From an uncultured Gaiellales bacterium (GTDB taxonomy: Bacteria; Actinomycetota; Thermoleophilia; BMS3ABIN01), in the NCBI GenBank assembly GCA_964497425.1, contig CAZCCR010000002.1, positions 40,336 to 104,335 on the forward strand: a DNA stretch of 64,000 bases, read 5' to 3'. Positions within the stretch are counted from its first letter, which is position 1. The number at the start of each line of letters is the position of its first letter. The position numbers and the translations under genes were made by a program. Shown here piece by piece: positions 1 through 64,000 of the stretch. Under the pieces are notes generated by a model that saw only the letters and a list, made by a program, of their open reading frames with translations, made no database searches and was not told where the DNA came from.

Positions 1-729
1 GATGCTTCCCGGCGCCTTTCCCCAGGGGTTCACCCAGCGACGGTCACGCGGCGTGTCCGTCTGGTTCCGCGTCGGGCTGAAGAAGACACCGCCGGAGTGC
101 ATCAGCTTGCTGAAGGGGAAGTAGAGCAGCAGCAGGAAGACCAGGCTGATATGGATGATGAACATCGGCTCCGTAGGCATGTCCTGCGGGCTGAAGGATA
201 CGATGCCCAGCACGAACTCCTTGACCGATGTGACGTTGGTGCGGGCGAAGTGCTTGAGGATATAGCCGCTGCCGGCGATGGCCATCAGCAGCAGCAGCAG
301 GATGTAGTCGTTCATCACCGAAAGGTATGCAGTGCGGTCCACCACCAGCCTGAGCACGAACAGCATCACCAGCCCTCCCAGCATGATCAGACCGGCGTAA
401 AGCTCGAAGGTGGTGATGTAGTGGATCCATTCAGGGGCCGAGGCGAAGAAGAAGCGATAGTGCTTGAGCAGAGCGAGGAAGAGCCCGATGTGGAACATGT
501 AGCCGAACAGCCAGATGATACGGTTGCTCTTCAGCAGGCTCCGGAACAGGCCTACCTCCAGCACCATCCGGCCCACGACGCCGCTGCCGGTGGTCGGGGA
601 AGGGGTCTGGTCGATCTTGAGGGGCGCGGGGGTCGTCGCGTATTTCCAGATACGGTAAAGGAAGCCGATCAGGAAAACGGCGACAGCAACATAAGCATAA
701 ATCAGGAAGAAGATCGTCAGTCCGCTCAT
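1..729 (-). CDS. NarI/DsrM-like heme-b membrane subunit (nitrate reductase gamma / HdrE family), 3' end truncated by the window edge; start ATG at 729
   Basis: Own translation of the minus strand from ATG 729 reads MSGLTIFFLIYAYVAVAVFLIGFLYRIWKYATTPAPLKIDQTPSP...HIGLFLALLKHYRFF...HISLVFLLLLYFPFSKLMH with no stop down to position 1. It shows multiple TM helices with conserved His, typical of the NarI/DsrM/HdrE family. This frame is not in the supplied ORF track. Confidence 0.6.
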   Translation of the reverse strand, partial: MSGLTIFFLIYAYVAVAVFLIGFLYRIWKYATTPAPLKIDQTPSPTTGSGVVGRMVLEVGLFRSLLKSNRIIWLFGYMFHIGLFLALLKHYRFFFASAPEWIHYITTFELYAGLIMLGGLVMLFVLRLVVDRTAYLSVMNDYILLLLLMAIAGSGYILKHFARTNVTSVKEFVLGIVSFSPQDMPTEPMFIIHISLVFLLLLYFPFSKLMHSGGVFFSPTRNQTDTPRDRRWVNPWGKAPGSI

Positions 730-916
730 ATCACATCCCTTTGGTCGGTAGCACCGGTGATCAGTACTGAACCTGCAACAGAACGCATCTCCCTATACCC
801 CCCCAAGTATTGGCAACGATAGCACGGCGAATCGGAGACTGTCAAACAGGCTGAAGCGCCCCCACCGCTTGTGCTTCTTTGGAACAATACCTTAGCGGGT
901 ATTTGAGACAAGTGGA

Positions 917-946
917 AATCTAACACCCTTTTTCGGTTCTTGTCAA
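917..946 (-). promoter_or_regulatory. Candidate sigma70 promoter for the NarI/DsrM-like gene (TTGACA-17nt-TTAGAT, with TGT just upstream of the -10)
   Basis: TTGACA is the reverse complement of 941-946. The only AT-richer patch in the 365-bp intergenic region. Confidence 0.3.
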
Positions 947-1040
947 TAGCCCGGGCTTTTCCGGGTGCTGCTTCCGTGGATCCCGCTTCCGGGGGAGGGC
1001 TTTTGGAGTGTGGCTTTCTCGGGGTCCGCCGCCGCCTGCG

Positions 1041-1100
1041 GCAGGCCTCCCCCATCAAGACCAGGCCTCTTCCGTCACGAGCAGGCCTCTTCCGTCACGA
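1041..1100. repeat. 3 x 20-bp tandem repeat (GCAGGCCTCTTCCGTCACGA-like; copies 2 and 3 match 19/20) spanning the last codons, stop and 3' flank of the CbiA/DsrN-like gene
   Basis: Units at 1041-1060, 1061-1080 and 1081-1100, read directly. Confidence 0.75.
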
Positions 1101-2525
1101 CTGCCCGATGAAGGAAACCAGACGCTCCGCCCACCGGGGTGAACCCAGGCTGTGCAGGTGGGCATAGGAGGCGAGGATGTTCCCGTGCAGGATGCCGTCG
1201 TGCCTGCCGTCCACGCCGGTGCCGCGTATGACCTTCCAGGCGAAGCCGGCCCCGCTCCCGCCCCGACGGCGCGAATCGCCCCCGGCCCCTTCCAGGCCGG
1301 TGATCTGTGAGTAGTGGAACTCGTGTCCCCGCACCCTGGCCCCGGCATCGAACCAGCCACCCTCTCCCGTAGCTTCCAGCTCCATGTAGCCGTGCCCCTG
1401 CGGTTTCTCGTGCATTAGGACGTCACAGGGGAGGGCGCCGACCATCTCCCGGGAGCCGCCCTTCCAGGTCATGCGCCGCGAGAGGTACATCAGACCGCCG
1501 CATTCCGCGTAGACGGGCATCCCGGCCGCAGCGGCCTCCCGTATCTGCCTGCGCATGCTGCTGTTGGCCTCCAGCTCCTCCATGAACACTTCCGGGAAGC
1601 CGCCTCCTATGAAAAGCCCATCCACCGAAGGCAGCTCGCCGTCGTCCATGGGGCTGAAGGGCACCAGCTCGGCGCCGGCCATTCGCAGGGCCTCCAGGTT
1701 CTCCGGGTAATAGAAGGTGAAGGCCCGGTCACGGGCCAGGCCGAGGCGGACACGGGGCTCCGGCGGCGTGGCGGCGGCCTGCACGCCACCGGCGATGGGC
1801 GGCGCCATCGCCGCTATCTCCCTGATCCGCTCCAGGTCCACATATCCGGTGATGGCGCCGCCCATCGCCTCTATCACCGACTCGGCCGCCAGGTGTTCCC
1901 GCGCCGGCTCCAGGCCGAGATGGCGCATGATTATGCCCATCTCCGAACGGCGGGGGATGGAGCCCACCACCTCGATATCCGTGTACTCCGCGATCGCCGC
2001 CCTGAGTTTCCGTTCGTGACGTGGACCGAAGACCTTGTTCAACACCACGCCTGCGATGGAGATGTCGGGCTCGAACTGCTGAAAGCCCATGAGCAGGGGA
2101 GCGATGCTGCGGTTCATGCTGCGGGTGTCGACGATGAGGACCACCGGCGCTCCCAGCAGCCGCGCCATGTCGGAGCTGCTGCCGCGGCCGTCCACTTCCA
2201 GGCTGTCATAGAGCCCCATGTTTCCCTCGATGATACCGATATCGGCAGGGCCGCTCTTCCCCCCGCCACCTTCCGCGACCGCGCCGGACGCCGCACGGCG
2301 GAAGGAGTCGAGGATGTTGTCCTCTCCCATCATGAACAGGTCCAGGTTGCGGCAGTCGTTGCCGGCTGCTGCGCTCAGCCACATGGGGTCGATGAAATCA
2401 GGCCCCTTCTTGAAGGGCTGCACCTTCAGGCCGGCGTCTCGCAGCGCCCGGCAGAGGCCGGTGCTGAGCGTGGTCTTGCCGGAACTGCGATGAGGACCGG
2501 ATATGAGTATCCTGGGAATCCGCAA
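1095..2525 (-). CDS. CbiA/CobB-family amidase (cobyrinic acid a,c-diamide synthase family; DsrN-like candidate siroheme amidase given context); TTG start
   Basis: 476 aa with an N-terminal P-loop (ISGPHRSSGKTTLSTGLCRAL) and a C-terminal glutamine amidotransferase region, the typical CbiA/CobB architecture. The next gene downstream is NarI/DsrM-like. Confidence 0.8.
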   Translation of the reverse strand: MRIPRILISGPHRSSGKTTLSTGLCRALRDAGLKVQPFKKGPDFIDPMWLSAAAGNDCRNLDLFMMGEDNILDSFRRAASGAVAEGGGGKSGPADIGIIEGNMGLYDSLEVDGRGSSSDMARLLGAPVVLIVDTRSMNRSIAPLLMGFQQFEPDISIAGVVLNKVFGPRHERKLRAAIAEYTDIEVVGSIPRRSEMGIIMRHLGLEPAREHLAAESVIEAMGGAITGYVDLERIREIAAMAPPIAGGVQAAATPPEPRVRLGLARDRAFTFYYPENLEALRMAGAELVPFSPMDDGELPSVDGLFIGGGFPEVFMEELEANSSMRRQIREAAAAGMPVYAECGGLMYLSRRMTWKGGSREMVGALPCDVLMHEKPQGHGYMELEATGEGGWFDAGARVRGHEFHYSQITGLEGAGGDSRRRGGSGAGFAWKVIRGTGVDGRHDGILHGNILASYAHLHSLGSPRWAERLVSFIGQS

Positions 2526-2540
2526 GATCGCCCTTTTATT

Positions 2541-2677
2541 CGGGGACGTACTTAAACTTGTGAAACTTGTGCTGTCATGCGGCTCGTTTCACACAGGTAG
2601 TGCCAAGAGTATAGAAAAAGCATGCATCATAGTGAATTCCGACGCCGGTAAGTCTCACAAGTTTCAGTACGTCCCCG
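2541..2677. repeat. MITE-like element or long hairpin: 24-bp inverted repeat (cggggacgtacttaaacttgtgag-like arms, 22/24 match) flanking ~80 bp, in the 5' leader of the CbiA/DsrN-like gene; a third partial arm copy at 2749-2766 overlaps the rluD stop
   Basis: Left arm at 2541-2571 (also carrying the direct repeat aacttgtg x2). The reverse complement of the right arm at 2653-2677 reads cggggacgtactgaaacttgtgag. Confidence 0.6.
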
Positions 2678-2706
2678 TTTGCCATCCGAAAGCCTGACAT
2701 CAGGCC

Positions 2707-2737
2707 TTGTATAGTGACAAATATACGTTTTGTCAAA
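2707..2737 (-). promoter_or_regulatory. Candidate sigma70 promoter for the CbiA/DsrN-like gene (TTGACA-17nt-TATACA on the minus strand)
   Basis: TTGACA is the reverse complement of 2731-2736, and TATACA of 2709-2714. This places the inverted-repeat element inside a ~175-nt 5' UTR. Confidence 0.4.
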
Positions 2738-2751
2738 TAAGTTTCATTAGT

Positions 2752-3693
2752 TTAAGAACGTCCCCGGAGATGCTGCAGAACGGTGCTGAGGTCATCCGGC
2801 AGCGGTGACTCCACTTCCACCGTCTCGCCCGTGTGTGGGTGGCGGAAACCGAGACGGGCGGCATGGAGGAACTGCCGGCCTATGCCCAGAGCGTCATGGC
2901 GCCTGCCGTACGTGGTATCACCCGCCACCGGGTGGCCGATGGCCGCCAGGTGGACCCTGATCTGATGGGTGCGTCCCGTCTCCAGTTCCACCTCCAGCAG
3001 GGAGTAACCATCATCGCCGCCATGGGCACGGCCCGCGTCTTTCCAGCTCTCCAGGACCCTGAAATGGGTGACGGCGTCGCGGCCCGCATCCCCCCCGACC
3101 GACATCTTCTGGCGATCCGCCCTGTCGCGCCCGACGGGAGCATCTATGGTGCCTTCCGCGGTCTGGAAGCTGCCATGCACCAGGGCGATATAGGTGCGCC
3201 GGACCTCGTGGCGCGAGAGCAAGTCCACCAGTAGCCGATGGGTCTCCGCATCCCGGGCCACCACCAGCAACCCGGAAGTGTCCTTGTCCAGCCGGTGGAC
3301 GATGCCGGGGCGCCGGGGATGCTCCCCGCCCGCCGCGCCGTGGGCCAGCAGGCCGTGGACAAGTGTGCCGCTGTCATGCCCTTTCGCCGGATGGGTGACC
3401 ATACCGGCCGGCTTGTCCACCACCAGCAGCCACCGGTCCTCGTAGGGAATGTCCAGGTCCATCTCTTCCGGTTCGAGCCCCGTCTCCCGGGGCGGCGGCA
3501 GGGTCGCGTCTATCACCTCGCCGGCGCGGAGCCTGTGGTTCTTGCCCCTGGTCTCGCCGTCCACCAGTACCATTCCTTCAGCGATGAGCCGCTGTGCCCT
3601 GGTCCGGGAGCCGACATCGGGCACCGTCGAGAGAAAGCTGTCCAGACGTGTGCCTTCTACTTCCGGAGCTACCTTTATGGTGACACTACTCAC
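2752..3693 (-). CDS. rluD: RluA-family 23S rRNA pseudouridine synthase (RluD-like)
   Basis: N-terminal S4-like domain, catalytic HRLDKDTSGLLVVA motif, 313 aa. Confidence 0.85.
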   Translation of the reverse strand: MSSVTIKVAPEVEGTRLDSFLSTVPDVGSRTRAQRLIAEGMVLVDGETRGKNHRLRAGEVIDATLPPPRETGLEPEEMDLDIPYEDRWLLVVDKPAGMVTHPAKGHDSGTLVHGLLAHGAAGGEHPRRPGIVHRLDKDTSGLLVVARDAETHRLLVDLLSRHEVRRTYIALVHGSFQTAEGTIDAPVGRDRADRQKMSVGGDAGRDAVTHFRVLESWKDAGRAHGGDDGYSLLEVELETGRTHQIRVHLAAIGHPVAGDTTYGRRHDALGIGRQFLHAARLGFRHPHTGETVEVESPLPDDLSTVLQHLRGRS

Positions 3694-4165
3694 CTTCGCT
3701 GCCCTGGAGCTGCATGCTCCCCGGGAATATGTACCGGAAGAGCAGCAGCGCCACCCCCATGGCGATGAAGATATCAGCGAAGTTGAAGGCGGGCCAGTGG
3801 GGCACGCGGATGAAATCAGTGACGCTGCCCATCAGCAGCCGGTCGAAGAGGTTGCCCAGGCTGCCAGCCAGCAGCATGGCCATGGGTGCCACCAGCTGTT
3901 CGTTATGCCTGATGGCCGCCGCCGCCAGCAGCAGCAGGAAGATGATGAAGCCGCCGACGAGCAGGATTATGCCGTCGTGGCCATCGAACATGCCGAAGGC
4001 GATACCGTTGTTCTGGATCAGTTGCAGCTTGAAGGCGGGCAGCACGGCGATGGTGTCGCCGTTGTCCATGCTGTTGCGTACGACGATCTTCACCACCTGG
4101 TCAACCGCCAGCAGCGACAGCGTCCAGATGAAGAGTTTAGCGGTTGGGTTGAACAGATATCTCAG
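3686..4165 (-). CDS. lspA: Lipoprotein signal peptidase II; canonical-start ORF begins at GTG 4096, but the first TM helix is encoded upstream in frame with no ATG/GTG/TTG (possible CTG/ATC start or a sequence error)
   Basis: Motifs NNGIAFGMF and FNFADIFIAMGVALL. Extending the frame upstream by hand gives LRYLFNPTAKLFIWTLSLLAVDQVVK, matching the LspA N-terminal TM1 and DQ-TK motif, bounded by a stop at 4166-4168. Confidence 0.75.
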   Translation of the reverse strand: MRYLFNPTAKLFIWTLSLLAVDQVVKIVVRNSMDNGDTIAVLPAFKLQLIQNNGIAFGMFDGHDGIILLVGGFIIFLLLLAAAAIRHNEQLVAPMAMLLAGSLGNLFDRLLMGSVTDFIRVPHWPAFNFADIFIAMGVALLLFRYIFPGSMQLQGSEGE

Positions 4166-4178
4166 CTATCTCGTCTCC

Positions 4179-4580
4179 CTATCTCGTCTCCTGTTCGCGC
4201 TGGCATTCGATACACCGCTCCACGTAGGGGAGGAACTCCAGCCTCTCGCGTGATATGGGCCTGCCGCATGATTTACAGTTACCGTAGTCACCCTTCTCAT
4301 ACTCGTCGATGGCCTCGTTGACCCTGTCCAGCAGAAGGCGGACCTTCTCCTCCAGGGACAGATCCAACTCGCGGTCCTGGGCCAGCGCCGCCAGCGCGGC
4401 TACGCGGTCCTCGTAACTGAGGCCGGCCGCCAGCTCCTGCTCCGATTCGTCCGTGTCGCGCTCCAGCCGCTCCAGGTCCGCCTCGAGCTTCTCCCTGGCT
4501 TCCTGCAGCTTTTTCAACAGATGTCCAGAATCTTCCGGCTTCATGATATAAAGGAAAAACCCCCGCTCTGATTGTTTCAT
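4179..4580 (-). CDS. DksA/TraR-family C4 zinc-finger protein
   Basis: C-terminal CKSCGRPISRERLEFLPYVERCIECQ four-Cys finger after a coiled-coil N-terminus. Confidence 0.75.
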   Translation of the reverse strand: MKQSERGFFLYIMKPEDSGHLLKKLQEAREKLEADLERLERDTDESEQELAAGLSYEDRVAALAALAQDRELDLSLEEKVRLLLDRVNEAIDEYEKGDYGNCKSCGRPISRERLEFLPYVERCIECQREQETR

Positions 4581-4906
4581 TCCCCACGGAGGATTCTTCT
4601 CAACCTCTCTTCAGCGTCCCCGGCCGGGACCCCGGCCAACAGGACTATTTTATCACGGGAGCGCTCCCCGCGCCGCAACCTAACCTGGTTCTTCCTCAGC
4701 CCCAGTTCCCGGGCCAGGAACCTCAGCAGCGCCTTGTTCGCCTTGCCCTCCACCGGAGGCGCCTGCAACCGCACCCTCAGCCGGCCGTCATGCTCCCCCA
4801 TGATCCGGTTTTTCTTCGCCCCGGGCGCCACCCTCAGGGCAAGCAGCGCCCCCTCGGGTGACGGCTCCAGCATCCTACCACTTGAAGTTTTTCTCTTCTG
4901 TGTCAA
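4577..4906 (-). CDS. DUF167 (YggU-like) protein
   Basis: 109 aa, RVRLQAPPVEGKANKALLRFLARELG motif typical of YggU/DUF167. The position after divIVA matches the conserved ylm/ygg cluster. Confidence 0.65.
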   Translation of the reverse strand: MTQKRKTSSGRMLEPSPEGALLALRVAPGAKKNRIMGEHDGRLRVRLQAPPVEGKANKALLRFLARELGLRKNQVRLRRGERSRDKIVLLAGVPAGDAEERLRRILRGE

Positions 4907-5618
4907 TCTCTACATCGGCGAAGGGGTCATCCTCGTCGCTGCCCGCCGCGCCGGGATGGAGGTCGGGGAAGCTTATCTCTTCCTCCGCCGCTTCCCCCGT
5001 TTCCGTATCCCCGGAGCCGCTCTCCGGGGACAGCGTCTCGTCGCCGGCGCCGGAGGCTGCTTCCGTCGCGGCCTCCTCTCCGTTGGTCGCCGCCTCGTCC
5101 GCCTCCGTGGTGTCCAGGGCCCCTTCCAGGGATGCCGGCAACGGCTCCTCGGCCTCCACGTCCTCGAAGACGCTGTCGTCGTCCTGGTCGAGTACGTTCA
5201 TGTAGCTCTCCAGAAGCTGCTTGAGCTGGTAACGCAGGTCCTCATGCTTCTGCTTGAGCGACTGCACCGACCGCTGTATCTTCTGCCTCTCCGCGTAGGA
5301 ATCGTTGATGATGCCCCGAGACTTCAGCTCGGCGTCGCGGAGGATGAGGTCCGCCTCTTTCTTGGCGTTGACCTTGAGTTCCTCCGCCTGCTCCTGGGCG
5401 GAGATGAGCGTCTTCTGCAGCGTCTCCTCGATGTTGCGGTACTGGGATATCTTCTCCTCCAGCGCCTCCAGCCTGTCCTTGTAGTCGATGTTCTCGTTGA
5501 ACAGGCGCTCGAACTCTTCCACTATCTCATCGAGGAACTCATCCACCTCCATGTCCTTGTATCCCCGCATCGACCTGCTGAACTCCTTGTGCCTGATATC
5601 CAACGGTGTGATTCTCAT
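4875..5618 (-). CDS. divIVA: Cell division protein DivIVA
   Basis: N-terminal MRITPLDIRHKEFSRSMRGYKDMEVDEFLDEI DivIVA motif, coiled coil, acidic tail. Confidence 0.9.
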   Translation of the reverse strand: MRITPLDIRHKEFSRSMRGYKDMEVDEFLDEIVEEFERLFNENIDYKDRLEALEEKISQYRNIEETLQKTLISAQEQAEELKVNAKKEADLILRDAELKSRGIINDSYAERQKIQRSVQSLKQKHEDLRYQLKQLLESYMNVLDQDDDSVFEDVEAEEPLPASLEGALDTTEADEAATNGEEAATEAASGAGDETLSPESGSGDTETGEAAEEEISFPDLHPGAAGSDEDDPFADVEIDTEEKNFKW

Positions 5619-5642
5619 CCCTGTTTCCTCCCTGTGTCGTGT

Positions 5643-5909
5643 TTACAGGTTGCTGACCACGAAGCTCTGGATTATCCCCAATACCAGCAGCCCTACCAGC
5701 GGGCTGAAATCGATCGGGCCCGCCAGCGGTATCAGCCGCCGGAACAGCCCAAGATAGGGCTCGGTCACGTCATGGACGAAACGGAAGACCATCAGCACGG
5801 TACGGTTGGACGGGATCCCGGTCCAGCTGAATATGACCCTGATGATGATGAACACATAATATGTGTAAAACAGCGCGTTGACAAAGCCGCGTACGTCGAA
5901 ACCCGACAT
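5643..5909 (-). CDS. yggT: YggT-family membrane protein
   Basis: 88 aa, two TM helices, conserved position between sepF/proC and divIVA. Confidence 0.75.
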   Translation of the reverse strand: MSGFDVRGFVNALFYTYYVFIIIRVIFSWTGIPSNRTVLMVFRFVHDVTEPYLGLFRRLIPLAGPIDFSPLVGLLVLGIIQSFVVSNL

Positions 5910-5911
5910 GT

Positions 5912-6718
5912 CTATCCCAGTTCGACGGCACGGTTCACGGCTACCTGCACCGAGTCGATGATGGCTGACCTGACCCCGTCCCGCTCCAGCTGGGAGATGC
6001 CGGCGGCGGTGGTGCCCGCGGGTGAAGTGACCACGTGCCTCAGCTCGCTGGGGGAGAGGCCAGCCTCGATCAGCAGCGCCGCCGTTCCGGAAAGCATGGA
6101 GAAGGTCAGCTCCCTCGCCACCGCCCCCGGCAGTCCGGTCATCACGCCGGCGTCCACAAAGGCGTCGGCGATGACCGCCATGAAGCCGGGGCCGCTGCCG
6201 GCGATTGCCGTCGCCGCGGCGAACAGCTTCTCCGGCATGGGCACTACCCGCCCCAGGCCGCTGAACAGCTCGAATACCTGTTCTTCCGTCTCCGGGTCCA
6301 CGTTGCTGCCCGAGGCGAAGCAGATGGTGCCGGCGCCCACCTCCACCGCCACATTGGGCATCAGGCGGAAGACAGGCACGTCTTCGGGGAAGAGCGCTTC
6401 CAGGAAAGCGATGGTGCGGCCTGCCGCCACCGAGGCCAGTATCTTGCCCCTGCCGAACAGTTCCACGGTATCGGCGACGGCGGATTCCACGTCGTTGGGC
6501 TTCACCGCTATCAGCACCAGGTCCGAGCGGCTCGCCAGGTCGACGTTGCCGGTAGCGGCTGCGACCCCCGTCTCCCGGCTGAGTTGTTCCGCCGCCTCCT
6601 CCCGGGCGTCGGCGACGATGATGCGCGACGCCATGGCAGGGTCATGCCTCAGCCAGCCCCTGACGAAGGCCGAGCCGATGTTGCCGCAGCCGATGAGACC
6701 GATCTTCCCGATCTTCAT
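5912..6718 (-). CDS. proC: Pyrroline-5-carboxylate reductase
   Basis: N-terminal Rossmann motif IGLIGCGNIG, 268 aa, P5CR C-terminal dimerisation region. Confidence 0.85.
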   Translation of the reverse strand: MKIGKIGLIGCGNIGSAFVRGWLRHDPAMASRIIVADAREEAAEQLSRETGVAAATGNVDLASRSDLVLIAVKPNDVESAVADTVELFGRGKILASVAAGRTIAFLEALFPEDVPVFRLMPNVAVEVGAGTICFASGSNVDPETEEQVFELFSGLGRVVPMPEKLFAAATAIAGSGPGFMAVIADAFVDAGVMTGLPGAVARELTFSMLSGTAALLIEAGLSPSELRHVVTSPAGTTAAGISQLERDGVRSAIIDSVQVAVNRAVELG

Positions 6719-7233
6719 GACTGGTTGAAGAAGCCCTTCTCCATCAGCCGCGCCCGCTCTTCGGCGGAAACCTCGACATTGCGCGGTGTCAGCAGGAACA
6801 CCTTGTCCGCTACCCGCTGCATGCCGCCGTCGAGGGCGTAGGTCAGGCCACTGGAGAAATCGATCAGGCGCTTGGCAAGGTCCGTGTCCGCGCTCTGCAG
6901 GTTGAGGATGACCGGCACGTCCGCCTTGAACTTGTCCGCCACCTGCTGGGCGTCGTTGAAGCTGCGGGGCAGCACCAGGTGCACCCTCACGTTGGCCGGC
7001 GAAGCGGACCTGAGTGGTTTGATGCGGGAGACCTTGTTGTCCTCGGGATAGATGTCATCATAGTCGACGCGCTGCTTGCGCGCGGAACGGCTTATCTTGC
7101 GGACGTTGGGCCTCTCCCGATAGGAAGCTTCCAGCGAGCGGCTCGCCTCCAGGTGCTCCTCTTCGGCTCCGTATTCTTCCTCATCGAACCGGTCTTCCGC
7201 CAGCCCGAAATATACGAGTGTTTTTTGCCACAT
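6715..7233 (-). CDS. sepF: Cell division protein SepF (likely start at MWQKTL)
   Basis: MWQKTLVYFGL start motif, central acidic linker, C-terminal SepF domain (VILNLQ...DGGMQRV). Confidence 0.85.
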   Translation of the reverse strand: MWQKTLVYFGLAEDRFDEEEYGAEEEHLEASRSLEASYRERPNVRKISRSARKQRVDYDDIYPEDNKVSRIKPLRSASPANVRVHLVLPRSFNDAQQVADKFKADVPVILNLQSADTDLAKRLIDFSSGLTYALDGGMQRVADKVFLLTPRNVEVSAEERARLMEKGFFNQS

Positions 7234-7360
7234 GCTAGCTATGGCTACCACCTCCAGACATGAAGATTTGAATCATCTTTCTACCTGTCTTTTCCTATCC
7301 CTCTATAGTGGTCCCTTTATAGTGATATGGATATCTTTCCCGCACAGGAAGCACGTCCTC

Positions 7361-8083
7361 TCAATCCTGCCGGCGCCGGCGGCAGCCGTACAGCACGCTG
7401 CCGACCCGGATGATGGTGGCACCCTCCTCCGCCGCCACCACATAATCGTTGCTGGTGCCCATGGATAGCTCCCGGAAGCTGTGGCGACCCCGCCAGTCAC
7501 GGGCGAGCCTGAAAGAGAGTTCGCGCAAGGCCGCGAAAAGGGGGCGGGAATCTTCGGGGTCTGCCGCCAGCGGCGGCATGGTCATGAGGCCGGTGAAATC
7601 CACCATGGTGAAACTTTCAGCCTCCTCCAGGAAGCGGTTCACTTCGGAGGGAATGATACCATACTTCCCCGGCTCTTCGCCAATGTTGACCTGCAGGAGA
7701 ACTTTTGCTTTAGTATGCGCCCGCCGCTGGATCTCGCGCAAGACGGATATTGATTCCACGGAGTGGATCAGCCGCACCCGCGGCAGCACCTGCCGTACCT
7801 TGTTGCTCTGCAGGTGCCCGATGAAATCCCAGGTGAAGCGGCTGCTAAAACGGTCGTAACGCGCCGCCAGGTCCTGGGCCCGGTTCTCGCCCACGAGCCT
7901 GACCCCTGCCTCCGCCAGCGTCTCCAGCGCTTCCGCGTCCACGTACTTGATCGCCGCCAGCATCTCCACCCCGCCGGGGGAAAGGCCGGCGCGGCGGCGG
8001 GCCGCGTCCACTTCCGCCTCGATACGCTCCCTGTTCTGCCTGATGGCGGCGGCGTCGAGGTCACCCCTGCCGTATCTCACCCG
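7361..8083 (-). CDS. yggS: YggS-family PLP-homeostasis protein (alanine racemase N-terminal fold); start approximate
   Basis: IKYVDAEAL...VRLVGENRAQDL...HLQSNKV motifs. Overlaps the upstream pgeF stop. Confidence 0.8.
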   Translation of the reverse strand, partial: RVRYGRGDLDAAAIRQNRERIEAEVDAARRRAGLSPGGVEMLAAIKYVDAEALETLAEAGVRLVGENRAQDLAARYDRFSSRFTWDFIGHLQSNKVRQVLPRVRLIHSVESISVLREIQRRAHTKAKVLLQVNIGEEPGKYGIIPSEVNRFLEEAESFTMVDFTGLMTMPPLAADPEDSRPLFAALRELSFRLARDWRGRHSFRELSMGTSNDYVVAAEEGATIIRVGSVLYGCRRRRQD

Positions 8084-8889
8084 ATCCAAGCCATCGCCCC
8101 CTGCCTGCCGGTCGCGGGCCCGTCGCGGCGGTAGGAGAAGAAGTCCCCGTCGCAACAAGTGCAGATGTCAAGGTCGTGGATGCGCCCTGCCTCTACCCCT
8201 GCCCGGGTCAGGTCGGCAACCACGCCGTATTTGAGGTCCAGGCTGCCGTCAGCGACGGCGGCGTCGCCGAAACGGCACCGGAACTCCGCCGCCGTGCCCG
8301 CATCCACCCGGTAGCAGCAGGGCTTGACCGCCGGGCCCAGGGCGGCGGTGACGGATGACGGGTCCGCCCCCGTCCCGGCCATGGCCTTCACAGTGTTTGT
8401 TACCACCCCTCCCACCAGGCTGCGACGGCCGGCGTGGGCCACCGCCACCACCGGCCCCCGCTCCGCTTCCGCGCACAGCACCACGGGCACGCAGTCGGCG
8501 AACTGCAGGAGAAGCGGCGCGCTCTTCAGCCTGGTCACCATGGCGTCGCAGGGGTCGAAGGGGTTGGCGGCGGACATGCGTGAGCCGGAGCCTATATCCA
8601 TCTCCTTCTCCAGCAGTACCACATCGGCGCTGTGCCGCTGACGCGGCGAAGTGACGCGGGAGGCCTTTTGCCCCAGGGCCCGGCCCAGCAGTTGCCGGTT
8701 CCTGTGCACCTGGCCAGGGTCATCGCCCACATGGAACCCCAGGTTGAGGGAATCGTAGGGTGGCCGGCTGACGCCGCCCAGGCGGCAGCTGAAGAAAGCC
8801 TTGGTACCTTCCACAGCCCTGGTGAAGCGCCAGAGCCTGATATCCATGTACTCCTCCTCGGCGAAGGAGCTGTCCCTACTGTCGCTCAT
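8077..8889 (-). CDS. pgeF: YfiH/PgeF-family laccase-domain protein (peptidoglycan editing factor); start approximate
   Basis: PYDSLNLGFHVGDDP and CADC..V motifs of DUF152/YfiH. Conserved position right after ftsZ. Confidence 0.8.
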   Translation of the reverse strand: MSDSRDSSFAEEEYMDIRLWRFTRAVEGTKAFFSCRLGGVSRPPYDSLNLGFHVGDDPGQVHRNRQLLGRALGQKASRVTSPRQRHSADVVLLEKEMDIGSGSRMSAANPFDPCDAMVTRLKSAPLLLQFADCVPVVLCAEAERGPVVAVAHAGRRSLVGGVVTNTVKAMAGTGADPSSVTAALGPAVKPCCYRVDAGTAAEFRCRFGDAAVADGSLDLKYGVVADLTRAGVEAGRIHDLDICTCCDGDFFSYRRDGPATGRQGAMAWIG

Positions 8890-8942
8890 GTGACTGACCC
8901 GTTCCCGCCGGCAGCTGTCTGCCCCGGCCTCCTCAAATGAAA

Positions 8943-8963
8943 GGGCAGGCCGCAGGCCTGCCC
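8943..8963 (-). terminator. Putative intrinsic terminator after ftsZ (GGGCAGGCC-GCA-GGCCTGCCC hairpin followed by UUUCAUUUG)
   Basis: Perfect 9-bp GC stem with 3-nt loop, 33 nt downstream of the ftsZ stop, followed by a partly U-rich tail on the transcript strand. Confidence 0.45.
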
Positions 8964-8995
8964 TGAAAAACATCGCTGCCTCCCTCTCAGCCGGC

Positions 8996-10099
8996 CTACT
9001 CCTCGTCCCGGAGGAAGGTGGGGATGTCCAGAACATCCTCGTCGATCTCGAACTCCGGTTTCTCCTCAGGCTCTTCACCGGGAGTGATCACCGGCCCCGG
9101 CGCCGCCTCCCCCTCGCGGGCCGTCCGGTAGATGCGGGCGTGTTTTATCTGTTTATCGAAACCTGTTGCTATCACCGTCACCTTGACCTCGTCCTTCACG
9201 TCGTCATCGATAACGGCCCCGAAGATGATGTTGCTGTTCGCGTCGGCGGCGCCGGATATCACTTCGGCGGCCTCGTTGACCTCGAACAGGCCCAGGTCGG
9301 TGCCGCCGGTGATGTTCAGCAGAATGCCTGTGGCGCCCTCGACGGAAGATTCCAGCAACGGTGAGGAGATGGCGGCCTTGGCCGCTTCGGCGGCGCGGTT
9401 CTCCCCGTTGGCGACGCCTATGCCCATCAGCGCCGAACCGGCGTCCTTCATGATGGCCTTGACATCGGCGAAATCCAGGTTGATGAGCCCCGGAACGGTG
9501 ATAAGGTCCGTGATGCCCTGGACGCCCTGGCGGAGGATGTCGTCGGCGACGCGGAAGGCGTCGATGATGGAAGTGCGCTTCTCCACCACCTGCAACAGGC
9601 GGTCGTTGGGGATGATGATGACGGTGTCCACCGCCTCCCGCAGGGCCCTGATGCCCTCCTCGGCCTGGTCGCTGCGCTTCTTGCCTTCAAAGGAGAAGGG
9701 ACGCGTCACCACGCCCACGGTAAGCGCCCCCAGCTCACGGGAGATCTCTGCTATCACCGGCGCCGCGCCGGTGCCGGTGCCGCCGCCCTTGCCGGCGGTG
9801 ACGAACACCATGTCCGACCCTTTCAGCGCCTCGCGGATCTCGTCCCGGCTCTCTTCCGCCGCCTCCCGGCCCACTTCCGGATTGGCGCCCGCCCCCAGCC
9901 CCTGGGTTATCTTGCCGCCGATGTGCAGCTTGACGTCCGCGTCACACATCAGCAGCGCCTGGGCGTCGGTGTTCACCGCGATGAACTCAACACCTTTAAG
10001 ACCCGCATCAACCATCCGGTTGACGGCGTTGGTGCCGCCGCCGCCCACACCCACGACCCTGATGACCGCCAGGTAACTGTTACCGGGATCTAACATCTC
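8996..10099 (-). CDS. ftsZ: Cell division GTPase FtsZ (start at MLDPG, 10 nt after a GGGAGG RBS)
   Basis: GGGGTNAV tubulin signature, C-terminal DIPTFLR peptide. The longer ORF-track N-terminus is a spurious extension. Confidence 0.95.
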
Positions 10100-10109
10100 A
10101 AAACCTCCC

Positions 10110-11432
10110 TCAGGGTTTGAACCAACCCTTGACCTTGGCCAGAACCTCGTTCCATAACCCTGTAGTGCTAGTCGAGGGTTCGGGCATATGTACCGGCCCC
10201 CTCTCGGACATCTGCTCGCTCCCATGGAGGAGTAAGCCTACGGCGGTAGCATAAACGGGATTACTGGGTATGTCAACAGCCCCCGACGGCCCCCTCGGCG
10301 TCGCTTCCCGCGCCGGCATCCTGGTGACTATCCGGGCCAGCCCTGCGATACCCTCAAGCTGGCTGGTACCCCCGGTTATCACTATCCCTGTAGCTATGCT
10401 TGAGAGAAACCCGCTGTCCCGGGCCTGGCTCGTCACCAGGCTGAAGATCTCGGCGACCCGCGCCTCGATTATGCGCGCCAGGTATTTACGTGAAAAACTC
10501 TGTGTCCTCTCACCCTCGGCGCCCGGCAGTCCCGATTCGGCGCGCACCATCTCGATGTCCTCCACCAGGTGGCTTTGGGCGTGGCCGTGGCTGATCTTCA
10601 CCTCTTCCGCGGCCGCCAGCGGCAGCTTGACCCCGACGGAGATGTCACGGGTGATATGGTTGCCGCCCACGGGCAACACGGCGGAATGGACCAGCCGTCC
10701 GCCGGCGAACATGGCCACGTCCGTGGTGCCGCCACCGATATCCACCAGGATCACGCCCGAATCCATCTCCTGCTCGCTGAGGCAGGAGCGGCTGGAAGCC
10801 AGGGGCTCGAGCATGATGTCGTCCACGGCCAGCCCCGCGTCCTCCACCGCCGTTACCAGGTTCCGGATCGCGTTGACCGCGCCGAAGACGAGGTGTCCGG
10901 TCATCTCCACCCGGTTGGCCCACATGCCCACCGGCCGCTTGACGCCGTCCTGGCCGTCCAGCGAATAGTCGCGGGGAAGGGCGTGCAGCAGCTGGAAGTC
11001 GGGGGAAACCTCCACATCCTTCAGCTTCTCCAGCAGCGCGTCGCGTTCGGCGCTGGTGACGCGCCTGTCCTGGTTGGGGTTGTCGATGGCGACCTTGCGG
11101 TTCATGGAGATGATGTGGGAGCCGGCGACCCCGACAAAGGTCTCCTGGAGGCGGGCCCGGGCTTCCTCCGCCGCCCTGGCGGCGGCGGCCCTGATGGAGC
11201 CGGCCGCCTCCCCGCGGTCGACGACCACGCCCTTGTGCATCCCCTGCGCCGGCACCGTCGCCGTACTCCTTACCCGCGCCAGGCGGCCGTCAGGCCCCAG
11301 TTCCCCCACCAGGCAGGCTATCTTGGTCGTTCCCACATCGAGGGCGACCACCGGCGGATATGTCGCCCCCGCGCCCTCCTTCCGGGGCCGGCCCTCGCTG
11401 CCGGCGATGCCATTATCGTCTCTACTGTCCAT
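10110..11432 (-). CDS. ftsA: Cell division protein FtsA (start approximate)
   Basis: Actin-like fold motifs [10 protein letters not shown] and DIGGGTTD. Lies between ftsQ and ftsZ. Confidence 0.9.
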
Positions 11433-12267
11433 CAGCGGCCACCCCTTCCCCCGCCGCATCCGGCGAGCCGGTTCCCGCAGCCGTGCTATCCGCGGCGGCG
11501 TTCCCATCAGGATTCGGCGCCGCCGCTTCGTCCCCCTGCCTGGTGACCGGACGTTCCGGGACGGAGACATCGATTGTCATCTTCACTCCCGACATGGACG
11601 CCCGCGCCAGCATCTGGCGAAGCACCTCGAACTTGAGGTCGTACTGGTCGAGGTCGCCGAAATTGACGGAGACGCCGTTGCCGGTCACGGCGGTGATCAA
11701 ACCGCCGTCGACATCGACCCGGGAGAACCCGTAGACGAAATTCACCGGGATGTCCACCACGAATCTGACACCGTCCACGGCGTCGCCGCAGCCGGGCGGT
11801 TCACCCTGCTCGATGGCGTCGCATGGCTCCGCCGTGGAGATGACGGGCAGCGTCTGGTCTGCGGCATCGACCGGCATCAGGACCGTGCCGTCGGAGGAGA
11901 CCAGGTACAGCGCTCCGCCCGGCCCGGCCAGATACGCCGCCGGGTGATGCTCGCGCACGCGGATCACTATGGTGTGGGGGAACCTGCGCTCGAAGGAGAC
12001 ATCGGCCACCAGGGGTTCCTGTTCCAGGGCGTCGGCTGCCCGGTCCAGCGGCGGCATTATCAACCCTTCCCCCATCAAGAGCGGTCCGGCGATATCCAAC
12101 ACCGTCTCGCTGGGGACCGCGCTGTTTCCCTCGACCTCGATCACCTCTATCGCCAGCAGGCCGGACTGGCTCAGCCAGAACACCCCGCCGCCGATTATGG
12201 CGACCACCAGTACCGCCAGCAACAGCCACCAGGCGTTTCTCTTCAGAAAGGGGCTCACGGCGGTCAT
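11422..12267 (-). CDS. ftsQ: Cell division protein FtsQ/DivIB
   Basis: Single N-terminal TM helix, POTRA domain, conserved dcw position. Confidence 0.85.
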   Translation of the reverse strand: MTAVSPFLKRNAWWLLLAVLVVAIIGGGVFWLSQSGLLAIEVIEVEGNSAVPSETVLDIAGPLLMGEGLIMPPLDRAADALEQEPLVADVSFERRFPHTIVIRVREHHPAAYLAGPGGALYLVSSDGTVLMPVDAADQTLPVISTAEPCDAIEQGEPPGCGDAVDGVRFVVDIPVNFVYGFSRVDVDGGLITAVTGNGVSVNFGDLDQYDLKFEVLRQMLARASMSGVKMTIDVSVPERPVTRQGDEAAAPNPDGNAAADSTAAGTGSPDAAGEGVAADGQ

Positions 12268-13185
12268 TCTGCCACCTTCCTCAGGCGGATATCACCTAGG
12301 AGCCTCACTTCCGGTTCCAGTACGACCCCGAAGCTCTCGAAGACGCGCCAGCGACACTCATCCATGACGGAGACGACGTCGGCCGCGGTGGCGCCGCCGC
12401 TGTTGATGACGAAATTGGCATGGAGCGGCGAGACGGCGGCGCCACCGCGGCCCACTCCCTTGCATCCGGCGCGGTCCAGCAGTTCACCGGCGGAGGGCCC
12501 TTCAGGCGGGTTGCGAAAGGTGCTGCCGAAAGTACGCACGCCGCGGGGCTGGGACGCCTCGCGCCTGGACAGGTACCGGCGCATCGAGAGCCTGATGGCG
12601 TCCCGGTCCCCCTCGGCCAGCAGCAGCGACACGCGGCTGATCACCGCCCCCGGGGGAAGGGACGATGAGCGATAGCCCAGCCCCAGCTCCGCGGCGTCCA
12701 TTCTCCGTTCCCCGTCCGGAAGGCACACCTCGGCCCACTGCAGGTGGTCGCCGATGCACACCCCGAAGGCTCCGGCGTTCATCGCCACCGCCCCTCCCAG
12801 AGTGCCGGGTATACCCTCCAGCGTCTCCAGCCCGCTGAGGCCCTCCTCCCAGGCCATGCGCGCCACGCGCGGCAGGGAAGCGCCGGCTCCGCACCGGAGG
12901 GCGGTCCCCGACCGCCTGCATTCCTTCAGTCCACCGCCGAGGCGGATCACCACGCCTTCCCAGCCATGGTCGGAGGCCAGCACGTTGGAACCTGCGCCGA
13001 GTACGAACCGGGGCAGACCGCATCCTCGGGCGGCCTCCAGAACCGCCGCCAGGGCGCCGGCGCTCCCGACATCCACTACGTAAGCAGCCGGGCCGCCGCA
13101 GCCGATTGTGGTCATTCGGGAAAACGGGATACCACGCTGGACCCTGCCCCCGGACGCCGACTCCAGTTCGTGGCAGGGCGCCGGC

Positions 13186-14560
<1,375 letters not shown>

Positions 14561-14586
<26 letters not shown>

Positions 14587-15685
14587 TCTTCAGTATCTCC
14601 TCTGCCGTGACGGCGGCTCCGTCCCTTGAGCCCAGCCGGCCGCTGGCCGCCGCCATCGCCTCCAGCCGCTGCCTGTCCTCGAGCATGGCCGTGACCTCGC
14701 GCCTGAGCAGCTCCGCGTCCAGCCGTCCGTCATCCACTATCCCGGCCGCGCCGGCGGCCGCCATCCATTCCGCGTTCTTGCGCTGGTGGTCGGCGGTCGC
14801 GTGAGGATAGGGGACCAGCAACGCCGGCTTTCCCAGCGCCGCTATCTCCAGGACCGACGCCCCGGAGCGGCCCACGACCAGGTCCGCTGCCGCCATGGCC
14901 AGCGGCAGGTCGTCGGTATAGTCTAGCAGATGATAGCTTTCCCGGTCGTACCCCGACCCTTCCAGCACTTGTCTCACCCGATGGTAGTCCCGCCTGCCGC
15001 TGATATGCACCAGCTGGAAGGGGAGCGCGCCGGAACCGAAGGCACCCGCCACCGCCCGGTTTATGGAGCGCGCCCCCTGGCTGCCGCCATATACCAGCAC
15101 CACCGGCCGGTCGGCGTCCAGCCCGAACAGGCGCCGCCCTTCAGCCGCATCGGCCTCCAGCAGCTCCTGACTCATAGGCCTGCCGGCGCGCATGTACTTC
15201 TTCCCCGACCGGCCGGTGAGGGGGAAACTGAGCACGACGCGGTCCGCGAAGCGCGAGAGGAAGCGGTTGGCCAGGCCCATGTGGGAGTCCAGTTCCACGA
15301 TCAGCGTCGGTATGCGCAGCATGGCCGCCCAGAAGACCGGAGCTGCGCTGACATAGCCGCCCACCCCCACCACCACGTCGGGGCGGCTACGGCGCAGGAT
15401 GGCCAGGCACTGGAGGCTGCCGTGGAACAACGACCAGAGGAAGAGGAACAGCCTCGGAGAGAGTTCCCGTTCCAGGCCACGGAGGTCCGCCCTCTCCAGC
15501 TGATAGCCGGCGCGGGGGACCAACTCCTGCTCCAGTCCCCTGCCCGTACCGATGAAGGAGACGCCGGCGCCCCTATCCCTGAGCGCGCCTGCCAGCGCCA
15601 GGGCGGGAACCAGGTGACCGGCCGTACCCCCGGCTGCGATCACCACCCTGGATCGCTCTGAATTTTCTGCTGGGAGTTGCGGCAA
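14561..15685 (-). CDS. murG: UDP-GlcNAc:lipid I N-acetylglucosaminyltransferase MurG (overlaps the ftsW 3' end by at least ~50 nt)
   Basis: VVIAAGGTAGHLVPALAL N-terminal signature. Confidence 0.9.
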
Positions 15686-16838
15686 TCTTCCCCCGTGGGT
15701 TGACAGCGATGTTGAGCAGGATGCCGATGCCGGACAGGATCACCACCAGGCTGCTGCCGCCATAACTGACGATGGGCAGCGGGATGCCCGTGAGCGGCAG
15801 CAGGCCCATCACGGCGCAGGCGTTTATCACCGCCTGACTGATCAGCAGCGAGGTGATGCCCCCGGCCAGATACTTGCCGAAACGGTTCCTGCTCCTGAGG
15901 GCGATGCGGAAACCGACATAGGCCAGGGCGCCGTATATCACCATGACGGCCACGACCCCGACCAGGCCCAGTTCCTCACCGATGATGGAGAGTATCATAT
16001 CCGTGTGCGCCTCGGGCAGGTAACTGAACTTCTGTATGCTCTTGCCGACGCCGACGCCGAACAGCCCGCCGGACCCCAGCGCCACCAGCGACTGGATCAC
16101 CTGGAACCCGGACTCGCGCGCGTCACGCCAGGGATTGATGAAGGCGGTTATCCGGGCCAGGCGGTAGGGGAAGAGGATTATGAATGGCAGGGCCGCCATG
16201 CCGGCCACCGCGCCCATCATGGCCAGGTCACGCAACCGCATGCCGGCGATGAACAGCATCGCCGCGACGGTGACGATGATGGCGATGCTGGTGCCCATGT
16301 CCGGCTCCACCAGCACCAGGACGCAGGCTACCGCCGGCAGCGCCAGCAGCGGCAGGGCCATGTCCCGGATGCTCCTGACCACCCGCGGGCGGGCGCTGAG
16401 CACCGCCGCCACGAACAGCACCGTGGAGAGCTTGGCCAGCTCTGACGGCTGGAAGGTGAAGGGGCCGAAGCCGATCCAGCGGCAGGCGCCCTTGGCGCAG
16501 GAACGGAAGCCGGGGATGAAGACCAGCAACAGGAGGCCGATGGACATCAGCATCAGCAGCGGTGAGAGCTTCCTCAGCCGCATGAAGTCGAAACGGGCCA
16601 GGGCGAACATCAGCGCCAGCCCCAGCGCCGCGTATATCAACTCGCGCTTGAGGAAGAAGTAGCTGTCATGGTTGCCGAAGTAGGCGTTGGCCCAGCTGGC
16701 GCTGAAGACCATCACCACGCCGATGGCCAGCAGCGCCAGGGTCACGGTCACCAGGAAAGTGTATTCGAAAGCTCCCTCGGACTCGCGCCTGCGCCCCTGC
16801 CCCTTCTTCTTTCCCCTCTTGACTTTTCCCCCGCTCAA
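15573..16838 (-). CDS. ftsW: Peptidoglycan glycosyltransferase FtsW (SEDS family)
   Basis: 10-TM SEDS topology, position between murD and murG. Confidence 0.9.
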   Translation of the reverse strand: MSGGKVKRGKKKGQGRRRESEGAFEYTFLVTVTLALLAIGVVMVFSASWANAYFGNHDSYFFLKRELIYAALGLALMFALARFDFMRLRKLSPLLMLMSIGLLLLVFIPGFRSCAKGACRWIGFGPFTFQPSELAKLSTVLFVAAVLSARPRVVRSIRDMALPLLALPAVACVLVLVEPDMGTSIAIIVTVAAMLFIAGMRLRDLAMMGAVAGMAALPFIILFPYRLARITAFINPWRDARESGFQVIQSLVALGSGGLFGVGVGKSIQKFSYLPEAHTDMILSIIGEELGLVGVVAVMVIYGALAYVGFRIALRSRNRFGKYLAGGITSLLISQAVINACAVMGLLPLTGIPLPIVSYGGSSLVVILSGIGILLNIAVNPRGKIAATPSRKFRAIQGGDRSRGYGRSPGSRPGAGRRAQG

Positions 16839-18367
16839 TCGCTGTCCCTTCTCAGTTCTTCCACCAGGGAGAGAAACCGCTCTCCTCTCTCCTCGTAGTC
16901 ACGGAACTGGTCGAAACTGGCGCACGCGGGCGACAGCAGGACCACTTCCCCCGGGGCGGCGGCGGCGCTCGCCTCGCGGAAGGCCGTCTCCAGGTCGCCG
17001 GCCATGACTACCTCTCCGCCGGCCTGCCGGAAGCTTTCCTCCATCTGCCCGGCGGCTTCCCCGATGAGGTATACCGCCCGGACCTTGCCCTCGCGGCCGG
17101 CGGCCGCCTGGGCCAGGTGCTCAAAAGAGCAGCCCTTGAGGCTGCCTCCCAGTATCATGTGGACGCCCCCGCCGAAAGCGGTGAGCGCCTTGATGGCGGC
17201 ATCGACATTGGTGGCCTTGGAATCATTGACATACCTGACCCCTCCCACCATCCCCGCCTGCTGCAGGCGGTGGGGCACACCGGGGAAGCTGCCGAGACCC
17301 GCTGCCACCTCCTCAGGTCCCAGCCCTATACCCAGGCATACGGCAACCGCCGCCAGGGCGTTCTCCAGATTATGCTCTCCCATAAGCGATGCCTCTGCCC
17401 AGGCGATCACTTTCTGTGAATCTTCGCCGCCGCCGGCGCCATTCCTGCCCTGTCCCGTCCTGCCGGCGGTGGTGCATCCCCCCAGCCTGCTGCGCACGCC
17501 GGCGCTGACGGCGATGAGACGGGCTTCGTCGAAACAGATGTCGCCACCGCGGTAATAGACGACGGGGGCGACGCCTCCCTCCTGCGCAGCCCGCGCCGGC
17601 CGGGAACGGCTGAACCAGGCGCGCCCGCCTGCGCCCGGGACCGCCCTGTCCCGGACCAGGGCGTCATCGGCGTTGAGCACCGCCAGGTCGTCAGGTTGCT
17701 GGTTGGAGAAGACCAGCATCTTGGCGGCGTAATAGGCAGGGGCGTCCCGATAGCGGTCCAGATGATCCTCGGCCAGGTTCAACAGCACCGCCACCTCGGG
17801 CCTGAGCAGGATGCTGTCCTCGATCTGGAAGCTGGAAAGCTCGGCGACGATCATCTCGTCGGCGGCGGCCTTGCCCACAAGGGCGGAGATGGGTGCGCCC
17901 ACGTTGCCCGCCACATGGCAGGCGCAACCCGCCTTCCTGAGGATGTGGCCGATCAGCTCCGTGGTGGTCGTCTTGCCGTTGGTGCCGGTGACGCCGATGA
18001 GAGGGTTGTCCAGGAAGCGCCAGGCGAACTCCACCTCCCCCCAGACGGGGATGCCCCGCTGGTGCGCCTCCTCGATCAGGGAGATGTCGCCGGGGACTCC
18101 GGGACTCTTGACCAGGAGGCCGCAGCCGTCGAGCAGGGTGTGATCCTCCCGGCCCATCTCCACCTGGATCCCTGCGGCGGTCAGTTCACCGGCCTCGGCG
18201 GCCGCCGGCGGCTGCTGCTGCCGGTCACAGATGACCACCTGGGCCTGGGGCAGCATCAGCCGCGCCGCCCGCGCGGCGGCGGTTCCCGAGCGGGCCATGC
18301 CCACTATCAGGATCCGCTGCACCTGCGCCAGTTCCGGCACCTTCACCGCCGCACCGCCCCGCGGCAC
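16835..18367 (-). CDS. murD: UDP-N-acetylmuramoylalanine--D-glutamate ligase
   Basis: Mur ligase GTNGKTTT P-loop, N-terminal Rossmann fold, dcw position. Confidence 0.9.
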   Translation of the reverse strand: MPRGGAAVKVPELAQVQRILIVGMARSGTAAARAARLMLPQAQVVICDRQQQPPAAAEAGELTAAGIQVEMGREDHTLLDGCGLLVKSPGVPGDISLIEEAHQRGIPVWGEVEFAWRFLDNPLIGVTGTNGKTTTTELIGHILRKAGCACHVAGNVGAPISALVGKAAADEMIVAELSSFQIEDSILLRPEVAVLLNLAEDHLDRYRDAPAYYAAKMLVFSNQQPDDLAVLNADDALVRDRAVPGAGGRAWFSRSRPARAAQEGGVAPVVYYRGGDICFDEARLIAVSAGVRSRLGGCTTAGRTGQGRNGAGGGEDSQKVIAWAEASLMGEHNLENALAAVAVCLGIGLGPEEVAAGLGSFPGVPHRLQQAGMVGGVRYVNDSKATNVDAAIKALTAFGGGVHMILGGSLKGCSFEHLAQAAAGREGKVRAVYLIGEAAGQMEESFRQAGGEVVMAGDLETAFREASAAAAPGEVVLLSPACASFDQFRDYEERGERFLSLVEELRRDSD

Positions 18368-18398
18368 GTCTGAAGGGCACGCACGGTTCCCATCCCGC

Positions 18399-19370
18399 TC
18401 ACCTCCCGGTGGAGAGGAAGAACATGGTAAAACCTGTCGCGGCGAAGATGGCGCCGACGATCCAGAAACGCATGATTATCTTGGTCTCCGACCAGTCCAT
18501 CAGCTCGAAATGGTGGTGTATGGGCGTCATCAGGAAGACGCGGCGGCCGAAGGAGCGGTAGCTCAGTACCTGGATCATCACCGACAGCGTCTCGCCGACG
18601 AAGATGGCCCCGATCACCAGAAGCAGGATCTCCGTCTTGGTCATCACCGCCATGGCGGCGATGGCCCCTCCCAGGGCCATGGAGCCCGTGTCCCCCATGA
18701 ACACCTCCGCCGGGAAAGAGTTGAACCAGAGGAAGCCGACACAGGCGCCGACGACGCAGGCGGAGATTATACCCAGTTCTATCTGGCCGCTGAGGAAGGC
18801 GATGCCGGTATAGGTGAGCATGGTGACGGCTACCGCCCCCGCCGCCAGTCCGTCCAGGCCGTCGGTGAGGTTCACCGCGTTGGAGCTGCCGGCGATGACC
18901 AGGAAGATCAGAAAATAATACACTATCCCCAGGTTGATAGCATGATCGCTCATGGGTATCTTCAGCGTCTCGTTGACGCCGCCGTAACGCACGGCGATCA
19001 GTCCCACCAGCACCGACAGGCCCAGCTGCAGGCCGAGTTTGCCCCTGGCCCTCAGGCCCAGGGAGCGCTTCATCCTGATCTTGGCCAGGTCGTCGGCGAA
19101 GCCGATCGCCGCGCAGCCGACTATGGTCATGATCACCACGAAACCTCCTGCTGTCCACCGCCCCAGGATCAGGAACGGCACTATCGAACCGGCCAGTATC
19201 AGCAGCCCCCCCATGGTGGGGATACCCTGCTTGGTCTCCCGGTGCGCCTGCGGCCCTTCTTCCCGCACTTCCTGGCGGAACTCGTTCAACTTGAGGTACT
19301 GAATGAACTTGGGTCCCAGGAAGAGGGTTATCAGCATCGCCGCCAGGCCTGCCGCCAGGAGCTGGAACAT
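18399..19370 (-). CDS. mraY: Phospho-N-acetylmuramoyl-pentapeptide transferase
   Basis: Polytopic membrane protein with the MraY aspartate-rich motifs; 323 aa. Confidence 0.9.
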   Translation of the reverse strand: MFQLLAAGLAAMLITLFLGPKFIQYLKLNEFRQEVREEGPQAHRETKQGIPTMGGLLILAGSIVPFLILGRWTAGGFVVIMTIVGCAAIGFADDLAKIRMKRSLGLRARGKLGLQLGLSVLVGLIAVRYGGVNETLKIPMSDHAINLGIVYYFLIFLVIAGSSNAVNLTDGLDGLAAGAVAVTMLTYTGIAFLSGQIELGIISACVVGACVGFLWFNSFPAEVFMGDTGSMALGGAIAAMAVMTKTEILLLVIGAIFVGETLSVMIQVLSYRSFGRRVFLMTPIHHHFELMDWSETKIIMRFWIVGAIFAATGFTMFFLSTGR

Positions 19371-19371
19371 C

Positions 19372-20850
19372 TCAGTCCCCCTCCCCCTGCCCGCCGGCGT
19401 GACCCGGCCCGGCTGCCATCAGCGCCGCCACCAGTTCTTCCAGCCCCATGAAGCGTGAGCCTTTGACCAGCACCACGTCTCCCGGCCGGAGAGCGGCTCC
19501 GGCACCTGCGACGGCGCCGGCGCGGTCGGAGAAATGAATGTCCCGCCGGTCGCTGTCCACCTCGGCGGCTCCCTCGATGTACGCCGCCGCCAGGCGTCCC
19601 ACGGCGACGATCATGTCCACCCCCGACTCGGCCGCTTTCCTGCCTACATCCCGGTGCAGCTCCTCCTCCTGCTCACCCAGTTCTCCCATATCTCCCAGGA
19701 CGGCCACGGACCTGGCCCCGGAAGCGGTCGTCACCAGATGCTCCAGGGAGGACTCCATGGAGAGAGGGTTGGCGTTGTAGCAGTCGTCGATGATGAGGAT
19801 ACCGCCAGGCGCCTGGAGTCTCTCGCCGCGGCGGGCGGAGAGGGTGACGGCGGCAGCCGCTGGCGGCGCAGCCGCCAGCGGCTGCCGCATCAGCCTGTAC
19901 ACGCCCAGCGCCGCCATGGCGTTGAGCAGGTGGTGGCGGGCGGTGAAGTTGAACCTGAGCTCCAGCTCCTCGCCGGCGCAATCTATCACCACATGCATCC
20001 CCTCACTGCCGGTAGTCTCGCTGAGGGGATGGATGTCGGCGTCCATGTCGAAGCCGAATGTCAACCGCTCCAGTTCCAGCCCTTCCAGGTGCGGTTCAAG
20101 CAGCCTGTCTCCAAAGGGTGTGACCAGCCCCCCTCCCGGCGGCAGGCAGGACGCGAGCTCCGCCTTGCCGGCGGCTATCTTCTCCAGGCTGCCGGTGAAC
20201 TGGAGGTGGGAAGGTCCTACGTTGGTGATCACCCCAATGTCGGGGGCGGCGATCTCACATAGCCTGGATATCTCTCCAGGACCCTGCATCCCCATCTCCA
20301 CGATCACGGCTTCAGTGTCCTCGTCCGCCTCCAGCAGCGTCAGCGGCACTCCGACCTCGTTGTTGAAGCTGCCCCTGCTGGCTGTCACCTCCATCCTTCC
20401 GGCCAGCAGGCCCTTGAGGATGTCTTTGGTGGAGGTCTTGCCGCTGCTGCCGGTGATGGCGATGATCCTCGCTCCGGTGCGACTCGCCGAGAGCGCCGCG
20501 ATCCGTCCCAGTGCCCCGGTGCTGTCGGCGGCGGCGATGATGACGGCGCTGCCGCCCGTCCCGGGCGGCAGCGCCGCAGCCAGGCTCCTGGCCGCGACTC
20601 CCTCCGCCAGGACGCCGGCGGCGCCCTGCTGAAGGGCCCGGGCGGCGAAATCGCCGCCGTCGTAGCGTTCCCCCTTCAGGCCGACGAAGAGGCTGCCGGC
20701 GAGCTCGCCACGGGTGTCTGTGGAGATAGCGTTTATCTCCGTGCCGGGCGAGCCCGAGAGCAGCTCGCCGCCGCAGGCCCGGCAGATATCCTTTACCGTC
20801 AGGGTGATCATCGCTCCTGGTAATCCCGTTCTCAAGGCCGTCGCCCGCAT
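19372..20850 (-). CDS. murF: UDP-MurNAc-tripeptide--D-Ala-D-Ala ligase MurF (not MurE)
   Basis: MurF-type N-terminus (LTVKDICRACGGELL...ISTDTR), ITGSSGKTSTKD P-loop, C-terminal DDCYNANPLSM...VLGDMGELG. Confidence 0.9.
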   Translation of the reverse strand: MRATALRTGLPGAMITLTVKDICRACGGELLSGSPGTEINAISTDTRGELAGSLFVGLKGERYDGGDFAARALQQGAAGVLAEGVAARSLAAALPPGTGGSAVIIAAADSTGALGRIAALSASRTGARIIAITGSSGKTSTKDILKGLLAGRMEVTASRGSFNNEVGVPLTLLEADEDTEAVIVEMGMQGPGEISRLCEIAAPDIGVITNVGPSHLQFTGSLEKIAAGKAELASCLPPGGGLVTPFGDRLLEPHLEGLELERLTFGFDMDADIHPLSETTGSEGMHVVIDCAGEELELRFNFTARHHLLNAMAALGVYRLMRQPLAAAPPAAAAVTLSARRGERLQAPGGILIIDDCYNANPLSMESSLEHLVTTASGARSVAVLGDMGELGEQEEELHRDVGRKAAESGVDMIVAVGRLAAAYIEGAAEVDSDRRDIHFSDRAGAVAGAGAALRPGDVVLVKGSRFMGLEELVAALMAAGPGHAGGQGEGD

Positions 20851-20854
20851 GTCG

Positions 20855-21118
20855 CTACCTGTGCAGTGACAGGCGGTAAGCGCAAACCGGCGTCGCCGTG
20901 GTGTTCATGCCCGTCCGGCGGCTCCCATCCCCGGGGAAGGCGTTGCCCGGGATGCTCGTGACAGTGGTCCCTTCCACCGTATCCGGCAGCCGGCCGGCCC
21001 CGCCCGGTGAGACAGCCCAGTCTGAATACATGAAGTAGCCTGGTTCCGGTTTTCGGGGATGGTAGACCGCGGTGGCCAGCAGGCCGTCATGACGGGTGAG
21101 ATAGGAATCCGCCCTCAT
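20855..21118 (-). CDS. Hypothetical 87-aa ORF in the gap where murE would normally sit; possibly non-coding
   Basis: Only ORF in the 338-bp ftsI-murF gap, no recognisable motifs. Confidence 0.15.
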   Translation of the reverse strand: MRADSYLTRHDGLLATAVYHPRKPEPGYFMYSDWAVSPGGAGRLPDTVEGTTVTSIPGNAFPGDGSRRTGMNTTATPVCAYRLSLHR

Positions 21119-21188
21119 CTGCCTGTAATTCTATAACATTGCATGGCCGCCGGCATCCTGTCACCGCGATTGTGGCCATCGCCCGTTG

Positions 21189-22853
21189 TCATGGCGCTAT
21201 GCTCATCTTCTGCAGGGTGAACTGGGCTATCTTCTGGAAAGCGGGAGCCGCCACCGTGGAGCCTCCGCCGAAGGGATGGGGTTCGTCCACCATCACCAGG
21301 ATAACGACCTTGGGGTCCGACGCCGGGGCGAAGCCGATGAACGAGCCTATGTAGTTCTCGTTGGAGTAGCCGCTGCCGTCGGGCAGGGGCTTCTGCGCCG
21401 TGCCGGTCTTGCCCGCCACCTGGTAGCCCTCCACCCGTGCCAGCGGTGCACCGGCGCCTTCCACCACAGTGGTGAGGTACTGCCTGAGCAGCATGGTCGT
21501 GCGTTCGCTGATCAGGCGTTCCCCCGCCTCAGGTAGAACCGGCTCATCACCGACACGATAGACCAGGTGGGGCGTGACGGCGGTGCCGCCGTTGGCGATC
21601 ACGCAATATGCCGTGGCCATCTGGATCGCCGTCACCGACACGCCCTGTCCGATCGGCACGTTGCCGATGGTGGAACCCGACCACTGGTCCACTGGCAGCA
21701 GGATGCCTTCCGCCTCGCCGGGGAAGTCTATCCCCGTGGGAGAGCCGAACCCCAGCTTGCGGATCCAGCCGTCCAGCCTCTCCGCGCCCTCCCTCATGCC
21801 GACAGTCACGGCGCCGATGTTGCTGGAGTTCTCCAGTATGGTCTCCAGGTCCCAGTCCACGGGTCCGCGCGAATAGGCGTCCTGGATGGTATGGCCGCCC
21901 AGCTCCAGGGTGACCGGCAGGTGCAGCTTCTGCCCCGGCGCCACCGCTCCGTCTTCCAGGCCGGCCGTGGCAGTGAAGGCCTTGAAGACGGAACCGGGCT
22001 CGTAGGTGTCGGTGACTGCCCGGTTGCGCCGGGCCTCGTCGGGCAGGCGGGCGAAATCATTGGCGTCCGCCGTGGGCACGTTGGCCATTGCGTATATCTC
22101 GCCCGTATCCGGGTTCATGATGATGGCTTCCGCGCCCTTGGCGTGCCACTTCTCGACGGTCTCGCTCAGCACCTTCTCCGCCTCGAACTGCAGCGACTGG
22201 TCGATGGTCAGCCAGATGTCACTGCCGCGCTCGCCTTCATCCAGGCTGAGCATCTCGATATGGTTGCCGCCGGCGTCGGTGATCACCCGCTCACGGCCGC
22301 CGGTTCCTGCCAGAGTCTCATCCATCTGCAACTCCATCCCCGCCAGCCCCCGGTTATCGGTGCCGGCAAACCCCAGCACCTGCGCCGCCAGCGACCCCTG
22401 GGGATAGACCCGCTTCTCCTCTGTCATCACCCCCAGGCCGGCGATGCCCTCCGCTTCCACGGCATCGGCCACCTCCGGGTCGACCTTGCGCGCCACGTAG
22501 GCGAAGCCGGCGTCCTGGTCGGACAGGGTCGCCAGCAGGTCGTTCTCGTCCATCCCCAGGATAGGGGCGAGCCGCCGGGCCACATCCAGCGGGTCATCGA
22601 TGAGGTAGGGGGTGGCGTAGATGGTCCTGGTCTCCTGCCCCACGGCCAGTTCGTTGCCGAAACGGTCATAGATGGTACCGCGCTGGGCGGGAAGCTCTAT
22701 CTGCTGGACATGCTGCTCGTCGGCGAGAGCGGAGAGCTCGTCGGCGTTCACCGCCTGGAGGAACACCGCCCTGACGAGGATGGCGCAGAAGAATATCGAG
22801 AAACTGAGAAGAATCCAGCGAATCCGCCTGTCCGGATTGCCTGTCACTCTCAT
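21189..22853 (-). CDS. ftsI: Class B penicillin-binding protein / septal transpeptidase FtsI
   Basis: N-terminal TM anchor, PBP dimer domain, transpeptidase SxxK/SxN/KTG(T) motifs (STVAAPAF...KTGTAQ). Confidence 0.9.
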   Translation of the reverse strand: MRVTGNPDRRIRWILLSFSIFFCAILVRAVFLQAVNADELSALADEQHVQQIELPAQRGTIYDRFGNELAVGQETRTIYATPYLIDDPLDVARRLAPILGMDENDLLATLSDQDAGFAYVARKVDPEVADAVEAEGIAGLGVMTEEKRVYPQGSLAAQVLGFAGTDNRGLAGMELQMDETLAGTGGRERVITDAGGNHIEMLSLDEGERGSDIWLTIDQSLQFEAEKVLSETVEKWHAKGAEAIIMNPDTGEIYAMANVPTADANDFARLPDEARRNRAVTDTYEPGSVFKAFTATAGLEDGAVAPGQKLHLPVTLELGGHTIQDAYSRGPVDWDLETILENSSNIGAVTVGMREGAERLDGWIRKLGFGSPTGIDFPGEAEGILLPVDQWSGSTIGNVPIGQGVSVTAIQMATAYCVIANGGTAVTPHLVYRVGDEPVLPEAGERLISERTTMLLRQYLTTVVEGAGAPLARVEGYQVAGKTGTAQKPLPDGSGYSNENYIGSFIGFAPASDPKVVILVMVDEPHPFGGGSTVAAPAFQKIAQFTLQKMSIAP

Positions 22854-23342
22854 CTAGGGGGACGCCGCCGTTCCGTAGCCGGCTTCCTCCGGGGTGTCGA
22901 GCAGGGCGTAGTCCCGCCCGGGTCCTGAGGGGCCGATGTAGACATAGGCGAGGGTTTCGGGAGGCACCATACCCAGCGGGCCGGTGGCTATCTGTTCGAT
23001 GCGCTCAGGAGAACTCAGCGCCGCCACCTCGCTGGCGAGCCGGGAGTTATCGGATGCCAGCTGGTTCTTCTGCTCCACCAGCTGGTTGTATTCCAGGTTC
23101 TTCTTCAGGATGCCCACGTGCAGAGCCACCAGGCCGATCAGGCAGATGGCCACAGCCGTGAGCCACAGGCTGACGTGCATCATGCGCCGGGGGCGCTGAT
23201 CGCCCCGCCCGGCAAGGGTGAGGAGGGGGCGCGGGCGCCGGGGACGGCGTTCGCGCTTCCTGGCCGGCAGCCGCCGCGCCGGCCGCTCGAAGGCGGCGGT
23301 TATCTCGCTGAAACCCCAGTCCTTTTGTGTAACTCCGGTCAC
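22854..23342 (-). CDS. ftsL: FtsL-like septum formation protein (single TM plus coiled coil)
   Basis: 162 aa, one TM helix followed by a leucine-zipper-like coiled coil; sits between rsmH and ftsI. Confidence 0.65.
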   Translation of the reverse strand: MTGVTQKDWGFSEITAAFERPARRLPARKRERRPRRPRPLLTLAGRGDQRPRRMMHVSLWLTAVAICLIGLVALHVGILKKNLEYNQLVEQKNQLASDNSRLASEVAALSSPERIEQIATGPLGMVPPETLAYVYIGPSGPGRDYALLDTPEEAGYGTAASP

Positions 23343-23343
23343 T

Positions 23344-24318
23344 TTACCCCTGTCCCAGTTTCTCTGCGGCCCTCAACTTTGCCGACTGCGACCGCGGGTT
23401 CTCCCCCGCTTCCCGTTCCGATGGCGTCACCGGCTTGCGGGTCAGGACCCTGATGGAGGCCTGGGCGCCGCATACACACTGGGGCAGACCCGGCGGGCAT
23501 TCGCATCGGCCTACATGGGAGTTGAAGAAACGCTTGACCATGCGGTCCTCCAGTGAATGGAAACTTATCACCGCCAGGCACCCACCGGGCGCCAGCAGGT
23601 CCAGAGCCAGGGAGAGCCCCCGCTCCAGGGACGCCAGCTCGTTGTTTATCTCTATCCTCAGGGCCTGGAAGACGCGGCGCGCCGGGTGTCCGGCCCCAAA
23701 CCTGGCCGGTGTCGGTATCGCCGCCTTCACCGTATCCACCAGCTGCAGGGTGGTCTCGAAGGGTCGCTTCTCCCGCTCGCGGCAGACACGCCGGGCGATC
23801 TGGCGGGAGTAGCGCTCCTCGCCGAACTCGCGGAACAGCCGCACCAGGTCCTCGTATGGATATTCATTGACGACCTGCCTGGCCGTCAGGGAGCTCTCCG
23901 GGTCCATGCGCATGTCCAGAGGTGCGTTATAGCTGTAGGAGAAGCCTCGCTCCGGCCGGTCCAGCTGCATGGAGGAGACGCCCAGGTCCATGTAGATAAG
24001 GTCGACGGCCAGACCCTTCTCGCCCATATCCAGCAGGGCGTCGGCGAAGTTGCCCTGCACGAAGCGGCAGCGGCATGCCTGTGCCTGCTCGAAGGCGTCG
24101 AAGTACCTCCTGGCTACGGGATCGCGGTCGATGCCGACGAACACGGCCGACTCGTCCAGCAGCTCAGCCACCCGGCGAGCGTGGCCGCCGGCGCCGAAGG
24201 TGCAGTCGATGACCGTGTCATCAGGCTGGGGGTCGAGCAGTTCCACCAGTTCGTCGGCGAGGACGGGCTGGTGCGCCCCCTCTGATGATGCTTCCCAGGC
24301 GCTGTCGTTCAACTGCAT
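23344..24318 (-). CDS. rsmH: 16S rRNA m4C1402 methyltransferase RsmH (MraW)
   Basis: SAM-binding DCTFGAGGH, ~320 aa, conserved second gene of the dcw cluster. Confidence 0.9.
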   Translation of the reverse strand: MQLNDSAWEASSEGAHQPVLADELVELLDPQPDDTVIDCTFGAGGHARRVAELLDESAVFVGIDRDPVARRYFDAFEQAQACRCRFVQGNFADALLDMGEKGLAVDLIYMDLGVSSMQLDRPERGFSYSYNAPLDMRMDPESSLTARQVVNEYPYEDLVRLFREFGEERYSRQIARRVCREREKRPFETTLQLVDTVKAAIPTPARFGAGHPARRVFQALRIEINNELASLERGLSLALDLLAPGGCLAVISFHSLEDRMVKRFFNSHVGRCECPPGLPQCVCGAQASIRVLTRKPVTPSEREAGENPRSQSAKLRAAEKLGQG

Positions 24319-24354
24319 GCTCCCTCTCCCTTGGTCACGGGCCGGCGCCGGCCC

Positions 24355-24786
24355 CTAGGACTGCCGCGCCTGTTCCCGTTTTTTGGTTTCCGCCCTGTAG
24401 GCGTTCCACCGCTTGAGGTCCCAGATCTCGAACCTGTTCCTCACACCCACGAAGATGACTTCCTTGCCGATGCCGGCGACCTTGATATGGTTGGGCTTGA
24501 GGCAGACACGACCCTGCTTGTCCATCTCGCACTTGGCCATGGAACCGAAGAACTTCCGTTCGATGGCCAGGTCCTCGGCGCTTTCGATAAAGTCCAGCCC
24601 CGCCAGCTTCTTCTCCGCCAGCTTCTCCCACTCCGACTCCGGGAAGGCCTGCAGGCAGCCGTCGAAGGATTCCATTATCACGACCTTCTCCTTGCCGATG
24701 GCTTCGCGGAACTCTGCAGGAATAGCCACCCTGTGTTTCGAATCTAATGAGTGTTTGTGTTGTCCCCAAAACTTGTAAGTCGGCAT
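24355..24786 (-). CDS. mraZ: Transcriptional regulator MraZ
   Basis: Two tandem SpoVT/AbrB-like MraZ domains (HSLDSKHRVAIP and KQGRVCLKPNH), 143 aa. Confidence 0.9.
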   Translation of the reverse strand: MPTYKFWGQHKHSLDSKHRVAIPAEFREAIGKEKVVIMESFDGCLQAFPESEWEKLAEKKLAGLDFIESAEDLAIERKFFGSMAKCEMDKQGRVCLKPNHIKVAGIGKEVIFVGVRNRFEIWDLKRWNAYRAETKKREQARQS

Positions 24787-24811
24787 GATTCTCAGGTCGG
24801 CTTCCCATGAT

Positions 24812-24845
24812 TGTTCCCCACTTTATACCACTGTTCCCCACTTGA
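24812..24845 (-). promoter_or_regulatory. Putative MraZ operator: three GTGG(G/T) direct repeats at 10-nt spacing (aaGTGGGGaacaGTGGTAtaaaGTGGGGaaca on the gene strand), ~30-60 nt upstream of mraZ
   Basis: Direct-repeat motif read on the minus strand. Matches the described MraZ binding-site architecture (GTGGG-type repeats with 10-bp periodicity) in the mraZ promoter region. Confidence 0.55.
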
Positions 24846-25218
24846 CAAGCATTTTCATCTAAAAAAACCGCCCTTTTCACCAAAAAAATCCATAAAAATG
24901 CCAGAAAATGCGCAAATTTCATTGCAAAGGGCTGAATTGAGGCAGTTCGTTGCAGAATCCGGCCATGCCATGCCCCACCGTTCCCCCCGCCCCGAACCCC
25001 GCCGGGAGCGGCCTGGAGAGACCGCGGGTATGACGTCGCGGAGCTGTAGCCTCGGCGGGAAGCGGCTGTGGAAGGGGACCGGCCGGCGTTCCACGGTCGA
25101 GTGTGGGGAAGGCAACCCGGCGGGGCGCAAGGGTGAAGGCTCGGGGAGGGGTGAGCCAGGGCGTTGGGGTGAGATGTGGGGAGGAGTGGGCCCCGGCGCG
25201 ACGGGTCGCGCCCGGCGC

Positions 25219-25815
25219 TCAGGGAAGCTCAGGCGCGTTGGCGCTGCTGCCGGGGTTGTCCTGTTCGGCCATCAGCTGCTTGGCCACATGGCCGTAACGA
25301 TTGGTGGGGTTTATATCGTAGGCCTTCTGCCACAGGTCCCTGGCCTCTTCCTGCCTGCCTGACTGGGCATAGATGTTCCCCAGGTCCAGCAGTATCGGCT
25401 GGTAGCTGCCGTCGATGGACAGGCCCGTCTCAAGTTCACGGATGGCGATATCGACCATGCCCATGGCGTAGTAGGCCTCACCGAGCTGTCCATGGAAGGA
25501 GGCCTGGCTGCCGTCGATGTCGATGGCCTGGTTGAACTGATCCACGGCTTCGGAGTAGCGGCCGGTGCTCAGGTAGACCTCTCCCAGCCCGGCATAGGCC
25601 ACGGCATCGCTGGGGTTGGCCGCTATCAGGCCCTGGTACGCCTCGATCTGAGGGGTATAGTCGACGGGTTCCGATTGCATGGCCGCCAGGTCTTCGGCGG
25701 AATGGGGAGATGAGTTCTCGTCACCACCGGTGATGACGTTGGGCAGGACCACCAGAACCGCTACCAGCACTATCACCGCAGCGATTATTCCCCAGTAATA
25801 AGACTTGAAACCCAA
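25219..25815 (-). CDS. Membrane-anchored TPR-repeat protein
   Basis: N-terminal TM helix then about four TPR units (AYAGLGEVYLSTGRYSEAV...). Confidence 0.7.
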   Translation of the reverse strand: MGFKSYYWGIIAAVIVLVAVLVVLPNVITGGDENSSPHSAEDLAAMQSEPVDYTPQIEAYQGLIAANPSDAVAYAGLGEVYLSTGRYSEAVDQFNQAIDIDGSQASFHGQLGEAYYAMGMVDIAIRELETGLSIDGSYQPILLDLGNIYAQSGRQEEARDLWQKAYDINPTNRYGHVAKQLMAEQDNPGSSANAPELP

Positions 25816-25985
25816 AGGCGCACCTCCGGAAGGAAAGCTGTGAAGTCGACCATCACAATTATACCTGAAAGCCGGGGCGATCTCGCCCGCTGATGCGGAG
25901 CGCTGATGTTAAGTATTGTTAAGGCGCCCGCGGGAAGACCCGGTCCTTCGTCCTGTCTTTCCCGGCGGCCGCCCGGCCGGCGTTC

Positions 25986-26774
25986 TTATACGCCCTGATT
26001 GAATATGCCAAGGTAGAGGTCGAGCAGCCGGCTACCCGCAAGCAGGGCAATGATCCCTCCCAAAGCCAGGAAAGGGCCGAAGGGTACGCGGCTCTTGCGC
26101 CCCTTCCTGCCCATGGCCATCAGGGCCAGGCCCGCCAGCGCCCCGGTGAGGAAGCCGATGAACAGTGCCACCAGTATGGAGGTGCCCAGGTAGAAGCCCA
26201 TCATCCCCGCCAGCTTCACGTCCCCCATACCCATGCCGCCGGGTTTGACGAAGGCGATGAGGAGGAAGAAGGCGGCGCTGATTACACCCGCCAGCAGCAG
26301 TTCCAGCCAGCGCCCGGGCTCGATGGCGATCATCGACACCAGCCCGACCGCTGCCACCGGCAGCACGATGACGTTGGGGATGATGTAATGCTCCAGGTCG
26401 ATGAAGAAGACGGCGATGAGGGTGGATATGAACAGCAGCGCCGGATACAGCTCCGGCCCCAGCCCCAGCACCAGACCCGCCAGCAGATAGAGGGAGGCGT
26501 TGGCAAACTCCACCAGCGGATAGCGGATGGGGATACTCTCGCCGCAGCGGCGGCACCTGCCCCGCAGCAGCGCGTAGCTGACCAGGGGGATGTTGTCGTA
26601 CCAGGCGATGGGCCGCTCGCAGCCGGGGCAGTGCGAGCCCGGAGAGACGAGGGAGCCCAGCTGTGCCCGCCAGCCTTCGGCCCGCGGCAGCCGGTGGATG
26701 ACCACGTTGAGGAAGCTGCCGATGACGGCGCCGAAGACGAAGAGGATGATCAGGACCGGGGCCACGACGCCCAT
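25986..26774 (-). CDS. pilD: Type IV prepilin peptidase (A24 family); start at MGVVAP
   Basis: N-terminal CxxC...CxxC zinc box (CPGCERP...CRRCGES) followed by a polytopic A24 peptidase domain with conserved Asp residues. Confidence 0.8.
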   Translation of the reverse strand: MGVVAPVLIILFVFGAVIGSFLNVVIHRLPRAEGWRAQLGSLVSPGSHCPGCERPIAWYDNIPLVSYALLRGRCRRCGESIPIRYPLVEFANASLYLLAGLVLGLGPELYPALLFISTLIAVFFIDLEHYIIPNVIVLPVAAVGLVSMIAIEPGRWLELLLAGVISAAFFLLIAFVKPGGMGMGDVKLAGMMGFYLGTSILVALFIGFLTGALAGLALMAMGRKGRKSRVPFGPFLALGGIIALLAGSRLLDLYLGIFNQGV

Positions 26775-27430
26775 CAATTGGCCGGATCGAGCACTATTAT
26801 CCTGGGGCCCGGCGGCAGGTCTCCCGGATCCAGGGTCACCTCGCTGGCGCCCGCCTGGACCACATCCTTCTTGCCGGCGAGGAAAGCATCCACGCCGTCG
26901 ATATCGAAGAGACACTTCTCATTGCGGAAGTGCATGGGTATGGCGACCCTGGGGTTGAGCTGTTGCCAGACCCTGGTCGCAGTGGCGGCGTCGATAGTGA
27001 AGAAGCCGCCTACCGGGATGAGCAGGATGTCGACGGCGCCGATCCGGGCCGTCTGCTCCGGGTCCAGTTCATGTCCCAGGTCTCCCAGGTGACAGACGCT
27101 GGCGCCGTCGACAGTGAAGATGAACACCGTGTTCCCGCCCCTGAGGGCGCCGGCCTCGGTGTCGTGACAGGTCTCCACGCCGCGGATGCCGAACCCTTCC
27201 GCCTCCCGCGGTTCGGCGGTGGTCACTATCAGGGGCGTGCCGCCCACGGCTTCGATGTTGCCATGGTCGGCATGGCCGTGGCTGGCGGTGACCACGTCGG
27301 GAGATTCGTCGATAGGTCGGTAGAGCAGGGTGTCTGGATAGGCCCCGGTGTCATAAGGGTCCGTCAGCAGGGTAGCGCCTGAAGCTGAAGTTATCAGGAA
27401 ACAGCTGTGTCCCAACCACTTGATCCTCAT
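26774..27430 (-). CDS. MBL-fold metallo-hydrolase (UPF0173-like)
   Basis: MRIKWLGHSCFLI...TDPY and HGHADH metal-binding motifs. Confidence 0.75.
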   Translation of the reverse strand: MRIKWLGHSCFLITSASGATLLTDPYDTGAYPDTLLYRPIDESPDVVTASHGHADHGNIEAVGGTPLIVTTAEPREAEGFGIRGVETCHDTEAGALRGGNTVFIFTVDGASVCHLGDLGHELDPEQTARIGAVDILLIPVGGFFTIDAATATRVWQQLNPRVAIPMHFRNEKCLFDIDGVDAFLAGKKDVVQAGASEVTLDPGDLPPGPRIIVLDPAN

Positions 27431-27502
27431 TCCGGCCTCCTCCCTCCGATGATAGCGTCATCCGACCATCGCCGGCAGTCGATGGTGCACCGCCGGCGGC
27501 AC

Positions 27503-28360
27503 TCACATCTCGTCCGGCAACCCCTCCAGTTCCGCCATGGAGAAGACGGGACCGTCGACGCAGACGTACTCCGGGCCCACGTTGCACCGTCCGCAAAGGC
27601 CGATGCCGCACTTCATCCGCCGCTCCAGTGTAGTGTATATCTGCCCGGGGGAGAAGCCCATCTTCTCCAGGCTCTCCAGCACGTAGCGGATCATCACCGG
27701 CGGGCCGCAGGTCACGGCGATATTGTTCTCCGGCGACGGGCCCTCTTCCTCCAGCACCGCCGGCACCAGGCCCACGCGCCCCTCCCAGTCGGGATGACCC
27801 GTGTCTATGGTGGTGATGAAATCCACGCCACTGCCCTGCTCCCAGTCGCGACAGTCGTCGAGGTAGCAGATGTCCCGGGGCGTGCGGGCGCCGTAGATGA
27901 GCTGCAGGTCGGCGTAGTCTTCACGGTGGTCCAGCAGGTGCAGAAAGAGCGACCGCAGGGGGGCCATGCCGATGCCGCCGCCGATGACCAGGATGCTCTT
28001 GCCTTTCCATAGGTCCACAGGGAAATGGTTGCCCATGGGCGCGCGCACCGTCACCCTGTCCCCAACGGACAGCTCGTGGATGGCGGTGGTGACCACTCCC
28101 GTCTTCATCACCGAGAACTGCAGGTACTCCCGCTCCGACGGCGGCGAGGCGATGGCGAAGGTGGACTCACCAGCGCCGGGGATGCCCAGCTGACCCGTCT
28201 GGCCCGGCAGGAAGCTGAATGACTGCATCAGCTCCCGGTCCTCGAAGGCCACCCGCAACGACTTGATGTTATGGGTCTCCCTGATGATGTCCAGCACCTC
28301 AGCCGTCTCCGGCGTCAACGGCCGGGAGGCCTCCATGCCCTTCCGCGGGATAGTCGACAT
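27503..28360 (-). CDS. flxA: FlxA-like NAD(P)H:flavin oxidoreductase subunit (FAD/NAD-binding plus C-terminal [2Fe-2S]; AsrB/HydG-like)
   Basis: Ferredoxin-reductase-type FAD/NAD fold, C-terminal CGIGLCGRCNV cluster motif. Last gene of the hdr-flx run. Confidence 0.7.
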   Translation of the reverse strand: MSTIPRKGMEASRPLTPETAEVLDIIRETHNIKSLRVAFEDRELMQSFSFLPGQTGQLGIPGAGESTFAIASPPSEREYLQFSVMKTGVVTTAIHELSVGDRVTVRAPMGNHFPVDLWKGKSILVIGGGIGMAPLRSLFLHLLDHREDYADLQLIYGARTPRDICYLDDCRDWEQGSGVDFITTIDTGHPDWEGRVGLVPAVLEEEGPSPENNIAVTCGPPVMIRYVLESLEKMGFSPGQIYTTLERRMKCGIGLCGRCNVGPEYVCVDGPVFSMAELEGLPDEM

Positions 28361-29379
28361 CAGTACTCACCCGCCCTTCTGATCACGTCGCGGATGTCCA
28401 GCCCCACGGGACAGCCGCGGATGCAACGGCCGCAGCCGGTACAGAGGATCGGCCCCTGGCGTGACGGATAGTAGCTGAACTTGTGGCCGATGCGATTGCG
28501 GTAGCGGTGGGCGATGGTCGGACGCGGGTTGTGCCCCGATGTCTCCAGCGTGTAGAGGAAGAACATGCAGGCGTCCCAGCTGCGACAGCGCTCGCCCTCG
28601 CGCCGGCCGGTCATCTCGTCGAACATGTTGAAACAGTAGCATGTGGGACAGGTGAAGGTGCAGTAGCCGCAGGAGACGCAGCGTGCGGTCACCTCGTCCC
28701 AGAAATCCAGGTCGGCGAATATATCACCCGTCAGCTTCTCCTCGAGCTCCTTCATGGGCACCTGGTCGTTGACCGCCAGCGGGGGCGGCTCCAGGTCGCT
28801 CTCCTCCCAGACTCCCAGCTGAAGCAGCTCCTCCCCGCGGGGACTGGACGCCCGCGCCAGGTAGCCGTCTCCGGCGGGGTATAGGATCACGTCCGACCCT
28901 TCGCTCGAGGCCGTGCCCTCCTCCCATGATGAGCAGAAGCAGGCGGCGTCCGCCTGCGTACAGGCCAGGGTGATCACCGTGAGGCCGCGCCGTCTCGAGC
29001 TGTATCCGGGGTCCTGGTATGACTTGCCCGGCGGTGGGTCGAAGAGGGCGTCCAGCACCGTCAGGGCGCGCGCGTCGCAGACGCGCGCGCCGAAGAGGAA
29101 CCTCTCTCCCTCCCCGTACCGCGGATCCGACAGCTCCAGCCGGTCGCCCTCCTCCGTCATGGCGTAACTGAAATCCATCAGCTTCTCCGTCGCCGGCAGC
29201 ACCAGCTCCTTGGCGGAGAGGGTGGTGAAACGCTCCAGTTCCAGGGAGGCGCCGGGCCGCCAGGGCCGGAAGAGGACCGTACCGGCGGCGCCATCCATCT
29301 GCCGCGGCGCCCAGACCTCTCCGCGGTCCGCCAAGGCGGTGAGTAGCCGGTCGATGTCGTCCGTGGCGATATATCTCAT
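28360..29379 (-). CDS. flxB: FlxB-like iron-sulfur subunit (AsrA/HydB-like, two [4Fe-4S] motifs); start approximate
   Basis: CVSCGYCTFTCPTCYC and CTGCGRCIRGCPVG motifs. Confidence 0.65.
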   Translation of the reverse strand: MRYIATDDIDRLLTALADRGEVWAPRQMDGAAGTVLFRPWRPGASLELERFTTLSAKELVLPATEKLMDFSYAMTEEGDRLELSDPRYGEGERFLFGARVCDARALTVLDALFDPPPGKSYQDPGYSSRRRGLTVITLACTQADAACFCSSWEEGTASSEGSDVILYPAGDGYLARASSPRGEELLQLGVWEESDLEPPPLAVNDQVPMKELEEKLTGDIFADLDFWDEVTARCVSCGYCTFTCPTCYCFNMFDEMTGRREGERCRSWDACMFFLYTLETSGHNPRPTIAHRYRNRIGHKFSYYPSRQGPILCTGCGRCIRGCPVGLDIRDVIRRAGEY

Positions 29380-30305
29380 GATTCCCGGTCCCAGATATCC
29401 TTGTCGGGATCGAAGACGAGCATGGGCGGCCTGGCGCCCAGGTCGGCGCCGGCGCTGTAGCCGAACATCTCCTCGATGGCGCGGTTCTGCTCCTGAAGCA
29501 GCAGCATCAGCGGGATGCCGACGGGACAGGCCCGTTCGCACTCGCCACAGCCCGTGCAGCGGCCGGCCAGGTGGCCTACCCGGATCAGCTGGATCATCTC
29601 CGACTGTTTGGCGTCCACGGCGCCGCCGGCCCAGTGGGGCACCTGCGTCTGCATGATGCAGACATCACGGCAGAAACACATGGGGCAGACCTCGCGGCAG
29701 GCATAGCAGCGGATACAGCGCGAGAACTGCTCCCGCCAGAAGACCCGGCGCTCCCGCGGCGTCAGCGAGTCGAACAATCGGCGCAGAGGGTGTCCCGGAC
29801 CCCCGCCCTCAGTCCTGTCCCCCGCCGCCTCGCCGATGACGTGATCGTAGATGTCCGGGTCAGCTTCCAGGCAGTTGTGGCATTTGGGCTGGATGAACAC
29901 TTCCCGTTCCACCTCCCGGCCGTCCACGGTGAGGGAGGCGCCGCCATCTTCGATGGCGGCGCCGTATCCGTAGCGCCGCCATATCTTCTTGACGTCCAGC
30001 ACGCCGCTACAGCCGACGCCGATGACCTCGACCCTCTCACGCTCCACCTCATGCTCGATTATCAGCTCCACCACGCTTCGTGCGTCGCAGCCCTTGGCGA
30101 CGATCCCCACCCGCTTGTCCTTCAGCCGCGGCAGGTGCACCGCCAGGTTGTGGACGCAGGTGCTGTCGAACAGGGCCCGCTCCGCCTCTTCTCCGTCACG
30201 GAAGCGGGCAGGAGCCGCCACCCCGCTGGCGGCATCGGTCTCCCAGCCCAGCACCAGGTCGGTCCTCTCCAGAACCTTCTTTATGACTTCGACCAGTTCG
30301 CTCAT
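29376..30305 (-). CDS. flxC: FlxC-like iron-sulfur subunit (FrhB/AsrA-like, two [4Fe-4S] motifs)
   Basis: CIRCYACREVCPMCFC and CTGCGECERACPVG motifs. Paralogous to the preceding gene. Confidence 0.65.
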   Translation of the reverse strand: MSELVEVIKKVLERTDLVLGWETDAASGVAAPARFRDGEEAERALFDSTCVHNLAVHLPRLKDKRVGIVAKGCDARSVVELIIEHEVERERVEVIGVGCSGVLDVKKIWRRYGYGAAIEDGGASLTVDGREVEREVFIQPKCHNCLEADPDIYDHVIGEAAGDRTEGGGPGHPLRRLFDSLTPRERRVFWREQFSRCIRCYACREVCPMCFCRDVCIMQTQVPHWAGGAVDAKQSEMIQLIRVGHLAGRCTGCGECERACPVGIPLMLLLQEQNRAIEEMFGYSAGADLGARPPMLVFDPDKDIWDRES

Positions 30306-30781
30306 GGCTCTCGCTCTTCCCTGTCGGCAGGTGCCACAGCCGCTGAATCATCAGCAACCGATCCCTTTGCAGTCCCGGCGTAGTCCAGCTTGCCAAGAGG
30401 CCTGACCGCCTCCGTGAAATCCGCCACCGTCTCGGCCCAGCGCGCCCCCTCGGAGGCGCTGACCCAGGTATAGCGGAAACGTTCCGGCTCGATGCCGTAA
30501 ACCTTCACCATACGCTTCAGCAGCTCCAGCCGCCGGCGCGCGTAGAAATTCCCTTCGTTGTAATGGCAGTCGCCGGGATGGCAGCCGCTCACCAACACCC
30601 CGTCCGCCCCCTCCTGGAACGCCTTCAGCACCAGCAGGGGGTTGACCCGGCCTGTGCAGGGCAGGCGCACGATGCGCATCTCCGCCGGCTGGGCCATGCG
30701 GGAGGTGCCGGCCATGTCGGCGCCGGCATAGGAACACCAGTTACAGAGGAATCCCACCAGCTTTATGCCTTCACCGCTCAC
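30302..30781 (-). CDS. mvhD: MvhD-like (FlxD) [2Fe-2S] electron-transfer protein
   Basis: Motif set LCNWCSYAGAD...RLPCTGRV...GCHPGDCHY is characteristic of the methyl-viologen-reducing hydrogenase delta subunit family that partners HdrA. Confidence 0.75.
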   Translation of the reverse strand: MSGEGIKLVGFLCNWCSYAGADMAGTSRMAQPAEMRIVRLPCTGRVNPLLVLKAFQEGADGVLVSGCHPGDCHYNEGNFYARRRLELLKRMVKVYGIEPERFRYTWVSASEGARWAETVADFTEAVRPLGKLDYAGTAKGSVADDSAAVAPADREEREP

Positions 30782-32739
30782 CTGAGCGCCTCCGTCACTT
30801 CCTGGATAAGCTGGTTGTCAGTATAGCCCCTCAGTGATATCACCGATGGCGGGCAGGCCACGTTGCAGAGCCCGCAGCCCTGGCAGAGAGACTCTATCAC
30901 CACCGCCACGTGGCGGCCGTCCCGCAATCCCTGTTCCTCGATGGCATGGTAGGGGCAGACCTCGCGGCATTTGAAACAGCCGATGCAGCGCATGTGGTTG
31001 ACCTCGGCGATCATGGGGCTGGTCTCCAGCTCGTCGCGGGAGAGCAGACCGATCACCTTGGCCGCGGCGGCGCTGGCCTGGGCGACGGTCCCGGGGATAT
31101 CCCTTGGCCCCTGGCAGGCTCCGGCCAGGAAGATACCGCCGGTAGTGGTCTCCACCGGCCGCAGCTTGGGATGGCTCTCGGAGAGGAAGCCGTATCCGTC
31201 GTAGGGGATGTTCAGCTTCTGCGCCAGACCCGTCACCCCTTCGGCGGCGTCGAGCCCGGTGGCCAGCACCACCAGGTCGGCTTCCACTTCCACGTTCTCA
31301 CCCGCCAGCGTGTCCACGCCCATCACCACCAGCTTGCCGTCCCGTGGATAGATCTTGCCCACCCGTCCCCGCAGGTAGATGGCGCCCGCTTCCTTCTGGG
31401 CCCGCCGGTAGAACTCCTCGTAGCCCTTGCCGCCGGCGCGCACGTCCATATAGAAGACGTATGATTGGGAATCGGGGATGTGCTCCTTTGTCAGGATGGC
31501 CTGTTTGGCGATGTACATGCAGCCCACGTTACAGCACAGCGGCCGTCCGATGGACTCGTCCCGGGAACCGACGCAGGAGAGGAACACGACATCTTTCGGC
31601 TCGGCCCCGTCCGAGGGCCGCCGGATATGGCCGCCGGTCGGGCCCGAAGCGGAGAGCATGCGTTCATACTGCATGGAAGTGATGACGTCCGGGTAGAGGC
31701 CGCCGCCGTAATGGGGATAGGCCTGCCGCCAGTCGAACAGCTCATACCCCGTCGCCACCACGATGGCGCCGAACTTCTCCGTGTGCAGTTCGTCCTCCTG
31801 TTCGTAATCCACCGCGTCCGCGGGACAGACCTTCTTGCAGATGCCGCACTTGCCCTTTATGAACAGGCGGCAGTGTTCCTTCCTCAGGGATGCCACCAGG
31901 GGCACGGCCTGGGGGAAGGCGATGGAGATGGCCTTCGATTCGCCAACGCCGGCGTTGAACTCGTCCGGCGCCGGGTTGGGGCACTTCTGCTCGCAGATCT
32001 GGCAGCCGGTGCACTTCTCCTCGTCGACGCAGGTGGCCTTCTTCCTGATGTCCACCTCGAAGTTGCCGATGTAGCCGCGCACCTGCTCCACCTCGCTGTT
32101 GACCATCAGCCTGATGTTCTCATGATGTTTCACTTCCACCATGCGGGGGGTGAGGATGCAGGACGAGCAGTCCAGGGTGGGAAAGGTCTTGTCCAGCCGC
32201 GCCATGTTGCCGCCGATGGTCGGCCCCTTCTCCACCAGGGTGACGGGCATGCCGGCGTCGGCGATGTCCAGCGCCGCCTGGATGCCGGCGACGCCGCCGC
32301 CGATGATCAGCACCTCGCCCGCCACCGGCACGCGGCTGGTGAACAGCGGTGTCTGCTCGCGCACCTTGGCCACGCCCATGGCCATCAGGTCGATGGCCTT
32401 CTCCGTCGCCACGTCCATGTCCGAATGTATCCAGGAGCAGTGCTCGCGGATGTTGACCATCTCCATCATGAAGGGGTTGATGCCAGCCTGGGCGACGGTG
32501 CGCTGGAAGGTGGTCTCGTGCATCCGCGGCGAGCAGGCGGCGATCACCACCCGGTCCAGGGCGTGCTTGTGCGCCGCCGCGACGATGGTGCGCTGTCCCG
32601 GGTCCGAACATGTGTACTGGATGGACTCGGCATGGACCACATCGCGCAGTGACATGGCGGCCTTCACCACCCTGTCGGTGGAGACTGTGGCGGCGATGTT
32701 GGAGCCGCACTGGCAGACGAAGACACCTATGCGCATCAG
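30778..32739 (-). CDS. hdrA: Heterodisulfide reductase subunit A-like flavoprotein (start at MRIGVFVCQCG; the ORF-track N-terminal extension overlaps hdrB)
   Basis: FAD GxGxxG (IIGGGVAGIQAALDIA), several CxxCxxCxxxCP ferredoxin motifs, ~650 aa. Confidence 0.85.
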   Translation of the reverse strand: MMRIGVFVCQCGSNIAATVSTDRVVKAAMSLRDVVHAESIQYTCSDPGQRTIVAAAHKHALDRVVIAACSPRMHETTFQRTVAQAGINPFMMEMVNIREHCSWIHSDMDVATEKAIDLMAMGVAKVREQTPLFTSRVPVAGEVLIIGGGVAGIQAALDIADAGMPVTLVEKGPTIGGNMARLDKTFPTLDCSSCILTPRMVEVKHHENIRLMVNSEVEQVRGYIGNFEVDIRKKATCVDEEKCTGCQICEQKCPNPAPDEFNAGVGESKAISIAFPQAVPLVASLRKEHCRLFIKGKCGICKKVCPADAVDYEQEDELHTEKFGAIVVATGYELFDWRQAYPHYGGGLYPDVITSMQYERMLSASGPTGGHIRRPSDGAEPKDVVFLSCVGSRDESIGRPLCCNVGCMYIAKQAILTKEHIPDSQSYVFYMDVRAGGKGYEEFYRRAQKEAGAIYLRGRVGKIYPRDGKLVVMGVDTLAGENVEVEADLVVLATGLDAAEGVTGLAQKLNIPYDGYGFLSESHPKLRPVETTTGGIFLAGACQGPRDIPGTVAQASAAAAKVIGLLSRDELETSPMIAEVNHMRCIGCFKCREVCPYHAIEEQGLRDGRHVAVVIESLCQGCGLCNVACPPSVISLRGYTDNQLIQEVTEALR

Positions 32740-33617
32740 GCCACCCCCGCCAGCCATCTGTCCAGGTCGGGCCTGACCGCCAGGGCGTCCAGGCCCAGCT
32801 CCTCGGGAGGGATGCCCAGGGCCAGGCCGATGGCCTGGCTGAAATAGAGCACCGGCATCCGCAGCGAGGCGCCGTAGGCGTAATTGATCTGCCCCTGCCG
32901 CAGATCCAGGTTCTGGTGACAGAGGGGACAGGCGGTGACCAGGGCGTCCAGCCCCGTGGACATGGCCACGTCGATGATGCGCCTGCTGGCCTCCAGCACG
33001 ATATCCTTGCGCGCCAGTCCCATGTAGGAGCCGCAGCATTCGGTCTTGAAGGGGAAATGGGGCACCTGGGCGCCCGTGGCCTCCAGCAGCGGCCGCATCT
33101 TGCGGGGGTCCCGCGGACTGTCGAAGCCCATGATGTCCGCGGGCCTGGTCAGCAGGCAGCCGTAATAGGCGCCCAGGCGCACGTTCCGCAGCCGCTCCCC
33201 CGCCCGCCGGCGCAGCTCCTCCGGCGTCACTTCCCGGTTGAGCATCTGCACGATGTTGAGCACCTCGGTCCGGTAGCGCACCTCTTCCCCCAGCAGTTCG
33301 CTGGTCTGCTCCCGGATCCGCTCATCGCCCGCTATCTTGTACTGGGCGTACTTGAGACGGTTGTAGCAGCCGGCGCAGGGGGCCACCACAGCGTCATGGC
33401 CGGCGCCGGCGATATGCAGGTTGCGACCGGGAAGGAGCACGCCCAGGGTCTCCGCCTTGTGATGGGGCGCCGGCGACGCTCCACAGCAGTTCCAGTCCTG
33501 AAGCTCGTCCAGCCGCACGCCCAGCGCCTCCGCCACCTTGCGGAAGGAGATGTCGTATTCCATGGCGCTGCTCTTGAGGGAGCAGCCCGGGTAATATGAA
33601 TAGGGCGTCTTCACCAC
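32736..33617 (-). CDS. hdrB: Heterodisulfide reductase subunit B-like (two CCG domains)
   Basis: YYPGCSL...CCG and CCGS...CPLC motifs. Confidence 0.85.
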   Translation of the reverse strand: MVKTPYSYYPGCSLKSSAMEYDISFRKVAEALGVRLDELQDWNCCGASPAPHHKAETLGVLLPGRNLHIAGAGHDAVVAPCAGCYNRLKYAQYKIAGDERIREQTSELLGEEVRYRTEVLNIVQMLNREVTPEELRRRAGERLRNVRLGAYYGCLLTRPADIMGFDSPRDPRKMRPLLEATGAQVPHFPFKTECCGSYMGLARKDIVLEASRRIIDVAMSTGLDALVTACPLCHQNLDLRQGQINYAYGASLRMPVLYFSQAIGLALGIPPEELGLDALAVRPDLDRWLAGVA

Positions 33618-34282
33618 TTGGGCCTCTCTTTCGCCCTTTTGAAGATGCGGCGCACCCCGGCGCGGTCACGGATGCGCGGCGGCACGATGTGGACCTTCCT
33701 CTTCCTCAGCACCAGCGGCACGAGGGAGAGGTCGTTGAAGGGCCTGCCGCTCATCAGGTTGAACCAGACAAGCAGGCTCGCCTCATGCAGCCTGCCGTGA
33801 CGGCGGACGTTGCGCAAGAAAAGGCGGCGGAAACGCCTCAGGCCCCGCTCCGACTCCTCGATGCCCCGCTCGTCGGCTATGTTCTTCGCCGTCTCGATGA
33901 CATCGGCGACATCTATGCGGATGGGACAGCGCGACGAACAGGTCATGCAGTCGTAGCAGAGCTGTGCCGTGGTGGAAGCCAGCGCCCGGTCCACCAGGCC
34001 CAGCTGCAGCATGCGCATGAAGACATGGGGTGGATTATCGAAGGCGCCGGCGGCGGCGCAGGTGGAGGAACAGGTTCCACACTGGTAGCAGTCAGAGACC
34101 TTCTGTCCCGAACGCCGCTCGATCTCCGTCACGGTCTCGCGCCCTTCCCTTATGCTTCTGTTGACATTTATCATTACCCTTTCTCCATTCATGAAAGCGA
34201 CAAACCCGGCGGCGCCCCTGTCGATGCCCTGGATAGAAAGATCCATCCCGGCCGTCCGCCGAGTTTGTGAAAAATTTCTCAA
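33611..34282 (-). CDS. hdrC: Heterodisulfide reductase subunit C-like (two [4Fe-4S] motifs)
   Basis: CYQCGTCSSTC and CYDCMTCSSRCP motifs. Confidence 0.8.
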   Translation of the reverse strand: MRNFSQTRRTAGMDLSIQGIDRGAAGFVAFMNGERVMINVNRSIREGRETVTEIERRSGQKVSDCYQCGTCSSTCAAAGAFDNPPHVFMRMLQLGLVDRALASTTAQLCYDCMTCSSRCPIRIDVADVIETAKNIADERGIEESERGLRRFRRLFLRNVRRHGRLHEASLLVWFNLMSGRPFNDLSLVPLVLRKRKVHIVPPRIRDRAGVRRIFKRAKERPKW

Positions 34283-34330
34283 TCTTTCGGTAGATTCTAA
34301 CAGGAGCTTTAGGGGAAAGTCAATTAAGGG

Positions 34331-35425
34331 TCAGGGGCGGGACGCGGCTGTGTAGTCGTGCCGGCGCTGGACCGGGTTCCAGCCCGCCGCCTCTATGGCC
34401 CGCACCAGCTCCTCCCTGCCGACCCGGTAACTGACGCCGGCGGCGGCTACCACGTTCTCCTCGATCATGGTGCTGCCCAGGTCGTTGGCGCCGAAGGCCA
34501 TGGCCACCTGGGCGACCTTCAGGCCCTGGGTGACCCATGAGGCCTGAATGTTGTCGACGTTGTCCAGGTAGAGGCGGCTCACCGCCAGGGTCATCAGGTA
34601 GTCGATGCCGCTGGAGCTGGCGGCCCCCTCCATGCGGGTATGTTCGTCCTGGAAGGTCCAGGGGATGAAGGCCCGGAAGCCGCCGGTCTCGTCCTGCAGG
34701 CTGCGGATGCGGCGCATGTGCTCTACCCGGTCGGACAGAGACTCGATGCCGCCGAACATCATCGTCGCCGTGGACCTCAGTCCCGCACGGTGCGCCTGTC
34801 GCATCACGCCCATCCAGGTGTCGCTGTCGATCTTGCGCGGGCTCATCCTCAGCCGTACGCCGTCGGAGAGGATCTCGGCGCCGCCGCCTGGCAGGGAATC
34901 AAGGCCGGCCCGGTGCATGCGCCCGAGCGCCTCCGATACCGGTATGCCACTCACCTGTGCTATGTGGTGAACCTCCGGCGGCGATAGGGAGTGGATGGTG
35001 ATGTCCGGGAAGCGCTGCTTGATACCGGCGAACAGGCCGCAGTAGTAATCGATGTCCAGCTTCGGGTGCAGCCCCCCCTGCATCATGATGCCGGTGCCGC
35101 CCAGCTCGATGGTCTCTTCTATCTTGGTGTATATCTCCTCGTCGCTGAGCAGGTAGCCCTCGCTGGAGCCCAGGGGGCGGTGAAAGGCGCAGAAATCACA
35201 GCCGGTGATGCATATGTTCGTGTAGTTGATGTTGCGGTCGACTACGTAGGTGACATCTCCGCCGGGTACCTTGCGCTGCCGCGCCGCGGCCGCCGCCCGT
35301 CCCACCGGCAGCAGCTGCCGGCTCGCCAGCAGCGCCTCGGCGTCTCCCTCGTCCAGGCGCTCTCCCGCCTCGGCCTTCTCCAGCGCCCGCTCGAGCCCTG
35401 CGTCCGTCACCGGCCGCTCATCCAT
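34331..35425 (-). CDS. Radical-SAM menaquinone (futalosine pathway) enzyme, MqnE/MqnC family
   Basis: CITGCDFCAF radical-SAM cysteine triad, ~360 aa, paralogous to the gene at 36334-37434 and flanking an mqnA-like gene. Confidence 0.75.
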   Translation of the reverse strand: MDERPVTDAGLERALEKAEAGERLDEGDAEALLASRQLLPVGRAAAAARQRKVPGGDVTYVVDRNINYTNICITGCDFCAFHRPLGSSEGYLLSDEEIYTKIEETIELGGTGIMMQGGLHPKLDIDYYCGLFAGIKQRFPDITIHSLSPPEVHHIAQVSGIPVSEALGRMHRAGLDSLPGGGAEILSDGVRLRMSPRKIDSDTWMGVMRQAHRAGLRSTATMMFGGIESLSDRVEHMRRIRSLQDETGGFRAFIPWTFQDEHTRMEGAASSSGIDYLMTLAVSRLYLDNVDNIQASWVTQGLKVAQVAMAFGANDLGSTMIEENVVAAAGVSYRVGREELVRAIEAAGWNPVQRRHDYTAASRP

Positions 35426-36344
35426 CGATGAACTCCAGCTCCGGCGCCGTCGCCGCCTCTCCTATCTCCACCGCCCGGCGGTAAAACCCGTCCAGGCCGC
35501 GACGGTACTCATCCGTGAGGTCATAGCGCAGCTTGCTGAAATAGGAGCGCAGCTGCCCGGGGCTGAAGGGATAGACATCCGCCGCCGCCCTGACCACCTC
35601 ATCCCTGTTCTCCGCGCAATAAGCGATGGAATATCCCAGCCGGTCCTGCACCTCCACCGTCTCACCGGGCCGACGCTGGAAGAAACTACGCCGCACCGCC
35701 CAGAGGGCGAAGACCATGGGCAGGCCGGTGAATCCCTTCCACTCCAGGCCCAGGTCATAACTGAACAGGCCGGTGCCGGCAGCCTCAGCCTCGGTACCGG
35801 CAGTCACGGTCGCCTTGCCGGCGCCGTAATACGCTTCCAGCGCCTGGTCACCGATGAGCAGGACTGCATCGTTGGTCTTGAGCGCCTCCGCCACACTGCC
35901 ATCCATGGGAGTATAGACGGGCTCGATGCCGTGCCTCTGCCTCAGCAGTATCTTCAAGAGCACCACCGAGGTGGCGCTCTGGCGCGTCAGAGCCACGGAC
36001 TCCACCTCTGCCATCGGCCGGCGGGAGACGAGGCGGATGCTGTCCACGGCGCCGTCGGCGGTGATGGAGACGTGGGGGAAGAAGAGCAGCTCATCGGCGT
36101 GGACGCCGCATTCGATGGATGAGACGGGGCTGATGTCCAGCTCCCCCGCCAACAGCTTGCGGTTCAGGTCCGTGGGCACGCCTCCCACCAGCCGGAAACA
36201 GCCCCAGCCCGCTCCCCTTTCCAGGCCGTAGTAAAGGGGATATCCGTTGAGGAACTCGAAATGGCCGATACGGATGGTAGACTGGTCCAGGCCCTCCGTC
36301 CGGCCGCCGGCGGCCCCCGTGCCCTTCTGTTCCTCAGTCCTCAT
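35418..36344 (-). CDS. mqnA: MqnA/MqnD-family menaquinone biosynthesis protein (chorismate dehydratase-like); start approximate
   Basis: IRIGHFEFLNGYPLYYGL N-terminal motif of the futalosine-pathway MqnA/MqnD fold (DUF178). Confidence 0.7.
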   Translation of the reverse strand: MRTEEQKGTGAAGGRTEGLDQSTIRIGHFEFLNGYPLYYGLERGAGWGCFRLVGGVPTDLNRKLLAGELDISPVSSIECGVHADELLFFPHVSITADGAVDSIRLVSRRPMAEVESVALTRQSATSVVLLKILLRQRHGIEPVYTPMDGSVAEALKTNDAVLLIGDQALEAYYGAGKATVTAGTEAEAAGTGLFSYDLGLEWKGFTGLPMVFALWAVRRSFFQRRPGETVEVQDRLGYSIAYCAENRDEVVRAAADVYPFSPGQLRSYFSKLRYDLTDEYRRGLDGFYRRAVEIGEAATAPELEFIDG

Positions 36345-37434
36345 AACGGCGCAAGATGTTGTAGAGGGTGTCCCGTTCCACCGGTACGCGACCGGCATCG
36401 CGGATGAGGCGGATCAGCTCTTCGCGGGTGATGGCCTCCTCCGTCTCGGCGCCGGCGGCATGGGTTATCTTCTCCTCCACCACGGTGCCGTCGATGTCGT
36501 TGACGCCGAAGTGCAGGGATATCTGCGCCAGCTTGACACCGATCATGATCCAGAAAGCCTTGATGTTGCGGAAGTTGTCCAGCATCAGGCGGCTGACGGC
36601 CAGCATCTTCAGGTCGTCGACGCCGGTGGGCGGCGACAGGTCCTGCAGCTCCGTGTTGGCGGGATGGAAGGAGAGGGGGATGAAGCTGCCGAAGCCGCCG
36701 GTCTCGTCCTGCAGCTGCCGAAGCCTGAGCAGATGGTCGATGCGCTCCTCGAGCGTCTCCACGTGGCCGTAGAGCATGGTGGCGTTGGACCTGATGCCGG
36801 CGCGGTGGGCGGTACGCATCACGTCCAGCCAGCCCTGCCCTGATATCTTGCGGCTGCATACCTGGCCGCGGACCCGCTCGGAGAAGATCTCGGCGCCGCC
36901 GCCGGGCATGCTGCCCAGCCCGGCTTCCTTCAGCTCCAGCAGCACCTGCTCGACGGTCTTGCCCGAGCGCCGGGCGAAGAAGGCTATCTCGGAGGCGGTG
37001 AAAGCCTGGATGTGGACCGAGGGGTCCAGACGGTGCAGGGCGGCGATCATCTCCACGTAGTACTCATATGGCAGTGACGGGTGCTCGCCGCCGACTATGT
37101 GCAACTCCGTGATGCCGTCCGCCAGGGAGGCGCGGGCACGGTCCAGCACCTCGTCCAGGGTCATGGTGTAGGCGCCCTCCTCTCCCTCACGGGCGCTGAA
37201 GGCGCAGAAGCGGCAGCTGTTGCCACAGACGTTGGTGTGGTTGATATGACGGTTGTTGACGAAATAGACCTCATCGCCGGCGTCGCGGCGACGCGCCAGG
37301 TCGGCCATGGCGCCAACGCGCAGCAGGTCGGGTGACCGCAGCAGTTCCAGTCCGTCGCCGGCGTCGAGCCGCTCTCCGGCCCTGACCTTCTCCTCGACCC
37401 TGTCCAGAGCCCCGGTGCCGGCATCCACAGCCAT
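36334..37434 (-). CDS. Radical-SAM menaquinone (futalosine pathway) enzyme, MqnC/MqnE family
   Basis: CGNSCRFCAF radical-SAM triad, 366 aa, paralog of 34331-35425. Confidence 0.75.
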   Translation of the reverse strand: MAVDAGTGALDRVEEKVRAGERLDAGDGLELLRSPDLLRVGAMADLARRRDAGDEVYFVNNRHINHTNVCGNSCRFCAFSAREGEEGAYTMTLDEVLDRARASLADGITELHIVGGEHPSLPYEYYVEMIAALHRLDPSVHIQAFTASEIAFFARRSGKTVEQVLLELKEAGLGSMPGGGAEIFSERVRGQVCSRKISGQGWLDVMRTAHRAGIRSNATMLYGHVETLEERIDHLLRLRQLQDETGGFGSFIPLSFHPANTELQDLSPPTGVDDLKMLAVSRLMLDNFRNIKAFWIMIGVKLAQISLHFGVNDIDGTVVEEKITHAAGAETEEAITREELIRLIRDAGRVPVERDTLYNILRRYED

Positions 37435-37435
37435 C

Positions 37436-38749
37436 TCAGGCCACCCTGATCTCGGTATCCTGGGCGCCGCTGAGGCGCCTTACCGCCCTCTCGAAGACGT
37501 CGATGTCCGGGCCTATGGCGACCGCTGAAAGCTTGTCCGGGTCGTAGAGGCGCTGCGCCACCTGCTGAACGTCGGCGGCGGTGACGGCGTTTACCTTTTC
37601 AATGATCTCATCCAGCGTCAATATCTCCGAGCCGGTCACCGTCAGCTTGCCCAGGCGGCTCATGCGGCTCTGGCTGGTCTCCATGCCCAGGACTATCTTG
37701 CCCTTGGCGCTCTCCTTGGCCCGCCTCAGCTCTTCCCCGCTGATACCGTCATCCATCAGCGAGCGCAACTGGCCGCTGACTATGCCCGTGACCTCCTCGA
37801 CGCTGTCGCCGCGGCAGCCGAAATAGACGCCGACCAGGCCGGAGTCGGAATAGAAGGAGGCGTAGGAGTATATCGAATAGACCAGGCCGCGCTTCTCCCG
37901 CACCTCCTGGAACAGGCGTGAACTGGCGGTGGAGCCGAGGATGCTGTCGAGGATGGAGACGGCGTACTTGTCCTGGGAGCCGCGGGGCAGCCCCAGGCCG
38001 CCGAAACAGACGTGGTACTGCTGGGTGTCCTTCTGGTAGAAGGCGGCGCCGCCGGAGCCGCCCGCCGGCGGCTCCGCCGGCGCCGCCGTCTGTGCCGCCG
38101 CCGGGTCGCCGTTTGCCCCTTCCAGATGTACGGCGGCCAGCGAGGCCAGCTCCTCCTGCTCGATGTTTCCCGCCCCGGCTATCACCAGGTTGGGCAGGGT
38201 GTAGTGGTCGGAATGATATCGGCGCAGCTGCCCGGCGCTGACCGCGCCGATTATCTCCGCCGTACCCAGCACGCTCTTGCCCAGGGGGTGGTCGCCGAAG
38301 ATCGCGCTCGTGAGGTAATCGGCGATGAGCTCGCTGGGAGAGTCCTCATACATGGCTATCTCCTCCACCACCACCTCGCGCTCCTGGTCCACCTCCCTGA
38401 AAGCGGGCCTGAGCACCATGTCCGCCATCACCTCGAAGGCCTCCTCCAGGTGCTCATCCAGGAACCGGGCGTGGACCACTGTGTATTCGCGGGCGGTGGC
38501 GGCGTTTATGTCGGCGCCGATGGAGTCGAAGAGTTCGGCTATCTCCGTAGCCGGGAAGCGGTCGCTGCCCTTGAACAGAAGGTGCTCGATGAAATGGCTG
38601 ATGCCGCTCTCGCCCGGCCGCTCGTGGCGCGAACCCGAACCCAGCCAGAAGCCAAGGGAGATGGAGCGGACCGCCGGCAGCTTCTCGCTGACGACCCGCC
38701 CGCCCCCATCGAGCTCTGTCAGCTTATACTTCTGGATTTGGGTCGACAA
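37436..38749 (-). CDS. M16-family zinc peptidase (insulinase-like)
   Basis: Inverted zinc motif HFIEHLLFKG (HxxEH) near the N-terminus, ~437 aa, two M16 halves. Confidence 0.8.
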   Translation of the reverse strand: MSTQIQKYKLTELDGGGRVVSEKLPAVRSISLGFWLGSGSRHERPGESGISHFIEHLLFKGSDRFPATEIAELFDSIGADINAATAREYTVVHARFLDEHLEEAFEVMADMVLRPAFREVDQEREVVVEEIAMYEDSPSELIADYLTSAIFGDHPLGKSVLGTAEIIGAVSAGQLRRYHSDHYTLPNLVIAGAGNIEQEELASLAAVHLEGANGDPAAAQTAAPAEPPAGGSGGAAFYQKDTQQYHVCFGGLGLPRGSQDKYAVSILDSILGSTASSRLFQEVREKRGLVYSIYSYASFYSDSGLVGVYFGCRGDSVEEVTGIVSGQLRSLMDDGISGEELRRAKESAKGKIVLGMETSQSRMSRLGKLTVTGSEILTLDEIIEKVNAVTAADVQQVAQRLYDPDKLSAVAIGPDIDVFERAVRRLSGAQDTEIRVA

Positions 38750-40925
38750 CCTTCAGTCCGATGCGCTGCTTGCCCCGGTCTTCACGGACCTCGATGACCT
38801 CGACCTTGACCATCTGGCCGCGCTTGACCACGTCTTCCACCTTCTTGACGCGGTGGTCCGCCAGGTTGGAGATGTGCGCCAGGCCGTCGACACCCCGTTT
38901 CAGTTCCACGAAGGCGCCGAAATCGGTGATCTTGACCACTTTGCCGACGATGATGTCGCCTTTCTCCACGTCCTTGGTCAGGTCGGTGATGCGCTGGATG
39001 ACAGCCTCGGCGCTGGCGCCGTCCGTGGAACAGATGAAGACGGTTCCGTCCTCTTCCACGTCGATGGAGACATCGAATTCCTCCACCATACCGCGGATGG
39101 TCTCGCCGCCCTTGCCGATGATGGCGCCGATCTTGTCCGGGTTGATCTGGATGGTGAAGATGCGCGGCGCGTACTCCGAGAGCTCGGCGCGCGGCTCCGG
39201 CAGGACTTCCAGCATCCTTTCCAGCACGAACTCGCGGCCGCGTTTGGCCTGGTCCAGGGCCTCGGCCATGATCTCGGGGGTGATACCCTCCTTGATCTTC
39301 AGGTCCATCTGGATGGCGGTCATACCCTCGCTGGTCCCGGCCACCTTGAAGTCCATGTCGCCCAGGTGGTCCTCGATGCCGGCGATGTCCGTCAGTATCA
39401 CGTAATGGCGGTCCACGTCCTCCGAGCCGCATTTGAGACAGCGGCGCAGGAAGACACCCTCATGGCCGCAGGAGCGGCAGGTGCTGCGCACCACAAGGCC
39501 GATGGCTATTCCCGCCACCGGACGCTTGATCTGGACGCCCGCGTCCATCAGCGCCAGGGTGGAACCGCAGGTGCTGGCCATGGATGATGAACCGTTGCTC
39601 TCCATGATCTCGCTCACCAGACGGATGGTGTAGGGGAATTCCGTTTCGTCCGGGATCATCGGCAGCAGGGCCTTCTCCGCCAAGGCGCCGTGGCCGATGT
39701 CGCGGCGCTTGGGACCGCGCATGAACCCGGTCTCGCCCACGGAGAACGGCGGGAAGTTGTAGTGATGTATATAATGCTTGCTCTCCTCCAGGCCCAGTCC
39801 GTCTATTCGCTGTTCGTCTCCGACGGAACCCAGGGTGAGCAGGGTCATGGCCTGGGTCTGGCCGCGGGTGAACAGGGCCGAGCCGTGGGTGCGCGGCGCC
39901 ACGCCGACTTCGCAGCTGATGGGCCTGATCTCCTCGGCGCCGCGGCCATCGGGACGACGCTTGTCCACAGCGATGCTGCGCCGCACCACGTCCTTCTCCA
40001 CGGCCTTGAGCATGGAGGTGACCTCGCCCACCATATCCTCCGGCGAGTCGTCATTCACCAGCTCCTTGCGCACATCATTGCGAATCTCCTCGATGCGGTC
40101 CGACCGCTCCTGTTTATCCGTGATCAGATTGGCATCTTCCAGCCTGGCACGGGCCAGTGACTCGACCTTGCCGTATAGTTCCTGGTCCGGCTCAGGCTCC
40201 TCGAAAGTCCATTTCTCCTTGCCGGCCGCCTGGCGCAGCTCCTCCTGCAGACGGCAGAGCTGCCGGATCGGTTCCTGGGCCAGCCTGACCGCCTCCATCG
40301 CCGTCTCCTCGCTGACCTCGTCGCCGCCCGCCTCCAGCATCAGGATCGAATCCTCGGTGCCGGCGATGACCATGTTCAGATCGGACTCGGGGAACTGGGG
40401 CAGGATCGGATTTATCACCAGTTCGCCACCCAGCCGGCCCACCCTGACGGCGGCGATAGGCCCCTGGAAGGGGACCTCCGAGATGGTAAGCGCCGCCGAG
40501 GCGCCCAGCAGCGCCAGCACGTCGTAGGCGTTCTCCTGGTCGGTGGAAAGGATGGTGGCGATGATCTGGACCTCGTTGGAGAAGCCCCTGGGGAAGCGCG
40601 GCCTCACCGGCCGGTCTATCAGCCTGGCGGTGAGGATGGCCTTCTCGCTGGGACGAGCCTCCCTCTTGATGAAGCCGCCGGGGATCTTGCCGGCGGCGTA
40701 CATCCGCTCCTCGATATCGACCGTGAGTGGGAAGAAGTCGATGCCTTCCTTGGGCTCGGTCCTGGCCGTGGCCGTGGCCAGCAGCATGGTGTCACCGCAA
40801 CGGACCTGTACCGCGCCGTTTGCCTGGGCGGCCAGCCGGCCGGTCTGGAGGGTGATGGTCTTTCCGCCTATCTCGGCGCTTTTCTCGACTACCTGTTTCT
40901 CTAGTACCTGATTTTTCTCTGACAA
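38724..40925 (-). CDS. pnp: Polyribonucleotide nucleotidyltransferase (PNPase)
   Basis: Two RNase PH-like domains, KH and S1 domains at the C-terminus, 733 aa; sits downstream of rpsO. Confidence 0.95.
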   Translation of the reverse strand: MSEKNQVLEKQVVEKSAEIGGKTITLQTGRLAAQANGAVQVRCGDTMLLATATARTEPKEGIDFFPLTVDIEERMYAAGKIPGGFIKREARPSEKAILTARLIDRPVRPRFPRGFSNEVQIIATILSTDQENAYDVLALLGASAALTISEVPFQGPIAAVRVGRLGGELVINPILPQFPESDLNMVIAGTEDSILMLEAGGDEVSEETAMEAVRLAQEPIRQLCRLQEELRQAAGKEKWTFEEPEPDQELYGKVESLARARLEDANLITDKQERSDRIEEIRNDVRKELVNDDSPEDMVGEVTSMLKAVEKDVVRRSIAVDKRRPDGRGAEEIRPISCEVGVAPRTHGSALFTRGQTQAMTLLTLGSVGDEQRIDGLGLEESKHYIHHYNFPPFSVGETGFMRGPKRRDIGHGALAEKALLPMIPDETEFPYTIRLVSEIMESNGSSSMASTCGSTLALMDAGVQIKRPVAGIAIGLVVRSTCRSCGHEGVFLRRCLKCGSEDVDRHYVILTDIAGIEDHLGDMDFKVAGTSEGMTAIQMDLKIKEGITPEIMAEALDQAKRGREFVLERMLEVLPEPRAELSEYAPRIFTIQINPDKIGAIIGKGGETIRGMVEEFDVSIDVEEDGTVFICSTDGASAEAVIQRITDLTKDVEKGDIIVGKVVKITDFGAFVELKRGVDGLAHISNLADHRVKKVEDVVKRGQMVKVEVIEVREDRGKQRIGLKVVDPNPEV

Positions 40926-41234
40926 GATATACTCCTTGAGCTTGGGCGTCCCGGTGCTGCGTGGTCGCGGAGGCGGAGCCGCCGCTTCCCGCGCCCGGCC
41001 CTAGGCTCAAGGCTCAGGACCCCTGGGGGGATACTCAGCCTCAGGCCTAGAGCGGATCTCTTCCAGGCACGGCAACATCCAGAAACGCGATGAACGATGA
41101 ACAGAGCCTTACAGGAATGCAGACATACTCAGATGGGTGGAGTGAAGAGTGGTACCGGATCTTGACTTAAGCCTGGTCGTTTTCTCCCTCCGGTCACCGC
41201 CGCCGGCGGCCTCATCCGGGCTACGACCTGCCTC

Positions 41235-41504
41235 CTATTTTCTCAATCCAAGTTCCTTGACTAATGTACGGTAGCGGTCGAGGTTCTTTCCCTGCAGATA
41301 GGATAACAACCGCCGTCTCTTCCCCACCATCTTCAGCAACCCTCTGCGTGAATGGTGATCCTTCTTGTGGGTCTTCAGATGCTCCGTGAGCCCGTTGATA
41401 CGCTCAGTGAGCAACGCTATCTGGACCTCGGGAGAACCGGTATCGCCATCATGGCTGCTGAACTTGCCAATCACTGATTCCTTGTCTTCCTTCGTCAGGG
41501 TCAA
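41235..41504 (-). CDS. rpsO: 30S ribosomal protein S15 (TTG start after an AAAGGAGG RBS)
   Basis: [14 protein letters not shown]...[15 protein letters not shown]...[18 protein letters not shown] matches S15. The ORF-track extension upstream is not needed. Confidence 0.9.
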
Positions 41505-41614
41505 TATCTCACCTCCTTTGCCGTTCCTGCTCCGTGGGGAATGAATCACACGCAAAAAGCTTAGCATAGTGGCAATTAAAAGGCGAACAGCAAGGGTTCA
41601 GGTTTTTCGCAGAA

Positions 41615-42748
41615 GTGCCGATCACGTATCAGAAGCCGGGGGGCAATACCAGCGGGCTACTTTTCGGGGGAAAGGTGGGAGGTACTTCAAAAGGCGGCGG
41701 TGCGGCATCCGTTCAACGGGCGCAGGCGCCGGACAAGGGCGTCATCTCATCTTGTCTGCCGGGGCTGCTGCTTTGCGCCGCGGTGGCGCTGCCTTCTTTC
41801 GAGCTCTCCCGTTACAACCCGTCCCTGGACGCCCTCGCCCTTTCGCTGATCCTGGGCATGGTGTTGAGGAACGTACTGGGACCGGGCACCGCAGTGACCC
41901 CGGGCGTACGCCTGGCCAGCGCCGTCTTCATCCCGGCCGGCATCATCCTATACGGCACCAGGCTCGATTTCCTGGTGTTCACCGGTCTGCCGGGCTATTC
42001 CATCATCGTCGTCATCGCGGCGTTCACCATGTTCTTCATCGCCATCCTCTCGCTCTCCCACCTGATGGACGTGAACCGGAGTACGGGCCTGCTCATCGCC
42101 TGCGGCTCCGCCATCTGCGGCGCCTCGGCCATCGCGGTGCTGTCACCGGTGGTGAGGGCGCGCGAACGCGACATGTCCATGGCGCTTATCGTCACCACTG
42201 TGGCGGGGCTTACCGGCGCCATGATCTATCCCATCCTGGGCGACTGGTTCTCCCTGCCGGAAAAGGTCTACGGCATCCTCTGCGGTTCCACGCTGCAACA
42301 GACGGGGATAGTGCGCCTTGCGGCTTCGCACATGGGAACGGAAGCGCTGGAGTTCGCCATTCCGGTGAAGATGCTGCGCATCGCCATGCTGGCCCCCACC
42401 GCTGTGGCCCTCGCCACTAGCGCTTCGCTGCAGAGGAACGCGGGCCCGGGCGACGACCGTTCCGCCAGGGCGCTGCAGGCGCTGAAGCGGGCCTGGTTCA
42501 TACCGATCTTCGTGGCTGTGGCGCTGGTGTTCTCCTTCGCGGGCGGAGCAGTGGAGATCCGCGAGTCCTTCAAGCCTTTCGCCACCATCGCCCTCTCAAT
42601 GGCGCTGGCCAGTATCGGCCTCAGGGTCGACCTGGGCTCCATCAGGGCCATGGGCTCACGGCCGCTGCTGCTGGGCTTCGCCGGCTGGGCGCTGGTGGGT
42701 TCCGTAATACTGGCCGCGCTGGTCATACTTGCGGGAGCGCTCAATTGA
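41615..42748 (+). CDS. YeiH-family (UPF0324) putative sulfate-exporter-type membrane protein; true start probably downstream of 41615
   Basis: About ten TM helices, glycine-rich repeated halves typical of the YeiH/Cons_hypoth698 family. Confidence 0.6.
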   Translation: MPITYQKPGGNTSGLLFGGKVGGTSKGGGAASVQRAQAPDKGVISSCLPGLLLCAAVALPSFELSRYNPSLDALALSLILGMVLRNVLGPGTAVTPGVRLASAVFIPAGIILYGTRLDFLVFTGLPGYSIIVVIAAFTMFFIAILSLSHLMDVNRSTGLLIACGSAICGASAIAVLSPVVRARERDMSMALIVTTVAGLTGAMIYPILGDWFSLPEKVYGILCGSTLQQTGIVRLAASHMGTEALEFAIPVKMLRIAMLAPTAVALATSASLQRNAGPGDDRSARALQALKRAWFIPIFVAVALVFSFAGGAVEIRESFKPFATIALSMALASIGLRVDLGSIRAMGSRPLLLGFAGWALVGSVILAALVILAGALN

Positions 42749-44703
42749 AAAGAAGCATCTTCCAGAAGACCTTGCTCATATTCATGGTCGTGGCCCTCGT
42801 GCCGGCGACCATCATCGTTCTCAGGAGCACCAACATATATTCACAGCATCTGGGCGAGTTGGTGGAGGAACAGTCCCTCACGCAGGAACAGGCGGACAGG
42901 CAGCTGGGCGAGATAAGGACCCAGGCGCTGGTCTATGGCGGCTACGGCGGCGCCATCGCCCTGATACTCGGTTATTTCTTCGCCGCCAGCCTGGTCAATC
43001 CCATCCGTTCGCTGCAGCAGGGAGCGCGCCAGATAGGGAACGGCGAGCTGGACTACAGGGTGGAGAGCGGGTCCGAAGACGAACTGGCGGAACTGGCGGA
43101 TTCCATCAACCAGATGGCCGCCTCGCTGCAGACCCGCGAGTCAGAGCTCAGACAGCACAGCCAGGACCTCTCGCTGCTGTACCAGTTCGCCCACGACATC
43201 TCCGAGTCCCATCACCTGAACGAGCTGCTGTCAAAGGCCCTGAACAAAGCCCTCGAGATATCCGGGTCGGAGCAGGGCTGCGTCTACCTCGTCGATGGCG
43301 AGGGCAGCCTGGAACCGGCGCTCTGCAGTTACAGCGACAAGGCGCCGGCAAAGAGGCAGACCTCCACCTTCGACAGCGCCGCCATGTCCGCCAGCGGCTC
43401 CGGTGAGCCGGTTATCGTCAGGTACGACGGCGGCGAGACAGAGATGGCGGTGGCCTGTGTCGCCCTGGTCTATGAGCAGAACGTGCAGGGCGCCGTCTGT
43501 GTCGCCGGAAAGGCCTCGGCCTTCACGGAAGACACCATGAAACTGCTGTCGGCCATCAGCAGCGAGACCGCGGTCGCAATAGAGAACAGCCGGCTGCTGG
43601 ACCAGCTGGAGACGCAGAACCGCGAGCTTTCCCGCGCCACTGAGGAGATAGCCAGCCTGATCAAGCGGGCGGAGGAGAAGGAGGGTTTCGGTATCCGCTA
43701 CCAGAACCCGAACCTGGCCAGGTGCTGGGAGATGAAGGAATGCACCCAGGAGCAGTGCCCTTCATACATGTCCGAAGACCTGCGCTGCTGGCAGGTGGCT
43801 GGAACCCATTGCGGCGGAGAAGTACAGGGCGTCTTCGCCCAGAAGCTTGGCCGTTGCGAGAAGTGCGAGGTGTTCCTGCATGCCTGCCCCGACCGCCTGA
43901 CGGTGCTGGGCGAGACCTTCAACAACATGATGGCCGCCCTGGAGCAGGAGGTGCTCGACCGTGAGAAGCTGCAGCAGCAGCTGTTCAAGTCGACCAAGCT
44001 GGCAGCCATCGGCGAACTCGCCGCTGAAGTCGCCCATGAGATCAACAACCCCATGACCGGCATCCTCGCCAACGCCATGCTGATGAAGAGAGCGGACCTT
44101 GACCGTGGGGAGCTGCAGCGCAAGCTTGAAGTGATCGAGAGCGAAGCCTACCGCACCAGGGATATCGTCCACAACCTGCTGGACTTCGCCCATGAAGAGA
44201 GCCAGTTCCGTCCCGAGCCCGTCGACCTGGCGGCTATCCTCGACCAGACGGTGAGGGTGGTGGAGCAGCAGGCGGCCCTGGCATCGGTGACGATCGAGAT
44301 GGAGCTGGATGAGAGCCTGCCGCAGGTAGTCGTGGACGCCAACCATATCAAGCAGGTCTTCCTCAATATCATCACCAACGCCATTCACGCGATGCCCGGC
44401 GGCGGCATGGTCAGGATCAGCGCCAGGGAGGGCGGCGGCAACGGAGATCAGCGGTTCCTGCGCGTCGACCTGAGCGACACCGGCACAGGCATGGACGAGG
44501 AGAAACAGGCGCGTATCTTCGACCCCTTCTTCACCACCAAGCAGGAAGGAAAGGGCACGGGGCTGGGGTTGGCCGTGTCCCAACGCATCATCAGTGAGCA
44601 CGGCGGTGAGATAACGGTCAAGTCAGAGCCCGGCAAAGGCTCCACCTTCAGCGTCACCCTGCCCGCGAAGACCGCCGGCGGCGAACAGCAGGATGCTGCC
44701 TGA
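42745..44703 (+). CDS. Sensor histidine kinase: TM-HAMP-GAF-(8-Cys insert)-HisKA-HATPase; no adjacent response regulator
   Basis: HAMP after the first TM, GAF-like region, H-box AHEINNP, N/G1/G2 boxes (ITNAIHAMPGGG...DTGTGM...GTGLGL). Cys-rich segment CWEMKECTQEQCPSY...CWQVAGTHCGG...CEKCEVFLHAC. Confidence 0.85.
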   Translation: MKRSIFQKTLLIFMVVALVPATIIVLRSTNIYSQHLGELVEEQSLTQEQADRQLGEIRTQALVYGGYGGAIALILGYFFAASLVNPIRSLQQGARQIGNGELDYRVESGSEDELAELADSINQMAASLQTRESELRQHSQDLSLLYQFAHDISESHHLNELLSKALNKALEISGSEQGCVYLVDGEGSLEPALCSYSDKAPAKRQTSTFDSAAMSASGSGEPVIVRYDGGETEMAVACVALVYEQNVQGAVCVAGKASAFTEDTMKLLSAISSETAVAIENSRLLDQLETQNRELSRATEEIASLIKRAEEKEGFGIRYQNPNLARCWEMKECTQEQCPSYMSEDLRCWQVAGTHCGGEVQGVFAQKLGRCEKCEVFLHACPDRLTVLGETFNNMMAALEQEVLDREKLQQQLFKSTKLAAIGELAAEVAHEINNPMTGILANAMLMKRADLDRGELQRKLEVIESEAYRTRDIVHNLLDFAHEESQFRPEPVDLAAILDQTVRVVEQQAALASVTIEMELDESLPQVVVDANHIKQVFLNIITNAIHAMPGGGMVRISAREGGGNGDQRFLRVDLSDTGTGMDEEKQARIFDPFFTTKQEGKGTGLGLAVSQRIISEHGGEITVKSEPGKGSTFSVTLPAKTAGGEQQDAA

Positions 44704-44759
44704 ACCGGCCGGCCGGCGGCGGAGACACCTCCAGCGCGCCGGAGAGGCGCCGGCGGCTC

Positions 44760-45716
44760 TCAATCCTCCCGGTTCACCGCGAAGCCGTCATAGGCCCGGG
44801 CGGCGGCGATATCCTTCTTTATCTGCTCCACCAGGGCTTCCGGCCCTTCGAACTTCATCTCCCCCCGCAGCCTTTCCAGGAAATCGACACGCACGTCCAT
44901 GCCGTATATGTTGCGGTCGAAATCGAGGATATGGGCCTCAATGCGCATCTTCTGGTCACTGTCGTCATCGGTGGCGCAGAAGGTAGGGTTGTGGCCGATG
45001 TTGACCAGGCAGGCGTATGGCTGTTTGCCGACGAATAGGTCGGCCATGTAGACGCCCCTGCCGGGGAAGATGCAGTCGACGCGGGCATCGATGTTGGCCG
45101 TGCGCACCCCCAGGGTGCGCCCGCGTTTGTCGCCGTGTACCACCCTGCCGTGGGTCGAGGGGGGCCGGCCCAGTATCTCCCGCACCTCATCGAGCCTGCC
45201 GTCCATCAGCGCCTTGCGGATGCGCGTGGAAGAGATGGGCTTCCCGCCCGCCTGGACAAGCGGCACGGCGGTCACCTCCATGCCACTCTCCCGGCCGTAT
45301 TCGGCAAGATAGCCTACATCGCCCTCGGCCTTGAAGCCGAAACGGAAGTTCTCCCCGACTATCACGTGGATGGCCCCGAGATGGGAAGCGAACAGCATGT
45401 CGCAGAATTCCCGCGGGGGCATGCGGGAGAACTCCCGCTCGAAGGTGATGATCAGCAGCTCATCCACGCCCAGGTCCTCGATCAGGTCCGTCTTGATGTT
45501 GAGGGGGGTCAGTATGGGCGGACATTTCTCGGGAGCGATCACCGACAGCGGATGCGGATGGAAGGTCATCACCATGCTGATGGCGTCCTCGGCCGCCGCT
45601 GCCTCGACGGCGTCGCTGATTATACGCTGGTGGCCGATATGCACCCCGTCGAATGTGCCGATGGCGACCACGCGCCTGCCATCGGGCACCTCATCCATGC
45701 TGCGGAATATCCTCAT
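44760..45716 (-). CDS. ribF: Bifunctional riboflavin kinase / FMN adenylyltransferase (start at MRIFRSM)
   Basis: N-terminal GTFDGVHIGH nucleotidyltransferase motif, C-terminal riboflavin kinase domain. Confidence 0.9.
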   Translation of the reverse strand: MRIFRSMDEVPDGRRVVAIGTFDGVHIGHQRIISDAVEAAAAEDAISMVMTFHPHPLSVIAPEKCPPILTPLNIKTDLIEDLGVDELLIITFEREFSRMPPREFCDMLFASHLGAIHVIVGENFRFGFKAEGDVGYLAEYGRESGMEVTAVPLVQAGGKPISSTRIRKALMDGRLDEVREILGRPPSTHGRVVHGDKRGRTLGVRTANIDARVDCIFPGRGVYMADLFVGKQPYACLVNIGHNPTFCATDDDSDQKMRIEAHILDFDRNIYGMDVRVDFLERLRGEMKFEGPEALVEQIKKDIAAARAYDGFAVNRED

Positions 45717-46621
45717 AGGAGAATCACTCTCGGGTAGATCGATCCCTCCCTGTCGCCCGGACCATAGACAGCCACCAGCCTGCCCTCTGCGGCAAGCCTG
45801 ACCGGCCCGGTCTCCGTGCCCTCTATTGGACGGCCGTGGGAGACGGCCTGGAGTTCGCCTGGCGTCAATTCTCTTTCGGGAAGGAAATATAGCGCACCCA
45901 TGCATGAAATAAAAGCCGGGTTGGCGCCGCCGAGCAGTTCCTGCCGGGGCAGGGGCTCCAGTTCGTCGAGCGAGGCGGCGTCGCCGGCCCTGAACCCGCC
46001 CACGGCCGTTCGGCGCAGTTCACTGACATAGGCGCCGCTGCCCAGGGCCTCTCCCAGGTCCTCACAGAGTTTCCTGATGTAAGTACCTCCCGAGCAGTTC
46101 ACCGTCAGCCGCGCTTCCTGTCCCTCCTCATCGAAACCATCCAGCTTTATGCCACGTATCTCCACTTCGCGCCAGGGAGCCTCCACCTGCTCCCCGCGCC
46201 GGACGCGCCGGTGCAGCGGCACTCCTCCCACCTTGACCGCTGAATAGAGAGGCGCCTGCTGCCTTATCCTGCCGGTGAAGCGCGGCAGCGCTTCCTGCAG
46301 CCGCCCGGCGCTCACCACCCCCTCCACGGGAGTGATCTCCCCGTCCACGTCGCCGGTGGTGGAGACGGCGCCGAAGCGGATAGTGGCGCGGTATTCCTTC
46401 TCCAGGGGGGCCAGGTAGTCGAAGAGCCGGGTTGCCTTCCCCATCAACAACAGGAGCAGGCCGGTGGCGAAGGGGTCGAGGGTGCCGCCATGGCCGACCT
46501 TCCTGATACCGGCCATGCGCCGCAGGCGGTCGACGACATCGTGGGAGGTGATCCCCGCGGGTTTGTCCACCAGGATGACACCGCAGACGCCTAAAGCGCC
46601 GCTCTCCCTATTCCTGTTCAT
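45713..46621 (-). CDS. truB: tRNA pseudouridine(55) synthase
   Basis: VDKPAGITSHDVV catalytic Asp motif, PUA-like C-terminus. Confidence 0.9.
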   Translation of the reverse strand: MNRNRESGALGVCGVILVDKPAGITSHDVVDRLRRMAGIRKVGHGGTLDPFATGLLLLLMGKATRLFDYLAPLEKEYRATIRFGAVSTTGDVDGEITPVEGVVSAGRLQEALPRFTGRIRQQAPLYSAVKVGGVPLHRRVRRGEQVEAPWREVEIRGIKLDGFDEEGQEARLTVNCSGGTYIRKLCEDLGEALGSGAYVSELRRTAVGGFRAGDAASLDELEPLPRQELLGGANPAFISCMGALYFLPERELTPGELQAVSHGRPIEGTETGPVRLAAEGRLVAVYGPGDREGSIYPRVILL

Positions 46622-46952
46622 GCTCCCTCAGCAGCTTCTCGATGCGCATGCCGCGCTCGATGCTCTCGTCAAGCTCAAAAGAGAGCTGGGGAGTGTGTTT
46701 CAGGCCCAGCTGGCGGCTGATGAGCGATTGCAGGTATCCATGGGAGCGCTCCAGGCCCGTCATGGTCTGCTCCACCCGGCTGTCATCACCCATGACGCTC
46801 ACGTAGACGCGGGCATGTTTGAGGTCGGGGGAGGTGTCGACGGAAATCACCGTGACAAACCCGATACGAGGGTCCTTCAGGCCCGCTGCCAGCGCCTCGC
46901 TCAGCACCTCCCGCACCGCTTCGTTGACTCGCCTCATCCTCTGGCCGGACAT
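46608..46952 (-). CDS. rbfA: Ribosome-binding factor A
   Basis: 114 aa KH-like RbfA fold; follows infB/DUF503 as in the conserved operon. Confidence 0.85.
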   Translation of the reverse strand: MSGQRMRRVNEAVREVLSEALAAGLKDPRIGFVTVISVDTSPDLKHARVYVSVMGDDSRVEQTMTGLERSHGYLQSLISRQLGLKHTPQLSFELDESIERGMRIEKLLREHEQE

Positions 46953-46953
46953 C

Positions 46954-47232
46954 TCAGCTGCCCTCCACCTTGATTATCTCGCTCTCCAGGGACGACAGCC
47001 TCAGGTCACGACCTTCGATGAACGCGGTCATCCTGCCCAGGGCCTGCTCCAGCTCGCTGCTGGAAGATGAACTGAGGGATATCACCAGCCGCGACCGTTG
47101 CCACAGATCATGGTATCCCACTTCGGCGACGGAGGCGCCGAACCTGCGGATCAGGATATCCTTGAGGCCGCGCAGCGACTGGCGCTTGTCCTTGAGAGAG
47201 CCGTTGCCGGGAAAATGGATATCAACCGCCAT
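46954..47232 (-). CDS. DUF503 (YlxP-like) protein
   Basis: MAVDIHFPGNGSLKDKRQ motif, small protein between infB and rbfA. Confidence 0.7.
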   Translation of the reverse strand: MAVDIHFPGNGSLKDKRQSLRGLKDILIRRFGASVAEVGYHDLWQRSRLVISLSSSSSSELEQALGRMTAFIEGRDLRLSSLESEIIKVEGS

Positions 47233-47248
47233 GATGCCGACGAAGCCA

Positions 47249-49624
47249 TCAGCCCGGTTTGACTTCCTTCGTCTCGTAGAACTCAAGGACATCGCCCTCT
47301 TTTACATCATTGAAATCCTCGATGAGGATGCCGCATTCATAACCTTCCTCAACTTCCCGGGCATCCTCCTTGAACCGCTTCAGGGAGGCCAGCTTTCCTT
47401 CATGGACTATGGTGCCGTCACGCACTACCCGTACCAGGGCGCTGCGCGTCACCTTGCCCCTGGTCACATAGCAGCCGGCGATGGTTCCCAGCCGGGAGGC
47501 CTTGAACAACTGCCTCACCTCGGCCTCGCCCATCTCCACTTCCTTGTAGGTGGGCTCCAGCATCCCCAGCAGCGCCGCCTTCACATCCTCGGTGACCTTG
47601 TAGATGACGCTGTAGGTGCGCACATCCACCCCCTCGATGCCGGCGATGGTCTTGGCGGAGGAGTTGGGCCTGACGTTGAACCCGAGGACGATGGCCTGGG
47701 AGGCGGCCGCCAGCATCACGTCGGATTCGTTGATGGCGCCGACGCCGGTGTGGATGATGTTTATCTTCACCTCTTCATGCTCGATCTGCCTGAGCGCTTC
47801 ATCCAGAGCCTCCACCGAGCCGGCTACATCGGCCTTGATCACGAGGTTGAGGTCCTTGACTTCCCCCTGCTTGATGCGGGTGAAGACGTCATCCAGGGTT
47901 AGGGCGTGCCGCTTGGCCAGTATCTCGGCCTTGACCCTGTCGGCCCGGCGCTGGGCCAGCACCCGCGCCCGGCGTTCGTCCTCCACCACGCGGCAGGGCT
48001 CGCCCGCCTGGGGGACGGAATCGAATCCCAGTATCTCGACCGGTACCGAGGGACCGGCGGCCTTCAGTGGTTTACCGCGGAAGTCGTTCATGGCCTTGAC
48101 CTTGCCCGATGCCTCGCCGGCGACGATCGCGTCTCCCACGTGCAGGGTGCCCCGCCCGACCAGGACCGTAGCGACCACGCCGCGGCCCGGGTCCACCTTG
48201 GACTCGATGACCACGCCACTGGCCTGGGTGTCCGGGTTGGCCCTGAGCTCCTGCACCTCGGCGACCAGGAGGATGGTCTCCAGCAGATCGTCCAGGCCGA
48301 TCCTCTTCTTGGCGCTGACATCGGTGAATATGGTGTCGCCACCCCATTCCTCCGGCACCAGTTCCTTCTCCGACAGCTCCTGCCGCACGCGGTCGGGGTT
48401 GGCGTCGTCCTTGTCGATCTTGTTGACCGCCACCACCACGGGCACCTCCGCCGCCTTGCAATGGTCGATAGCCTCAATGGTTTGCGGCATGACGCCGTCA
48501 TCGGCAGCTACCACCAGAACCGCCACATCGGTGACCTTTGCACCACGCGCACGCATGGCAGTGAACGCCTCGTGACCGGGAGTATCGAGAAAGGATATGG
48601 CCTTGCCGTCGTGTTCCACCTGGTAGGCGCCGATATGCTGGGTGATGCCACCGGCTTCGGTGGCGGTCACCTCCGTTTCGCGGATGGCGTCCAGCAGAGA
48701 GGTCTTGCCGTGGTCCACATGGCCCATGATGGTCACCACCGGCGCCCGGGGCTTGAGATCCTCGGGCCGGTCTTCCACCTTCTCCTCTTCCTCCTGCTCC
48801 AGGTGGACGATGTCTATCTGACGTTCCAGGTCATCCCCGATGATGGATATGGCCTCGTCGCTCAGTGACTGGGTGATAGTGGCCATCTCTCCGTAACCCA
48901 TCAGTCGCTTGATGATGTCGGAAGTGGACAAGCCCAGGGCTGACGCGAGTTCCTTGACCGTGGCGCCGGAGTTCACCCGTACCGGGCCGCTGGGAACCGC
49001 CGTCGGCGCCGCCGCTTCCTCCTCATGTTCAGCTACAGCCGTGGCCGCTTTCCTGCCACCCTTGTGCTTAACCCGGTGTGAGCGCCCCGAAGGCACGAAA
49101 CTGCGTCTCTTGGCAGTGGAGGAATCGATGATGACGCGGCGGCGTTTGCCATGGGCTTTGGCCTTGCTGGGAGCCCTGCGTTGTTTCTTTGGAGCCGCGG
49201 CGGCGGTTTTCCCGGCCCCCTCGCCCGCCGGAGATGCCTTTTCGCCGCCCTTGGCTGCAGGAGCTTTCGCCCCGCCCCTGGCTGCAGGAGCTTTCGCCCC
49301 GGCCTTGGCCTTTGCCCCGGCTCCAGCCTTTGCCTTGGCACCGGTGTGGGCGCCTGTCTTCGCTTTGGCTTTGGCTTCGGCTCCCGGCCCTGGCTTGGTC
49401 CTGGCGGCCTTGTCTTTCGCTGCAGCTTCAGCCTTGGGTCCGGTCGTTGCTTCGGCGCCACCCGCTTTCCCTGCGGCGGCGGCCAGGGCCGCCCGCGCTT
49501 CGTCGACATCCACACCCGCCAGGCTGCTCTTGACCTGGATGCCCGCAGCCTGAAGCAGCCTGAGCGCCTCACCGCTCGAGATATCATGTTCCTTTGCTAT
49601 CTCATGGACCCTTTTTCTGGCCAT
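47249..49624 (-). CDS. infB: Translation initiation factor IF-2 with a low-complexity Ala/Lys-rich N-terminal region
   Basis: GTPase G1-G4 ([12 protein letters not shown]...DTPGHEAF...NKIDK), IF2 beta-barrel domains, N-terminal AKAKAK/GAKAPAA repeats. Confidence 0.95.
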
Positions 49625-49913
49625 TTCCATCACCTGGGCATTCCAGTAACCGAATAAAATCTTCTCCGGGGAGCCGCGTCCCCGGCGCCACTCTCAACCT
49701 GCGCTGCAACGTCTGCCTGGCGGCTGCCTTGTCAAAACATTCCCGGGAGGGACAGGTATACGCTCCCCGTCCCGGGGCGGCGCCGCTCTCATCCAGGACA
49801 ACCGTTCGTCCGTCGCCGCCTTCCCGCAAAGTAAACCTGACGAGGGCGCTTTTCGCAAACCGACGCCCGCAACCGGCGCACATCCGCTTCGGAACATGCC
49901 CCTTCCCTGCCAA
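49602..49913 (-). CDS. ylxR: YlxR/DUF448-family RNA-binding protein
   Basis: [18 protein letters not shown] motif; conserved gene between nusA and infB. Confidence 0.8.
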
Positions 49914-49915
49914 TG

Positions 49916-51574
49916 TCAGGAGCCGGGGTCGGCCGGCTCGGACGCCGGCTCTTCTTCCACCCCGGAGGCCTCTTCGCCGGATGTCTCTATATCCCCGCTC
50001 TCGCCGCCCGATTCACCGGCTTCGGCCGCTGCCTCATCCTCCTCTTCGGATTCGGCTTCAGTTTCGGCTTCAGCACCAGCGCCAGCGGCTTCTTCATCGG
50101 TCCCGGCAACCTCTTCTTCCGTCCCGGCTTCCCCTTCCCCGCCGGCGCCTTCCGCCTCGGCTTCTTTCTGCTCGACCTGGGCCTGGTGGGACGGGATGCC
50201 GCAGAACCTGCTGCCGGACAGGGCGGCGTTGGGACAGCGCTTCCCGCTCTGGGTCAGCGCGCAGCAACGGCCTGCCAGTTCCTCTACCTCCTCATCGGAG
50301 AAGGCGACGGCTTCATCCTCTTCCGCCATCTGGCTCTCGCTCTTTATATCGATACGCCAGCCGGTGAGCTTGTTGGCCAGACGCGCGTTCTGCCCTTCCT
50401 TGCCGATCGCCAGCGACAGCTGGTCGTCGGGGACGACCACGGTAGCGGACTTCTCCTCGTCATCAACCAGCACCTCGCGCACGATGGCGGGGCTGAGGGC
50501 CTTGGCCACGAAGCGCGCCGGCTCCTCGTTGTATGGGATGATGTCGATCTTTTCCCCGCGCAATTCGCTTACGACCATGCGCACGCGCGAGCCGCGCGGA
50601 CCGACACAGGCGCCTACCGGGTCGATGCCTTCCTCTTTGGACTCGACGGCGATCTTGGACCGGTGTCCCGGCTCCCGGGCGATATTACGGATGACGACCA
50701 GGCCGTCCGAGACTTCGGGCACTTCCAGCTCGAAGAGCTTGCGGATGAGTTCGTCGCTGCGGCGAGAGACGATGACCTGCGGCCCCTTGGTGTGTTCGCG
50801 CACATCGGTGATGACCGCCTTGATGCGGGAACCGTGCTCGTAACGTTCATGGTCCACCTGCTCGCTCTCGGGCAGCAACGCCTCGACCTTGCCCAGGTCC
50901 ACCAGCGTATAACGCTGGTCGCTCTGCTGCACCAGGCCGGAGACTATCTCGCCGATGCGGTCCTGGTATTCATCATACATCATGTCCCGTTCGGCTTCCC
51001 GTATCCTCTGGAAGATCACCTGCTTGGCGGTCTGGGCGGCTATGCGCCCGAAGTCATCCGGCGTGTCGATCCTTACCTTCTCGATCTCGCTCTCGTCATA
51101 TAGTGATAGGTCGAACCCCTCTTCGCCCTCACCGGCGTCTTCGATTTCAGGCGCTGCCTCTGCCGCAGGGGCCGCCGTTTCCCCAGCCGCTTCCGCCTCT
51201 ACAGCTCCCTCATCGGCCACGCCCTTGTTGCCGGGGGCTTCCTCTCCGGCGCCTTCACCAGCGGCACCTTCCTCACCGGAACCGGCCTCTCCCGCCTGCT
51301 CCCCGCCGGCTTCCATCAGGCTTTCTCCGGTACGGTAATCTATGCCGGCTGCTTCGGCGGCGACCACGGCGGCCGGACGCTCGGGCAGGATGAGTTCATA
51401 GATGGTTATCTCGCCATCATCGGGATTGATCTCGACCTTGGCGTACTCCACCGCATCCGGTGTCTTCTTGTAAGCAGACAGCAGGGCATCTTCCAGCGCC
51501 GTCAAAAGCACCTCGAAGTTGATGCCCTTTTCATCTTCCAGAAGCCTTAATGCTTCAACTATCTCCTTGCTCAC
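49916..51574 (-). CDS. nusA: Transcription termination/antitermination factor NusA with acidic insertions and a Cys-containing C-terminal extension
   Basis: N-terminal NusA domain ([18 protein letters not shown]), S1 domain, two KH domains. Has an Ala/Glu/Gly-rich insert between the NTD and S1. C-terminal [13 protein letters not shown]...RFCGIPSH plus a long acidic tail. Confidence 0.9.
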
Positions 51575-51674
51575 CTTCGGACTCCTTTTTCTCTGTTATC
51601 TCTTCGCACCGGCGCTCGCGCGGCCGATGCTGTTTATCGTTCCCGGCCATTTGCCGCATGTCCACAACGTCTCA

Positions 51675-52118
51675 CTACTTCCTGCCGAAATCAAAGACGG
51701 TCCGGGCGGCGGCGATATCGTCCATGGCGAGCGCCATCTCCGCCCCGTCGACTTCCATCATCAGCTCATCCTCCGTTGCCGAGACTAAAAAACCGGTGAA
51801 GTTCCGTCGTCCTTCAACCGGTCGAAAAGTCTTTACGCTGATCTTTTTCCCTGCCGCCGCCTGAAAATGCTCAGGCCGCCGCAGCCTTCTTTCCACACCC
51901 GGTGAAGAGACTTCGACCGTGTGGTCCCGCGAATACTCCTTCAACAGTCCGCTGACGCGTCCGCAAAGTTCGTGGTCCACGCCCTGCGGGTGATCGATGA
52001 AGACCCGGAGAACACGGTTGCCACCGCCACCCGTCAATTCCAGGTCGACCAGCTCGACATCCGGCAGGCTCTCCGCCAGTTTGAGCTCGATATCAGCAAA
52101 TGTCTCCGCATTCTTCAA
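51675..52118 (-). CDS. rimP: Ribosome maturation factor RimP
   Basis: 147 aa, RimP N/C domains, directly upstream of nusA. Confidence 0.8.
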   Translation of the reverse strand: MKNAETFADIELKLAESLPDVELVDLELTGGGGNRVLRVFIDHPQGVDHELCGRVSGLLKEYSRDHTVEVSSPGVERRLRRPEHFQAAAGKKISVKTFRPVEGRRNFTGFLVSATEDELMMEVDGAEMALAMDDIAAARTVFDFGRK

Positions 52119-52159
52119 CGCCCACCAGCAAAAATAAAAGTGGGTTCAACAGACCCACT

Positions 52160-52290
52160 CCGAATCACAACCCGCAGTTTGAGAAATTATATCACATGCT
52201 GAAAAGCACCCGCAAGCAACGGGATGCCACCGAAACAGCATGATTATACATGAAAATATCCCAATTAACAGGGATTTTCTACAAGGAACG
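52160..52290 (-). promoter_or_regulatory. Candidate promoter region of the rimP-nusA-infB operon (two TATAAT boxes, one with an extended TGn)
   Basis: On the minus strand: ...ttttcatgTATAATcatgctg... and ...agcaTGtgaTATAATttctc..., upstream of the rimP start. Locally AT-rich against a high-GC background. Confidence 0.4.
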
Positions 52291-52322
52291 AGTGGACGGC
52301 CACCTGTAGCGGCCGGTGCGGA

Positions 52323-53783
52323 TCAGGGAGGCGGTTGCGGGAACCATATCTCGCCGCCCTGCTTGTCGAGGCAACTGGCGAACAGGGCGGTATGGAAGTG
52401 ACTTATCCCCGGCGGGACCATGAACCTCACCGTGAAATCGTGGCAGCCCCCGACCTCGATCCTGTCCGCCGGCGGCGGCAGCTCTCCGGCGACCTGTACT
52501 GAATCCGGGGTCAGCTGCACTTGCCTGACGGCCACATCCAGTGCCGGGACATCCCCGTAGTTGGATATGCCATAAGTGACGGAAAGCATCCCGGCCTGGT
52601 AATCCATCATGTCCCGCCAGAAAACCGACCGGATGGACAGACCCAGGACAGGCTTCACCCCCATGCTGTCCCACGGCGCCAGCTCCGCGCTGTAGATGTC
52701 CCAATCACCGTTGCGGTTGTCCTGCCAGACGACTGTATTGCCGTCTATGTCGGGGTTCACCTGGTCCCCCGAGGCGCCACACAGCAGTTGTTCCTGCCCC
52801 GTATCCAGATCCCTGACGTAGAGGTCCCATTCTCCGACCCAGCGGCCCTGGTCGTCCAGATGCCCGGCCCGGTTGTCCTGATACACAAGGATGTTACCAT
52901 CGGTCACAGGGTTGATCTGGTCGCCGGGCTCCTGGACCACGGGCGAACCCGGTGTGCCCGGTACGGCCTGGAAGATGTCCCATGTCTGTCCCGGCTCATT
53001 CAGCTTCTGTTGATAGATGACCCGGTCATCATCGATATCCGGTTCGCCACGCTGGTAGAGGCTGTCACCGCTTGAGGACATACCACCGCCCACCTGGGTC
53101 AGATAGGACCAGCTGCCGTCGCTCAGATCGTAATCGACCAGGAGCGGCTCGTAATACCTTGTACTGTAGCCACGCATCCTGACCCAGACAGCATGTTGCC
53201 CTTCCACATCCGGGTCGTAGCGCATCCCGTTACGCGAATAGCTGTCCAGCTTCCTGCTGCGTCCGCTTGTGAAATCCACGCGGCTGATAGTGCTGCCCCC
53301 GTCCCGTTCACCGGTGACCGCATAAGCGCCGGACAGCGACAGGTCCGATGCCGGTGTCGAGGTCACGCAGCTCCGGGCGCCGTCCGCCATCGACCGGCGG
53401 CAGACCCTCGAGTCGCTGTCCTGCCAGGCGACGAAGCCTTCGTCCAGGTCGGGACCGGCCCATACCCCCGGGCCATACACGGGTACTTCTCCCCCGTTAC
53501 CGCCCAGTTGCCTGGTGACCACCCATCCATCCGGAGAGCGCCCCAGGTCGTTGAACGCGACCACGCCGCCGTCCACTGCAGGGGCGACCTGGTCACCAGG
53601 CGATGTCGTCACCGGTGACTCCAGGACCCTCCAGGGCCCGTTGCCATCGGCTGTGGCAGGGCCTGTCTGCATCAACAGCAGCGGAGCGACACAGCAGATC
53701 GACGCTACCGCCAGCCATAGACGTTTCAGCAACCATGACTTCCCCCCGGTTGGACCGGCCCCTCTCTCCCGTCCCCCGGCCAT
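52323..53783 (-). CDS. Secreted PD40/TolB-like beta-propeller repeat protein with a C-terminal beta-sandwich-like domain
   Basis: Signal peptide (KSWLLKRLWLAVASICCVAPLLLMQTGPATA), then repeated D-Q-x-N/P-x-x-D-G-x-x-V/L-V/Y-x-D-x-R-x-G-x-W-D-I/L-Y units. Confidence 0.65.
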   Translation of the reverse strand: MAGGRERGAGPTGGKSWLLKRLWLAVASICCVAPLLLMQTGPATADGNGPWRVLESPVTTSPGDQVAPAVDGGVVAFNDLGRSPDGWVVTRQLGGNGGEVPVYGPGVWAGPDLDEGFVAWQDSDSRVCRRSMADGARSCVTSTPASDLSLSGAYAVTGERDGGSTISRVDFTSGRSRKLDSYSRNGMRYDPDVEGQHAVWVRMRGYSTRYYEPLLVDYDLSDGSWSYLTQVGGGMSSSGDSLYQRGEPDIDDDRVIYQQKLNEPGQTWDIFQAVPGTPGSPVVQEPGDQINPVTDGNILVYQDNRAGHLDDQGRWVGEWDLYVRDLDTGQEQLLCGASGDQVNPDIDGNTVVWQDNRNGDWDIYSAELAPWDSMGVKPVLGLSIRSVFWRDMMDYQAGMLSVTYGISNYGDVPALDVAVRQVQLTPDSVQVAGELPPPADRIEVGGCHDFTVRFMVPPGISHFHTALFASCLDKQGGEIWFPQPPP

Positions 53784-54208
53784 TCCCGGGGAATACCGAC
53801 TGCTGCTCTCTTCATACCCCTTGCCTTCCCGACACGGAACAGGAAAAACTTCACCACCGATCCTCCGCCGGGAATCACCGGCCACGTCCCCATGGACAAG
53901 CCACCCCTCAACCACTCTCCGCAACCGCATCTCTCCTCGCTTTCACCGCTCGCACTTCCCGCTTGCAGACATCATCGCCATCAATACTTCAGAACCTATT
54001 TGACCCGGGCCGCATCACCTCACAGGATTCACTTATCTCCGATGTCAGCTACTCTATCAACTGAGAAAAAAAAATTAATCGTACACTGGTATGATTCGCT
54101 CCCGGAAAAAGTCTTATATCAGAGTTTGTATCGCATGTTTAACGCTGGGGCCCGGCGGCTATCCTTTATTAAGCGGATTAACGAAGAACAGCGGCCTGGA
54201 GAGGGACT

Positions 54209-54793
54209 ATGACACTATCGGGAACGAGGGTAGCGGCACTGGCGGCCCCGGGTTTCGAAGACGCCGAACTCACTGAACCGGTCAGCGCCCTGGCCTATGC
54301 AGGTTCGGATGTAACCGTGGTGGCGCTCTCCGAAGAAGACAAACGCGGGCTCCGGGGCAAGCGGGGCACGGTCGTCACGGCTGACGCCACCATCGATGAG
54401 GTCGAGGAAGGCAGGTTCGACGCTCTGGTCATCCCCGGCGGCAAAAGCCCGGCCCACCTGCGCCGGGACCGGCGCGTGCTCGGTCTGGTCCAGGCCTTCA
54501 TGGATAAAGGCAAGCTTGTGGCGGCTATCTGCCATGGACCACAGGTGCTGGCGTCAGCCGGAGTCCTGGGGGGCAGGACCGCGACCGGCTATCGTTCCGT
54601 CAGGAAGGAAGTGGAAGCAGCCGGCGCGCGTTTCCTCGACCAGCCGGTGGTAGCGGACGGCAACCTGATAACATCGCGCAGGCCTGGTGATATCCCCCGC
54701 TTCATCAACGCCATCGTGGCTTACCTGGAGACGGAGAAGGAAAGCCGGCGCGGCCTTGAACCGGCGGGGGAGGAGATCGGTCAAAAAGGGTGA
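54209..54793 (+). CDS. DJ-1/PfpI-family class I glutamine amidotransferase-like protein
   Basis: AICHGPQVLASAGVL nucleophile-elbow motif, 194 aa. Confidence 0.8.
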   Translation: MTLSGTRVAALAAPGFEDAELTEPVSALAYAGSDVTVVALSEEDKRGLRGKRGTVVTADATIDEVEEGRFDALVIPGGKSPAHLRRDRRVLGLVQAFMDKGKLVAAICHGPQVLASAGVLGGRTATGYRSVRKEVEAAGARFLDQPVVADGNLITSRRPGDIPRFINAIVAYLETEKESRRGLEPAGEEIGQKG

Positions 54794-54817
54794 AGGACAA
54801 GGCACGGAAGTGAGGGA

Positions 54818-55357
54818 ATGAGCGCTCAGACTAAAGGAAAAGACAGGGAAGAGCGAAGGTGGATGAGCTGGGTTTACGGCGGCATCCTCCTGGGGCTGCT
54901 CAATACTTTCGCAGTAGCCACTTACGGCGCCCTGGGGGTCAGCCGTAACTATGTGGTGCTCGACAACCTGATCCTGCGGCTGTTCGGCTCTGATCTTGAC
55001 GGCAGCAACTCCTATCTGGGCGGGGTACCCTCGACAGCCGACTGGCTGTTCATGCTCAGCGTCGGCATGGTGGTCGGAGGCTTCCTGGCAGCCATCATCA
55101 AGGGAAAGCTAAACATGCGCTCCGTTCCCCGTCTCTGGGCCAGCCGTTTCGGTGAAAGCAAGGCCAAACGTTTTACCGCCGCCTTCGCCGGTGGTTTCCT
55201 GCTCCTTTTCGGCGCCAGGCTGGCGGGCGGCTGTACCAGCGGCCTGGTACTCAGCGGCGTCGCCCAGATGGCCCTGGCCGGCTTCCTCTTCGGCGCCGCC
55301 ATCCTGTTCTCGGGCATCGTCACCGCGAGGCTGCTCTACCGGAAGCAGGGGTCATGA
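54818..55357 (+). CDS. YeeE/YedE-family sulfur (thiosulfate) transporter, N-terminal half-protein
   Basis: Four TM helices with a GGCTSG motif; paired and translationally coupled to the next ORF. Confidence 0.7.
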   Translation: MSAQTKGKDREERRWMSWVYGGILLGLLNTFAVATYGALGVSRNYVVLDNLILRLFGSDLDGSNSYLGGVPSTADWLFMLSVGMVVGGFLAAIIKGKLNMRSVPRLWASRFGESKAKRFTAAFAGGFLLLFGARLAGGCTSGLVLSGVAQMALAGFLFGAAILFSGIVTARLLYRKQGS

Positions 55358-55989
55358 CGGCGCTGGCGGCGATAGCGGCCCAGGTGGGCATCGTCGGCGG
55401 CACCGACGCCCGGGCGCTGGTCATCGGCCTGCTGACGGGCATCGCCTTCGGCGCCATCCTGCAGCGCGCCGGAGCCTCCAGCTATCACATGATAGTGAAC
55501 ATGTTGCGCCTGAAGGACCTTACCATCATGAAGTTCCTCTTCCTGGCCATAGCCGTGGGCTCCGTCGGCATGTACGTGGTCGATGCGGTGGGGACCGCCC
55601 ACATCGGCATTGCGCCGGTCTACCTGCCCGGCATCATCATCGGCGGCCTCATCTTCGGCGTGGGCTGGGCGCTTTCCGGCTACTGCCCGGGGACGGTGCT
55701 GGTGGCCATGTCCGAGGGCAAGTCTGACGCGGCGGTCACCGTCCTCGGCGGACTGGCGGGAGCCTTCACCCTGGCCCTGACCTGGGATTACCTCAGGCCG
55801 GCGCTGGTCGATCCCCTGAACTACGGGGGCAAGAGCCTCTACGATGCCATCGGGGCCGATCCCCTGCCTGTCGCCTTCGCCCTGGCGGCGGTGATCATCG
55901 CCTTCGTCATCTACCTGGACCGCGTGGACAGGAAGCCGGAGCGCCAGGCGGGGAAGCGCCTCTCCCCCACAGCGCACCCAGGCCGCTGA
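55354..55989 (+). CDS. YeeE/YedE-family sulfur transporter, C-terminal half-protein
   Basis: TM helices with a GYCPG motif; start overlaps the previous stop (ATGA). Confidence 0.7.
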   Translation: MTALAAIAAQVGIVGGTDARALVIGLLTGIAFGAILQRAGASSYHMIVNMLRLKDLTIMKFLFLAIAVGSVGMYVVDAVGTAHIGIAPVYLPGIIIGGLIFGVGWALSGYCPGTVLVAMSEGKSDAAVTVLGGLAGAFTLALTWDYLRPALVDPLNYGGKSLYDAIGADPLPVAFALAAVIIAFVIYLDRVDRKPERQAGKRLSPTAHPGR

Positions 55990-56201
55990 GAGCCAGCGCC
56001 GGGACGGACACCGGCCTGACGCCCGGGGCAGGCATCCTTACGGTCAGGCTTCACCTCCCATCCGCCTTTATTGAAAAGCCTGCAAATAACCGCTTTTTAA
56101 TAAAAGTTCATGTTCATCGACCAGCCGGAAGGGTATGCCATACATAGACCACGTCAGCAAGGCGCCTCAACGGCGCCGTGACTATGTATGGAGGAACAAG
56201 G

Positions 56202-57371
56202 ATGCAGATGCGCAAGACATTGCGACGCCGGACGTCGTTGATAGCGGCGGTCTCAGCGCTGTCACTTTTGATCGTCCTGGCGGCCTCCGGCTGTGGTGAC
56301 CCGTCAGCAGACGACAGACCGGGTGACCTGAAAGACGCCACATCCGGCTGGGACACGGACTGGAGCCGCCACACCGTCCCCTATAACGAGCTGCTGTCGG
56401 GAGGGCCGCCGCGCGACGGGATACCCTCCATCGACGAACCCGGGTTCATCAGCCCCGCGAAGGCGGAGGATTGGCTGGCGGACAAGGAGCCGGTCATCTC
56501 GCTGGAAGTGGATGGAGAAGCCAAAGCCTACCCGCTGCAGATACTTATCTGGCATGAGATAGTGAACGATGAGATCGCGGGCAGGCCGGTGCTGGTGACC
56601 TTCTGCCCGCTGTGTAACGCCGCCCTGGCTTTCGACCGGACCCTGGACGGCAAGGTCTACGAGTTCGGCACCTCCGGACTGCTGCGCAACTCGGACCTGG
56701 TCATGTATGACCGTCAGACCGATAGCCTCTGGCAGCAGTTCACCGGTGAAGCCATCGTGGGAGAGCTGGCGGGGACAAGGCTGGCGCTCCTCCCCTCGGC
56801 CATCGTCAGCTTCGCCGATTTCAGGGAAGCGTTCCCCGATGGCCGGGTATTGTCCCGGGAGACCGGCTATAGCCGCGATTACGGCAGGAACCCATACGTT
56901 GGCTATGACGCCATGGGCGAGAACCCGTTCCTCTTCACCGGCGAGACGGACGGGCGCCTGCCTGCGATGGAAAGAGTAGTGGCGGTGGAAGTGGACGGAA
57001 CCGATATCGCCTATCCCTTCAGCGTCCTGGAGAAGCTGGGGGTGGTCAACGACGACCCGGCCGGCATGCCGCTGGTGGTGTTCCATCAGAGCGGCACCGT
57101 CAGCGCCCTCGACAACACAGTAATCACCATGTCGGATGATGTGGGCGCCACCGGCGTGTTCAGTCCCCTGGTCGACGGCCGCACACTCACCTTCGTCAAC
57201 GAAGGAGAGGTTATCCGGGACAAGGAGACCGGCAGCACCTGGAGCATACTGGGCCGCGCCACCGGCGGCCCCCTGGCGGGGACGCAGCTTGAGGCGGTCA
57301 GCCATGCCGACTACTTCTGGTTCGCCTGGGCCGCCTTCAAGCCGGATACCATCATCTACAACCCGGAGTGA
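56202..57371 (+). CDS. DUF3179-family lipoprotein (start at the ATG after a GGAGG RBS)
   Basis: Lipobox LAASGC, then a duplicated DUF3179-type module (GGPPRDGIPSID...YPLQILIWHEIVND...CPLCN / ...YPFSVLEKLGVVNDD...). Confidence 0.65.
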   Translation: MQMRKTLRRRTSLIAAVSALSLLIVLAASGCGDPSADDRPGDLKDATSGWDTDWSRHTVPYNELLSGGPPRDGIPSIDEPGFISPAKAEDWLADKEPVISLEVDGEAKAYPLQILIWHEIVNDEIAGRPVLVTFCPLCNAALAFDRTLDGKVYEFGTSGLLRNSDLVMYDRQTDSLWQQFTGEAIVGELAGTRLALLPSAIVSFADFREAFPDGRVLSRETGYSRDYGRNPYVGYDAMGENPFLFTGETDGRLPAMERVVAVEVDGTDIAYPFSVLEKLGVVNDDPAGMPLVVFHQSGTVSALDNTVITMSDDVGATGVFSPLVDGRTLTFVNEGEVIRDKETGSTWSILGRATGGPLAGTQLEAVSHADYFWFAWAAFKPDTIIYNPE

Positions 57372-57391
57372 GGTGCTTGGTACAGGTTACA

Positions 57392-57420
57392 GGGGCGCGG
57401 CGCCGAAGGCGCCGCGCCCC
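57392..57420 (+). terminator. Putative terminator hairpin GGGGCGCGGCGCC-GAAG-GCGCCGCGCCCC, 21 nt after the DUF3179 stop
   Basis: Perfect 13-bp GC stem with a GAAG loop. No clear U-tract, which is common in high-GC genomes. Confidence 0.5.
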
Positions 57421-57889
57421 ATCTCCACAGCCTGTCGGCTTCCAGCCGTAATCCATTTCCGGGCCCGGGCTCCCGGTCCCCTGGAAAGCCGATTCTATGG
57501 GACGGCCGGCGCCTGATGTGCACGGTAGGATCGTGCCCCGAATAAATTCGGGTAGTGGGCACAAACAAAAGGCACCGGCGCCCCTTGATTAAGACAATAG
57601 TATGATTTGGCCTGCGTTCCATCGTACGAAAGTATGATATTTCATTAAAAAGTATGCGTGACGCCTAACAAAAAACACGCAAATTGCGAGATTGTACCGC
57701 ATCCTGGGGCCTAATCCCTTGGACATGCGCCCGCCACATAGGACCGTCCGCGACATCCTGACCCACCGGCCACCGGAGCGCAAAAGGGTACAGGCCGGGA
57801 GCGCCCGTTTTTGCAGGGTAAATGTTTCTTCCTGTTGAACACATACTGGCATGATCGAACGACGGGAAGCGGGAGGATCGCTTCAATCC

Positions 57890-58300
57890 ATGCGGACGTT
57901 GATATTCTTCATAGCCGTGGCCATACTGATCAGCCTGCCGGCGCTTTCCGCCTGCAGCGGCAGTGATGGGGAGGCGCCGGGCACAGCGGCTAACGGCGCG
58001 ACCCAGGCTGCTGTCACTTCCAGCGACGACCGCATGGCCCTGCTGGCGGCGGAGACCATCCTTCGCAACGCGGAGAACTCCCAGGAGAACTACTTCCGGC
58101 ACCACGGCATATATGCCTCCAGCACAGAAAAACTGAGGAACGCAAACGAGAAGATCAGCAACCGGCTGGAGGTCGTCTGGGGAGACACGCGTGGCTACGA
58201 GATGCGCGTCGTGGCCGGCGATGCCGCCCACACCACGCTTATCCTGAAGAAACAGGGGACGAGGATCGAACGGGTGGACAGCAACGGCAACCCCTGGTAG
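57890..58300 (+). CDS. Small putative lipoprotein (start at MRTLIFF after a GGGAGGA RBS)
   Basis: Signal peptide with LSAC lipobox; 136 aa; no recognised domain. Confidence 0.55.
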   Translation: MRTLIFFIAVAILISLPALSACSGSDGEAPGTAANGATQAAVTSSDDRMALLAAETILRNAENSQENYFRHHGIYASSTEKLRNANEKISNRLEVVWGDTRGYEMRVVAGDAAHTTLILKKQGTRIERVDSNGNPW

Positions 58301-58353
58301 CCGTCCCTCTCCCTCCCTGGCAGCCGTCCCTCTCCCTCCCTGGCAGCCGTCCC
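58292..58353. repeat. 23-bp tandem repeat (~2.7 copies) CCCTGG(T/C)AGCCGTCCCTCTCCCT; the first copy contains the lipoprotein TAG stop, later copies read CAG
   Basis: Read directly at 58292-58314, 58315-58337 and 58338-58353. Confidence 0.8.
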
Positions 58354-58385
58354 GGCCGGGGTCCGGGGTCCGCAGCCGTGAAGTC

Positions 58386-59774
58386 TCAGGCGTTCTGAAG
58401 CCTGTACTTCTCCTTCATCTGGAGGATGCGCAGCACCGACTCGTCTATCCTCTCCTCCGCCAGGCGTCCCGAGCGGACCGCCTCCAGCAGAGCGTCGTAC
58501 ACTGCCGTCTGCACCTGGTAGGTGTGAGCCACGGTGACCATGTCCGCTCCCGCCTCGATTGCGCTAACCGCCGCCTCGCTCTCGTCCATGCTGTCGGATA
58601 TGGCGGCCATCTCCAGGTCATCGACTATGATGACCCCGGTAAAGCCCATCTGGTTCCTGAGCAGGTCGGTCATGATGGGCCGGGAGAGGCTGGCGGGCGT
58701 CTCGGTGGAATCAAGCGCCGGCACCACCAGGTGCCCGACCATTATCATGGGAGCCCCTTCCTGTATCACCGAGTTGAAGGGCAGCAGCTCGTACTGGTCC
58801 AGCAGCTCCCTGCTGGTATACACATAGGGCAGCTCATCGTGTGAGTCGCTGTCGGCGGAACCGTGCCCCGGGAAATGCTTGGGACAGGATATCACCGTGG
58901 ATTTGTTGTAGCCCCGCACCGCCATCACGCCCAGGTCGGCCACAAGTTGCGGGTCGGTGCCGTAGCTGCGCGTGTCCATCACCGAGCCCCAGCCGTCACT
59001 GACGTCCACCACCGGCGCCAGGTTGGTGTTGATGCCGATGCCCTTGAGATCGCGGGCGGTGGAGGAGGCCTGCTGCTCGGATACGTCGGCTCCGATATCG
59101 CCCATCTCGCCGATCATGGGCTCGGAGTAAAAGGGGCCGATGGATTCGAAGCGCCGGGTCTTGCCGCCCTCCTGGTCGATGGCTATCATCAGCCCCGCCG
59201 GCTGTCCCGACTCGGCGGCGAGCGCCTTGAGAGCGCTGTCCATGCCCGCCACCTGCTCTTTGGTGTCGATATTGCGGTCGAACAGGACCAGCGCCCCTAT
59301 CTGCCGCGTCTGGAGCAGGTCGGTGACCTCGGGGCCAACGCCCTGCCCCGGGAAACCGACCATCATCATCTGGCCGATCTTCTGCTCCAGTGTCATGTCC
59401 GCCAAGGCCTGCTGCTCCGGCGAGAGCACCGGCTGCTGCTCCGGATAGGCGTCATCCACCACCGCCCCGGCATCGCCGCCGTCCGTATCACCCGAACCGA
59501 AGGAAAGGTTGTCCGTATACCAGAGAGCGAAGACACCGGCAGCTACAGCCGCAACCACGATGACAGCAAGCAACCCCAGGAAAAAACCGCGGCGATACCA
59601 CGGTTTCCCCTGCCGGCCCCGGCCACCGGGTCCGCCGCTGTAGTCCTGCGTCTTCCTGCCCCGGCGCCCCTTTTGCTTGTACCGGTCCGTCCTCTTGCCG
59701 GTTATGGCCGTATGCTGCTTGCTTTCCCGCCTGCCTTCGTCCGCCAATTCGCCTCCCGCCGTTTGGATGTCCAT
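58386..59774 (-). CDS. nagZ: Membrane-anchored GH3-family beta-N-acetylhexosaminidase (NagZ-like)
   Basis: N-terminal TM anchor, GH3 N-domain motifs KIGQMMMVGF, DQEGG, and KHFPGHG with the catalytic region. Confidence 0.8.
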   Translation of the reverse strand: MDIQTAGGELADEGRRESKQHTAITGKRTDRYKQKGRRGRKTQDYSGGPGGRGRQGKPWYRRGFFLGLLAVIVVAAVAAGVFALWYTDNLSFGSGDTDGGDAGAVVDDAYPEQQPVLSPEQQALADMTLEQKIGQMMMVGFPGQGVGPEVTDLLQTRQIGALVLFDRNIDTKEQVAGMDSALKALAAESGQPAGLMIAIDQEGGKTRRFESIGPFYSEPMIGEMGDIGADVSEQQASSTARDLKGIGINTNLAPVVDVSDGWGSVMDTRSYGTDPQLVADLGVMAVRGYNKSTVISCPKHFPGHGSADSDSHDELPYVYTSRELLDQYELLPFNSVIQEGAPMIMVGHLVVPALDSTETPASLSRPIMTDLLRNQMGFTGVIIVDDLEMAAISDSMDESEAAVSAIEAGADMVTVAHTYQVQTAVYDALLEAVRSGRLAEERIDESVLRILQMKEKYRLQNA

Positions 59775-59829
59775 TCTTATTATACGAGACTGTGCGAAGG
59801 CCCCCTCTTGTGCAAGAGGGAGCCTTCGT

Positions 59830-60228
59830 TTAGCAAGCCTGTAAGCCGGATTTTGTTCTATGCGGCCATCTATCTGGGAAGGACGTCGCCGCCCTCCTCA
59901 AGCAGCCTACCCGAGGGCCGGGCGAGCAACCCGATAGCACCCTCCTATTTGGCCTTGCACCGGGTGGGGTTTACCTGGCAGACGTGTCACCACGCCTCCG
60001 GTGCGCTCTTACCGCACCTTTTCACCCTTACGTGCCGGCGCCGGGGAGACATGCCCCCCGCCACCTAGCCCGCGGTCTGTTTTCTGTGGCACTTGCCTGC
60101 GGGTTTCCCCGACTGGGCGTTACCCAGCACCCTGCTCTGTGGTGTCCGGACTTTCCTCTCCGCCTCAGTTCTTGCCTCCGCCCTAAAAGAGAGCCAGAAA
60201 CAGCGCGGAGCGACCGCTCGGCTTGCAT
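59830..60228 (-). ncRNA. rnpB: RNase P RNA, bacterial type A
   Basis: Minus-strand sequence contains GAGGAAAGUCCGGACACCACAGAGCAGGGUGCUGGGUAACGCCCAG (CR-I/P4) and AGGGUGAAAAGGUGCGGUAAGAGCGCACC (CR-II/III). It also has GCAAGGCCAAAUAGG, ACAGAAC..CCGGCUUACAGG (CR-V), and P1 pairing GCAAGCC/GGCUUGC at the ends. Strong colinearity with E. coli M1 RNA. No real ORF covers it. Confidence 0.9.
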
Positions 60229-60256
60229 ATCTATTTTACCAGCACAGGGGGCATGT

Positions 60257-61285
60257 TTAAACATCCCGGGGCCTCTGTATGCGTACCGTCGGCTCCCCGG
60301 CCGTCGGCTCCCCGGCTGGCGACTGTTGCTCTGCCGGCGGCTGTTGCTCCACCCGGGTCCGGGGCGGCGGCGCCCCCGTTTCCTCCCCGTCCCCACCCGC
60401 TCGGACCTCCATCAACCGCCAGAGCTTGTTTATCTCTCCCCCCACCAGGAAGGTCATGGCGCTTATCCAGAGCCAGACCATCAGCACCACCACCGCCGCC
60501 AGGGTGCCGTAGACCTTGTCGTAGGAGGCGAAGTTGTTGACATAATAGCCGAAACCCAGGGTAGCAATCACCCAGGAGGCCTCCGCCACCACCGTGCCGG
60601 GGCTTATCAGACGCCAGCGGGGACCGCCCTTGACCGAGTAACGGTAGGCGGCCTCGATGGCCAGTATCCCCAGGATGACGATCGCCGGCCAGCGGAGGCG
60701 GCTGAGCCAAAGGGCCGCCGTCTGCGGCGCCCCCGGGTTGTCAGAGAGATAATCGACTATGCCCGGCGCCGCTGTGACGAAGGCGAAGGCGGCGATGAGC
60801 AGGGCGGTGACGTATATGCTCAGTGTGAAAGCCCTCAGCCGCACCTTCAGCCAAGGGCGGGTCTCCCGTATGTTGTAGGCGGCGTTGAGTGAAGTGGTGA
60901 TGCCGGTATAGGCGTTGTTCAGTACGTATACCGTGCCTATCAGGCTGATTATCAACAGTTCCCTGCCACCCTCCAGGGCGTCACGGGCGATGTCGTCGAT
61001 CAGCTCCAGTCCGTCGTCGGGCACCACGCCCTTGAGCTGGTCATGGAGGCCGGAGGCGATGTCGATGCCGGGGATGATGCTGATGAAGCTGACCAGGAAG
61101 ATGGCGCCCACGGGGATGGCGAGGAAGAAGTTGTAGGCGACCATGGCCGCGTGGCCCGTACAGCCGTCTGCGCGCGTATGGATGAAGAGCCGCACCGGGA
61201 AGCCCAGCCACTTGTGGCTGTCGGCCCATCTCTCTATATCTTCATACCTCACCGTTCCATATTCCCCTCGGTTGGAAGAAACCAT
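60257..61285 (-). CDS. YihY/BrkB-family membrane protein (start approximate)
   Basis: Six TM helices with the YihY pattern (VAYNFFLAIPV...LIGTVYVLNNAYTGI) and a Pro/Gln-rich C-terminal tail. Confidence 0.7.
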   Translation of the reverse strand: MVSSNRGEYGTVRYEDIERWADSHKWLGFPVRLFIHTRADGCTGHAAMVAYNFFLAIPVGAIFLVSFISIIPGIDIASGLHDQLKGVVPDDGLELIDDIARDALEGGRELLIISLIGTVYVLNNAYTGITTSLNAAYNIRETRPWLKVRLRAFTLSIYVTALLIAAFAFVTAAPGIVDYLSDNPGAPQTAALWLSRLRWPAIVILGILAIEAAYRYSVKGGPRWRLISPGTVVAEASWVIATLGFGYYVNNFASYDKVYGTLAAVVVLMVWLWISAMTFLVGGEINKLWRLMEVRAGGDGEETGAPPPRTRVEQQPPAEQQSPAGEPTAGEPTVRIQRPRDV

Positions 61286-61534
61286 CTCCCGGACGCTTGC
61301 TATTCTCCCATTTAACGGTCGGGACTGGAAGAAGCGGACCGGAATCGGGGCCGCTGAGGCGGCGGGCGGACAGAGTCGAGAGCATGCAGGGTCTCCATGG
61401 CGCCGGCTGGACAGGGAGTGTGCGAAGGGCAGAAAACGCATGGGTCCATGTCACCGGCTAGATGGGGGATGAGCAGAATACGAGTTATCTGCAGCGGCAG
61501 GTGGACAGGGGCGAGCGGCAAGAGCGGACCGATG

Positions 61535-61564
61535 TTGCCCGCGGGCGGGCCTTTTACCTATAAT
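61535..61564 (+). promoter_or_regulatory. Candidate sigma70-type promoter for tRNA-Leu (TTGCCC-18nt-TATAAT)
   Basis: -10 TATAAT at 61559-61564, about 30 nt upstream of the mature tRNA 5' end. Confidence 0.4.
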
Positions 61565-61593
61565 CCTAGTCCGAGCCTTCTTTTCGCGAAAAT

Positions 61594-61682
61594 GTCGGAG
61601 TGGCGGAATCTGGTAGACGCGCTAGGTTGAGGGCCTAGTGAGCCAATGGCTCATGGGGGTTCAAGTCCCCCCTCCGACACCA
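61594..61682 (+). tRNA. tRNA-Leu (anticodon GAG), class II with long variable arm, encoded CCA
   Basis: Acceptor stem GTCGGAG/CTCCGAC, anticodon stem CTAGG/CCTAG with loop TTGAGGG, 16-nt variable arm, T-arm GGGGG-TTCAAGT-CCCCC, then ACCA. Confidence 0.9.
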
Positions 61683-61864
61683 GCTCTTTTACCTCTGTTC
61701 TACGGTTTTTTTCTTCTTCCCATTAGTGTGAATGCCTGCAAGTTACCTGGTCAAACGGAACTTGAATGGGGCGGGCCTTTTCTCAACTTTTCGCCATCTC
61801 GCTATCCAACCATACCCTGGAAATGCATCACCCACCGCACCGACGCCATGCTCAAGCCAGCACC

Positions 61865-64000
61865 CTACGCCCGCTTCACCTTCCTTCCCACCCCGCCTTT
61901 GCCGCGAATCCATTTCTCCGCGCCGATCACAAGGGAGACGACCACCGACGCGACCAGTATCCGCGCCCAGCTGCCCGGGCCGATGGGCGCGCTGTTAAAC
62001 AGGAAGTGCATCCCCGGCAGATAGGTGAACAGCATCTGCAGCACCAGCATGATCGCCACGCCGCCGAGCACCCACCTGTTGGAGAACAGCCCCAGGCGGA
62101 ACATGGACCTGGTCAGCGAACGGCAGTTGAAGAGGTAGAAGATCTCCGTCATGACGAAGACGTTCACCGCCACGGTGCGCGCTTCGGCCTCCGTCGCGCC
62201 CCGCGCCGTCTCCCACTCGAAGAGGCCGAAAGAGCCCGCCAGCAGCAGCGCGCCCACGATGATGATACGGCCGATGAGCTCCCGCGTAAGAATGGGCGTC
62301 GCCGGGTCGCGCGGCGGCCGCGTCATGATCCCCGGCTCCTTGGGCTCGAAGGCCAGCATCAGCCCCAGCAGCACCGCGGTGGTCATGTTTATCCACAGTA
62401 TCTGCGCCGGCAGTATGGGTAGCGCCACGCCGGCGAAAATCGCCGCCAGGATCACCAGCCCCTCACCCAGGTTGGTGGGAAGGGTCCAGACGATAAACTT
62501 GCTGAGATTGTCGAAGATGCCCCGCCCCTCCTCCACCGCGGCTTCAATGGAGGCGAAATTGTCGTCCGTCAGCACCATGTTGGCGGCTTCCTTGGCCACA
62601 TCGGTGCCGGTGACGCCCATGGCCACGCCGATGTCCGCCCGCCTCAGGGCCGGGGCGTCGTTGACGCCGTCCCCGGTCATGGCCACGACGTTCCCCGTCG
62701 CCTGCAGGGCTTCCACCAGGCGGAGCTTCTGTTCCGGCGTCACCCGGGCGAAGACGCCCGTCTCCCCGGCGATATCGATCAGCTCCCTGTCGGAGGCCTG
62801 CGCCAGGGCCTTCCCGTCAACGACGCGAAGCGGGTCGTGAAGACCGACCTGCTGCGCTATCGAGGAAGCAGTCAGGACATGGTCGCCGGTGATCAGCTTG
62901 ACGCTTATACCCGCTGTGTGGCATTTATCGACGGCGACGATCGCCTCCTTCCGCGGTGGGTCGATCATTCCCTGGAGGCCGAGGAAGGTCATACCGGAGG
63001 CCACATCAGCGTGGCCCAGGCCCGCCGTCCCCGGCCCGGCCTCTCCTTTCGCGAAAGCGAGCAGCCGCATCCCCCCGGCCGCCATCCTCTCCACTTCCTC
63101 CTTTATCCGTGCCGCATCCAGCTCCGTGCTTTGTCCCGTCGCGTCAAGAGCCGAGACGCACCTTGCCAGTATGGTTTCCACCGAGCCCTTGAGGTAGATG
63201 ACGCCGGGCACGCCGGCGCCCGCGTCATGCAGGGTGGCCATGTACTGGTGCTGTGACTCGAAAGGAACGACGTCGATGCGGGGCGATTCCTCCTTTACGG
63301 CAGCCATGTCCAGGCCGGCCTTGGCCGCGGAGACCAGCAGCGCCCCCTCGGTGGGGTCACCCTGCACCGTCCAGCGGCCCTCCTCCTCCACAAGCAGGCT
63401 GTCGTTGCACAGCAGGCCCGCCTTCAGGCATTCCGTCAGTGCCGGCGAGGCGGAGGCATCAACCGCGACTCCCTGCCTGAGGATCCGGCCCGAGGGTGAG
63501 TAGCCGGCCCCGGTCACCTCGAAGCGCTCGCTGCCGGCGGATATCTCCTGCACGGTCATCTGGTTCTCCGTCAGCGTGCCGGTCTTGTCGGAACAGATGA
63601 CCGTCGTGCTGCCCAGGGTCTCCACCGCCGCCAGTTTGCGGATTATGGCCCGTTTGCGCGCCATCCGCGCCACGCCTATGGCCAGAGTTATGGTCATCGC
63701 CGCCGGCAGGCCCTCGGGAATGGCGCCCACCGCCAGGGCCACCACCGCCATGAACATGTCGATCACGGACTCCCCCCGGACCAGTCCCACCATGAAGGTG
63801 ACCGCGGCAAGGGCCAGGATGGCGTAGAGCAGGATGCGGCTGAAGTAGGCGATCTTGCGGGTCAGCGGCGTCTCCAGCGTCTCCGTCTGCGAGATGAGCT
63901 CGGATATGCGCCCCACTTCCGTCTGGTCGCCGATACCGACGATGATACCCGTTCCCTGGCCATAAGTGACCAGGCTCGATGCGTATGCCATGTTGCGCCG
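61865..64000 (-). CDS. P-type cation-transporting ATPase (type IIA Ca2+/Mg2+-like), N-terminus lies beyond the window end
   Basis: Phosphorylation motif CSDKTGTLTEN, nucleotide-binding TGDGVNDAPAL, ten-TM architecture. The ORF runs to the window edge without the actuator domain. Confidence 0.85.
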   Translation of the reverse strand, partial: RRNMAYASSLVTYGQGTGIIVGIGDQTEVGRISELISQTETLETPLTRKIAYFSRILLYAILALAAVTFMVGLVRGESVIDMFMAVVALAVGAIPEGLPAAMTITLAIGVARMARKRAIIRKLAAVETLGSTTVICSDKTGTLTENQMTVQEISAGSERFEVTGAGYSPSGRILRQGVAVDASASPALTECLKAGLLCNDSLLVEEEGRWTVQGDPTEGALLVSAAKAGLDMAAVKEESPRIDVVPFESQHQYMATLHDAGAGVPGVIYLKGSVETILARCVSALDATGQSTELDAARIKEEVERMAAGGMRLLAFAKGEAGPGTAGLGHADVASGMTFLGLQGMIDPPRKEAIVAVDKCHTAGISVKLITGDHVLTASSIAQQVGLHDPLRVVDGKALAQASDRELIDIAGETGVFARVTPEQKLRLVEALQATGNVVAMTGDGVNDAPALRRADIGVAMGVTGTDVAKEAANMVLTDDNFASIEAAVEEGRGIFDNLSKFIVWTLPTNLGEGLVILAAIFAGVALPILPAQILWINMTTAVLLGLMLAFEPKEPGIMTRPPRDPATPILTRELIGRIIIVGALLLAGSFGLFEWETARGATEAEARTVAVNVFVMTEIFYLFNCRSLTRSMFRLGLFSNRWVLGGVAIMLVLQMLFTYLPGMHFLFNSAPIGPGSWARILVASVVVSLVIGAEKWIRGKGGVGRKVKRA

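Follow-up and report, generated by a model that had tools for sequence, protein, structure and literature searches.

The gene order dsrNMCKJOPABDL-2 has been described in Gaiellales bacterium SURF_19 by Löffler et al. (2020, PMC7596348), and Dsr-encoding MAGs of Thermoleophilia and Aquicultoria were reported by Diao et al. (2023, PMC10591310). Dsr systems of chimeric make-up are already on record for Thermoleophilia/Gaiellales and Aquicultoria, with the identical gene order published, and the DsrAB of the SURF_19-type cluster has been read in opposite ways: as oxidative in the former study and as reductive in the latter. DsrN, which stands first in this order, constitutes a clade apart among tetrapyrrole amidases and is mostly encoded beside dsr genes (PMC10504309); the evidence for its role in siroheme amidation is genetic and comes from Allochromatium vinosum (cited in PMC10504309).

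The DNA analysed here is a stretch of 64,000 nucleotides from an uncultured Gaiellales bacterium (hereafter the window), and its first 2525 bases very probably hold the first two genes of a dsr supercluster, in which dsrN is followed by dsrM-C-K-J-O-P-A-B-(dsrD-like)-L. An initial annotation had proposed a 476-aa CbiA-family ORF and a same-strand NarI-like ORF starting at ATG 729 as a candidate dsrN-dsrM pair; the ORF coordinates and the Pfam/NCBIfam matches confirm both genes and the spacing between them (Table 1), and the finding of dsrK, dsrC and dsrAB below coordinate 1 bears out the locus itself. The dsrN ORF begins with TTG (2525) and ends with a stop codon at 1095-1097; it has a GC3 of 0.84, as for genuine genes of the window. 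The dsrM frame, whose ATG (729-727) is preceded by the Shine-Dalgarno-like AAGGGATG, stays open down to base 1. It was absent from the ORF list because the gene crosses the window edge; the full length of 254 aa was read on the source contig.

Table 1. Features of the window discussed in the text, in window coordinates.
Feature	Position	Strand	Remarks
dsrM, 5' part	1..729	-	243/254 codons; NarI-like dihaem cytochrome b
dsrN-dsrM spacer	730..1094	-	365 bp exactly; two promoter-like sites and Shine-Dalgarno-like AAGGGATG
Promoter-like site 1, dsrN-dsrM spacer	946..917	-	TTGACA-18-TAGATT, TG extension
Promoter-like site 2, dsrN-dsrM spacer	845..816	-	TTGACA-18-TATCGT, TG extension
dsrN	1095..2525	-	476 aa; CbiA/CobB-family amidase, predicted siroheme amidase
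rluD-dsrN spacer, upstream of dsrN	2526..2751	-	two weaker promoter-like sites
Weaker promoter-like sites upstream of dsrN	2747..2720; 2636..2608	-	consensus scan only, 9/12 matches each
hdrCBA-flxDCBA	27503-34282	-	Flx-Hdr module
Two YeeE/YedE half-proteins	54818-55989	+	

Beyond the window edge the locus was followed on two contigs (L001 and L002) that match window positions 1-3125 without differences and extend below coordinate 1; a JGI contig of 114 kb agrees fully with the window across the dsrN-dsrM region. There follow, in order, dsrC, dsrK, dsrJ, dsrO, dsrP, dsrA, dsrB, an 83-aa DsrD-like ORF and dsrL, with dsrC, K, J, O, P, A and B all lying within 9 kb of dsrN. The initial annotation had suggested looking for dsrK below coordinate 1, and there it is, 610 bp downstream of dsrM; the refinement required is that dsrC intervenes between the two. 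DsrC scores 163 bits against TIGR03342 and ends in ...CKIAGLPKPTGCV, with both cysteines present. DsrK (NF045796, 544.5 bits, cutoff 400), DsrO (237.9, cutoff 200), DsrA (TIGR02064, 549.6, cutoff 392.85) and DsrB (TIGR02066, 490.5, cutoff 341.5) exceed their cutoffs, while DsrJ and DsrP are named by their best-matching families, yet score under the NCBIfam equivalog cutoffs. We note that the third haem site of DsrJ reads CX6-12CH instead of CXXCH (CX9CH here). The 10 kb read downstream contain no second dsrAB set.

The dsr cluster sits directly after the cell-division (dcw) region, and in two relatives whose DsrN is 76-77% identical (L110 and L111) the entire gene order is kept, dcw flank included; in both, as on the two extended contigs, the cluster opens with dsrN. 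The stretch beyond dsrL is known from relatives alone: dsrEFH comes next in one of the 76-77% pair, and L112 and L085 are relatives in which it stands after dsrL. The join of dsrM to the remaining dsr genes is unlikely to be an assembly artefact, since it recurs in three independent assemblies and in two relatives.

The window's DsrN combines a CbiA-type ATP-binding domain (Pfam CbiA, 1.5e-17) with a CobB/CobQ-type glutamine amidotransferase domain (GATase_3, 7.8e-38), and its catalytic residues are intact. It is like CobB/CbiA in fold, domain order, P-loop, glutaminase residues and HMM scores; in an alignment of 94 sequences, made up of 88 dsr-linked homologues and six CobB/CbiA genes annotated on plasmids, conservation is 98% or higher for the P-loop G16-K17-T18, D43, D46, E100 and the glutaminase residues C342 and H456. 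The protein might then be an ordinary cobyrinic/hydrogenobyrinic acid a,c-diamide synthase (CbiA/CobB) that stands beside a cytochrome b by chance, since it scores 461 bits with the cobB model TIGR00379 and passes the CobB equivalog NF002204 (455.6, cutoff 254), and since every public homologue bears the name 'cobyrinate a,c-diamide synthase'. We regard this as highly improbable. The CobB cutoffs are passed because the models do not exclude DsrN, and the public names stem from models blind to DsrN; none of the HMMs in the libraries searched tells DsrN from CobB, and the CobB and CfbB scores were equal. CfbB was itself considered and rejected, with 458.7 bits against NF033195 (cutoff 560) and a context that is a bacterial dcw/dsr region, not that of methanogen/ANME cfb or mcr genes. 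A search of PDB sequences with DsrN gave no CbiA/CobB/DsrN structure, only PdxT-type glutaminases at E about 1e-4.

The genomic and phylogenetic context also argues against an ordinary CobB. Neither the 64-kb window nor the 10 kb read downstream of it contains cob/cbi genes, and 74 of the best 80 DsrN relatives, drawn from 185,579 species genomes, lie within 10 kb of one or more further dsr genes (three or more for 64 of the 80). Comparing the phylogeny of the CbiA homologue with that of CobB/CbiA had been proposed at the outset, and in a neighbour-joining (NJ) tree of the 94 sequences the window's protein groups with the dsr-linked homologues, split from CobB/CbiA with a bootstrap of 90/100, the outgroup being only the six plasmid-annotated sequences (five in cob operons), with CfbB and methanogen CbiA left out. 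Its identity to this outgroup is 32-42%, as compared to 44-67% within the dsr-linked clade. K40, W49, C58, F310 and W465 occur in 95% or more of the 88 dsr-linked homologues but in none of the six plasmid CobB/CbiA, and two Gly-rich insertions (residues 82-93 and 413-423) are lineage-specific. Within the dsr-linked clade the actinobacterial subclade (bootstrap 100) has the DsrN clade of sulfur oxidizers as its sister group, with 46-56% identity; the actinobacteria, L007 and the sulfur oxidizers together receive a bootstrap of 83.

Alternatively, the protein might be the sole CbiA-family paralogue of its genome and serve as a bifunctional amidase for both siroheme and the corrin pathway. The catalytic machinery wholly in common with CobB/CbiA, and the inseparability of the families by HMM score, would suit such a role. 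B12-making sulfate reducers, however, are generally described with separate CbiA and DsrN clades (PMC10504309), and the five substitutions specific to the clade suggest that the substrate pocket is specialised, so that we consider bifunctionality very unlikely. From what is known of the family, the window's DsrN, a glutamine- and ATP-dependent tetrapyrrole a,c-diamide synthase, is instead predicted to be a siroheme amidase, which would spend ATP and glutamine in amidating siroheme to siroamide, the cofactor of DsrAB.

For the neighbouring cytochrome b, the names offered by general databases point elsewhere: the Pfam family is Nitrate_red_gam (1.1e-11), and the NCBI name of its homologues is 'respiratory nitrate reductase subunit gamma'. 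The top NCBIfam match is nevertheless DsrM (NF038037), with 171.8 bits for the part in the window and 172.5 for the full 254 aa; this is below the equivalog cutoff of 300, yet still the leading family by about 150 bits, in a model of 320 positions that fits the longer sulfate-reducer form of DsrM. That the protein is NarI, or anchors some other Hdr-like, Tmc or Qmo complex in the membrane, could be argued from the Pfam family, the database name and the sub-cutoff DsrM score, but seems to us extremely unlikely. The narI model TIGR00351 gives 22.3-22.7 bits (cutoff 105.55), and TmcC and QmoC were rejected at 23.7 and 16.8 bits as compared to the 172 of DsrM. No narGHJ genes were found near dsrM, the extended contigs included, and the genes that follow on the source contig are dsrC and the cutoff-passing dsrK, an order kept in L110 and L111. 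Homologues of 240-265 aa with 40-48% identity fill the dsrM position in sulfur-oxidizer dsrCMK clusters, and a named Gaiellales homologue, possibly of SURF_19 and possibly not, is 72% identical. The suggestion that the NarI-like ORF is DsrM therefore holds, both by its best model and by the genes behind it.

DsrM shares with NarI and with the Desulfovibrio-type DsrM five transmembrane segments (seen here as five hydrophobic segments) and histidines for two b haems, H80 and H90 on helix 2 and H193 and H211 on or after helix 5; all four are invariant across 27 homologues. It differs from the Desulfovibrio type in having the short form typical of sulfur-oxidizer-type DsrM. By analogy with its family, we infer a membrane dihaem cytochrome b that is the quinone-interacting subunit of DsrMKJOP. 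DsrM would connect the menaquinone pool with DsrK by electron transfer, and the catalytic Fe-S site of DsrK would act on the two C-terminal cysteines of DsrC.

The spacer between the two genes probably holds the promoter or promoters of a dsrMC(KJOPAB...) transcription unit, and dsrN is probably under its own promoter. A consensus scan of positions 600-2800 gave 4 promoter-like sites against 0.5 expected from shuffles. Both sites in the dsrN-dsrM spacer are conserved in L110 and L111, together with the palindromes that follow them (AATACC-N5-GGTATT and AATAC...GTAT). The possibility that this spacer is an unusually conserved element was rejected: its identity to the relatives, about 80% at the nucleotide level over 163 nt, does not exceed the 76-91% of the coding sequence on either side, and it is therefore read as an ordinary conserved promoter region. 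An Rfam scan of the spacer gave no known RNA at gathering thresholds.

The 83-aa ORF after dsrB, whose position is kept in relatives, has no Pfam or NCBIfam match, and a profile search of PDB sequences did not return DsrD among its matches. Its AF2 model is a winged helix (pLDDT 83), for which the top Foldseek match is a Z-alpha domain (E 0.012), with DsrD 1wq2 at rank 38 (E 0.083, TM 0.73). The modelled fold is thus compatible with DsrD, though without recognition of DsrD at the level of sequence.

As to the direction of sulfur metabolism, the cluster is by its sequences of the "chimeric" type: DsrAB is reductive-like, DsrMK, DsrC and DsrN are nearest to sulfur-oxidizer forms, and DsrL is unlike the sulfur-oxidizer type. 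On family knowledge we lean towards the reductive direction. DsrA and DsrB are nearer to the reductive type (for DsrA, 54-60% identity versus 38-43% to sulfur-oxidizer rDsrA), a winged-helix protein occupies the DsrD position, and DsrL shares 35-39% identity with most of the copies from sulfur oxidizers (29-40% over all of them) as compared to 50-55% for dsrD-adjacent copies, among which one partial match reaches 60%. The combination of DsrD, DsrL-2C and reductive DsrAB has been read as reductive by Diao et al. (2023, PMC10591310).

It is, however, possible, at somewhat less than an even chance, that the same genes run oxidatively or in disproportionation, or switch direction, and that the organism is no sulfite or sulfate reducer. 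Identities to sulfur-oxidizer as compared to sulfate-reducer versions are 57-68% versus 42-49% for DsrC, 53-63% versus 27-45% for DsrK, 39-48% versus 30-36% for DsrM and 44-52% versus 45-49% for DsrN; dsrL is present, dsrEFH follows it in the relatives named above, and the physiology of such Actinobacteria has been termed inconclusive (PMC7596348). We might speculate further that one DsrAB is used both ways, switching from sulfite reduction to sulfur oxidation or disproportionation and back, although we think this rather improbable. In such a scheme a reductive-like DsrAB with its DsrD-like partner would be coupled to DsrMKJOP, DsrC and DsrN of the sulfur-oxidizer type, together with DsrL-2 and DsrEFH, and the unusual third haem site of DsrJ and the divergent DsrD family could be accompanying lineage-specific adaptations. 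The reductive reading remains the one we favour.

The Flx-Hdr module and the YeeE/YedE proteins elsewhere in the window had also been taken as a hint of dissimilatory sulfur metabolism. Both are indeed present, but neither is specific to sulfur respiration.

The main value of these findings lies in the correction of names, in that a "cobyrinate a,c-diamide synthase" and a "nitrate reductase gamma subunit" become the entry to a full dsr cluster. An actinobacterial population is thereby flagged as a sulfur cycler, and a CbiA-family gene beside a NarI-like gene becomes a usable marker of dsr loci cut by contig or window edges.

Compared with SURF_19 and the MAGs of Diao et al., the locus has the same order N-M-C-K-J-O-P-A-B-D-L, with dsrC between dsrM and dsrK, and belongs to the same phylum, Actinomycetota; dsrEFH occurs in its relatives, and among named homologues those nearest to its DsrM and DsrN belong to MAGs of Gaiellales and Thermoleophilia. 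It differs in that the best GTDB species genome is only 64% identical for the window's DsrN. The same two-domain, dsr-linked amidase is found as DsrN in sulfur oxidizers, Allochromatium vinosum among them (dsrABEFHCMKLJOPN). There, however, dsrN is the last gene, whereas here it comes first, with its own upstream spacer, and is accompanied by a reductive-like DsrAB, a DsrD-like ORF and the two Gly-rich insertions.

The initial annotation had read a 476-aa CbiA-family amidase and the NarI-like cytochrome b subunit after it as a candidate dsrN-dsrM linkage, and the underlying observation proved correct in every detail once coordinates and domains were checked. The two genes lie on the same strand exactly 365 bp apart, with a Shine-Dalgarno-like AAGGGATG upstream of ATG 729 of the cytochrome b gene. 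The amidase carries a CbiA-type nucleotide-binding domain and a CobB/CobQ-type glutamine amidotransferase domain (Pfam), and the 243 residues of the dsrM product encoded in the window match Pfam Nitrate_red_gam. Three JGI contigs encode a database protein (P0001) that matches the amidase at 100% identity; contigs Ga0256747_1000013 (L001, 114 kb) and L002 (13.9 kb) do not differ from the window across the dsrN-dsrM feature. Below window coordinate 1, where the remainder of a dsr locus was to be sought, dsrC, dsrK, dsrA and dsrB are present; cob/cbi or narGHJ genes, named as the contrary outcome, were not found on the extended contig.

Location of the dsr genes and of other genes discussed, in the window or on contig L001
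Feature	Location	Strand	Product or profile score
dsrN	window, TTG 2525 to stop 1095-1097	-	476 aa
dsrM	window, ATG 729-727, open through base 1	-	243 residues in window
dsrM 3' end	L001, below window coordinate 1		full protein 254 aa
DsrC	L001, next		TIGR03342 163 bits; C-terminus CKIAGLPKPTGCV with both functional cysteines
DsrK	L001, after dsrC		NF045796 544.5 bits (cutoff 400)
DsrJ-like cytochrome c	L001 14757-15158		133 aa; 73.7 bits (below cutoff 100)
DsrO	L001, after dsrJ		237.9 bits (cutoff 200)
DsrP-like, NrfD-type protein	L001, after dsrO		74.7 bits (below cutoff)
DsrA	L001, after dsrP		TIGR02064 549.6 bits (cutoff 392.85)
DsrB	L001, after dsrA		TIGR02066 490.5 bits (cutoff 341.5)
83-aa ORF	L001 19764-20015, after dsrB
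DsrL-kind protein	L001, after 83-aa ORF		GltD-like Fe-S flavoprotein
hdrC-hdrB-hdrA-flxD-flxC-flxB-flxA	window 27503-34282	-	complete module
Futalosine-pathway menaquinone genes	window 34331-37434, after hdr-flx module
Two YeeE/YedE half-proteins	window 54818-55989

L001 differs from the window by only 23 substitutions, clustered at window 7852-8252; 22 of the 23 (over 12.5 kb) fall within about 95 bp, 8158-8252, at the junction of yggS-like and Cu-oxidase_4 (YfiH-like) genes, a patch of local hypervariability or recombination in populations that are otherwise identical. Directly 3' of dsrC (L001, about 12950-12985), in the 230-bp dsrC-dsrK spacer, lies a perfect 14-bp GC-rich hairpin, CCGGCCCGGCCCGC-CCCAG-GCGGGCCGGGCCGG, and the close relative L110 has a comparable GC-rich inverted repeat; the hairpin is possibly an attenuator or stabiliser setting dsrC expression apart from dsrK and later genes.

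The amidase scores 461 bits with TIGR00379 (cobB), 455.6 with NF002204 and 458.7 with the CfbB model (cutoff 560). HMM libraries do not separate DsrN from CobB, so context and phylogeny were used. When one genome per species (185,579 species) was scanned with a 45-homologue alignment, at least one other dsr gene lay within reach at 74 of the best 80 loci, and at least three at 64; the six loci lacking a dsr neighbour were mostly short or had the gene close to a contig end. Among these 80, sulfur-oxidizer loci have the order dsrAB(EFH)CMKLJOPN, and sulfate-reducer and syntroph loci dsrAB(D)N-C. A neighbour-joining tree (94 sequences, 452 columns, 100 bootstraps) had as its outgroup six plasmid-annotated CobB/CbiA genes, five of them within cob operons (Deinococcus, Halorussus, Lachnospira, Pseudosulfitobacter, Ralstonia). 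The amidase fell in the dsr-linked clade, apart from this outgroup (bootstrap 90/100). It groups with three actinobacterial MAG proteins (100/100), and these together with a Nitrospinota sequence (L007) are sister to sulfur-oxidizer DsrN (83/100). It shares 63-67% identity with actinobacterial relatives; the ranges are 46-56% for sulfur oxidizers, 47-51% for sulfate-reducer types and 32-42% for cob-operon enzymes. The catalytic residues are retained (P-loop, D43, D46, E100, C342, H456), and K40, W49, C58, F310 and W465 occur in 95% or more of the dsr-linked sequences and in none of the six outgroup enzymes. This placement and context agree with the published phylogeny, in which DsrN is mostly encoded beside dsr genes and lineages that combine reductive with oxidative Dsr proteins are sister to sulfur-oxidizer DsrN (PMC10504309). 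We note separately a Thermus oshimai plasmid gene (NC_019387.1, 108931-110256), annotated 'cobyrinate a,c-diamide synthase' and 40% identical to the amidase; it groups with the Deinococcus cob-operon CobB, and its neighbours are not cob genes but a protoglobin-domain gene, sulfate adenylyltransferase, cobA and a TauE/SafE exporter.

For the cytochrome b, DsrM (NF038037) is the best NCBIfam match at 171.8 bits, as compared to 22.7 for narI, 23.7 for TmcC and 16.8 for QmoC. The product has five hydrophobic segments and four histidines invariant across 27 homologues (H80 and H90 in helix 2, H193 and H211 on or after helix 5), an arrangement equal to the NarI dihaem pattern. Its homologues (240-265 aa, from Thermoleophilia and Gaiellales MAGs and sulfur oxidizers) are usually named "respiratory nitrate reductase subunit gamma", and hold the dsrM position adjoining dsrK. 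We file it as a short, sulfur-oxidizer-like DsrM that scores below the curated cutoff (172 versus 300 bits), a shortfall that fits a model of the longer sulfate-reducer form (320 positions). The dsr cluster downstream, the dsr-linked clade and this best match support the dsrN-dsrM reading, whose practical value is annotation correction.

Two promoter-like sites, each with 10 of 12 positions matched and a TG extension, lie on the coding strand of the 365-bp spacer (946..917 and 845..816) and are conserved in L110 and its fellow close relative L111. Just 3' of both -10-like elements are short palindromes, AATACC-N5-GGTATT and AATAC-N7/8-GTAT (window 790-915, minus strand), likewise conserved in both, that could be operator sites. 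The 365-bp spacer as a whole (about 80% identity over 163 nt) is no better conserved than the adjoining coding sequence, and the 226-bp spacer upstream of dsrN has its own, weaker promoter-like sites; we infer two putative transcription units, dsrN and dsrMC(K...). A tandem direct repeat (2 x 20 nt, 19/20 identical, window 1061-1100) crosses the dsrN stop codon, duplicating the final codon and the stop along with the beginning of the 3' flank; this stretch is absent from L110 and L111.

Most likely, DsrN would produce siroamide for DsrAB and DsrM would link DsrK and DsrC to the menaquinone pool. The gene identities come from this analysis; the biochemistry is predicted from the families. The futalosine-pathway genes fit a quinone-coupled DsrM. 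The Flx-Hdr module and YeeE/YedE transporters of the initial annotation are both present, the former encoding Fer4_17 and CCG proteins, a 753-aa HdrA, MvhD/FlpD, two Fe-S proteins and an NAD-binding FlxA-like protein. No sat, aprAB or qmo genes occur within the window, whose remainder is mostly housekeeping (dcw cluster, proC, sepF, divIVA, pnp, rpsO, infB, nusA), with RNase P RNA and one tRNA-Leu. A 535-aa ORF (52323-53930, minus strand) has gene-like codon bias (GC3 0.74) and no Pfam family at E<=0.001.

The 83-aa ORF occupies the dsrD position, which its homologues keep. The family is conserved (201 database matches), and its functionally named members are all 'hypothetical' apart from two JGI names that are clearly spurious. 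The ORF matches no Pfam or NCBIfam model, and a sequence-profile search of the PDB did not find DsrD. Its AlphaFold model (pLDDT 83) is a winged helix of three helices and two strands, for which Foldseek ranks a Z-alpha domain first and DsrD (1wq2) 38th (TM 0.73). We provisionally call it DsrD-like, the predicted fold being compatible with DsrD. DsrJ of the source lineage, L110, L111, an Actinomycetota MAG (L005) and the more distant L085 has two CXXCH motifs only and an expanded third haem-binding site: CX9CH (source, L111), CX12CH (L110) or CX6CH (L005, L085). The third CXXCH is canonical in 11 of 11 compared DsrJ (sulfur oxidizers, sulfate reducers, Nitrospinota), and to our knowledge the expanded site has no earlier description.

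By tblastn, DsrA is closer to reductive-type/sulfate-reducer loci (54-60%) than to proteobacterial sulfur oxidizers (38-43%), whereas the reverse holds for DsrC (42-49% versus 57-68%), DsrK (27-45% versus 53-63%) and DsrM (30-36% versus 39-48%). DsrL is 50-55% identical to copies 3' of dsrD in other phyla (one partial match 60%) and 35-39% to the majority of those in sulfur oxidizers (29-40% across all). We lean, at a little better than even, towards a reductive direction, given that DsrAB is reductive-like, the 83-aa ORF DsrD-like and the flavoprotein DsrL-2-like. L110 (GCA_024275795.1) and L111, at 76-77% DsrN identity, keep the full gene order, dcw/rluD flank included, and dsrE, dsrF and dsrH lie 3' of dsrL in the relatives L112 and L085. 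The cluster is a "chimeric" Dsr system known from the literature: reductive-type DsrA with DsrL-2 and DsrEFH has been reported in Actinobacteria (PMC7596348), and the full pathway with DsrD and DsrL-2C in Thermoleophilia and Aquicultoria (PMC10591310). The gene order of the source contig is that described by Löffler et al. in Gaiellales bacterium SURF_19, dsrNMCKJOPABDL-2 (PMC7596348), and the source cluster adds a further member to this already published type.

Follow-up and report, generated by a model that had tools for sequence, protein, structure and literature searches.

Inverted repeats at a single locus around the dsrN promoter region of an uncultured Actinomycetota bacterium

Described repeat systems and the dsrN leader

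Anti-Shine-Dalgarno pairings cut by RNase III are found in the 3'UTR of S. aureus icaR, with its UCCCC motif, and in the leader of E. coli rpoS, which is opened by sRNAs. At the DNA level, quasipalindrome template-switch mutagenesis corrects imperfect repeats to perfect ones, and a SNP that makes one arm match the other is the signature of such arm-templated mutation. The Correia elements of Neisseria are MITEs of about 100-150 bp with inverted ends of about 26-28 nt, which lie in gene leaders, can carry promoter elements and are transcribed into RNase III-sensitive hairpins that are cut or bound by the enzyme; these elements mobilise, occur as many scattered copies and share a conserved core to which IHF binds (PMC2649163). 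In the RNase III stems around 16S and 23S rRNA, complementary arms at least a kilobase apart flank a whole gene on a polycistronic transcript (PMC6582327). In invertons, finally, inverted repeats flank a promoter directly upstream of the regulated gene (PMC11602134, PMC10028968); these elements are usually under 300 bases and have been predicted in Actinobacteria (PMC11602134).

The window analysed here, a 64,000-nucleotide stretch of DNA from an uncultured Actinomycetota bacterium, holds a dsr cluster in the order dsrN-dsrM-dsrC-dsrK-(133 aa)-dsrO-dsrP-dsrA-dsrB-(83 aa), that is dsrN-MCK(J)OPABD, with dsrN as its first gene. To our knowledge, almost nothing is known about dsr gene control in the uncultured sulfite-/sulfate-reducing Actinomycetota of subsurface and sediment metagenomes. 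The cobB/cbiA-type gene at 1095..2525 on the minus strand, encoding a cobB/cbiA-family a,c-diamide synthase, is dsrN by gene context, and its translation start region (2523..2536, minus strand) comprises an SD-like AAAGGGC and a TTG start codon (2525-2523). Upstream lies rluD (2752..3693, minus strand), the gene of an RluA-family 23S rRNA pseudouridine synthase, which closes a dcw-sepF-divIVA-lspA-rluD block, and the AT-rich spacer between rluD and dsrN houses three repeat units.

The unit closest to dsrN, R3 (2541..2568, minus strand; sense strand AAGTTTCACAAGTTTAAGTACGTCCCCG), forms the right (3') arm and ends at 2541, 15 nt short of the dsrN TTG and 5 nt short of the AAGGG Shine-Dalgarno (SD) sequence. 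Its best partner is the left arm R2 (2650..2677, minus strand; sense strand CGGGGACGTACTGAAACTTGTGAGACTT), with 26 of 28 positions paired and one G-A mismatch and one G.U as the exceptions, while a second left-arm copy, R1 (2739..2766, minus strand), reaches 25/28 with R3. A repeat search returned both inverted pairs of 28-nt arms: 2541-2568 with 2650-2677, at 93% complementarity and a separation of 81 nt, and 2541-2568 with 2739-2766, at 89% and 170 nt. It also returned R2 and R1 as a direct repeat with a spacing of 89 nt and 83% identity over 29 nt. The initial annotation had described inverted arms of 24 bp, which proved to be real and longer, namely three units of about 28 nt. It had also placed a third copy over the end of rluD; the R1 core CGGGGACGT does coincide with the last rluD codons, and the stop TAA (2752-2754) lies inside R1. 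The tandem repeat noted earlier in one arm was likewise recovered, as the 9-mer AAACTTGTG x2 at 2554..2571, within and slightly past R3. These 9-mers are the unit's pair of TTNAAC-like sub-repeats, and with them a second pairing register becomes possible (2561-2571 with 2656-2666).

The three copies are real and far beyond chance. A 19-mer of the unit, searched in the 64 kb window with up to three mismatches, matched only the three unit sites, compared to a chance expectation of 0.02, and none of 100 shuffles reached three matches; the top inverted 28-mer match is 26/28, and 200 shuffles of the region never exceeded 20/28.

The segment 2541-2677 had been put forward as a possible MITE, i.e. 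a 137-bp non-autonomous element inserted in the dsrN leader, and its size, its 28-nt terminal inverted repeats, its GC content of 0.44 against 0.64 and its leader location do recall Correia-type MITEs (PMC2649163). Unlike the dispersed Correia elements, however, the repeats occupy a single locus. The search for further copies covered the 64 kb window and another 10 kb of its contig, about 74 kb of source sequence in all, and found only the three units of this locus; about 800 kb of relatives lacked units save at the same locus in two species. No units were found in viral contigs or plasmids, and a metagenome-wide scan with the unit pattern gave three chance matches only, all inside coding genes, with the source contig not among them. 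Moreover, no clear target-site duplication flanks the arms, one copy is ancestral lspA coding sequence, and the arms of the two sister species lie 1.15 kb apart around the housekeeping gene rluD, which is unlike a miniature transposon. On copy number, target site, the enclosed rluD and the lack of viral or plasmid matches, a mobile element was rejected and must be regarded as extremely improbable.

Several other classes of element were also discarded. An Rfam scan, which the initial annotation had called for, found no cobalamin riboswitch at gathering or permissive thresholds and no match of the region to any other family at the gathering threshold; at E<=10 there were just three chance-level eukaryotic or archaeal matches, outside the element. 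A sigma-54 promoter likeness, TGGCAC-N5-GTGTG, lacks the -12 GC, and Actinobacteria are, as far as we know, devoid of sigma-54. The ECF-type TGAAAC-N16-CGTC at R2 has no counterpart at R1 or in relatives, and the units have neither the GTTRRRY cores nor the internal dyad of attC, dif or hix-type recombination sites. Likeness to DnaA boxes or parS half-sites was too weak, and mimicry of helix 69 in 23S rRNA, on which RluD acts, was limited to low-information UAAC motifs.

Distribution and concerted evolution of the units

The unit type consists of an invariant core GGGACGT and two TTNAAC-like sub-repeats 8-9 nt apart, in all about 28 nt. The initial annotation had held that arms not conserved in related species would speak against the element, and this was borne out by half: units were found in two relatives, the uncultured Actinomycetota L004 and L005, and in no other relative examined. 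The core GGGACG(T/C) is kept in 12/12 units of the three species, the remainder of the units having diverged. In L004 the arms at 4779-4802 and 5956-5979 are perfect over 24/24 nt, and in L005 those at 4699-4761 and 5924-5986 form a 63-nt pair with 35 perfect nt within it; in both relatives 1.15 kb separates the two arms, an interval that takes in the whole of rluD together with the dsrN promoter.

The arrangement is nonetheless the same. One or two copies reading ...ACGTCCC abut the dsrN ribosome-binding site on its upstream side, two or three copies of the opposite orientation lie farther upstream, and the first upstream copy always overlaps the last codons of the preceding gene, which is rluD in the window and lspA in L004 and L005. 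The right-arm end is 12-21 nt from the dsrN TTG start in all three genomes. DsrN is 87% identical between L004 and L005, and lineages sharing the right-arm placement go down to 80%.

Searches for further unit-bearing species gave none, either via the contigs of P0004, P0007, P0008, P0124, P0128 and P0121, with the unit-encoded LspA tail as query, or by an inverted-repeat scan of 27 dsrN loci combined with an nhmmer profile search. L093 is without units, though it groups with L004 and L005 by RluD, by the DsrN N-terminus and by the LspA tail, and this absence, with the patchy distribution as a whole, suggests that the element is dispensable or recent. Nor were units present at the strongly conserved dsrM promoters or elsewhere in the dsr cluster. 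Units confined in this way to one locus, with none in about 800 kb of related loci, fit a local cis element.

The arms evolve in concert, being near-identical within each genome and different between genomes. In the comparison of arms, 94% of cells were paired and 14 of 24 pairs showed two-sided change, a level reached in none of 500 shuffles, while slid registers dropped to 31-47% paired. One-sided changes made up just 2 cells compared to 23 two-sided ones, the B/B' pair of L004 has common changes that are missing from copy A of the same genome, and none of the seven mismatches in the 63-nt arms of L005 is a G.U. Within the population of the window organism, a SNP at 2654 in R2 (sense G->A) turns a G.U pair with R3 into A-U. 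Compared to sample 3300038380 this SNP is the sole difference in 2,382 nt; compared to sample 3300023507 there are three differences in 4,412 nt, of which it is one. It is the sole SNP found in any unit, the assemblies differing at 1-3 positions over 2.4-4.4 kb.

A possible explanation for this pattern is that the repeats have no function and are the by-product of a local inverted or tandem duplication, held near-perfect by replication template switching between the arms, as in quasipalindrome correction; for L004 and L005 the duplicated sequence would stem from the 3' end of lspA. The changes mirrored in both arms with hardly any G.U intermediates, and the SNP that makes R2 identical to R3, fit such arm-templated correction. 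Unit A of L004 and L005 sits on the codons of an ancestral LspA C-terminal tail, as the LspA ends ...SRNSITEP in L093 and ...SQSSITEP in L005, with equal length and stop, illustrate, so that the other copies look like duplicates of local DNA. The patchy phyletic distribution and the decay of additional copies (A and C in L004, C/C' in L005) agree with this reading as well. Quasipalindrome mutagenesis is, however, a mutational mechanism and not a function, and it leaves both the conserved core and the position by the dsrN start unexplained: at only 80% DsrN identity, where the intergenic DNA outside the repeats is otherwise unalignable, the right arm next to the dsrN SD still has an unchanged core, orientation and position. 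In addition, L004 and L005, at 87% DsrN identity, have arms that are perfect yet different in sequence 1.15 kb apart, which would call for constant correction across a span where template switching should be inefficient. A functionless origin is thus judged unlikely.

Promoters between the arms were predicted in all three genomes, as P2 together with P1 in the window and as a clade-wide GTG(C/T)AA(G/A)AAT extended -10 in L004 and L005. Inverted repeats of 24-35 nt around these predicted promoters would also be expected of an inverton, in which a site-specific recombinase encoded elsewhere flips the inter-arm segment and so switches the dsrN promoter between on and off; this segment would measure 81 or 170 bp in the window and, with rluD in it, 1.15 kb in the relatives. 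The core, being conserved and asymmetric, could serve as the recombinase site, and the segment in the window is within the size range reported for invertons, which have been predicted in Actinobacteria (PMC11602134). Against this, the window organism shows a single orientation across four independent consensus assemblies from four samples (3300023444, 3300039233, 3300038380 and 3300023507), and no recombinase was found in the gene calls for the flanking 10 kb on each side or in a Pfam scan of 27 window proteins. A segment of 81 bp is also very short for inversion, and a flip in L004 or L005 would take the housekeeping gene rluD along, all of which makes an invertible promoter very doubtful.

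Predicted promoters, RNA duplexes and protein-binding sites

The candidate promoter reported earlier at about 2707-2737 reads TTGACA-17-TATACA on the minus strand (P1, 2708..2736; TTGACA at 2736-2731, TATACA at 2713-2708) and lies in the R1-R2 interval, overlapped by the palindrome TGACAAA-N7-TTTGTCA (2735-2715). P1 was read from the sequence; the promoter scan instead flagged ATGAAA-16-TATATT at 2747-2720, which overlaps it. A second promoter-like site, P2 (2608..2636, minus strand; TTCACT-17-TATACT, a 9/12 match to the consensus), was found by the promoter scan in the 81-nt segment between R2 and R3 (2569..2649, minus strand). Transcripts started at the predicted P1 would bear both R2 and R3, and those started at the predicted P2 would bear R3 and no left arm. 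A small hairpin, AAGGCCUGA/UCAGGCUUU (2689..2708, minus strand), is followed by UUU only and failed the terminator scan, and no canonical intrinsic terminator was found on the sense strand from the left arms to dsrN in the window, L004 or L005.

The long hairpin that had been anticipated close to the TTG was reproduced by folding, the leader RNA of the window giving -71.8 kcal/mol (z = -5.05) with the arm ending 15 nt before the start codon. The predicted duplexes are near-perfect and span about two helical turns or more, as in RNase III stems: the window has 28 bp (26 Watson-Crick or G.U), L004 has 24 bp, all of them perfect, and L005 has 63 bp with a perfect stretch of 35 bp. In L005 the 1.2-kb long-range helix occurs in the MFE and centroid structures alike. 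The earlier suggestion of a structured cis-regulatory RNA is retained as the most plausible reading.

The reading favoured here is that the two arms, when carried by the same transcript, pair into a long perfect RNA duplex beside the dsrN ribosome-binding site, acting as an RNase III-type processing or stability element, and it is offered tentatively, with a probability of roughly 0.35. A transcript starting upstream of the left arm, by read-through from lspA/rluD or, in the window, from P1, would carry both arms and fold into a near-perfect duplex of 24-63 bp that ends 3-15 nt from the dsrN SD. A duplex of this length is an RNase III substrate, so that the two-arm message would be cut or handled differently from a message with the right arm only. 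Transcripts from the inter-arm promoter would carry just the right arm and hence meet a different fate, and we infer that the outcome of such co-transcription and cleavage could be a tuning of dsrN expression or its separation from the housekeeping operon that lies upstream. The likeness to the rRNA-operon stems lies in the arms of L004 and L005 that flank the whole of rluD; compared to those stems, the dsrN repeats enclose mRNA (rluD and the dsrN promoter) rather than rRNA, the window encloses only 81-170 nt, and cleavage is a proposal here.

The position of the core next to the dsrN start raises a further possibility. The CGUCCC of the R3 core is able to pair with GGGCG in the dsrN start region, and the core may persist through complementarity of CGUCCC to the dsrN SD region (GGAGGCG or AGGGCG); the right arm would then serve as an anti-SD element, with the left arm as a decoy for it. 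As in the icaR and rpoS systems, a C-rich sequence upstream of the SD can pair with it and a third, complementary sequence could compete, although the competing helix at dsrN is far longer (24-63 bp). The effect on the SD was modelled by the partition function of own-promoter and read-through transcripts of the three genomes. Pairing of the core with the SD had a probability of 0.32-0.54 in the short leaders (window and L005) and of 0 in L004, and the probability of an unpaired SD, without and with the left arms, went from 0.63 to 0.63 in the window, from 0.28 to 0.25 in L004 and from 0.30 to 0.10 in L005. Because the accessibility shift is inconsistent among the three genomes and core-SD pairing is nil in L004, a translational switch in which the long helix sequesters or frees the SD is unsupported.

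A more elaborate version would make the locus a sensor of transcript origin, with an anti-SD-like arm in the dsrN leader, complementary decoys at the 3' end of the upstream housekeeping gene, and transcript fates split by RNase III cutting or by release of the ribosome-binding site. Such a device would have been kept in the lineages of the window and of L004 and L005 while its position moved, or would have been invented twice, and it is quite doubtful. The other unusual reading is the inverton considered above, as a phase-variable promoter of a dissimilatory sulfite-reduction gene.

Certain features sit uneasily with the RNA duplex. The mismatches are mostly not G.U and one-sided changes are few, which looks more like copying at the DNA level than slow compensatory RNA evolution. 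There is no clear functional logic in rluD being enclosed in the relatives but not in the window. Furthermore, a plain duplex has no need of a 7-nt core that is invariant in 12 units, and such a core would suit a sequence-specific protein.

The units may be operators, at which a DNA-binding regulator recognises the GGGACGT core and the sub-repeats spaced by 8-9 nt; binding to copies between promoter and start codon would create a roadblock, and binding to those upstream would be cooperative, perhaps through looping. The invariance of the core beside divergent flanks agrees with this, as does the arrangement of the tandem units on both sides of the predicted promoters, at a spacing of 37-42 nt in L004 and L005 and of 89 nt in the window, where R1 ends 2 nt upstream of the P1 -35; relative to the internal promoters, the right units are found from about +33 to +135. 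DosR/DevR is a regulator family with a GGGAC half-site, and it requires a palindrome, its box being the 20-bp TTSGGGACTWWAGTCCCSAA. The units have no dyad symmetry, however, and a DosR/DevR box was rejected: no GGGAC-N3-5-GTCCC dyad was present in the window, L001, L004 or L005, and the units match at most 15/20 with one half-site only. Neither the 10 kb on either side nor the sampled window genes include a candidate regulator gene, and the dsrM promoters and the rest of the dsr cluster, as noted above, are free of units. Nor do operator arrays usually stay 100% identical across 28-35 nt in one genome and yet differ from one genome to the next. Protein binding therefore has a low probability.

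Implications for dsr genes and their annotation

Should the repeats prove to be functionless, they would offer a clean natural case of inverted repeats kept perfect by arm-templated mutation, complete with a segregating SNP. Whichever reading is correct, the message for annotation is that the dsrN repeats are neither a mobile element nor a riboswitch. If the RNA duplex is true, the locus would represent a compact mRNA case of kilobase long-range pairing around a whole gene, in which a respiratory gene may be set apart from the adjoining cell-division and housekeeping operon by a layout so far familiar mainly from rRNA operons.

Repeat units between rluD and dsrN

The dsrN-like gene (1095-2525, minus strand, TTG start) encodes a cobB/cbiA-type a,c-diamide synthase (TIGR00379, 461 bits) and lies next to rluD (2752-3693, minus strand), which codes for an RluA-family pseudouridine synthase. 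The exact DsrN-like protein was also found on further JGI contigs, where gene calls reveal its surroundings: upstream, the end of a cell-division block (ftsZ, sepF, divIVA, a DksA/TraR zinc-finger protein, lspA and rluD); downstream, dsrM, dsrC, dsrK, a 133-aa gene, dsrO, dsrP, dsrA, dsrB and an 83-aa dsrD-like gene. Because of this gene order around an identical protein, the gene was identified as dsrN by context, and the rluD-dsrN spacer is the boundary of a housekeeping operon and the dissimilatory sulfite reductase cluster. The named relatives are MAGs of Thermoleophilia, Actinomycetota and Candidatus Aquicultor.

The 226-nt spacer has a GC content of 0.44 (0.64 for the window overall) and was inspected on both strands. 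A repeat search located three units of approximately 28 nt: R3 (2541-2568), R2 (2650-2677, inverted relative to R3) and R1 (2739-2766, oriented as R2). R2 and R3 are 93% complementary and spaced 81 nt, and R1 and R3 are 89% complementary and spaced 170 nt. The 64 kb contain no further unit (0.02 expected by chance), and the best inverted match reaches 26/28 vs a shuffle maximum of 20/28. The initial annotation, which described a 24-bp inverted repeat with a third arm copy at the rluD stop, was thus right on the sequence and, if anything, too modest. A 64-aa ATG ORF (2503-2697, plus strand) runs antisense across R3, the loop and R2 and is probably spurious; its 'GDVLKL' stretch is unit-encoded.

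The element had also been read as either a MITE insertion or a structured cis-regulatory RNA, and a check against the cobalamin riboswitch had been suggested. A profile built from all units and run with nhmmer against about 90 loci and the window found them at the rluD-dsrN locus only, in three organisms. No target duplication was seen in the sequence flanking the arms, and viral contigs and plasmids gave no match. A pattern scan of a metagenome collection, which did not return the source contig, gave three single matches, which fall in the coding sequences of a greA-like gene and of infB; these are chance matches, since the unit encodes 'GDVLKL'. A MITE is accordingly unsupported and very improbable. 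Rfam gave no match at gathering or permissive thresholds. The feature is real and locus-specific, and two related species share it; it is not a mobile element and belongs to no known RNA family.

Related loci and concerted evolution of the arms

The two closest DsrN relatives, encoded at L004 (ENA SONG20 scaffold_821) and L005 (GCA_024275795.1), share 80% identity with the window protein and 87% with each other, and both loci bear window-type units (GGGACGTACTTAAACTTGTGAAACTT in the window, GGGACGTTGGTTAACGAGTTAA in L004, GGGACGTTGGTTCACAAAGTTCAATAAC in L005). Outside a 7-8-nt core the window units are only about 45% identical to the others, so their homology leans on core, position and architecture. 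Unlike the window, L004 and L005 carry two or three direct copies at the lspA end and in the lspA-rluD spacer, with one (L004) or two (L005) inverted copies just upstream of dsrN, so that the inverted arms span the whole of rluD and the rluD-dsrN spacer. The L004 arms match at 24/24 nt across a gap of 1153 nt, while L005 has 35 perfect nt inside a 63-nt arm pair (gap 1162 nt). The right arm stops 12-21 nt ahead of the dsrN TTG in each of the three genomes, and in each the first left copy overlaps the final codons of the gene upstream of it.

The first unit (A) of L004 and L005 falls within the codons of an LspA C-terminal tail, which ends ...KRDVGSQSSITEP in L005 and has the same length and ending in close unit-free relatives (...SESAPSRNSITEP in L093, ...SESVPSHSSIAEP in protein P0244); the repeats were therefore made from, or written over, local sequence. 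L093 lacks units despite grouping with L004 and L005 by RluD (77-80% identity) and the DsrN N-terminus (89-90%). Other relatives, with 72-79% DsrN identity, have none either. The family is consequently patchy, reflecting either several losses or separate origins in the window and L004/L005 lineages.

The arms evolve in concert. When the best arm pair of each of the three species was aligned with the C/C' pair of L005 and one strain variant, 94% of cells were paired and 14 of 24 pairs had changed on both sides; none of 500 shuffles reached this co-variation, and slid registers paired at 31-47%. The L004 pair B/B' shares several changes missing from copy A. Population data display the process directly: the assemblies from samples 3300023444 and 3300039233 are identical across 12 kb, whereas those from 3300038380 (one difference in 2,382 nt) and 3300023507 (three in 4,412 nt) share a sense G to A change at window position 2654 in R2, after which R2 matches R3. 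One-sided (G.U) changes numbered 2 vs 23 two-sided cells; in the 63-nt L005 arms, no mismatch out of seven is G.U. With so few G.U intermediates, co-variation does not separate RNA pairing from copying at the DNA level, of which quasipalindrome template switching is one form. A repeat without function, kept by such switching, is an unlikely explanation. An inverton is more improbable still: it is weakened by the single orientation seen in four assemblies and by the lack of a recombinase in the 10 kb to each side and in the 27 window proteins scanned.

Promoters and neighbouring features

Two promoter-like sites, P1 (2736-2708, between R1 and R2) and P2 (2636-2608, between R2 and R3), lie inside the R1-R3 bracket, and an extended -10, GTG(C/T)AA(G/A)AAT, stands upstream of dsrN in many relatives and between the arms in L004 and L005; the window lacks it. 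That the units serve as operator sites for a protein is an unlikely reading, on a par with the repeat without function. A conserved extended -10-like motif, C(G/A)TG(C/T)AA(G/A)AATA, occurs at L005 5836-5845 and L004 5893-5902, is absent from the window organism, and also precedes dsrN in L007, L008, L013-L015, L019, L020, L029 and L090-L093; in L013, L014, L015, L020 and L029 its gap to the ATG is so short that the dsrN mRNA would be leaderless. A palindrome, TGACAAA-N7-TTTGTCA (2715-2735, between R1 and R2), overlaps the -35 and spacer of P1; it is operator-like in appearance and is not kept in L004 or L005. In further lineages, a Candidatus Aquicultor MAG and related MAGs among them, different short tandem repeat arrays abut dsrN upstream (L025 and L028, ~3900-4000; L032, ~3800-3990; L021/L022, ~3850-3990; L026, ~270-320), for example GGAACTC/GGAAACTGGGAACT runs, CCGCAACCCGTAACCCGAAACCC, GGCCTTTTGGC / AGCCAAT repeats and GCTGACA x3. 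Repeat-rich regions upstream of dsrN may be a general trait of this group.

The dsrN-dsrM spacer holds a block of ~230 nt with 80% mean identity over seven species, far above the conservation of the rluD-dsrN spacer (window ~730-965, minus strand; L001 11560-11796; L004 7375-7622; L005 7420-7669; also L007, L008, L089 and L090). It has no Rfam match and contains two consensus-like promoters (GCTATTGACAAG...GGGTGTTAGATT and GTTTGACAG...GTGCTATCGT), and an invariant ATAC-N8-GTAT block comes after each of them (AATACCCGCTnAGGTATT and AATACTTnGGGGGGTAT). In the alifold consensus these blocks are mutually complementary. dsrM-dsrC and later genes are probably served by a conserved promoter, leader or operator of their own, apart from dsrN. 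A GC-rich hairpin, GGCCCGGCCCGCC...GGCGGGCCGGGCC, immediately 3' of dsrC (L001 12940-12990; equivalents at L004 8763-8815 and L005 8808-8860) and a conserved GCAGTGGTTCTnnnGGAnTGTGAAAGGAnATG before dsrK suggest a processing or termination point within the cluster. Elsewhere, the window encodes a bacterial class A RNase P RNA (59826-60229, minus strand, 293 bits), a tRNA (61594-61679, plus strand) and an orphan HAMP-GAF-HisKA histidine kinase (42745-44703, plus strand) with no adjacent response regulator. A redox set (27503-33039, minus strand) of a DHOD-B-type NAD/FeS subunit, a Fer4_22 protein and a 753-aa HdrA-like flavoprotein with 4Fe-4S domains lies near futalosine-pathway menaquinone genes (34331-37434); these genes may encode electron-transfer partners for the sulfite-reduction pathway.

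Predicted leader structure and putative function

The initial annotation expected a long leader hairpin, and structure prediction agrees, folding the window leader RNA into a 28-bp hairpin (z about -5); in L005 the long-range helix appears in both MFE and centroid structures. In none of the three genomes did the sense strand show a canonical terminator between the arms. The conserved core, CGUCCC, is complementary to the Shine-Dalgarno (SD) region (AGGGCG or GGAGGCG), with modelled pairing probabilities of 0.32-0.54 in the short leaders (window, L005) and 0 in L004. The arm helix left the unpaired probability of the SD essentially unchanged in the window and L004 and lowered it in L005 only. 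An anti-SD role would account for the core-only conservation between lineages, but the modelling fails to carry it.

Duplexes of 24-63 bp are standard RNase III substrates. Transcripts bearing both arms could form an RNA duplex acting on their processing or stability, a putative function that ranks first among the readings, with a probability of roughly 35%; what the listed alternatives leave falls to some other explanation. The L004/L005 geometry is similar to the stems flanking 16S and 23S rRNA (PMC6582327), and that of the window to Correia-element hairpins (PMC2649163). The feature would belong with structured leaders or long-range inverted repeats of putative function.

Follow-up and report, generated by a model that had tools for sequence, protein, structure and literature searches.

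The closest described systems are the FlxABCD-HdrABC complexes, which oxidise NADH and bifurcate its electrons to ferredoxin and DsrC (PMC12125255, PMC4759654, PMC10504309). DsrC is the disulfide acceptor in sulfate reducers, and the Desulfovibrio complex also reverses during fermentation (PMC12125255). Such a complex is a normal part of the metabolic toolkit of a sulfate reducer. Examples are DVU2399-2404 of D. vulgaris Hildenborough and hdrCBA-flxDCBA of Bilophila wadsworthia. The window analysed here, a 64-kb stretch of DNA, encodes the same seven subunits in the same transcription order, and the Fe-S cysteines and both CCG motifs are shared with the Desulfovibrionaceae proteins. The host is an actinobacterium (Thermoleophilia), unlike that of the Desulfovibrionaceae system. 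The neighbours are mqnEAC instead of alcohol dehydrogenase genes, and ahead of the operon stand a Rex-consensus operator and a leader hairpin, both of which the Desulfovibrionaceae loci lack. FlxD and FlxC are separate here; Bilophila and some other genomes encode them as one fused protein of 476-482 aa.

More distant systems share parts of the module. In the methanogen MvhAGD-HdrABC and Fdh-Hdr complexes (5ODC, 8RVU, 7BKB), HdrA, HdrB, HdrC and MvhD are homologous over their full length, and FdhB of the Fdh-Hdr complexes resembles the C-terminal Fe-S domain of FlxC. The hydrogenase (MvhAG) and FdhA of the methanogen systems are absent here, where electrons enter through the NAD(P)H flavoprotein FlxA together with FlxB, and their substrate, CoM-S-S-CoB, is not expected in a bacterium. 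The acetogen MetFV-HdrABC-MvhD system and the mvhD/hdrABC of Wood-Ljungdahl Actinomycetota share the HdrABC and MvhD core and an anaerobic, Gram-positive-type lineage, but metF and metV are absent here and flxCBA stands in their place. The sHdr system of sulfur oxidisers (hdrC1B1A-hyp-C2B2; sHdrA 6TJR) likewise has Hdr-like CCG and flavoprotein subunits. The module here differs in having only one hdrCB pair, in carrying flx genes and in its HdrA, a long protein of the methanogen kind that scores 674 bits to 5ODC against a partial 155 bits to 6TJR. Finally, the beta and gamma subunits of Pyrococcus furiosus sulfhydrogenase I (HydB/HydG, 9NEZ) and AsrA/AsrB share fold and cofactor motifs with FlxB/FlxA, but there is neither a catalytic hydrogenase dimer nor AsrC here, and every equivalog score falls below its cutoff.

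The original prediction described ten minus-strand genes at 27503-37434, and profile searches recover all of them in the stated families (Table 1). The pnp and M16 peptidase genes that it placed upstream, and the SepF that it mentioned, are also encoded in the window. Its description of the run as joined by overlaps or gaps of 50 nt or less holds for eight of the nine junctions, which overlap by 1-11 nt, and fails at mqnC-hdrC, where the spacer is 156 nt. The mqnE start lies 1 nt past the stop codon of the M16 peptidase; mqnA overlaps mqnE by 11 nt, with a start at 36344 that agrees with the public gene call, and mqnC overlaps mqnA by 8 nt. The junctions within hdr-flx are overlaps of 1-7 nt, of the kind associated with translational coupling. 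The hdrC start, an ATG at 34174 that relatives conserve, was picked by N-terminal conservation and by a GGAGAAAGGG ribosome-binding site. A TTG start that would shorten the spacer to 48 nt is unsupported and falls within the operator. The longest open reading frames of hdrA (753 aa) and flxB (393 aa) are over-extended relative to both family matches and public gene calls.

Table 1. Features of the mqn and hdr-flx gene run, in window coordinates.
Feature	Position	Strand	Basis
mqnE, aminofutalosine synthase (radical SAM)	36334..37434	-	TIGR03700; PF04055 and PF19288 also match
mqnA, MqnA/MqnD family	35418..36344	-	PF02621
mqnC, cyclic dehypoxanthinyl futalosine synthase (radical SAM)	34331..35425	-	TIGR03699
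Putative hdr-flx promoter, sigma-70-like	34294..34323	-	Consensus match and conservation
Rex-consensus-like palindromic operator	34265..34282	-	Consensus scan
Leader hairpin and U-rich run, terminator/attenuator-like	34193..34264	-	Folding and conservation
hdrC, 187 aa	33611..34174	-	PF13534, PF13183, TIGR03290
hdrB, 293 aa	32736..33617	-	PF02754 twice
hdrA, 652 aa, FAD and multi-[4Fe-4S] subunit	30778..32736	-	NF040770 HdrA2; 5odc_A
mvhD/flxD, 159 aa, [2Fe-2S] electron connector	30302..30781	-	PF02662
flxC, 309 aa, Fe-S protein	29376..30305	-	7bkb_E; Desulfovibrionaceae FlxC
flxB, 339 aa, HydB/AsrA-like Fe-S protein	28360..29379	-	PF17179; 9nez_B
flxA, 285 aa, FAD/NAD(P)H-binding [2Fe-2S] protein	27503..28360	-	PF00175, PF10418, PF00970; 9nez_C

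The seven hdr/flx proteins are collinear with hdrCBA-flxDCBA in about 58 genomes of Desulfovibrionaceae and other Thermodesulfobacteriota; identities are 33-69%, and the alignments cover most or all of each protein. This bears out both the comparison to Desulfovibrio Flx-Hdr and the claim of a complete FlxABCD-HdrABC (Hdr-Flox) type module, with all seven genes matching their families. The order had been called reversed; it is the standard one, found at every Desulfovibrionaceae locus examined and in the literature (PMC12125255). None of the 13 sequences compared lacks any Fe-S ligand cysteine, those of both HdrB CCG motifs included. Among these ligands are eight cysteines in the two CX2CX2CX3C [4Fe-4S] motifs of HdrC, ten in HdrB with its two complete CCG motifs, and five in MvhD/FlxD (PF02662, 177 bits). 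Along its whole length HdrB can be aligned to the methanogen HdrB 8rvu_b (132 bits), and its CCG motifs are likely the disulfide-reducing site. Its top NCBIfam match is SdhE at 153 bits, against a cutoff of 500, nearly tied with true HdrB at 146 bits. HdrA, with conserved cysteines, matches NF040770 HdrA2 at 801 bits and 5odc_A over its full length, and is likely the electron-bifurcating site. FlxA, likely the NADH entry point, matches the sulfhydrogenase I gamma subunit 9nez_C at 217 bits and conserves its [2Fe-2S] cysteines C251, C256, C259 and C267. The original prediction counted two AsrA/HydB-like proteins. FlxB is one of them, with 106 bits to PF17179, 119.5 bits to the beta subunit 9nez_B, and 139 bits to the AsrA model TIGR02910, under its cutoff of 323. 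FlxC is not clearly another; its C-terminal half resembles FdhB, the Hdr-docking subunit of Fdh-Hdr complexes (94 bits to 7bkb_E), and 15 cysteines of FlxC are conserved. FlxC is 38-41% identical to Desulfovibrionaceae FlxC over its full length and has only an Fe-S module of about 100 aa in common with FlxB.

The mqnC-hdrC spacer contains a promoter-like site, an operator-like palindrome and a terminator-like hairpin. The putative promoter begins 8 nt past the mqnC stop codon and consists of TTGACT, an 18-nt spacer and TAGAAT, with a TG preceding the -10. It agrees with the consensus at 10 of 12 positions and is the top promoter-like site within 26.5-41.8 kb. Among 17 relatives, the -35 is TTGACT or TTGACA in all, with a spacer of 17-18 nt, and a TAnAAT-like hexamer (at least four of six positions) occupies the -10 in 16. 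The operator palindrome TTGAGAAATTTTTCACAA, 18 bp, starts 12 nt 3' of the -10 element. It is the sole match in the 64 kb to the Rex consensus TTGTGAANNNNTTCACAA (taken from PMC5355995) at three or fewer mismatches; at two or fewer, 0.04 matches are expected in 64 kb. It recurs at the same position in 17/17 clade loci, five of which have a pair of sites at a distance of 21 bp. Of 51 Desulfovibrionaceae loci, none matches at two or fewer mismatches, and no rex gene lies within the 64-kb window or could be tied to this genome. The palindrome, whose left half-site is degenerate, is also compatible with a CRP-type TGTGA-N6-TCACA site. Past the operator, and ahead of the ribosome-binding site of hdrC, lies the predicted hairpin ACUCGGCGG...CCGCCGGGU, with a U-rich run after it. 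For the 131-nt leader the folding energy is -48 kcal/mol (z = -3.8); no Rfam family matches. The basal stem and T-run are common to 14 of the 17 relatives, and the other three have a different hairpin with a T-run. In the window itself the U-run is weak (UUUGUCGCUUUC) and did not pass a simple terminator scan.

Promoter, operator and terminator-like hairpin thus recur together in all 17 relatives. In three of these, an extra gene lies between mqnC and the promoter, and the promoter stays with hdrC; in a sister lineage, 2-7 kb of unrelated genes occupy the junction. These features count against the original description of the hdr-flx module as fused to, and co-transcribed with, quinone biosynthesis. 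The hdr-flx operon has a promoter of its own along with a redox-type operator and a leader hairpin, and is better described as a neighbour of the mqn genes. The regulator identity and the transcript boundaries are inferred. One unit, pnp-M16-mqnE-mqnA-mqnC, would be a tightly packed set of housekeeping and futalosine-pathway menaquinone genes. MqnE and MqnC exceed their cutoffs (521 bits against 434.55 for TIGR03700, and 464 against 428.1 for TIGR03699), and MqnA matches PF02621 at 217 bits. The JGI name for the mqnA product is chorismate dehydratase. The other, hdrC-hdrB-hdrA-flxD-flxC-flxB-flxA, would be a separate seven-gene operon transcribed from its own sigma-70-type promoter. A Rex-type regulator sensing NADH/NAD+ and bound just downstream of the -10 probably represses it, and the hairpin and U-run may attenuate transcription or block read-through from mqnC.

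That the mqn and hdr-flx genes adjoin is confirmed, and the arrangement is conserved in Actinomycetota. About 20 Thermoleophilia MAGs share the block pnp-M16-mqnEAC-hdr/flx-MBL-pilD-mraZ. The closest relatives are MAGs of this class; GTDB places two of these, BMS3Abin01 and SURF_19, in the order BMS3ABIN01, for which the literature predicts sulfate reduction via Sat/AprAB/Qmo/DsrAB/DsrMK. Judged by protein identity and synteny to named MAGs, the host most likely belongs to this order. This uncultured actinobacterium is probably a sulfate reducer, and the Flx-Hdr complex fits the lineage. The module had been thought unusual for its lineage, a view weakened by closest named relatives that are already predicted sulfate reducers. 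There is no dsrC gene within the 64-kb window.

We consider it probable that, as a whole, the gene run comprises at least two units and that hdr-flx is an NADH-linked operon for Flx-Hdr electron bifurcation, complete but of an ordinary kind. The electron path and substrate we infer by homology to the soluble FlxABCD-HdrABC (Hdr-Flox) type complex. NADH would be oxidised at FlxA, with its FAD and [2Fe-2S] cluster, and FlxB and FlxC, by way of their Fe-S clusters, and then FlxD/MvhD, by way of its [2Fe-2S], would relay the electrons to HdrA, whose FAD would bifurcate them. The ferredoxin-like domains of HdrA would hand one electron to ferredoxin; HdrC would conduct the other to HdrB, at whose two non-cubane clusters a protein or small-molecule disulfide would be reduced.

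The top profile and structure matches of FlxA and FlxB, to HydG/HydB and AsrB/AsrA, could be taken to mean that flxB and flxA encode AsrAB, or the beta and gamma subunits of a sulfhydrogenase-type NiFe hydrogenase, and merely adjoin an Hdr module. This is very improbable and largely refuted. The profile searches that the original prediction had named as a check do not make the flx genes true AsrAB, with scores far under the cutoffs for AsrA (139 versus 323), AsrB (171 versus 289), HydB (120 versus 750) and HydG (217 versus 650). Neither asrC nor a hydrogenase large or small subunit occurs in the gene run or conserved flanks, the flxB and flxA genes are tied by 1-4 nt overlaps to flxC and flxD, and the flx genes correspond one by one, in order, to Desulfovibrionaceae flxDCBA. 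A functional tie to the menaquinone pool is a less remote idea, though we regard it as quite unlikely. Here the complex would give electrons to the pool or take them from it; the exchange would take place at the HdrB CCG site itself or be mediated by a thiol carrier that a quinone-linked complex re-oxidises, and mqn would be adjacent through joint use. The mqnEAC-hdr/flx neighbourhood is kept in about 17 clade loci and in four of six sister-lineage loci with 2-7 kb spacers and different outer flanks, one sister locus has rex directly 5' of ubiD-ubiA-ubiE-mqnEAC, and SdhE, the top match of HdrB, is the CCG-type subunit of methylmenaquinol:fumarate reductase. That match is far under its cutoff and about equalled by true HdrB, however, and the full-length alignment of HdrB is to methanogen HdrB. 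The module has no membrane or quinone-binding subunit, its control elements part it from the mqn set, and in several genomes so do inserted genes (ACR3-like, methyltransferase, pdxST, ABC transporter). None of the roughly 58 non-actinobacterial hdr-flx loci has mqn genes nearby. Since pnp, M16, MBL, pilD and mraZ are equally conserved, inherited gene order explains the adjacency equally well, and the coupling to quinone synthesis that was originally proposed is left without support.

Compared with these, a Flx-Hdr type complex that serves redox balance in fermentation or the Wood-Ljungdahl pathway, and not sulfate respiration, has a slightly better though still small chance of being correct. 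It would confurcate, or bifurcate with a non-DsrC thiol, or use NADPH. A role of this sort has been put forward for the mvhD/hdrABC clusters of other anaerobic Actinomycetota. Related uncultured Wood-Ljungdahl Actinomycetota carry mvhD/hdrABC clusters (PMC7325909, PMC12917137), the reversal of the Desulfovibrio complex in fermentation (PMC12125255) gives a precedent, and dsrC has a score of 0 in a published table for BMS3ABIN01 and SURF-19, the two MAGs of the BMS3ABIN01 order. Against this, no metF or metV is adjacent to hdr-flx, and those same two MAGs, the closest named relatives, encode Sat, AprAB, Qmo, DsrAB, DsrD and DsrMK.

The gene run consists of ten closely packed genes on the minus strand. 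It opens with mqnE, mqnA and mqnC, of which mqnE and mqnC are radical-SAM genes, matching TIGR03700 and TIGR03699 in profile searches at 521 and 464 bits (curated cutoffs 434.55 and 428.1, respectively), with a PF02621 MqnA/MqnD-family gene between them. These are followed by genes for an HdrC-like protein with two ferredoxin-type [4Fe-4S] cluster motifs, an HdrB-like protein with two CCG domains, both motifs being complete, HdrA (HdrA2 model, 801 bits) and MvhD (PF02662, 177 bits), the last corresponding to FlxD. The run ends with FlxC, a 309-aa Fe-S protein; FlxB, an AsrA/HydB-like Fe-S protein (PF17179); and FlxA, an AsrB/HydG-like FAD/NAD/[2Fe-2S] protein matching PF00970, PF00175 and PF10418. 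Upstream of the run lie pnp and an M16 peptidase gene; downstream are an MBL-fold protein, a prepilin peptidase and a TPR protein, and then the mraZ/mraW cell-division cluster. The window corresponds to JGI metagenome contig Ga0256747_1000013, whose public gene calls concur with ours. The longest open frames of hdrA (753 aa) and flxB (393 aa) are too long; the genes in fact encode 652 and 339 aa. All seven hdr/flx genes are contiguous, neighbors overlapping by 1–7 nt, and eight of the nine internal junctions of the whole run are overlaps of 1–11 nt, the exception being mqnC–hdrC. The original prediction of ten genes of these families is confirmed apart from that junction and the gene order.

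As judged from the protein sequences, the seven hdr/flx genes encode every subunit of Flx-Hdr (Hdr-Flox), and the set is a new example of a kind already known. This assignment draws together collinear orthologues, structural relatives, invariant cysteines, Asr and Hyd scores below their cutoffs, and the absence of asrC, hydrogenase and metFV genes. FlxC has homologues in Desulfovibrio, Pseudodesulfovibrio, Maridesulfovibrio and Bilophila with 38–41% identity along their full length. With FlxC as the seed, a genome scan yielded at least 80 loci, and all proteins of the window were compared with those 80 by tblastn. About 58 of them, from Desulfovibrionaceae and other Thermodesulfobacteriota, carry hdrC-hdrB-hdrA-flxD-flxC-flxB-flxA on one strand in the order of the window, with 33–69% identity of the hdr/flx subunits at more than 50% coverage. 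Since this is also how the operon is written in the literature (hdrCBA-flxDCBA; PMC12125255), the order is not reversed, as had been thought; that impression came from the name of the protein complex and reflects no real difference. Among proteins of known structure, HdrA closely resembles its methanogen counterpart (5ODC, 674 bits), HdrB aligns with methanogen HdrB over its full length, FlxA and FlxB match the gamma (9nez_C) and beta subunits of sulfhydrogenase I, and FlxC matches, in its C-terminal half, FdhB of Fdh-Hdr complexes. An Fe-S module of about 100 aa is all that FlxB and FlxC have in common. In an alignment of 13 sequences (the window, five actinobacterial orthologues and seven from Desulfovibrionaceae or other Thermodesulfobacteriota), the predicted cluster-ligand cysteines are invariant throughout: 8 in HdrC, 10 in HdrB covering both CCG motifs, 5 in MvhD, 15 each in FlxC and FlxB, and 4 at the [2Fe-2S] site of FlxA.

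Other complexes that use related subunits fit less well. An anaerobic sulfite reductase, AsrABC, is rejected on scores of 139 for TIGR02910 (cutoff 323) and 171 for TIGR02911 (cutoff 289), and the sirohaem subunit gene asrC was not found in the gene run or its flanks. A reading as hydrogenase beta and gamma subunits fails likewise, the HydB and HydG equivalog scores being far under their cutoffs. Neither hydrogenase nor metFV genes were found in the run or flanks, and a MetFV-Hdr complex is rejected with its partner genes missing. The sHdr system of sulfur oxidizers would be expected to have duplicated hdrC and hdrB, but here each is single, and HdrA is of the long type, with only a partial match of 155 bits to 6TJR as against its score to 5ODC. 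The family profiles and the collinearity with the Desulfovibrionaceae cluster agree on Flx-Hdr and give no support to bona fide AsrAB; the identification originally proposed stands for all seven genes. Some relatives carry gene fusions: a sister-lineage locus, L089, encodes an HdrC-HdrB fusion, and MvhD-FlxC fusions of 476–482 aa (P0078, P0101 and P0119 included) occur in Bilophila and some other genomes.

By analogy with the known complexes, we infer that the complex of the window uses NADH to reduce ferredoxin together with a disulfide. FlxA would be the site of NADH oxidation, and FlxB, FlxC and FlxD/MvhD would carry electrons on to the HdrA flavin. Bifurcation there would send one electron to ferredoxin and the other through HdrC and the CCG clusters of HdrB to a disulfide acceptor. 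The reaction is presumed to be reversible. According to PMC12125255, PMC10504309 and PMC4759654, the acceptor in Desulfovibrio is DsrC. There is no dsrC in the 64-kb window.

The host lineage makes such a module less surprising than was first supposed. The closest relatives of FlxC and MqnA, 55–77% identical, are in MAGs labeled Thermoleophilia, Actinomycetes or Gaiellales and in "bacterium BMS3Abin01", to whose proteins pnp and HdrA are 92% identical. Within Thermoleophilia, BMS3Abin01 and SURF_19 (the source of locus L013) are assigned by GTDB to the order BMS3ABIN01. For these two genomes, Diao et al. 2023 (PMC10591310) reported sat, aprAB, qmo genes, dsrAB, dsrD, dsrMK and dsrL in both, considered the group putative sulfate or sulfite reducers, and tabulated dsrC as 0 for both; a 2026 study again predicts sulfate reduction for the order. 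Flx-Hdr is common in sulfate reducers, with partial versions in Gram-positive Desulfotomaculum (PMC4759654). Its presence here fits a lineage already predicted to reduce sulfate and is not anomalous; the description of the module as unusual for its lineage is not supported. We found no literature naming Flx-Hdr in the BMS3ABIN01 lineage; for related Wood-Ljungdahl Actinomycetota, only mvhD/hdrABC clusters are mentioned (PMC12917137, PMC7325909). No new type of system is revealed, and what is added to the predicted energy metabolism of this uncultured actinobacterial sulfate-reducer lineage is a complete NADH-bifurcating Flx-Hdr module.

The one junction of the run that is not an overlap holds a putative regulatory region, which is of modest interest and offers a testable model of regulation in which promoter, Rex-type operator and leader hairpin are all conserved. 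The HdrC N-terminus common to the relatives begins at an ATG preceded by GGAGAAAGGG, which leaves a 156-nt spacer of 50% GC in surroundings of about 65%. A TTG start at 34282 (223 aa) would be needed to bring the gap down to 50 nt or below; it was rejected because it lies inside the operator and its N-terminal extension is not conserved. The clade with the same gene block comprises 20 loci, of which 17 cover the mqnC–hdrC junction. All 17 have TTGACT or TTGACA as the −35 with a spacer of 17–18 nt, and 16 match a TAnAAT-like −10 in at least four of six positions. The palindrome begins 9–13 nt past the −10 in every one of them, and five have two sites 21 bp apart, one overlapping the −10.

Positions of the features discussed, in the window or in the related locus named
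Feature	Sequence	Position	Strand	Remark
Ten-gene run	window	27503-37434	minus	mqnE to flxA
Promoter, sigma-70-like	window	34323-34294	minus	TTGACT, 18 nt, TAGAAT with TG extension; top-scoring in 15 kb
Candidate operator TTGAGAAATTTTTCACAA	window	34282-34265	minus	12 nt downstream of promoter
GC-rich hairpin and T-run	window	34193-34264	minus	between operator and hdrC ribosome-binding site
hdrC start codon (ATG)	window	34174	minus	
Leader hairpin and T-run	L009	6016-6089		clade locus
Leader hairpin and T-run	L011	5934-6009		clade locus
flxA-MBL spacer	window	27431-27502	minus	72 nt
Extra gene before hdrC promoter	L012	2482-3564		
Extra gene before hdrC promoter	L015	4538-5626		
Extra gene before hdrC promoter	L007	5231-5908		
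rex gene	L090	4772-5488		PF06971 and PF02629
Rex homologue	L060	12599-13204	minus	Desulfovibrio sp. ZJ369
HdrC-HdrB fusion	L089	15894-17477		527 aa
Long open frame	window	4572-6728	plus	718 aa
SepF gene	window	6715-7251	minus	
Long open frame	window	52323-53930	minus	535 aa
DJ-1/PfpI and two PF04143 genes	window	54209-55989	plus	

The candidate operator differs by one mismatch from the Rex consensus TTGTGAANNNNTTCACAA (PMC5355995). With up to three mismatches allowed, the 64-kb window contains no other match (expectation 0.04 at two or fewer), and no further sites at up to two mismatches occur in the 17 clade loci of about 20 kb. At up to two mismatches, the operator is found upstream of hdrC in none of 51 Desulfovibrionaceae loci and nowhere in the six loci of the sister lineage. 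Its predicted position directly 3' of the −10 suits a repressor, and hdr-flx expression would probably follow the NADH/NAD+ ratio. The palindrome may instead be a CRP-type site. No rex gene lies in the window or the clade loci. Rex homologues, sought with the Rex of sister locus L090, are frequent in Thermoleophilia-labeled MAGs, none of them tied to the genome of the window. In L090 itself, which has no consensus operator at up to two mismatches, rex is immediately upstream of ubiD-ubiA-ubiE-mqnE-mqnA-mqnC, a hint that menaquinone synthesis may be under redox control in that lineage. In Desulfovibrio sp. ZJ369, a Rex homologue 36% identical to that of L090 is encoded about 2.5 kb downstream of flxA, and there is no Rex box before hdrC.

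The hairpin with its T-run recurs in 17 of 17 clade loci. Fourteen have the basal stem GCUCGNCGG/CCGNCGGG in common, and the other three have a different hairpin and T-run. RNAalifold gives 11 pairs for the shared stem, three with compensatory changes, and the 131-nt leader of the window folds with z = −3.8. Row L015x of alignment A2, which had wrong coordinates, was disregarded. An Rfam search of 26.5–41.8 kb at a permissive threshold matched no family to the hdrC leader. The hairpin may act as an attenuator, block read-through from mqnC or be where a short RNA ends, and each of these readings speaks against mqnEAC and hdr-flx being simply co-transcribed. The flxA-MBL spacer at the other end of the module, which has no T-run, starts with a GC-rich near-palindrome (GTGCCGCCGGCGGTGCAC); the hdr-flx transcript may end here.

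The clade keeps pnp-M16-mqnE-mqnA-mqnC-hdrCBA-flxDCBA-MBL-pilD-TPR-mraZ-mraW wherever the loci extend. Since unrelated housekeeping flanks are equally conserved, the adjacency to mqn genes alone says little about function within the clade. In the sister lineage, MqnA is 45–48% identical and the outer flanks differ (moa genes, ubiD-ubiA-ubiE). In four of its six loci hdr lies downstream of mqnEAC, with mvhD and flx after it where the locus is long enough, and the mqnC–hdr spacing is 2–7 kb, holding either pdxST or genes for an ABC transporter and an aminotransferase. Because these loci keep hdr after mqnEAC but with other genes between, the neighborhood is, on this comparison of loci, old within this part of Actinomycetota, yet it is no operon. 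None of the non-actinobacterial loci compared has mqn genes within 10 kb of hdr-flx. Three clade loci, L007, L012 and L015, have an extra gene between mqnC and the hdrC promoter, encoding a methyltransferase-like frame or a 360-aa membrane protein judged ACR3-like from its sequence, and the promoter-operator unit remains with hdrC despite these insertions. The proposal that the module is fused and co-transcribed with mqnEAC in a single operon is not supported, given the 156-nt spacer with its conserved promoter, operator and hairpin, and the insertions in these three loci and the sister lineage. We think it improbable that the two gene sets form one long-standing respiratory neighborhood with a functional basis in BMS3ABIN01-type Thermoleophilia, in which Flx-Hdr, freed from Rex repression at high NADH, would hand electrons from NADH to a DsrC-like thiol/disulfide carrier cycled by the menaquinone-dependent membrane complexes DsrMK and Qmo, with the conserved hairpin as a new attenuator gating the flow.

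Elsewhere in the window are two long open frames of 535 and 718 aa with coding-like GC3, for which no Pfam match was found at E ≤ 1e-5; the 718-aa frame shares 14 nt with the end of the oppositely oriented SepF gene. Two adjoining half-size YeeE/YedE-type "sulphur transport" genes (PF04143) come after a DJ-1/PfpI gene. This pair may be a split transporter for thiosulfate or another sulfur compound; the lineage is one for which respiration of sulfur compounds has been predicted.

Follow-up and report, generated by a model that had tools for sequence, protein, structure and literature searches.

What is the role of the cysteine-rich stretch that separates the GAF domain from the phospho-accepting helix in a histidine kinase of an uncultured Gaiellales bacterium? 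The kinase is encoded in the 64,000-nucleotide stretch of DNA analyzed here (the window). An initial annotation, made from the DNA letters, had described an eight-Cys insert between the GAF and DHp domains. The open reading frame, its eight Cys (327, 333, 338, 348, 356, 371, 374, and 381), and their spacing (CX5CX4CX9CX7CX14CX2CX6C) all proved exact. Because the Pfam domain order is HAMP, GAF, an empty region at residues 290–420, HisKA, and HATPase_c, with zero matches to that region in a scan of the full reading frame, the insert does fall between GAF and DHp. The reading frame has the defining features of class I kinases, that is, a HisKA domain with a phospho-accepting His and a HATPase_c domain (both Pfam). 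H431 lies in the H-box AHEINNP and is invariant in 23 of 23 orthologs. From these assignments the protein is read as a membrane-anchored class I kinase with two transmembrane segments, a short outside loop, HAMP, GAF, the Cys-rich two-CW domain, DHp, and CA (table 1). The predicted transmembrane segments are only about 35 residues apart, and the second leads straight into the HAMP domain. No upstream in-frame start codon other than TTG is present in the kinase reading frame, and the TTG start is backed by an N-terminal K/R-SIF-R/Q-KT motif that is conserved in orthologs and precedes the M14 of the public annotation. The GAF domain contains two invariant Cys, C238 and C252, that are specific to the orthologs. 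Promoter, terminator, and Rfam scans around the operon gave nothing above background.

Table 1. Features of the yeiH–kinase locus, in window coordinates.
Feature	Position	Strand	Basis or remark
YeiH-family (PF03601/TIGR00698) membrane transporter gene	41615..42748	+	TIGR00698, E 3e-56; directly upstream of the kinase
Sensor histidine kinase ORF	42745..44703	+	652 aa, TTG start; sole ORF there in the ORF listing
Predicted transmembrane segment 1, ~residues 9–27	42769..42825	+	Kyte-Doolittle peak; hydrophobic stretch kept in orthologs
Predicted transmembrane segment 2, ~residues 62–82	42928..42990	+	Hydropathy peak; conserved GYG..(I/V)AL(I/V)LGYFFA
Canonical HAMP, residues 78–129	42976..43131	+	PF00672, E 8.7e-16
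GAF domain, residues 156–280	43210..43584	+	PF13185, PF01590, PF13492
Helix before the Cys core, putative AS1 equivalent of a HAMP-like hairpin, residues 297–310	43633..43674	+	
Two-CW Cys-rich core, residues 321–384	43705..43896	+	NF045718, 40.3 bits; conservation; AF2 pLDDT 78–83
HAMP-AS2-like helix DRLTVLGETFNNMMAALEQ..., residues 385–417	43897..43995	+	hhalign, AF2; continuous towards DHp
HisKA/DHp, residues 423–486	44011..44202	+	PF00512, E 4e-13
Phospho-accepting H431	44035-44037	+	Within HisKA/DHp
HATPase_c catalytic domain, residues 531–642	44335..44670	+	PF02518, E 6.8e-29
ribF, downstream, convergent	44760..45716	-	

The profile search and structure prediction that the initial annotation had proposed for the Cys region returned a family and a fold. 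The family is NF045718, the two-CW domain of NCBIfam, which matches a 70-aa segment over model positions 2–75 of 80 (E 3.1e-10), above the curated cutoff of 35 bits. Both Cys-Trp dipeptides (C327-W328 and C348-W349) and all family-invariant Cys are present, and there is no difference from the family at the domain level. On this match, the segment truly belongs to a family that is known but functionally uncharacterized. The proposal of an uncharacterized kinase input domain holds in that Pfam has no family for the Cys core, the PDB has no relative of it by sequence or by fold, and the searched literature has no paper on the two-CW domain, but the domain had already been modeled and is widespread. 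All eight Cys are retained in 26 orthologs or ortholog fragments. In a comparison of orthologs, no other part of the protein is as well conserved as the core (73% identity vs. 42% for GAF and 61% for CA). Across the family, in the 145 to 212 copies of the domain that were compared, drawn from 50%-identity representatives, six Cys are conserved in 100% and C356 in 97–98%; this invariant set comprises C327, C333, C338, C348, C356, C371, and C374. W349, R347, G353, T354, G362, and K367 are the other invariant core residues, and in the helix that follows, E390, F392, and N393 are 94–99% conserved. C381 and H355, in contrast, are lineage-specific additions of this orthogroup, absent in most members, and position 381 is Cys in just 14–22% of the family. 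Given that C381 is kept only in direct orthologs, conservation indicates that the functional unit is seven Cys rather than eight, so that the eight-Cys module first described stands for the orthologs but not for the family. Mutual information with APC correction on 212 sequences gave pairs dominated by subfamily structure, which do not count here as evidence of contacts. Since the Cys cluster is conserved in orthologs and family alike, neither of the two outcomes named beforehand as contradicting the annotation, unconserved Cys or a low-complexity linker, was found.

The structural prediction relates this module to HAMP domains. The AF2 model (pLDDT 83, pTM 0.76) consists of a helix, a Cys knot, and a long helix, and its confidence is lowest in the most conserved loop, around C356. 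The AS2-like segment is a single helix (model residues 89–122). When aligned by hhalign with a profile of 59 canonical HAMPs from which two-CW regions had been excluded, residues 377–403 fall on HAMP positions 32–58 with a probability of 89% (E 2.3e-6), and the AS2 motif DEig.La..FN.M is present, including the conserved Glu and the hydrophobic heptad pattern. At the profile level, the similarity is confined to the AS2 half; the AS1 half has no detectable HAMP homology by hhalign, and the Pfam model PF00672 scores residues 78–129 but gives no match on residues 290–420. The two helices are separated by about 70 residues (311–383) that include the seven-Cys core, whereas a canonical HAMP has a Gly connector of about 14 residues. 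Together, model and alignment show the module as a predicted HAMP-like helical hairpin, in which a knot of some 55 residues with seven invariant Cys takes the place of the short connector. They likewise show the second helix as an AS2 homolog that runs on into the DHp helix with H431. The insert was correctly placed upstream of the phospho-accepting His; however, it is not free-standing but would form the connector of this hairpin. In 82 of 84 representative kinases, the AS2 Glu and the phospho-His are separated by spacings that group into heptad classes (39/46/53, 41/48, and 59/66), which we count in favor of a rigid helical coupling. The AS2 half with its conserved Glu and FNxM, the heptad-phased linker to the His, and the occurrence of tandem arrays are also features of known HAMP systems such as Af1503, the poly-HAMP of Aer2, and HAMP-DHp fusions.

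The family is large and not tied to one output. At E<=1e-3 it has 1120 representatives (50%-identity clusters) and at E<=1e-10 it has 433; the latter is the safer count because the former set may include false relatives of the WD40 type. One such apparent relative (P0238, with 13 "stretches") belongs to the WD40-repeat proteins, with loops of the form VWDLTQCxxxxCPS. Among 77 representatives, HisKA was found in 49, REC in 21, GGDEF in 6, and MCPsignal in 6. The two-CW-GGDEF architecture was checked in two Nitrospirota relatives of about 560 aa and one Omnitrophota relative of 332 aa. Tandem two-CW copies resemble poly-HAMP arrays. These predicted architectures show two-CW as a portable module, not specific to kinases, that directly precedes kinase, GGDEF, or MCP outputs in the manner of HAMP (PF00672). 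Searches of proteins with the domain alignment or with the consensus of the CPC subfamily yielded only 3–4 short proteins, and the taxonomy of the family therefore rests on a genome scan and one cluster look-up. The scan used an 8-sequence alignment that favors the RCWQ[VI]AG / T[HFY]CGG subfamily. The 79 best genome loci belong to Thermoleophilia, Nitrospirota/Thermodesulfovibrionia, Desulfobacterota, Deferribacteres, and Omnitrophota MAGs, and come from groundwater, deep-mine, and sediment samples. Within this biased sample (a narrow pattern and the best 80 of 394 matches), two-CW occurs mostly in subsurface anaerobes. The window itself also encodes Fer4-rich HdrA-like and AsrAB-like proteins.

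What might seven invariant Cys hold? The position of the module after the second transmembrane segment, HAMP, and GAF counts in favor of a cytoplasmic location, and because cytoplasmic thiols are reduced, metal binding is favored. We regard two-CW as a probable metal-binding sensor. We lean, by a modest degree, toward a HAMP-like seven-thiolate metal centre that switches the kinase through helix packing, with Fe-S favored and a Zn2-type site as the alternative. The seven thiolates would hold one or more Fe-S clusters or, alternatively, the Zn2-type site; oxidation, loss, or attack by a ligand (O2, NO, or reactive sulfur species) would alter this centre and with it the packing of the two helices; and the change in packing would give the helix before the phospho-His a different register or rotation, as in HAMP signaling, and so switch the kinase. 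The cognate response regulator would be encoded elsewhere.

Two features of the core run against parts of such a reading. Seven invariant Cys, an odd number, fit neither a pair of simple Cys4 sites nor a single one, which goes against a metal centre, and the spacing of the Cys follows no canonical Fe-S motif, which goes against Fe-S. Known cofactor folds were also compared. A ferredoxin-type 4Fe-4S site was rejected: CxxCxxCxxxCP is absent, and only 1 of 70 cores touches a Fer4-clan family in Pfam (Fer4_17, E 0.27). In this orthogroup alone, C356-x14-C371-x2-C374-x6-C381 resembles a WhiB motif; however, WhiB-like proteins need C-X14-22-C-X2-C-X5-C, the last spacing here is 6, only a minority of the family has a Cys at position 381, and there is no match to the Pfam Whib family. 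A CZB domain was rejected as well, and matches to DUF3624 were weak (E >= 0.004), below the cutoff, and uninformative.

The best-surviving alternative, although we judge it unlikely, is that the module is purely structural, for example a binuclear Zn2Cys7 site in which one thiolate bridges the metals, or ZnCys4 plus ZnCys3-X. The Zn would rigidify an enlarged HAMP-like transmitter, and two-CW would do no more than pass the signal on, while sensing is left to the GAF domain or to the transmembrane segments with YeiH. The CxxC knuckle C371-x2-C374, the few regular secondary-structure elements, and the compact length (about 55 aa) are what one expects of a Zn knot, and the lack of an Fe-S motif or Fer4 match also fits. 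Two-CW always occupies the transmitter position beside the output domain, as HAMP does, and PAS, GAF, or Cache domains occur as distinct sensors in many members. However, a structural role leaves the strong bias toward anaerobic lineages unexplained, and a second tetrahedral site would be left incomplete, as the family conserves no His or Asp that could serve as a ligand. Moreover, two-CW-GGDEF members of 332–408 aa contain little but the module and its output, which suggests that the module itself is the input.

It is quite improbable, in our estimation, that the Cys act free of metal as a thiol switch of the ArcB/RegB type, in which reversible disulfides, persulfides, or S-sulfonates would alter helix packing directly. 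The reducing compartment in which this Cys-rich module sits, the sulfite context given by YeiH, and the extra orthogroup-specific C238, C252, and C381 would suit this mechanism, and disulfides are chemically attacked by sulfite. Yet seven invariant Cys, with tight turns that also contain invariant Gly, Thr, and Arg, far exceed what known switches need; we infer that such an invariant pattern is typical of metal ligation, and an irregular core with only short helices is unlikely to fold without metal. A functionless linker that is Cys-rich by chance or of low complexity, for which nothing speaks other than the absence of a Pfam family, is refuted to the point of near certainty by composition (P for at least 8 Cys in 55 aa of ~6e-7, from a Cys frequency of 1.3% in 29 other ORFs of the window), by the curated HMM match, by Cys that are invariant over hundreds of diverged proteins, and by the rank of the core as the most conserved part of the protein.

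A metal-bearing module that reports on the cytoplasm would have analogs among characterized kinases. NreB is a sensor kinase with a PAS-bound [4Fe-4S]/[2Fe-2S] cluster (PMC13478379), and the Chloroplast Sensor Kinase CSK carries a GAF-bound [3Fe-4S] cluster (PMC6949291). Both share with the kinase studied here a cytoplasmic Cys cluster that is proposed to report redox state, O2, or sulfide, a likeness that we regard as an analogy of working principle only. In NreB and CSK the ligands lie inside the PAS or GAF folds, whereas the two-CW Cys form a separate module with a putative cofactor, and the core has neither sequence nor fold homology to PAS or GAF.

The gene neighborhood hints at a signal for this particular kinase. 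As the initial annotation had it, the neighbors are a YeiH-family transporter gene and ribF, and no response regulator lies nearby: neither phmmer with CheY (E<=10) nor a 102-sequence REC HMM (E<=10) found a receiver domain in the window. The adjacent response-regulator gene of a classical paired two-component system is thus missing, and receiver genes were also absent beside the orthologs at the loci examined. In contrast, paralogs of the PAS-GAF-2CW type are directly followed by a 136-aa REC protein. The DHp consensus of the orphan kinase shares +7 T, +8 G, and +11 G with that of the paralog, whereas +12 is S/N in one of the two groups and Y in the other, so that their specificity positions appear to be similar but not identical. 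The yeiH stop and the TTG start of the kinase overlap by 4 nt. In orthologous loci, where PF03601 is also found, the gap is 1 nt (L001) or 4 nt (L002), and the pairing is kept in 11 of 14 distinct ortholog loci and missing from 3. From this arrangement, the YeiH neighbor is evidently not incidental but translationally coupled and syntenic in orthologs. YeiH drives resistance to sulfite stress in Salmonella (PMC12880088), where, as here, a YeiH-family membrane protein is genetically coupled to a dedicated regulator gene. In that case, the regulator is YeiE, a divergently encoded, sulfite-binding activator of the LysR type, whereas here it would be a co-translated downstream membrane histidine kinase. 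Co-translation with the gene of a putative sulfite/sulfate exporter of the YeiH type, together with the extra invariant C238, C252, and C381 of this orthogroup, makes sulfite or reactive-sulfur stress a reasonable guess at the physiological signal of the kinase. The link to YeiH is irrelevant to most family members and is therefore uninformative on the generic ligand of the domain. A bolder proposal, which we hold to be rather unlikely as a whole, is that two-CW is a new cofactor-bearing transmitter, a HAMP with a seven-Cys cage, and that the YeiH-linked kinase is a sulfite or reactive-sulfur sensor working with the exporter. The cage, in place of the HAMP connector, might hold, for instance, a Zn2Cys7 site or a 3Fe/4Fe cluster to which residue 340 or 381 could add an optional eighth ligand, and kinases, diguanylate cyclases, and chemoreceptors of anaerobes would then sense redox, O2, NO, or reactive sulfur in the cytoplasm directly, in the final relay ahead of the output.

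The common view of HAMP domains is that they relay signals passively. If the metal-centre reading is correct, a widespread HAMP variant with a seven-Cys metal site of its own would place a sensor at the last step of transmission. Such a module would be common to kinases, c-di-GMP cyclases, and chemoreceptors of poorly studied anaerobic lineages. Since the family is covered by a curated HMM but lacks a Pfam entry, a structure, and any paper in the literature searched, a single biochemical study would assign a function to hundreds of signaling proteins. In Thermoleophilia, the conserved yeiH–kinase operon would offer a concrete physiological handle, that is, sulfite or reactive-sulfur stress.

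By its profile match, the kinase is a member of a catalogued family, the two-CW domain of the NCBIfam model NF045718, set inside a standard HisKA kinase. Scanned alone, the two-CW core matches this model with 40.3 bits against a cutoff of 35, and a Pfam scan gives zero matches over residues 290-420 of the protein. The initial annotation had placed an eight-Cys insert between GAF and DHp, the HisKA domain with the phospho-accepting H431, and this is borne out: the segment lies in the stretch left unassigned between the two Pfam domains, and the claimed spacing is an exact match to the translated ORF (Cys 327, 333, 338, 348, 356, 371, 374 and 381). It had also taken the segment for an uncharacterised Cys-rich input domain. 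This holds in that Pfam does not model the family, the literature searched yielded no paper on it, and it has neither a solved structure nor a similar one; it does not hold in that NF045718 already catalogues it.

Positions of the kinase, its domains and other features
Feature	Nucleotides	Residues	Strand	Basis
Kinase ORF (652 aa, TTG start)	42745..44703		+	ORF listing of window
HAMP		78-129	+	Pfam
GAF		156-280	+	Pfam
HisKA		423-486	+	Pfam
HATPase_c		531-642	+	Pfam
Two-CW core	43705-43896	321-384	+	
C238	43456-43458	238		
C252	43498-43500	252		
C381	43885-43887	381		
Helix		297-310		AF2 model
Irregular core; each CW motif begins a short helix				AF2 model
Single long helix		384 to fragment end		AF2 model
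PAS-GAF-2CW paralog + receiver	L020 4669-7399; also L005, L012, L013, L016-L019, L021-L024, L026, L039, L064			
Fe-S flavoprotein gene cluster	27503-33039		-	Pfam domains
PNPase insert (inside pnp, 38724..40925)	39429-39479	483-499	-	
High-GC3 ORF, 718 aa	4572-6728		+	
High-GC3 ORF, 539 aa	11056-12675		+	
High-GC3 ORF, 535 aa	52323-53930		-	

Eight of the eight Cys are retained in 26 orthologs or ortholog fragments (P0002-P0027, 49-71% identity). The PAS-GAF kinases P0028-P0071, which form a second group, retain the first seven and have Arg, His, Ile or Thr in place of C381. When 1.84 billion cluster representatives were searched exhaustively with HMMER, 1120 proteins matched at E<=1e-3, of which 433 reached E<=1e-10. 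In 145 domain copies taken from these representatives, six Cys never vary (100%), C356 is conserved at 97%, and W349, R347, G353, T354, G362, K367, E390, F392 and N393 are 93-99% conserved; position 355 is variable (Phe 48%, His 21%, Tyr 19%), H355 not being conserved, and C381 is poorly kept, with Cys in 14% of copies. An eighth Cys occurs in ~45% of representatives, either at 381 or, as 'CPC', at position 340, seldom in the two places together, and Cys340 accompanies the loss of Trp328 (36/43 non-Trp vs 12/157 Trp sequences, counts that are not phylogenetically independent). Mean identity among orthologs is highest in the two-CW core (73%), with 61% in the catalytic domain and 42% in GAF. 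It had been allowed initially that the Cys might not be conserved among orthologs or that the region might be a low-complexity linker; neither is the case, because all eight Cys are kept in the orthologs, seven of them across the family, and the core is the best-conserved segment. Judged from these alignments, the first seven Cys of the core are under strong purifying selection. C238 and C252 within GAF and C381 at the end of the core form an orthogroup-specific trio, invariant in 23/23 orthologs and replaced by Ala/Gly/Arg in the PAS-GAF paralogs.

Structure prediction of the Cys region gives a confident AF2 fold for residues 296-418 from a 70-sequence alignment (pLDDT 83, pTM 0.76), the weak prediction being confined to loop 355-366. 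In a profile-profile comparison with canonical HAMP, from which two-CW regions had been taken out, residues 377-403 align with the half that holds AS2, the second HAMP helix (probability 89%, E 2e-6), and the alignment covers the conserved Glu and the 'FNxM' motif; the Pfam HAMP model has no score over these residues. Between the AS2 Glu and the phospho-His, 82 of 84 representative kinases have spacings that belong to heptad classes (39/46/53, 41/48 and 59/66), as predicted by a rigid helical connection, and the AS2 helix is shown by the model to be continuous towards DHp. From the model and the alignments together, the most apt description of the two-CW module is a HAMP-like hairpin with a seven-Cys knot in place of the connector. 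It is HAMP-like in its proposed working, but lies outside HAMP on the Pfam model and the connector.

A Pfam census of 77 two-CW representatives found HisKA in 49, PAS in about 23, a receiver in 21, canonical HAMP in 17, GGDEF, MCP signalling and dCache in 6 each, and Hpt in 5, and these assignments show a modular placement of two-CW upstream of three kinds of output. In several proteins (P0121-P0125, P0173, P0205) a tandem pair of modules, with one AS2-like helix apiece, precedes the GGDEF or kinase output, an arrangement similar to that of poly-HAMP arrays. Among the closest relatives beyond Thermoleophilia is a group of Nitrospirota proteins of ~560 aa; the two that were sampled (L028, L045) are 2CW-GGDEF cyclases, as is an Omnitrophota relative of 332 aa. 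Scanning one genome per GTDB species with a narrow search pattern confirmed 394 two-CW copies, and the 79 best loci among them come mainly from Thermoleophilia and other Actinomycetota MAGs and from Nitrospirota/Thermodesulfovibrionia, with a few in Desulfobacterota, Deferribacteres, Omnitrophota, Chloroflexi and Planctomycetes, and mostly from groundwater, deep-mine or sediment samples. One candidate relative, P0238, was rejected as a WD40-repeat STAND-like protein with a false match to the domain. Its residues ~770-1400 form 13 WD40 repeats, each with a 'VWDL(T/S)QCxxxxCPS' loop resembling the opening third of the two-CW motif; a WD40 propeller so regularly decorated with Cys pairs is a curiosity.

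Directly upstream of the kinase, on the plus strand, lies a YeiH-family gene (TIGR00698, E 3e-56), and the pair sits inside an otherwise minus-strand cluster, nusA-infB-rbfA-truB-ribF ... rpsO-pnp; YeiH and ribF were correctly named as neighbours. The same layout recurs in orthologs that share as little as 51-57% identity, where yeiH and the kinase gene are separated by 1 nt and by 4 nt; yeiH is directly upstream in 11 of 14 distinct ortholog loci and missing in three. At L003 (kinase at 5002-6999), L004 and L027 the kinase stands between pnp/rpsO and ribF with no yeiH within 5-6 kb, and at L003 an unrelated 137-aa ORF occupies the place of yeiH. The kinase of L015 is broken into two ORFs by a frameshift or assembly error. 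A 100% identical public copy, P0001, derives from a Thermoleophilia MAG or metagenome and is annotated from Met14. Public gene calls begin the kinase at this Met (639 aa, leaving off the region 42745-42783), which truncates both TM segment 1 and an N-terminal motif that is conserved. On comparative grounds TTG 42745, which overlaps the yeiH stop codon by 4 nt, is the better start, because upstream of Met14 the orthologs keep '(K/R)SIF(R/Q)KT' and the first TM segment at full length, and there is no other in-frame start codon. The PNPase of this cluster has an inserted CxxC-x9-CxxC stretch, 'CRSCGHEGVFLRRCLKC', resembling a zinc ribbon; L001 and L002, two of the orthologous loci, encode PNPases with the same insert. 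Three high-GC3 ORFs in the window lack a Pfam match at E<=1e-5.

The kinase was initially called an orphan, and searches indeed found no receiver domain within the 64 kb window or adjoining any ortholog. Thermoleophilia assemblies with the orphan kinase also hold a PAS-GAF-2CW paralog (~770 aa, without C381), and a 136-aa single-domain receiver always lies 3' of it, 0-10 nt away (15 loci). DHp specificity positions of the two kinase groups are similar, not identical, and this receiver is a possible but unproven candidate partner common to both. At 27.5-33 kb the window encodes Fer4-rich HdrA-like and AsrAB-like proteins, with NAD_binding_1 + DHODB_Fe-S_bind (285 aa), Fer4_22 (393 aa) and Pyr_redox_2 + Fer4 (753 aa); the products resemble AsrAB or sulfhydrogenase subunits and HdrA, and the cluster suggests an anaerobic, possibly sulfur-linked metabolism of the host.

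We propose that the cytoplasmic thiolates of the two-CW module would ligate a metal centre, that changes at this centre would re-pack the two flanking helices, and that the re-packing would be relayed to H431 in the manner of HAMP. We tentatively favor an Fe-S centre because of the anaerobe bias of the family, the aromatics flanking two Cys ligands and a conserved Cys-Pro. A structural site of the Zn2 type is a serious rival, for which it speaks that the core has no canonical Fe-S motif and no Fer4 match in Pfam. A metal-free thiol switch is less likely, and a chance cluster is excluded, eight Cys per 55 residues having P ~6e-7 at the 1.3% Cys share of the 29 other ORFs in the window. For the favored Fe-S centre, NreB and CSK are analogies only, since their clusters lie in a PAS fold and a GAF fold, unlike the separate Cys core of two-CW. 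In Salmonella, resistance to sulfite stress depends mainly on YeiH, which is under the control of a LysR regulator (PMC12880088). The signal for the YeiH-linked orthogroup may, speculatively, be sulfite or reactive sulfur, given the YeiH coupling and the three extra Cys. If true, a cofactor-bearing replacement of HAMP, here with a putative cofactor, would be notable to specialists.
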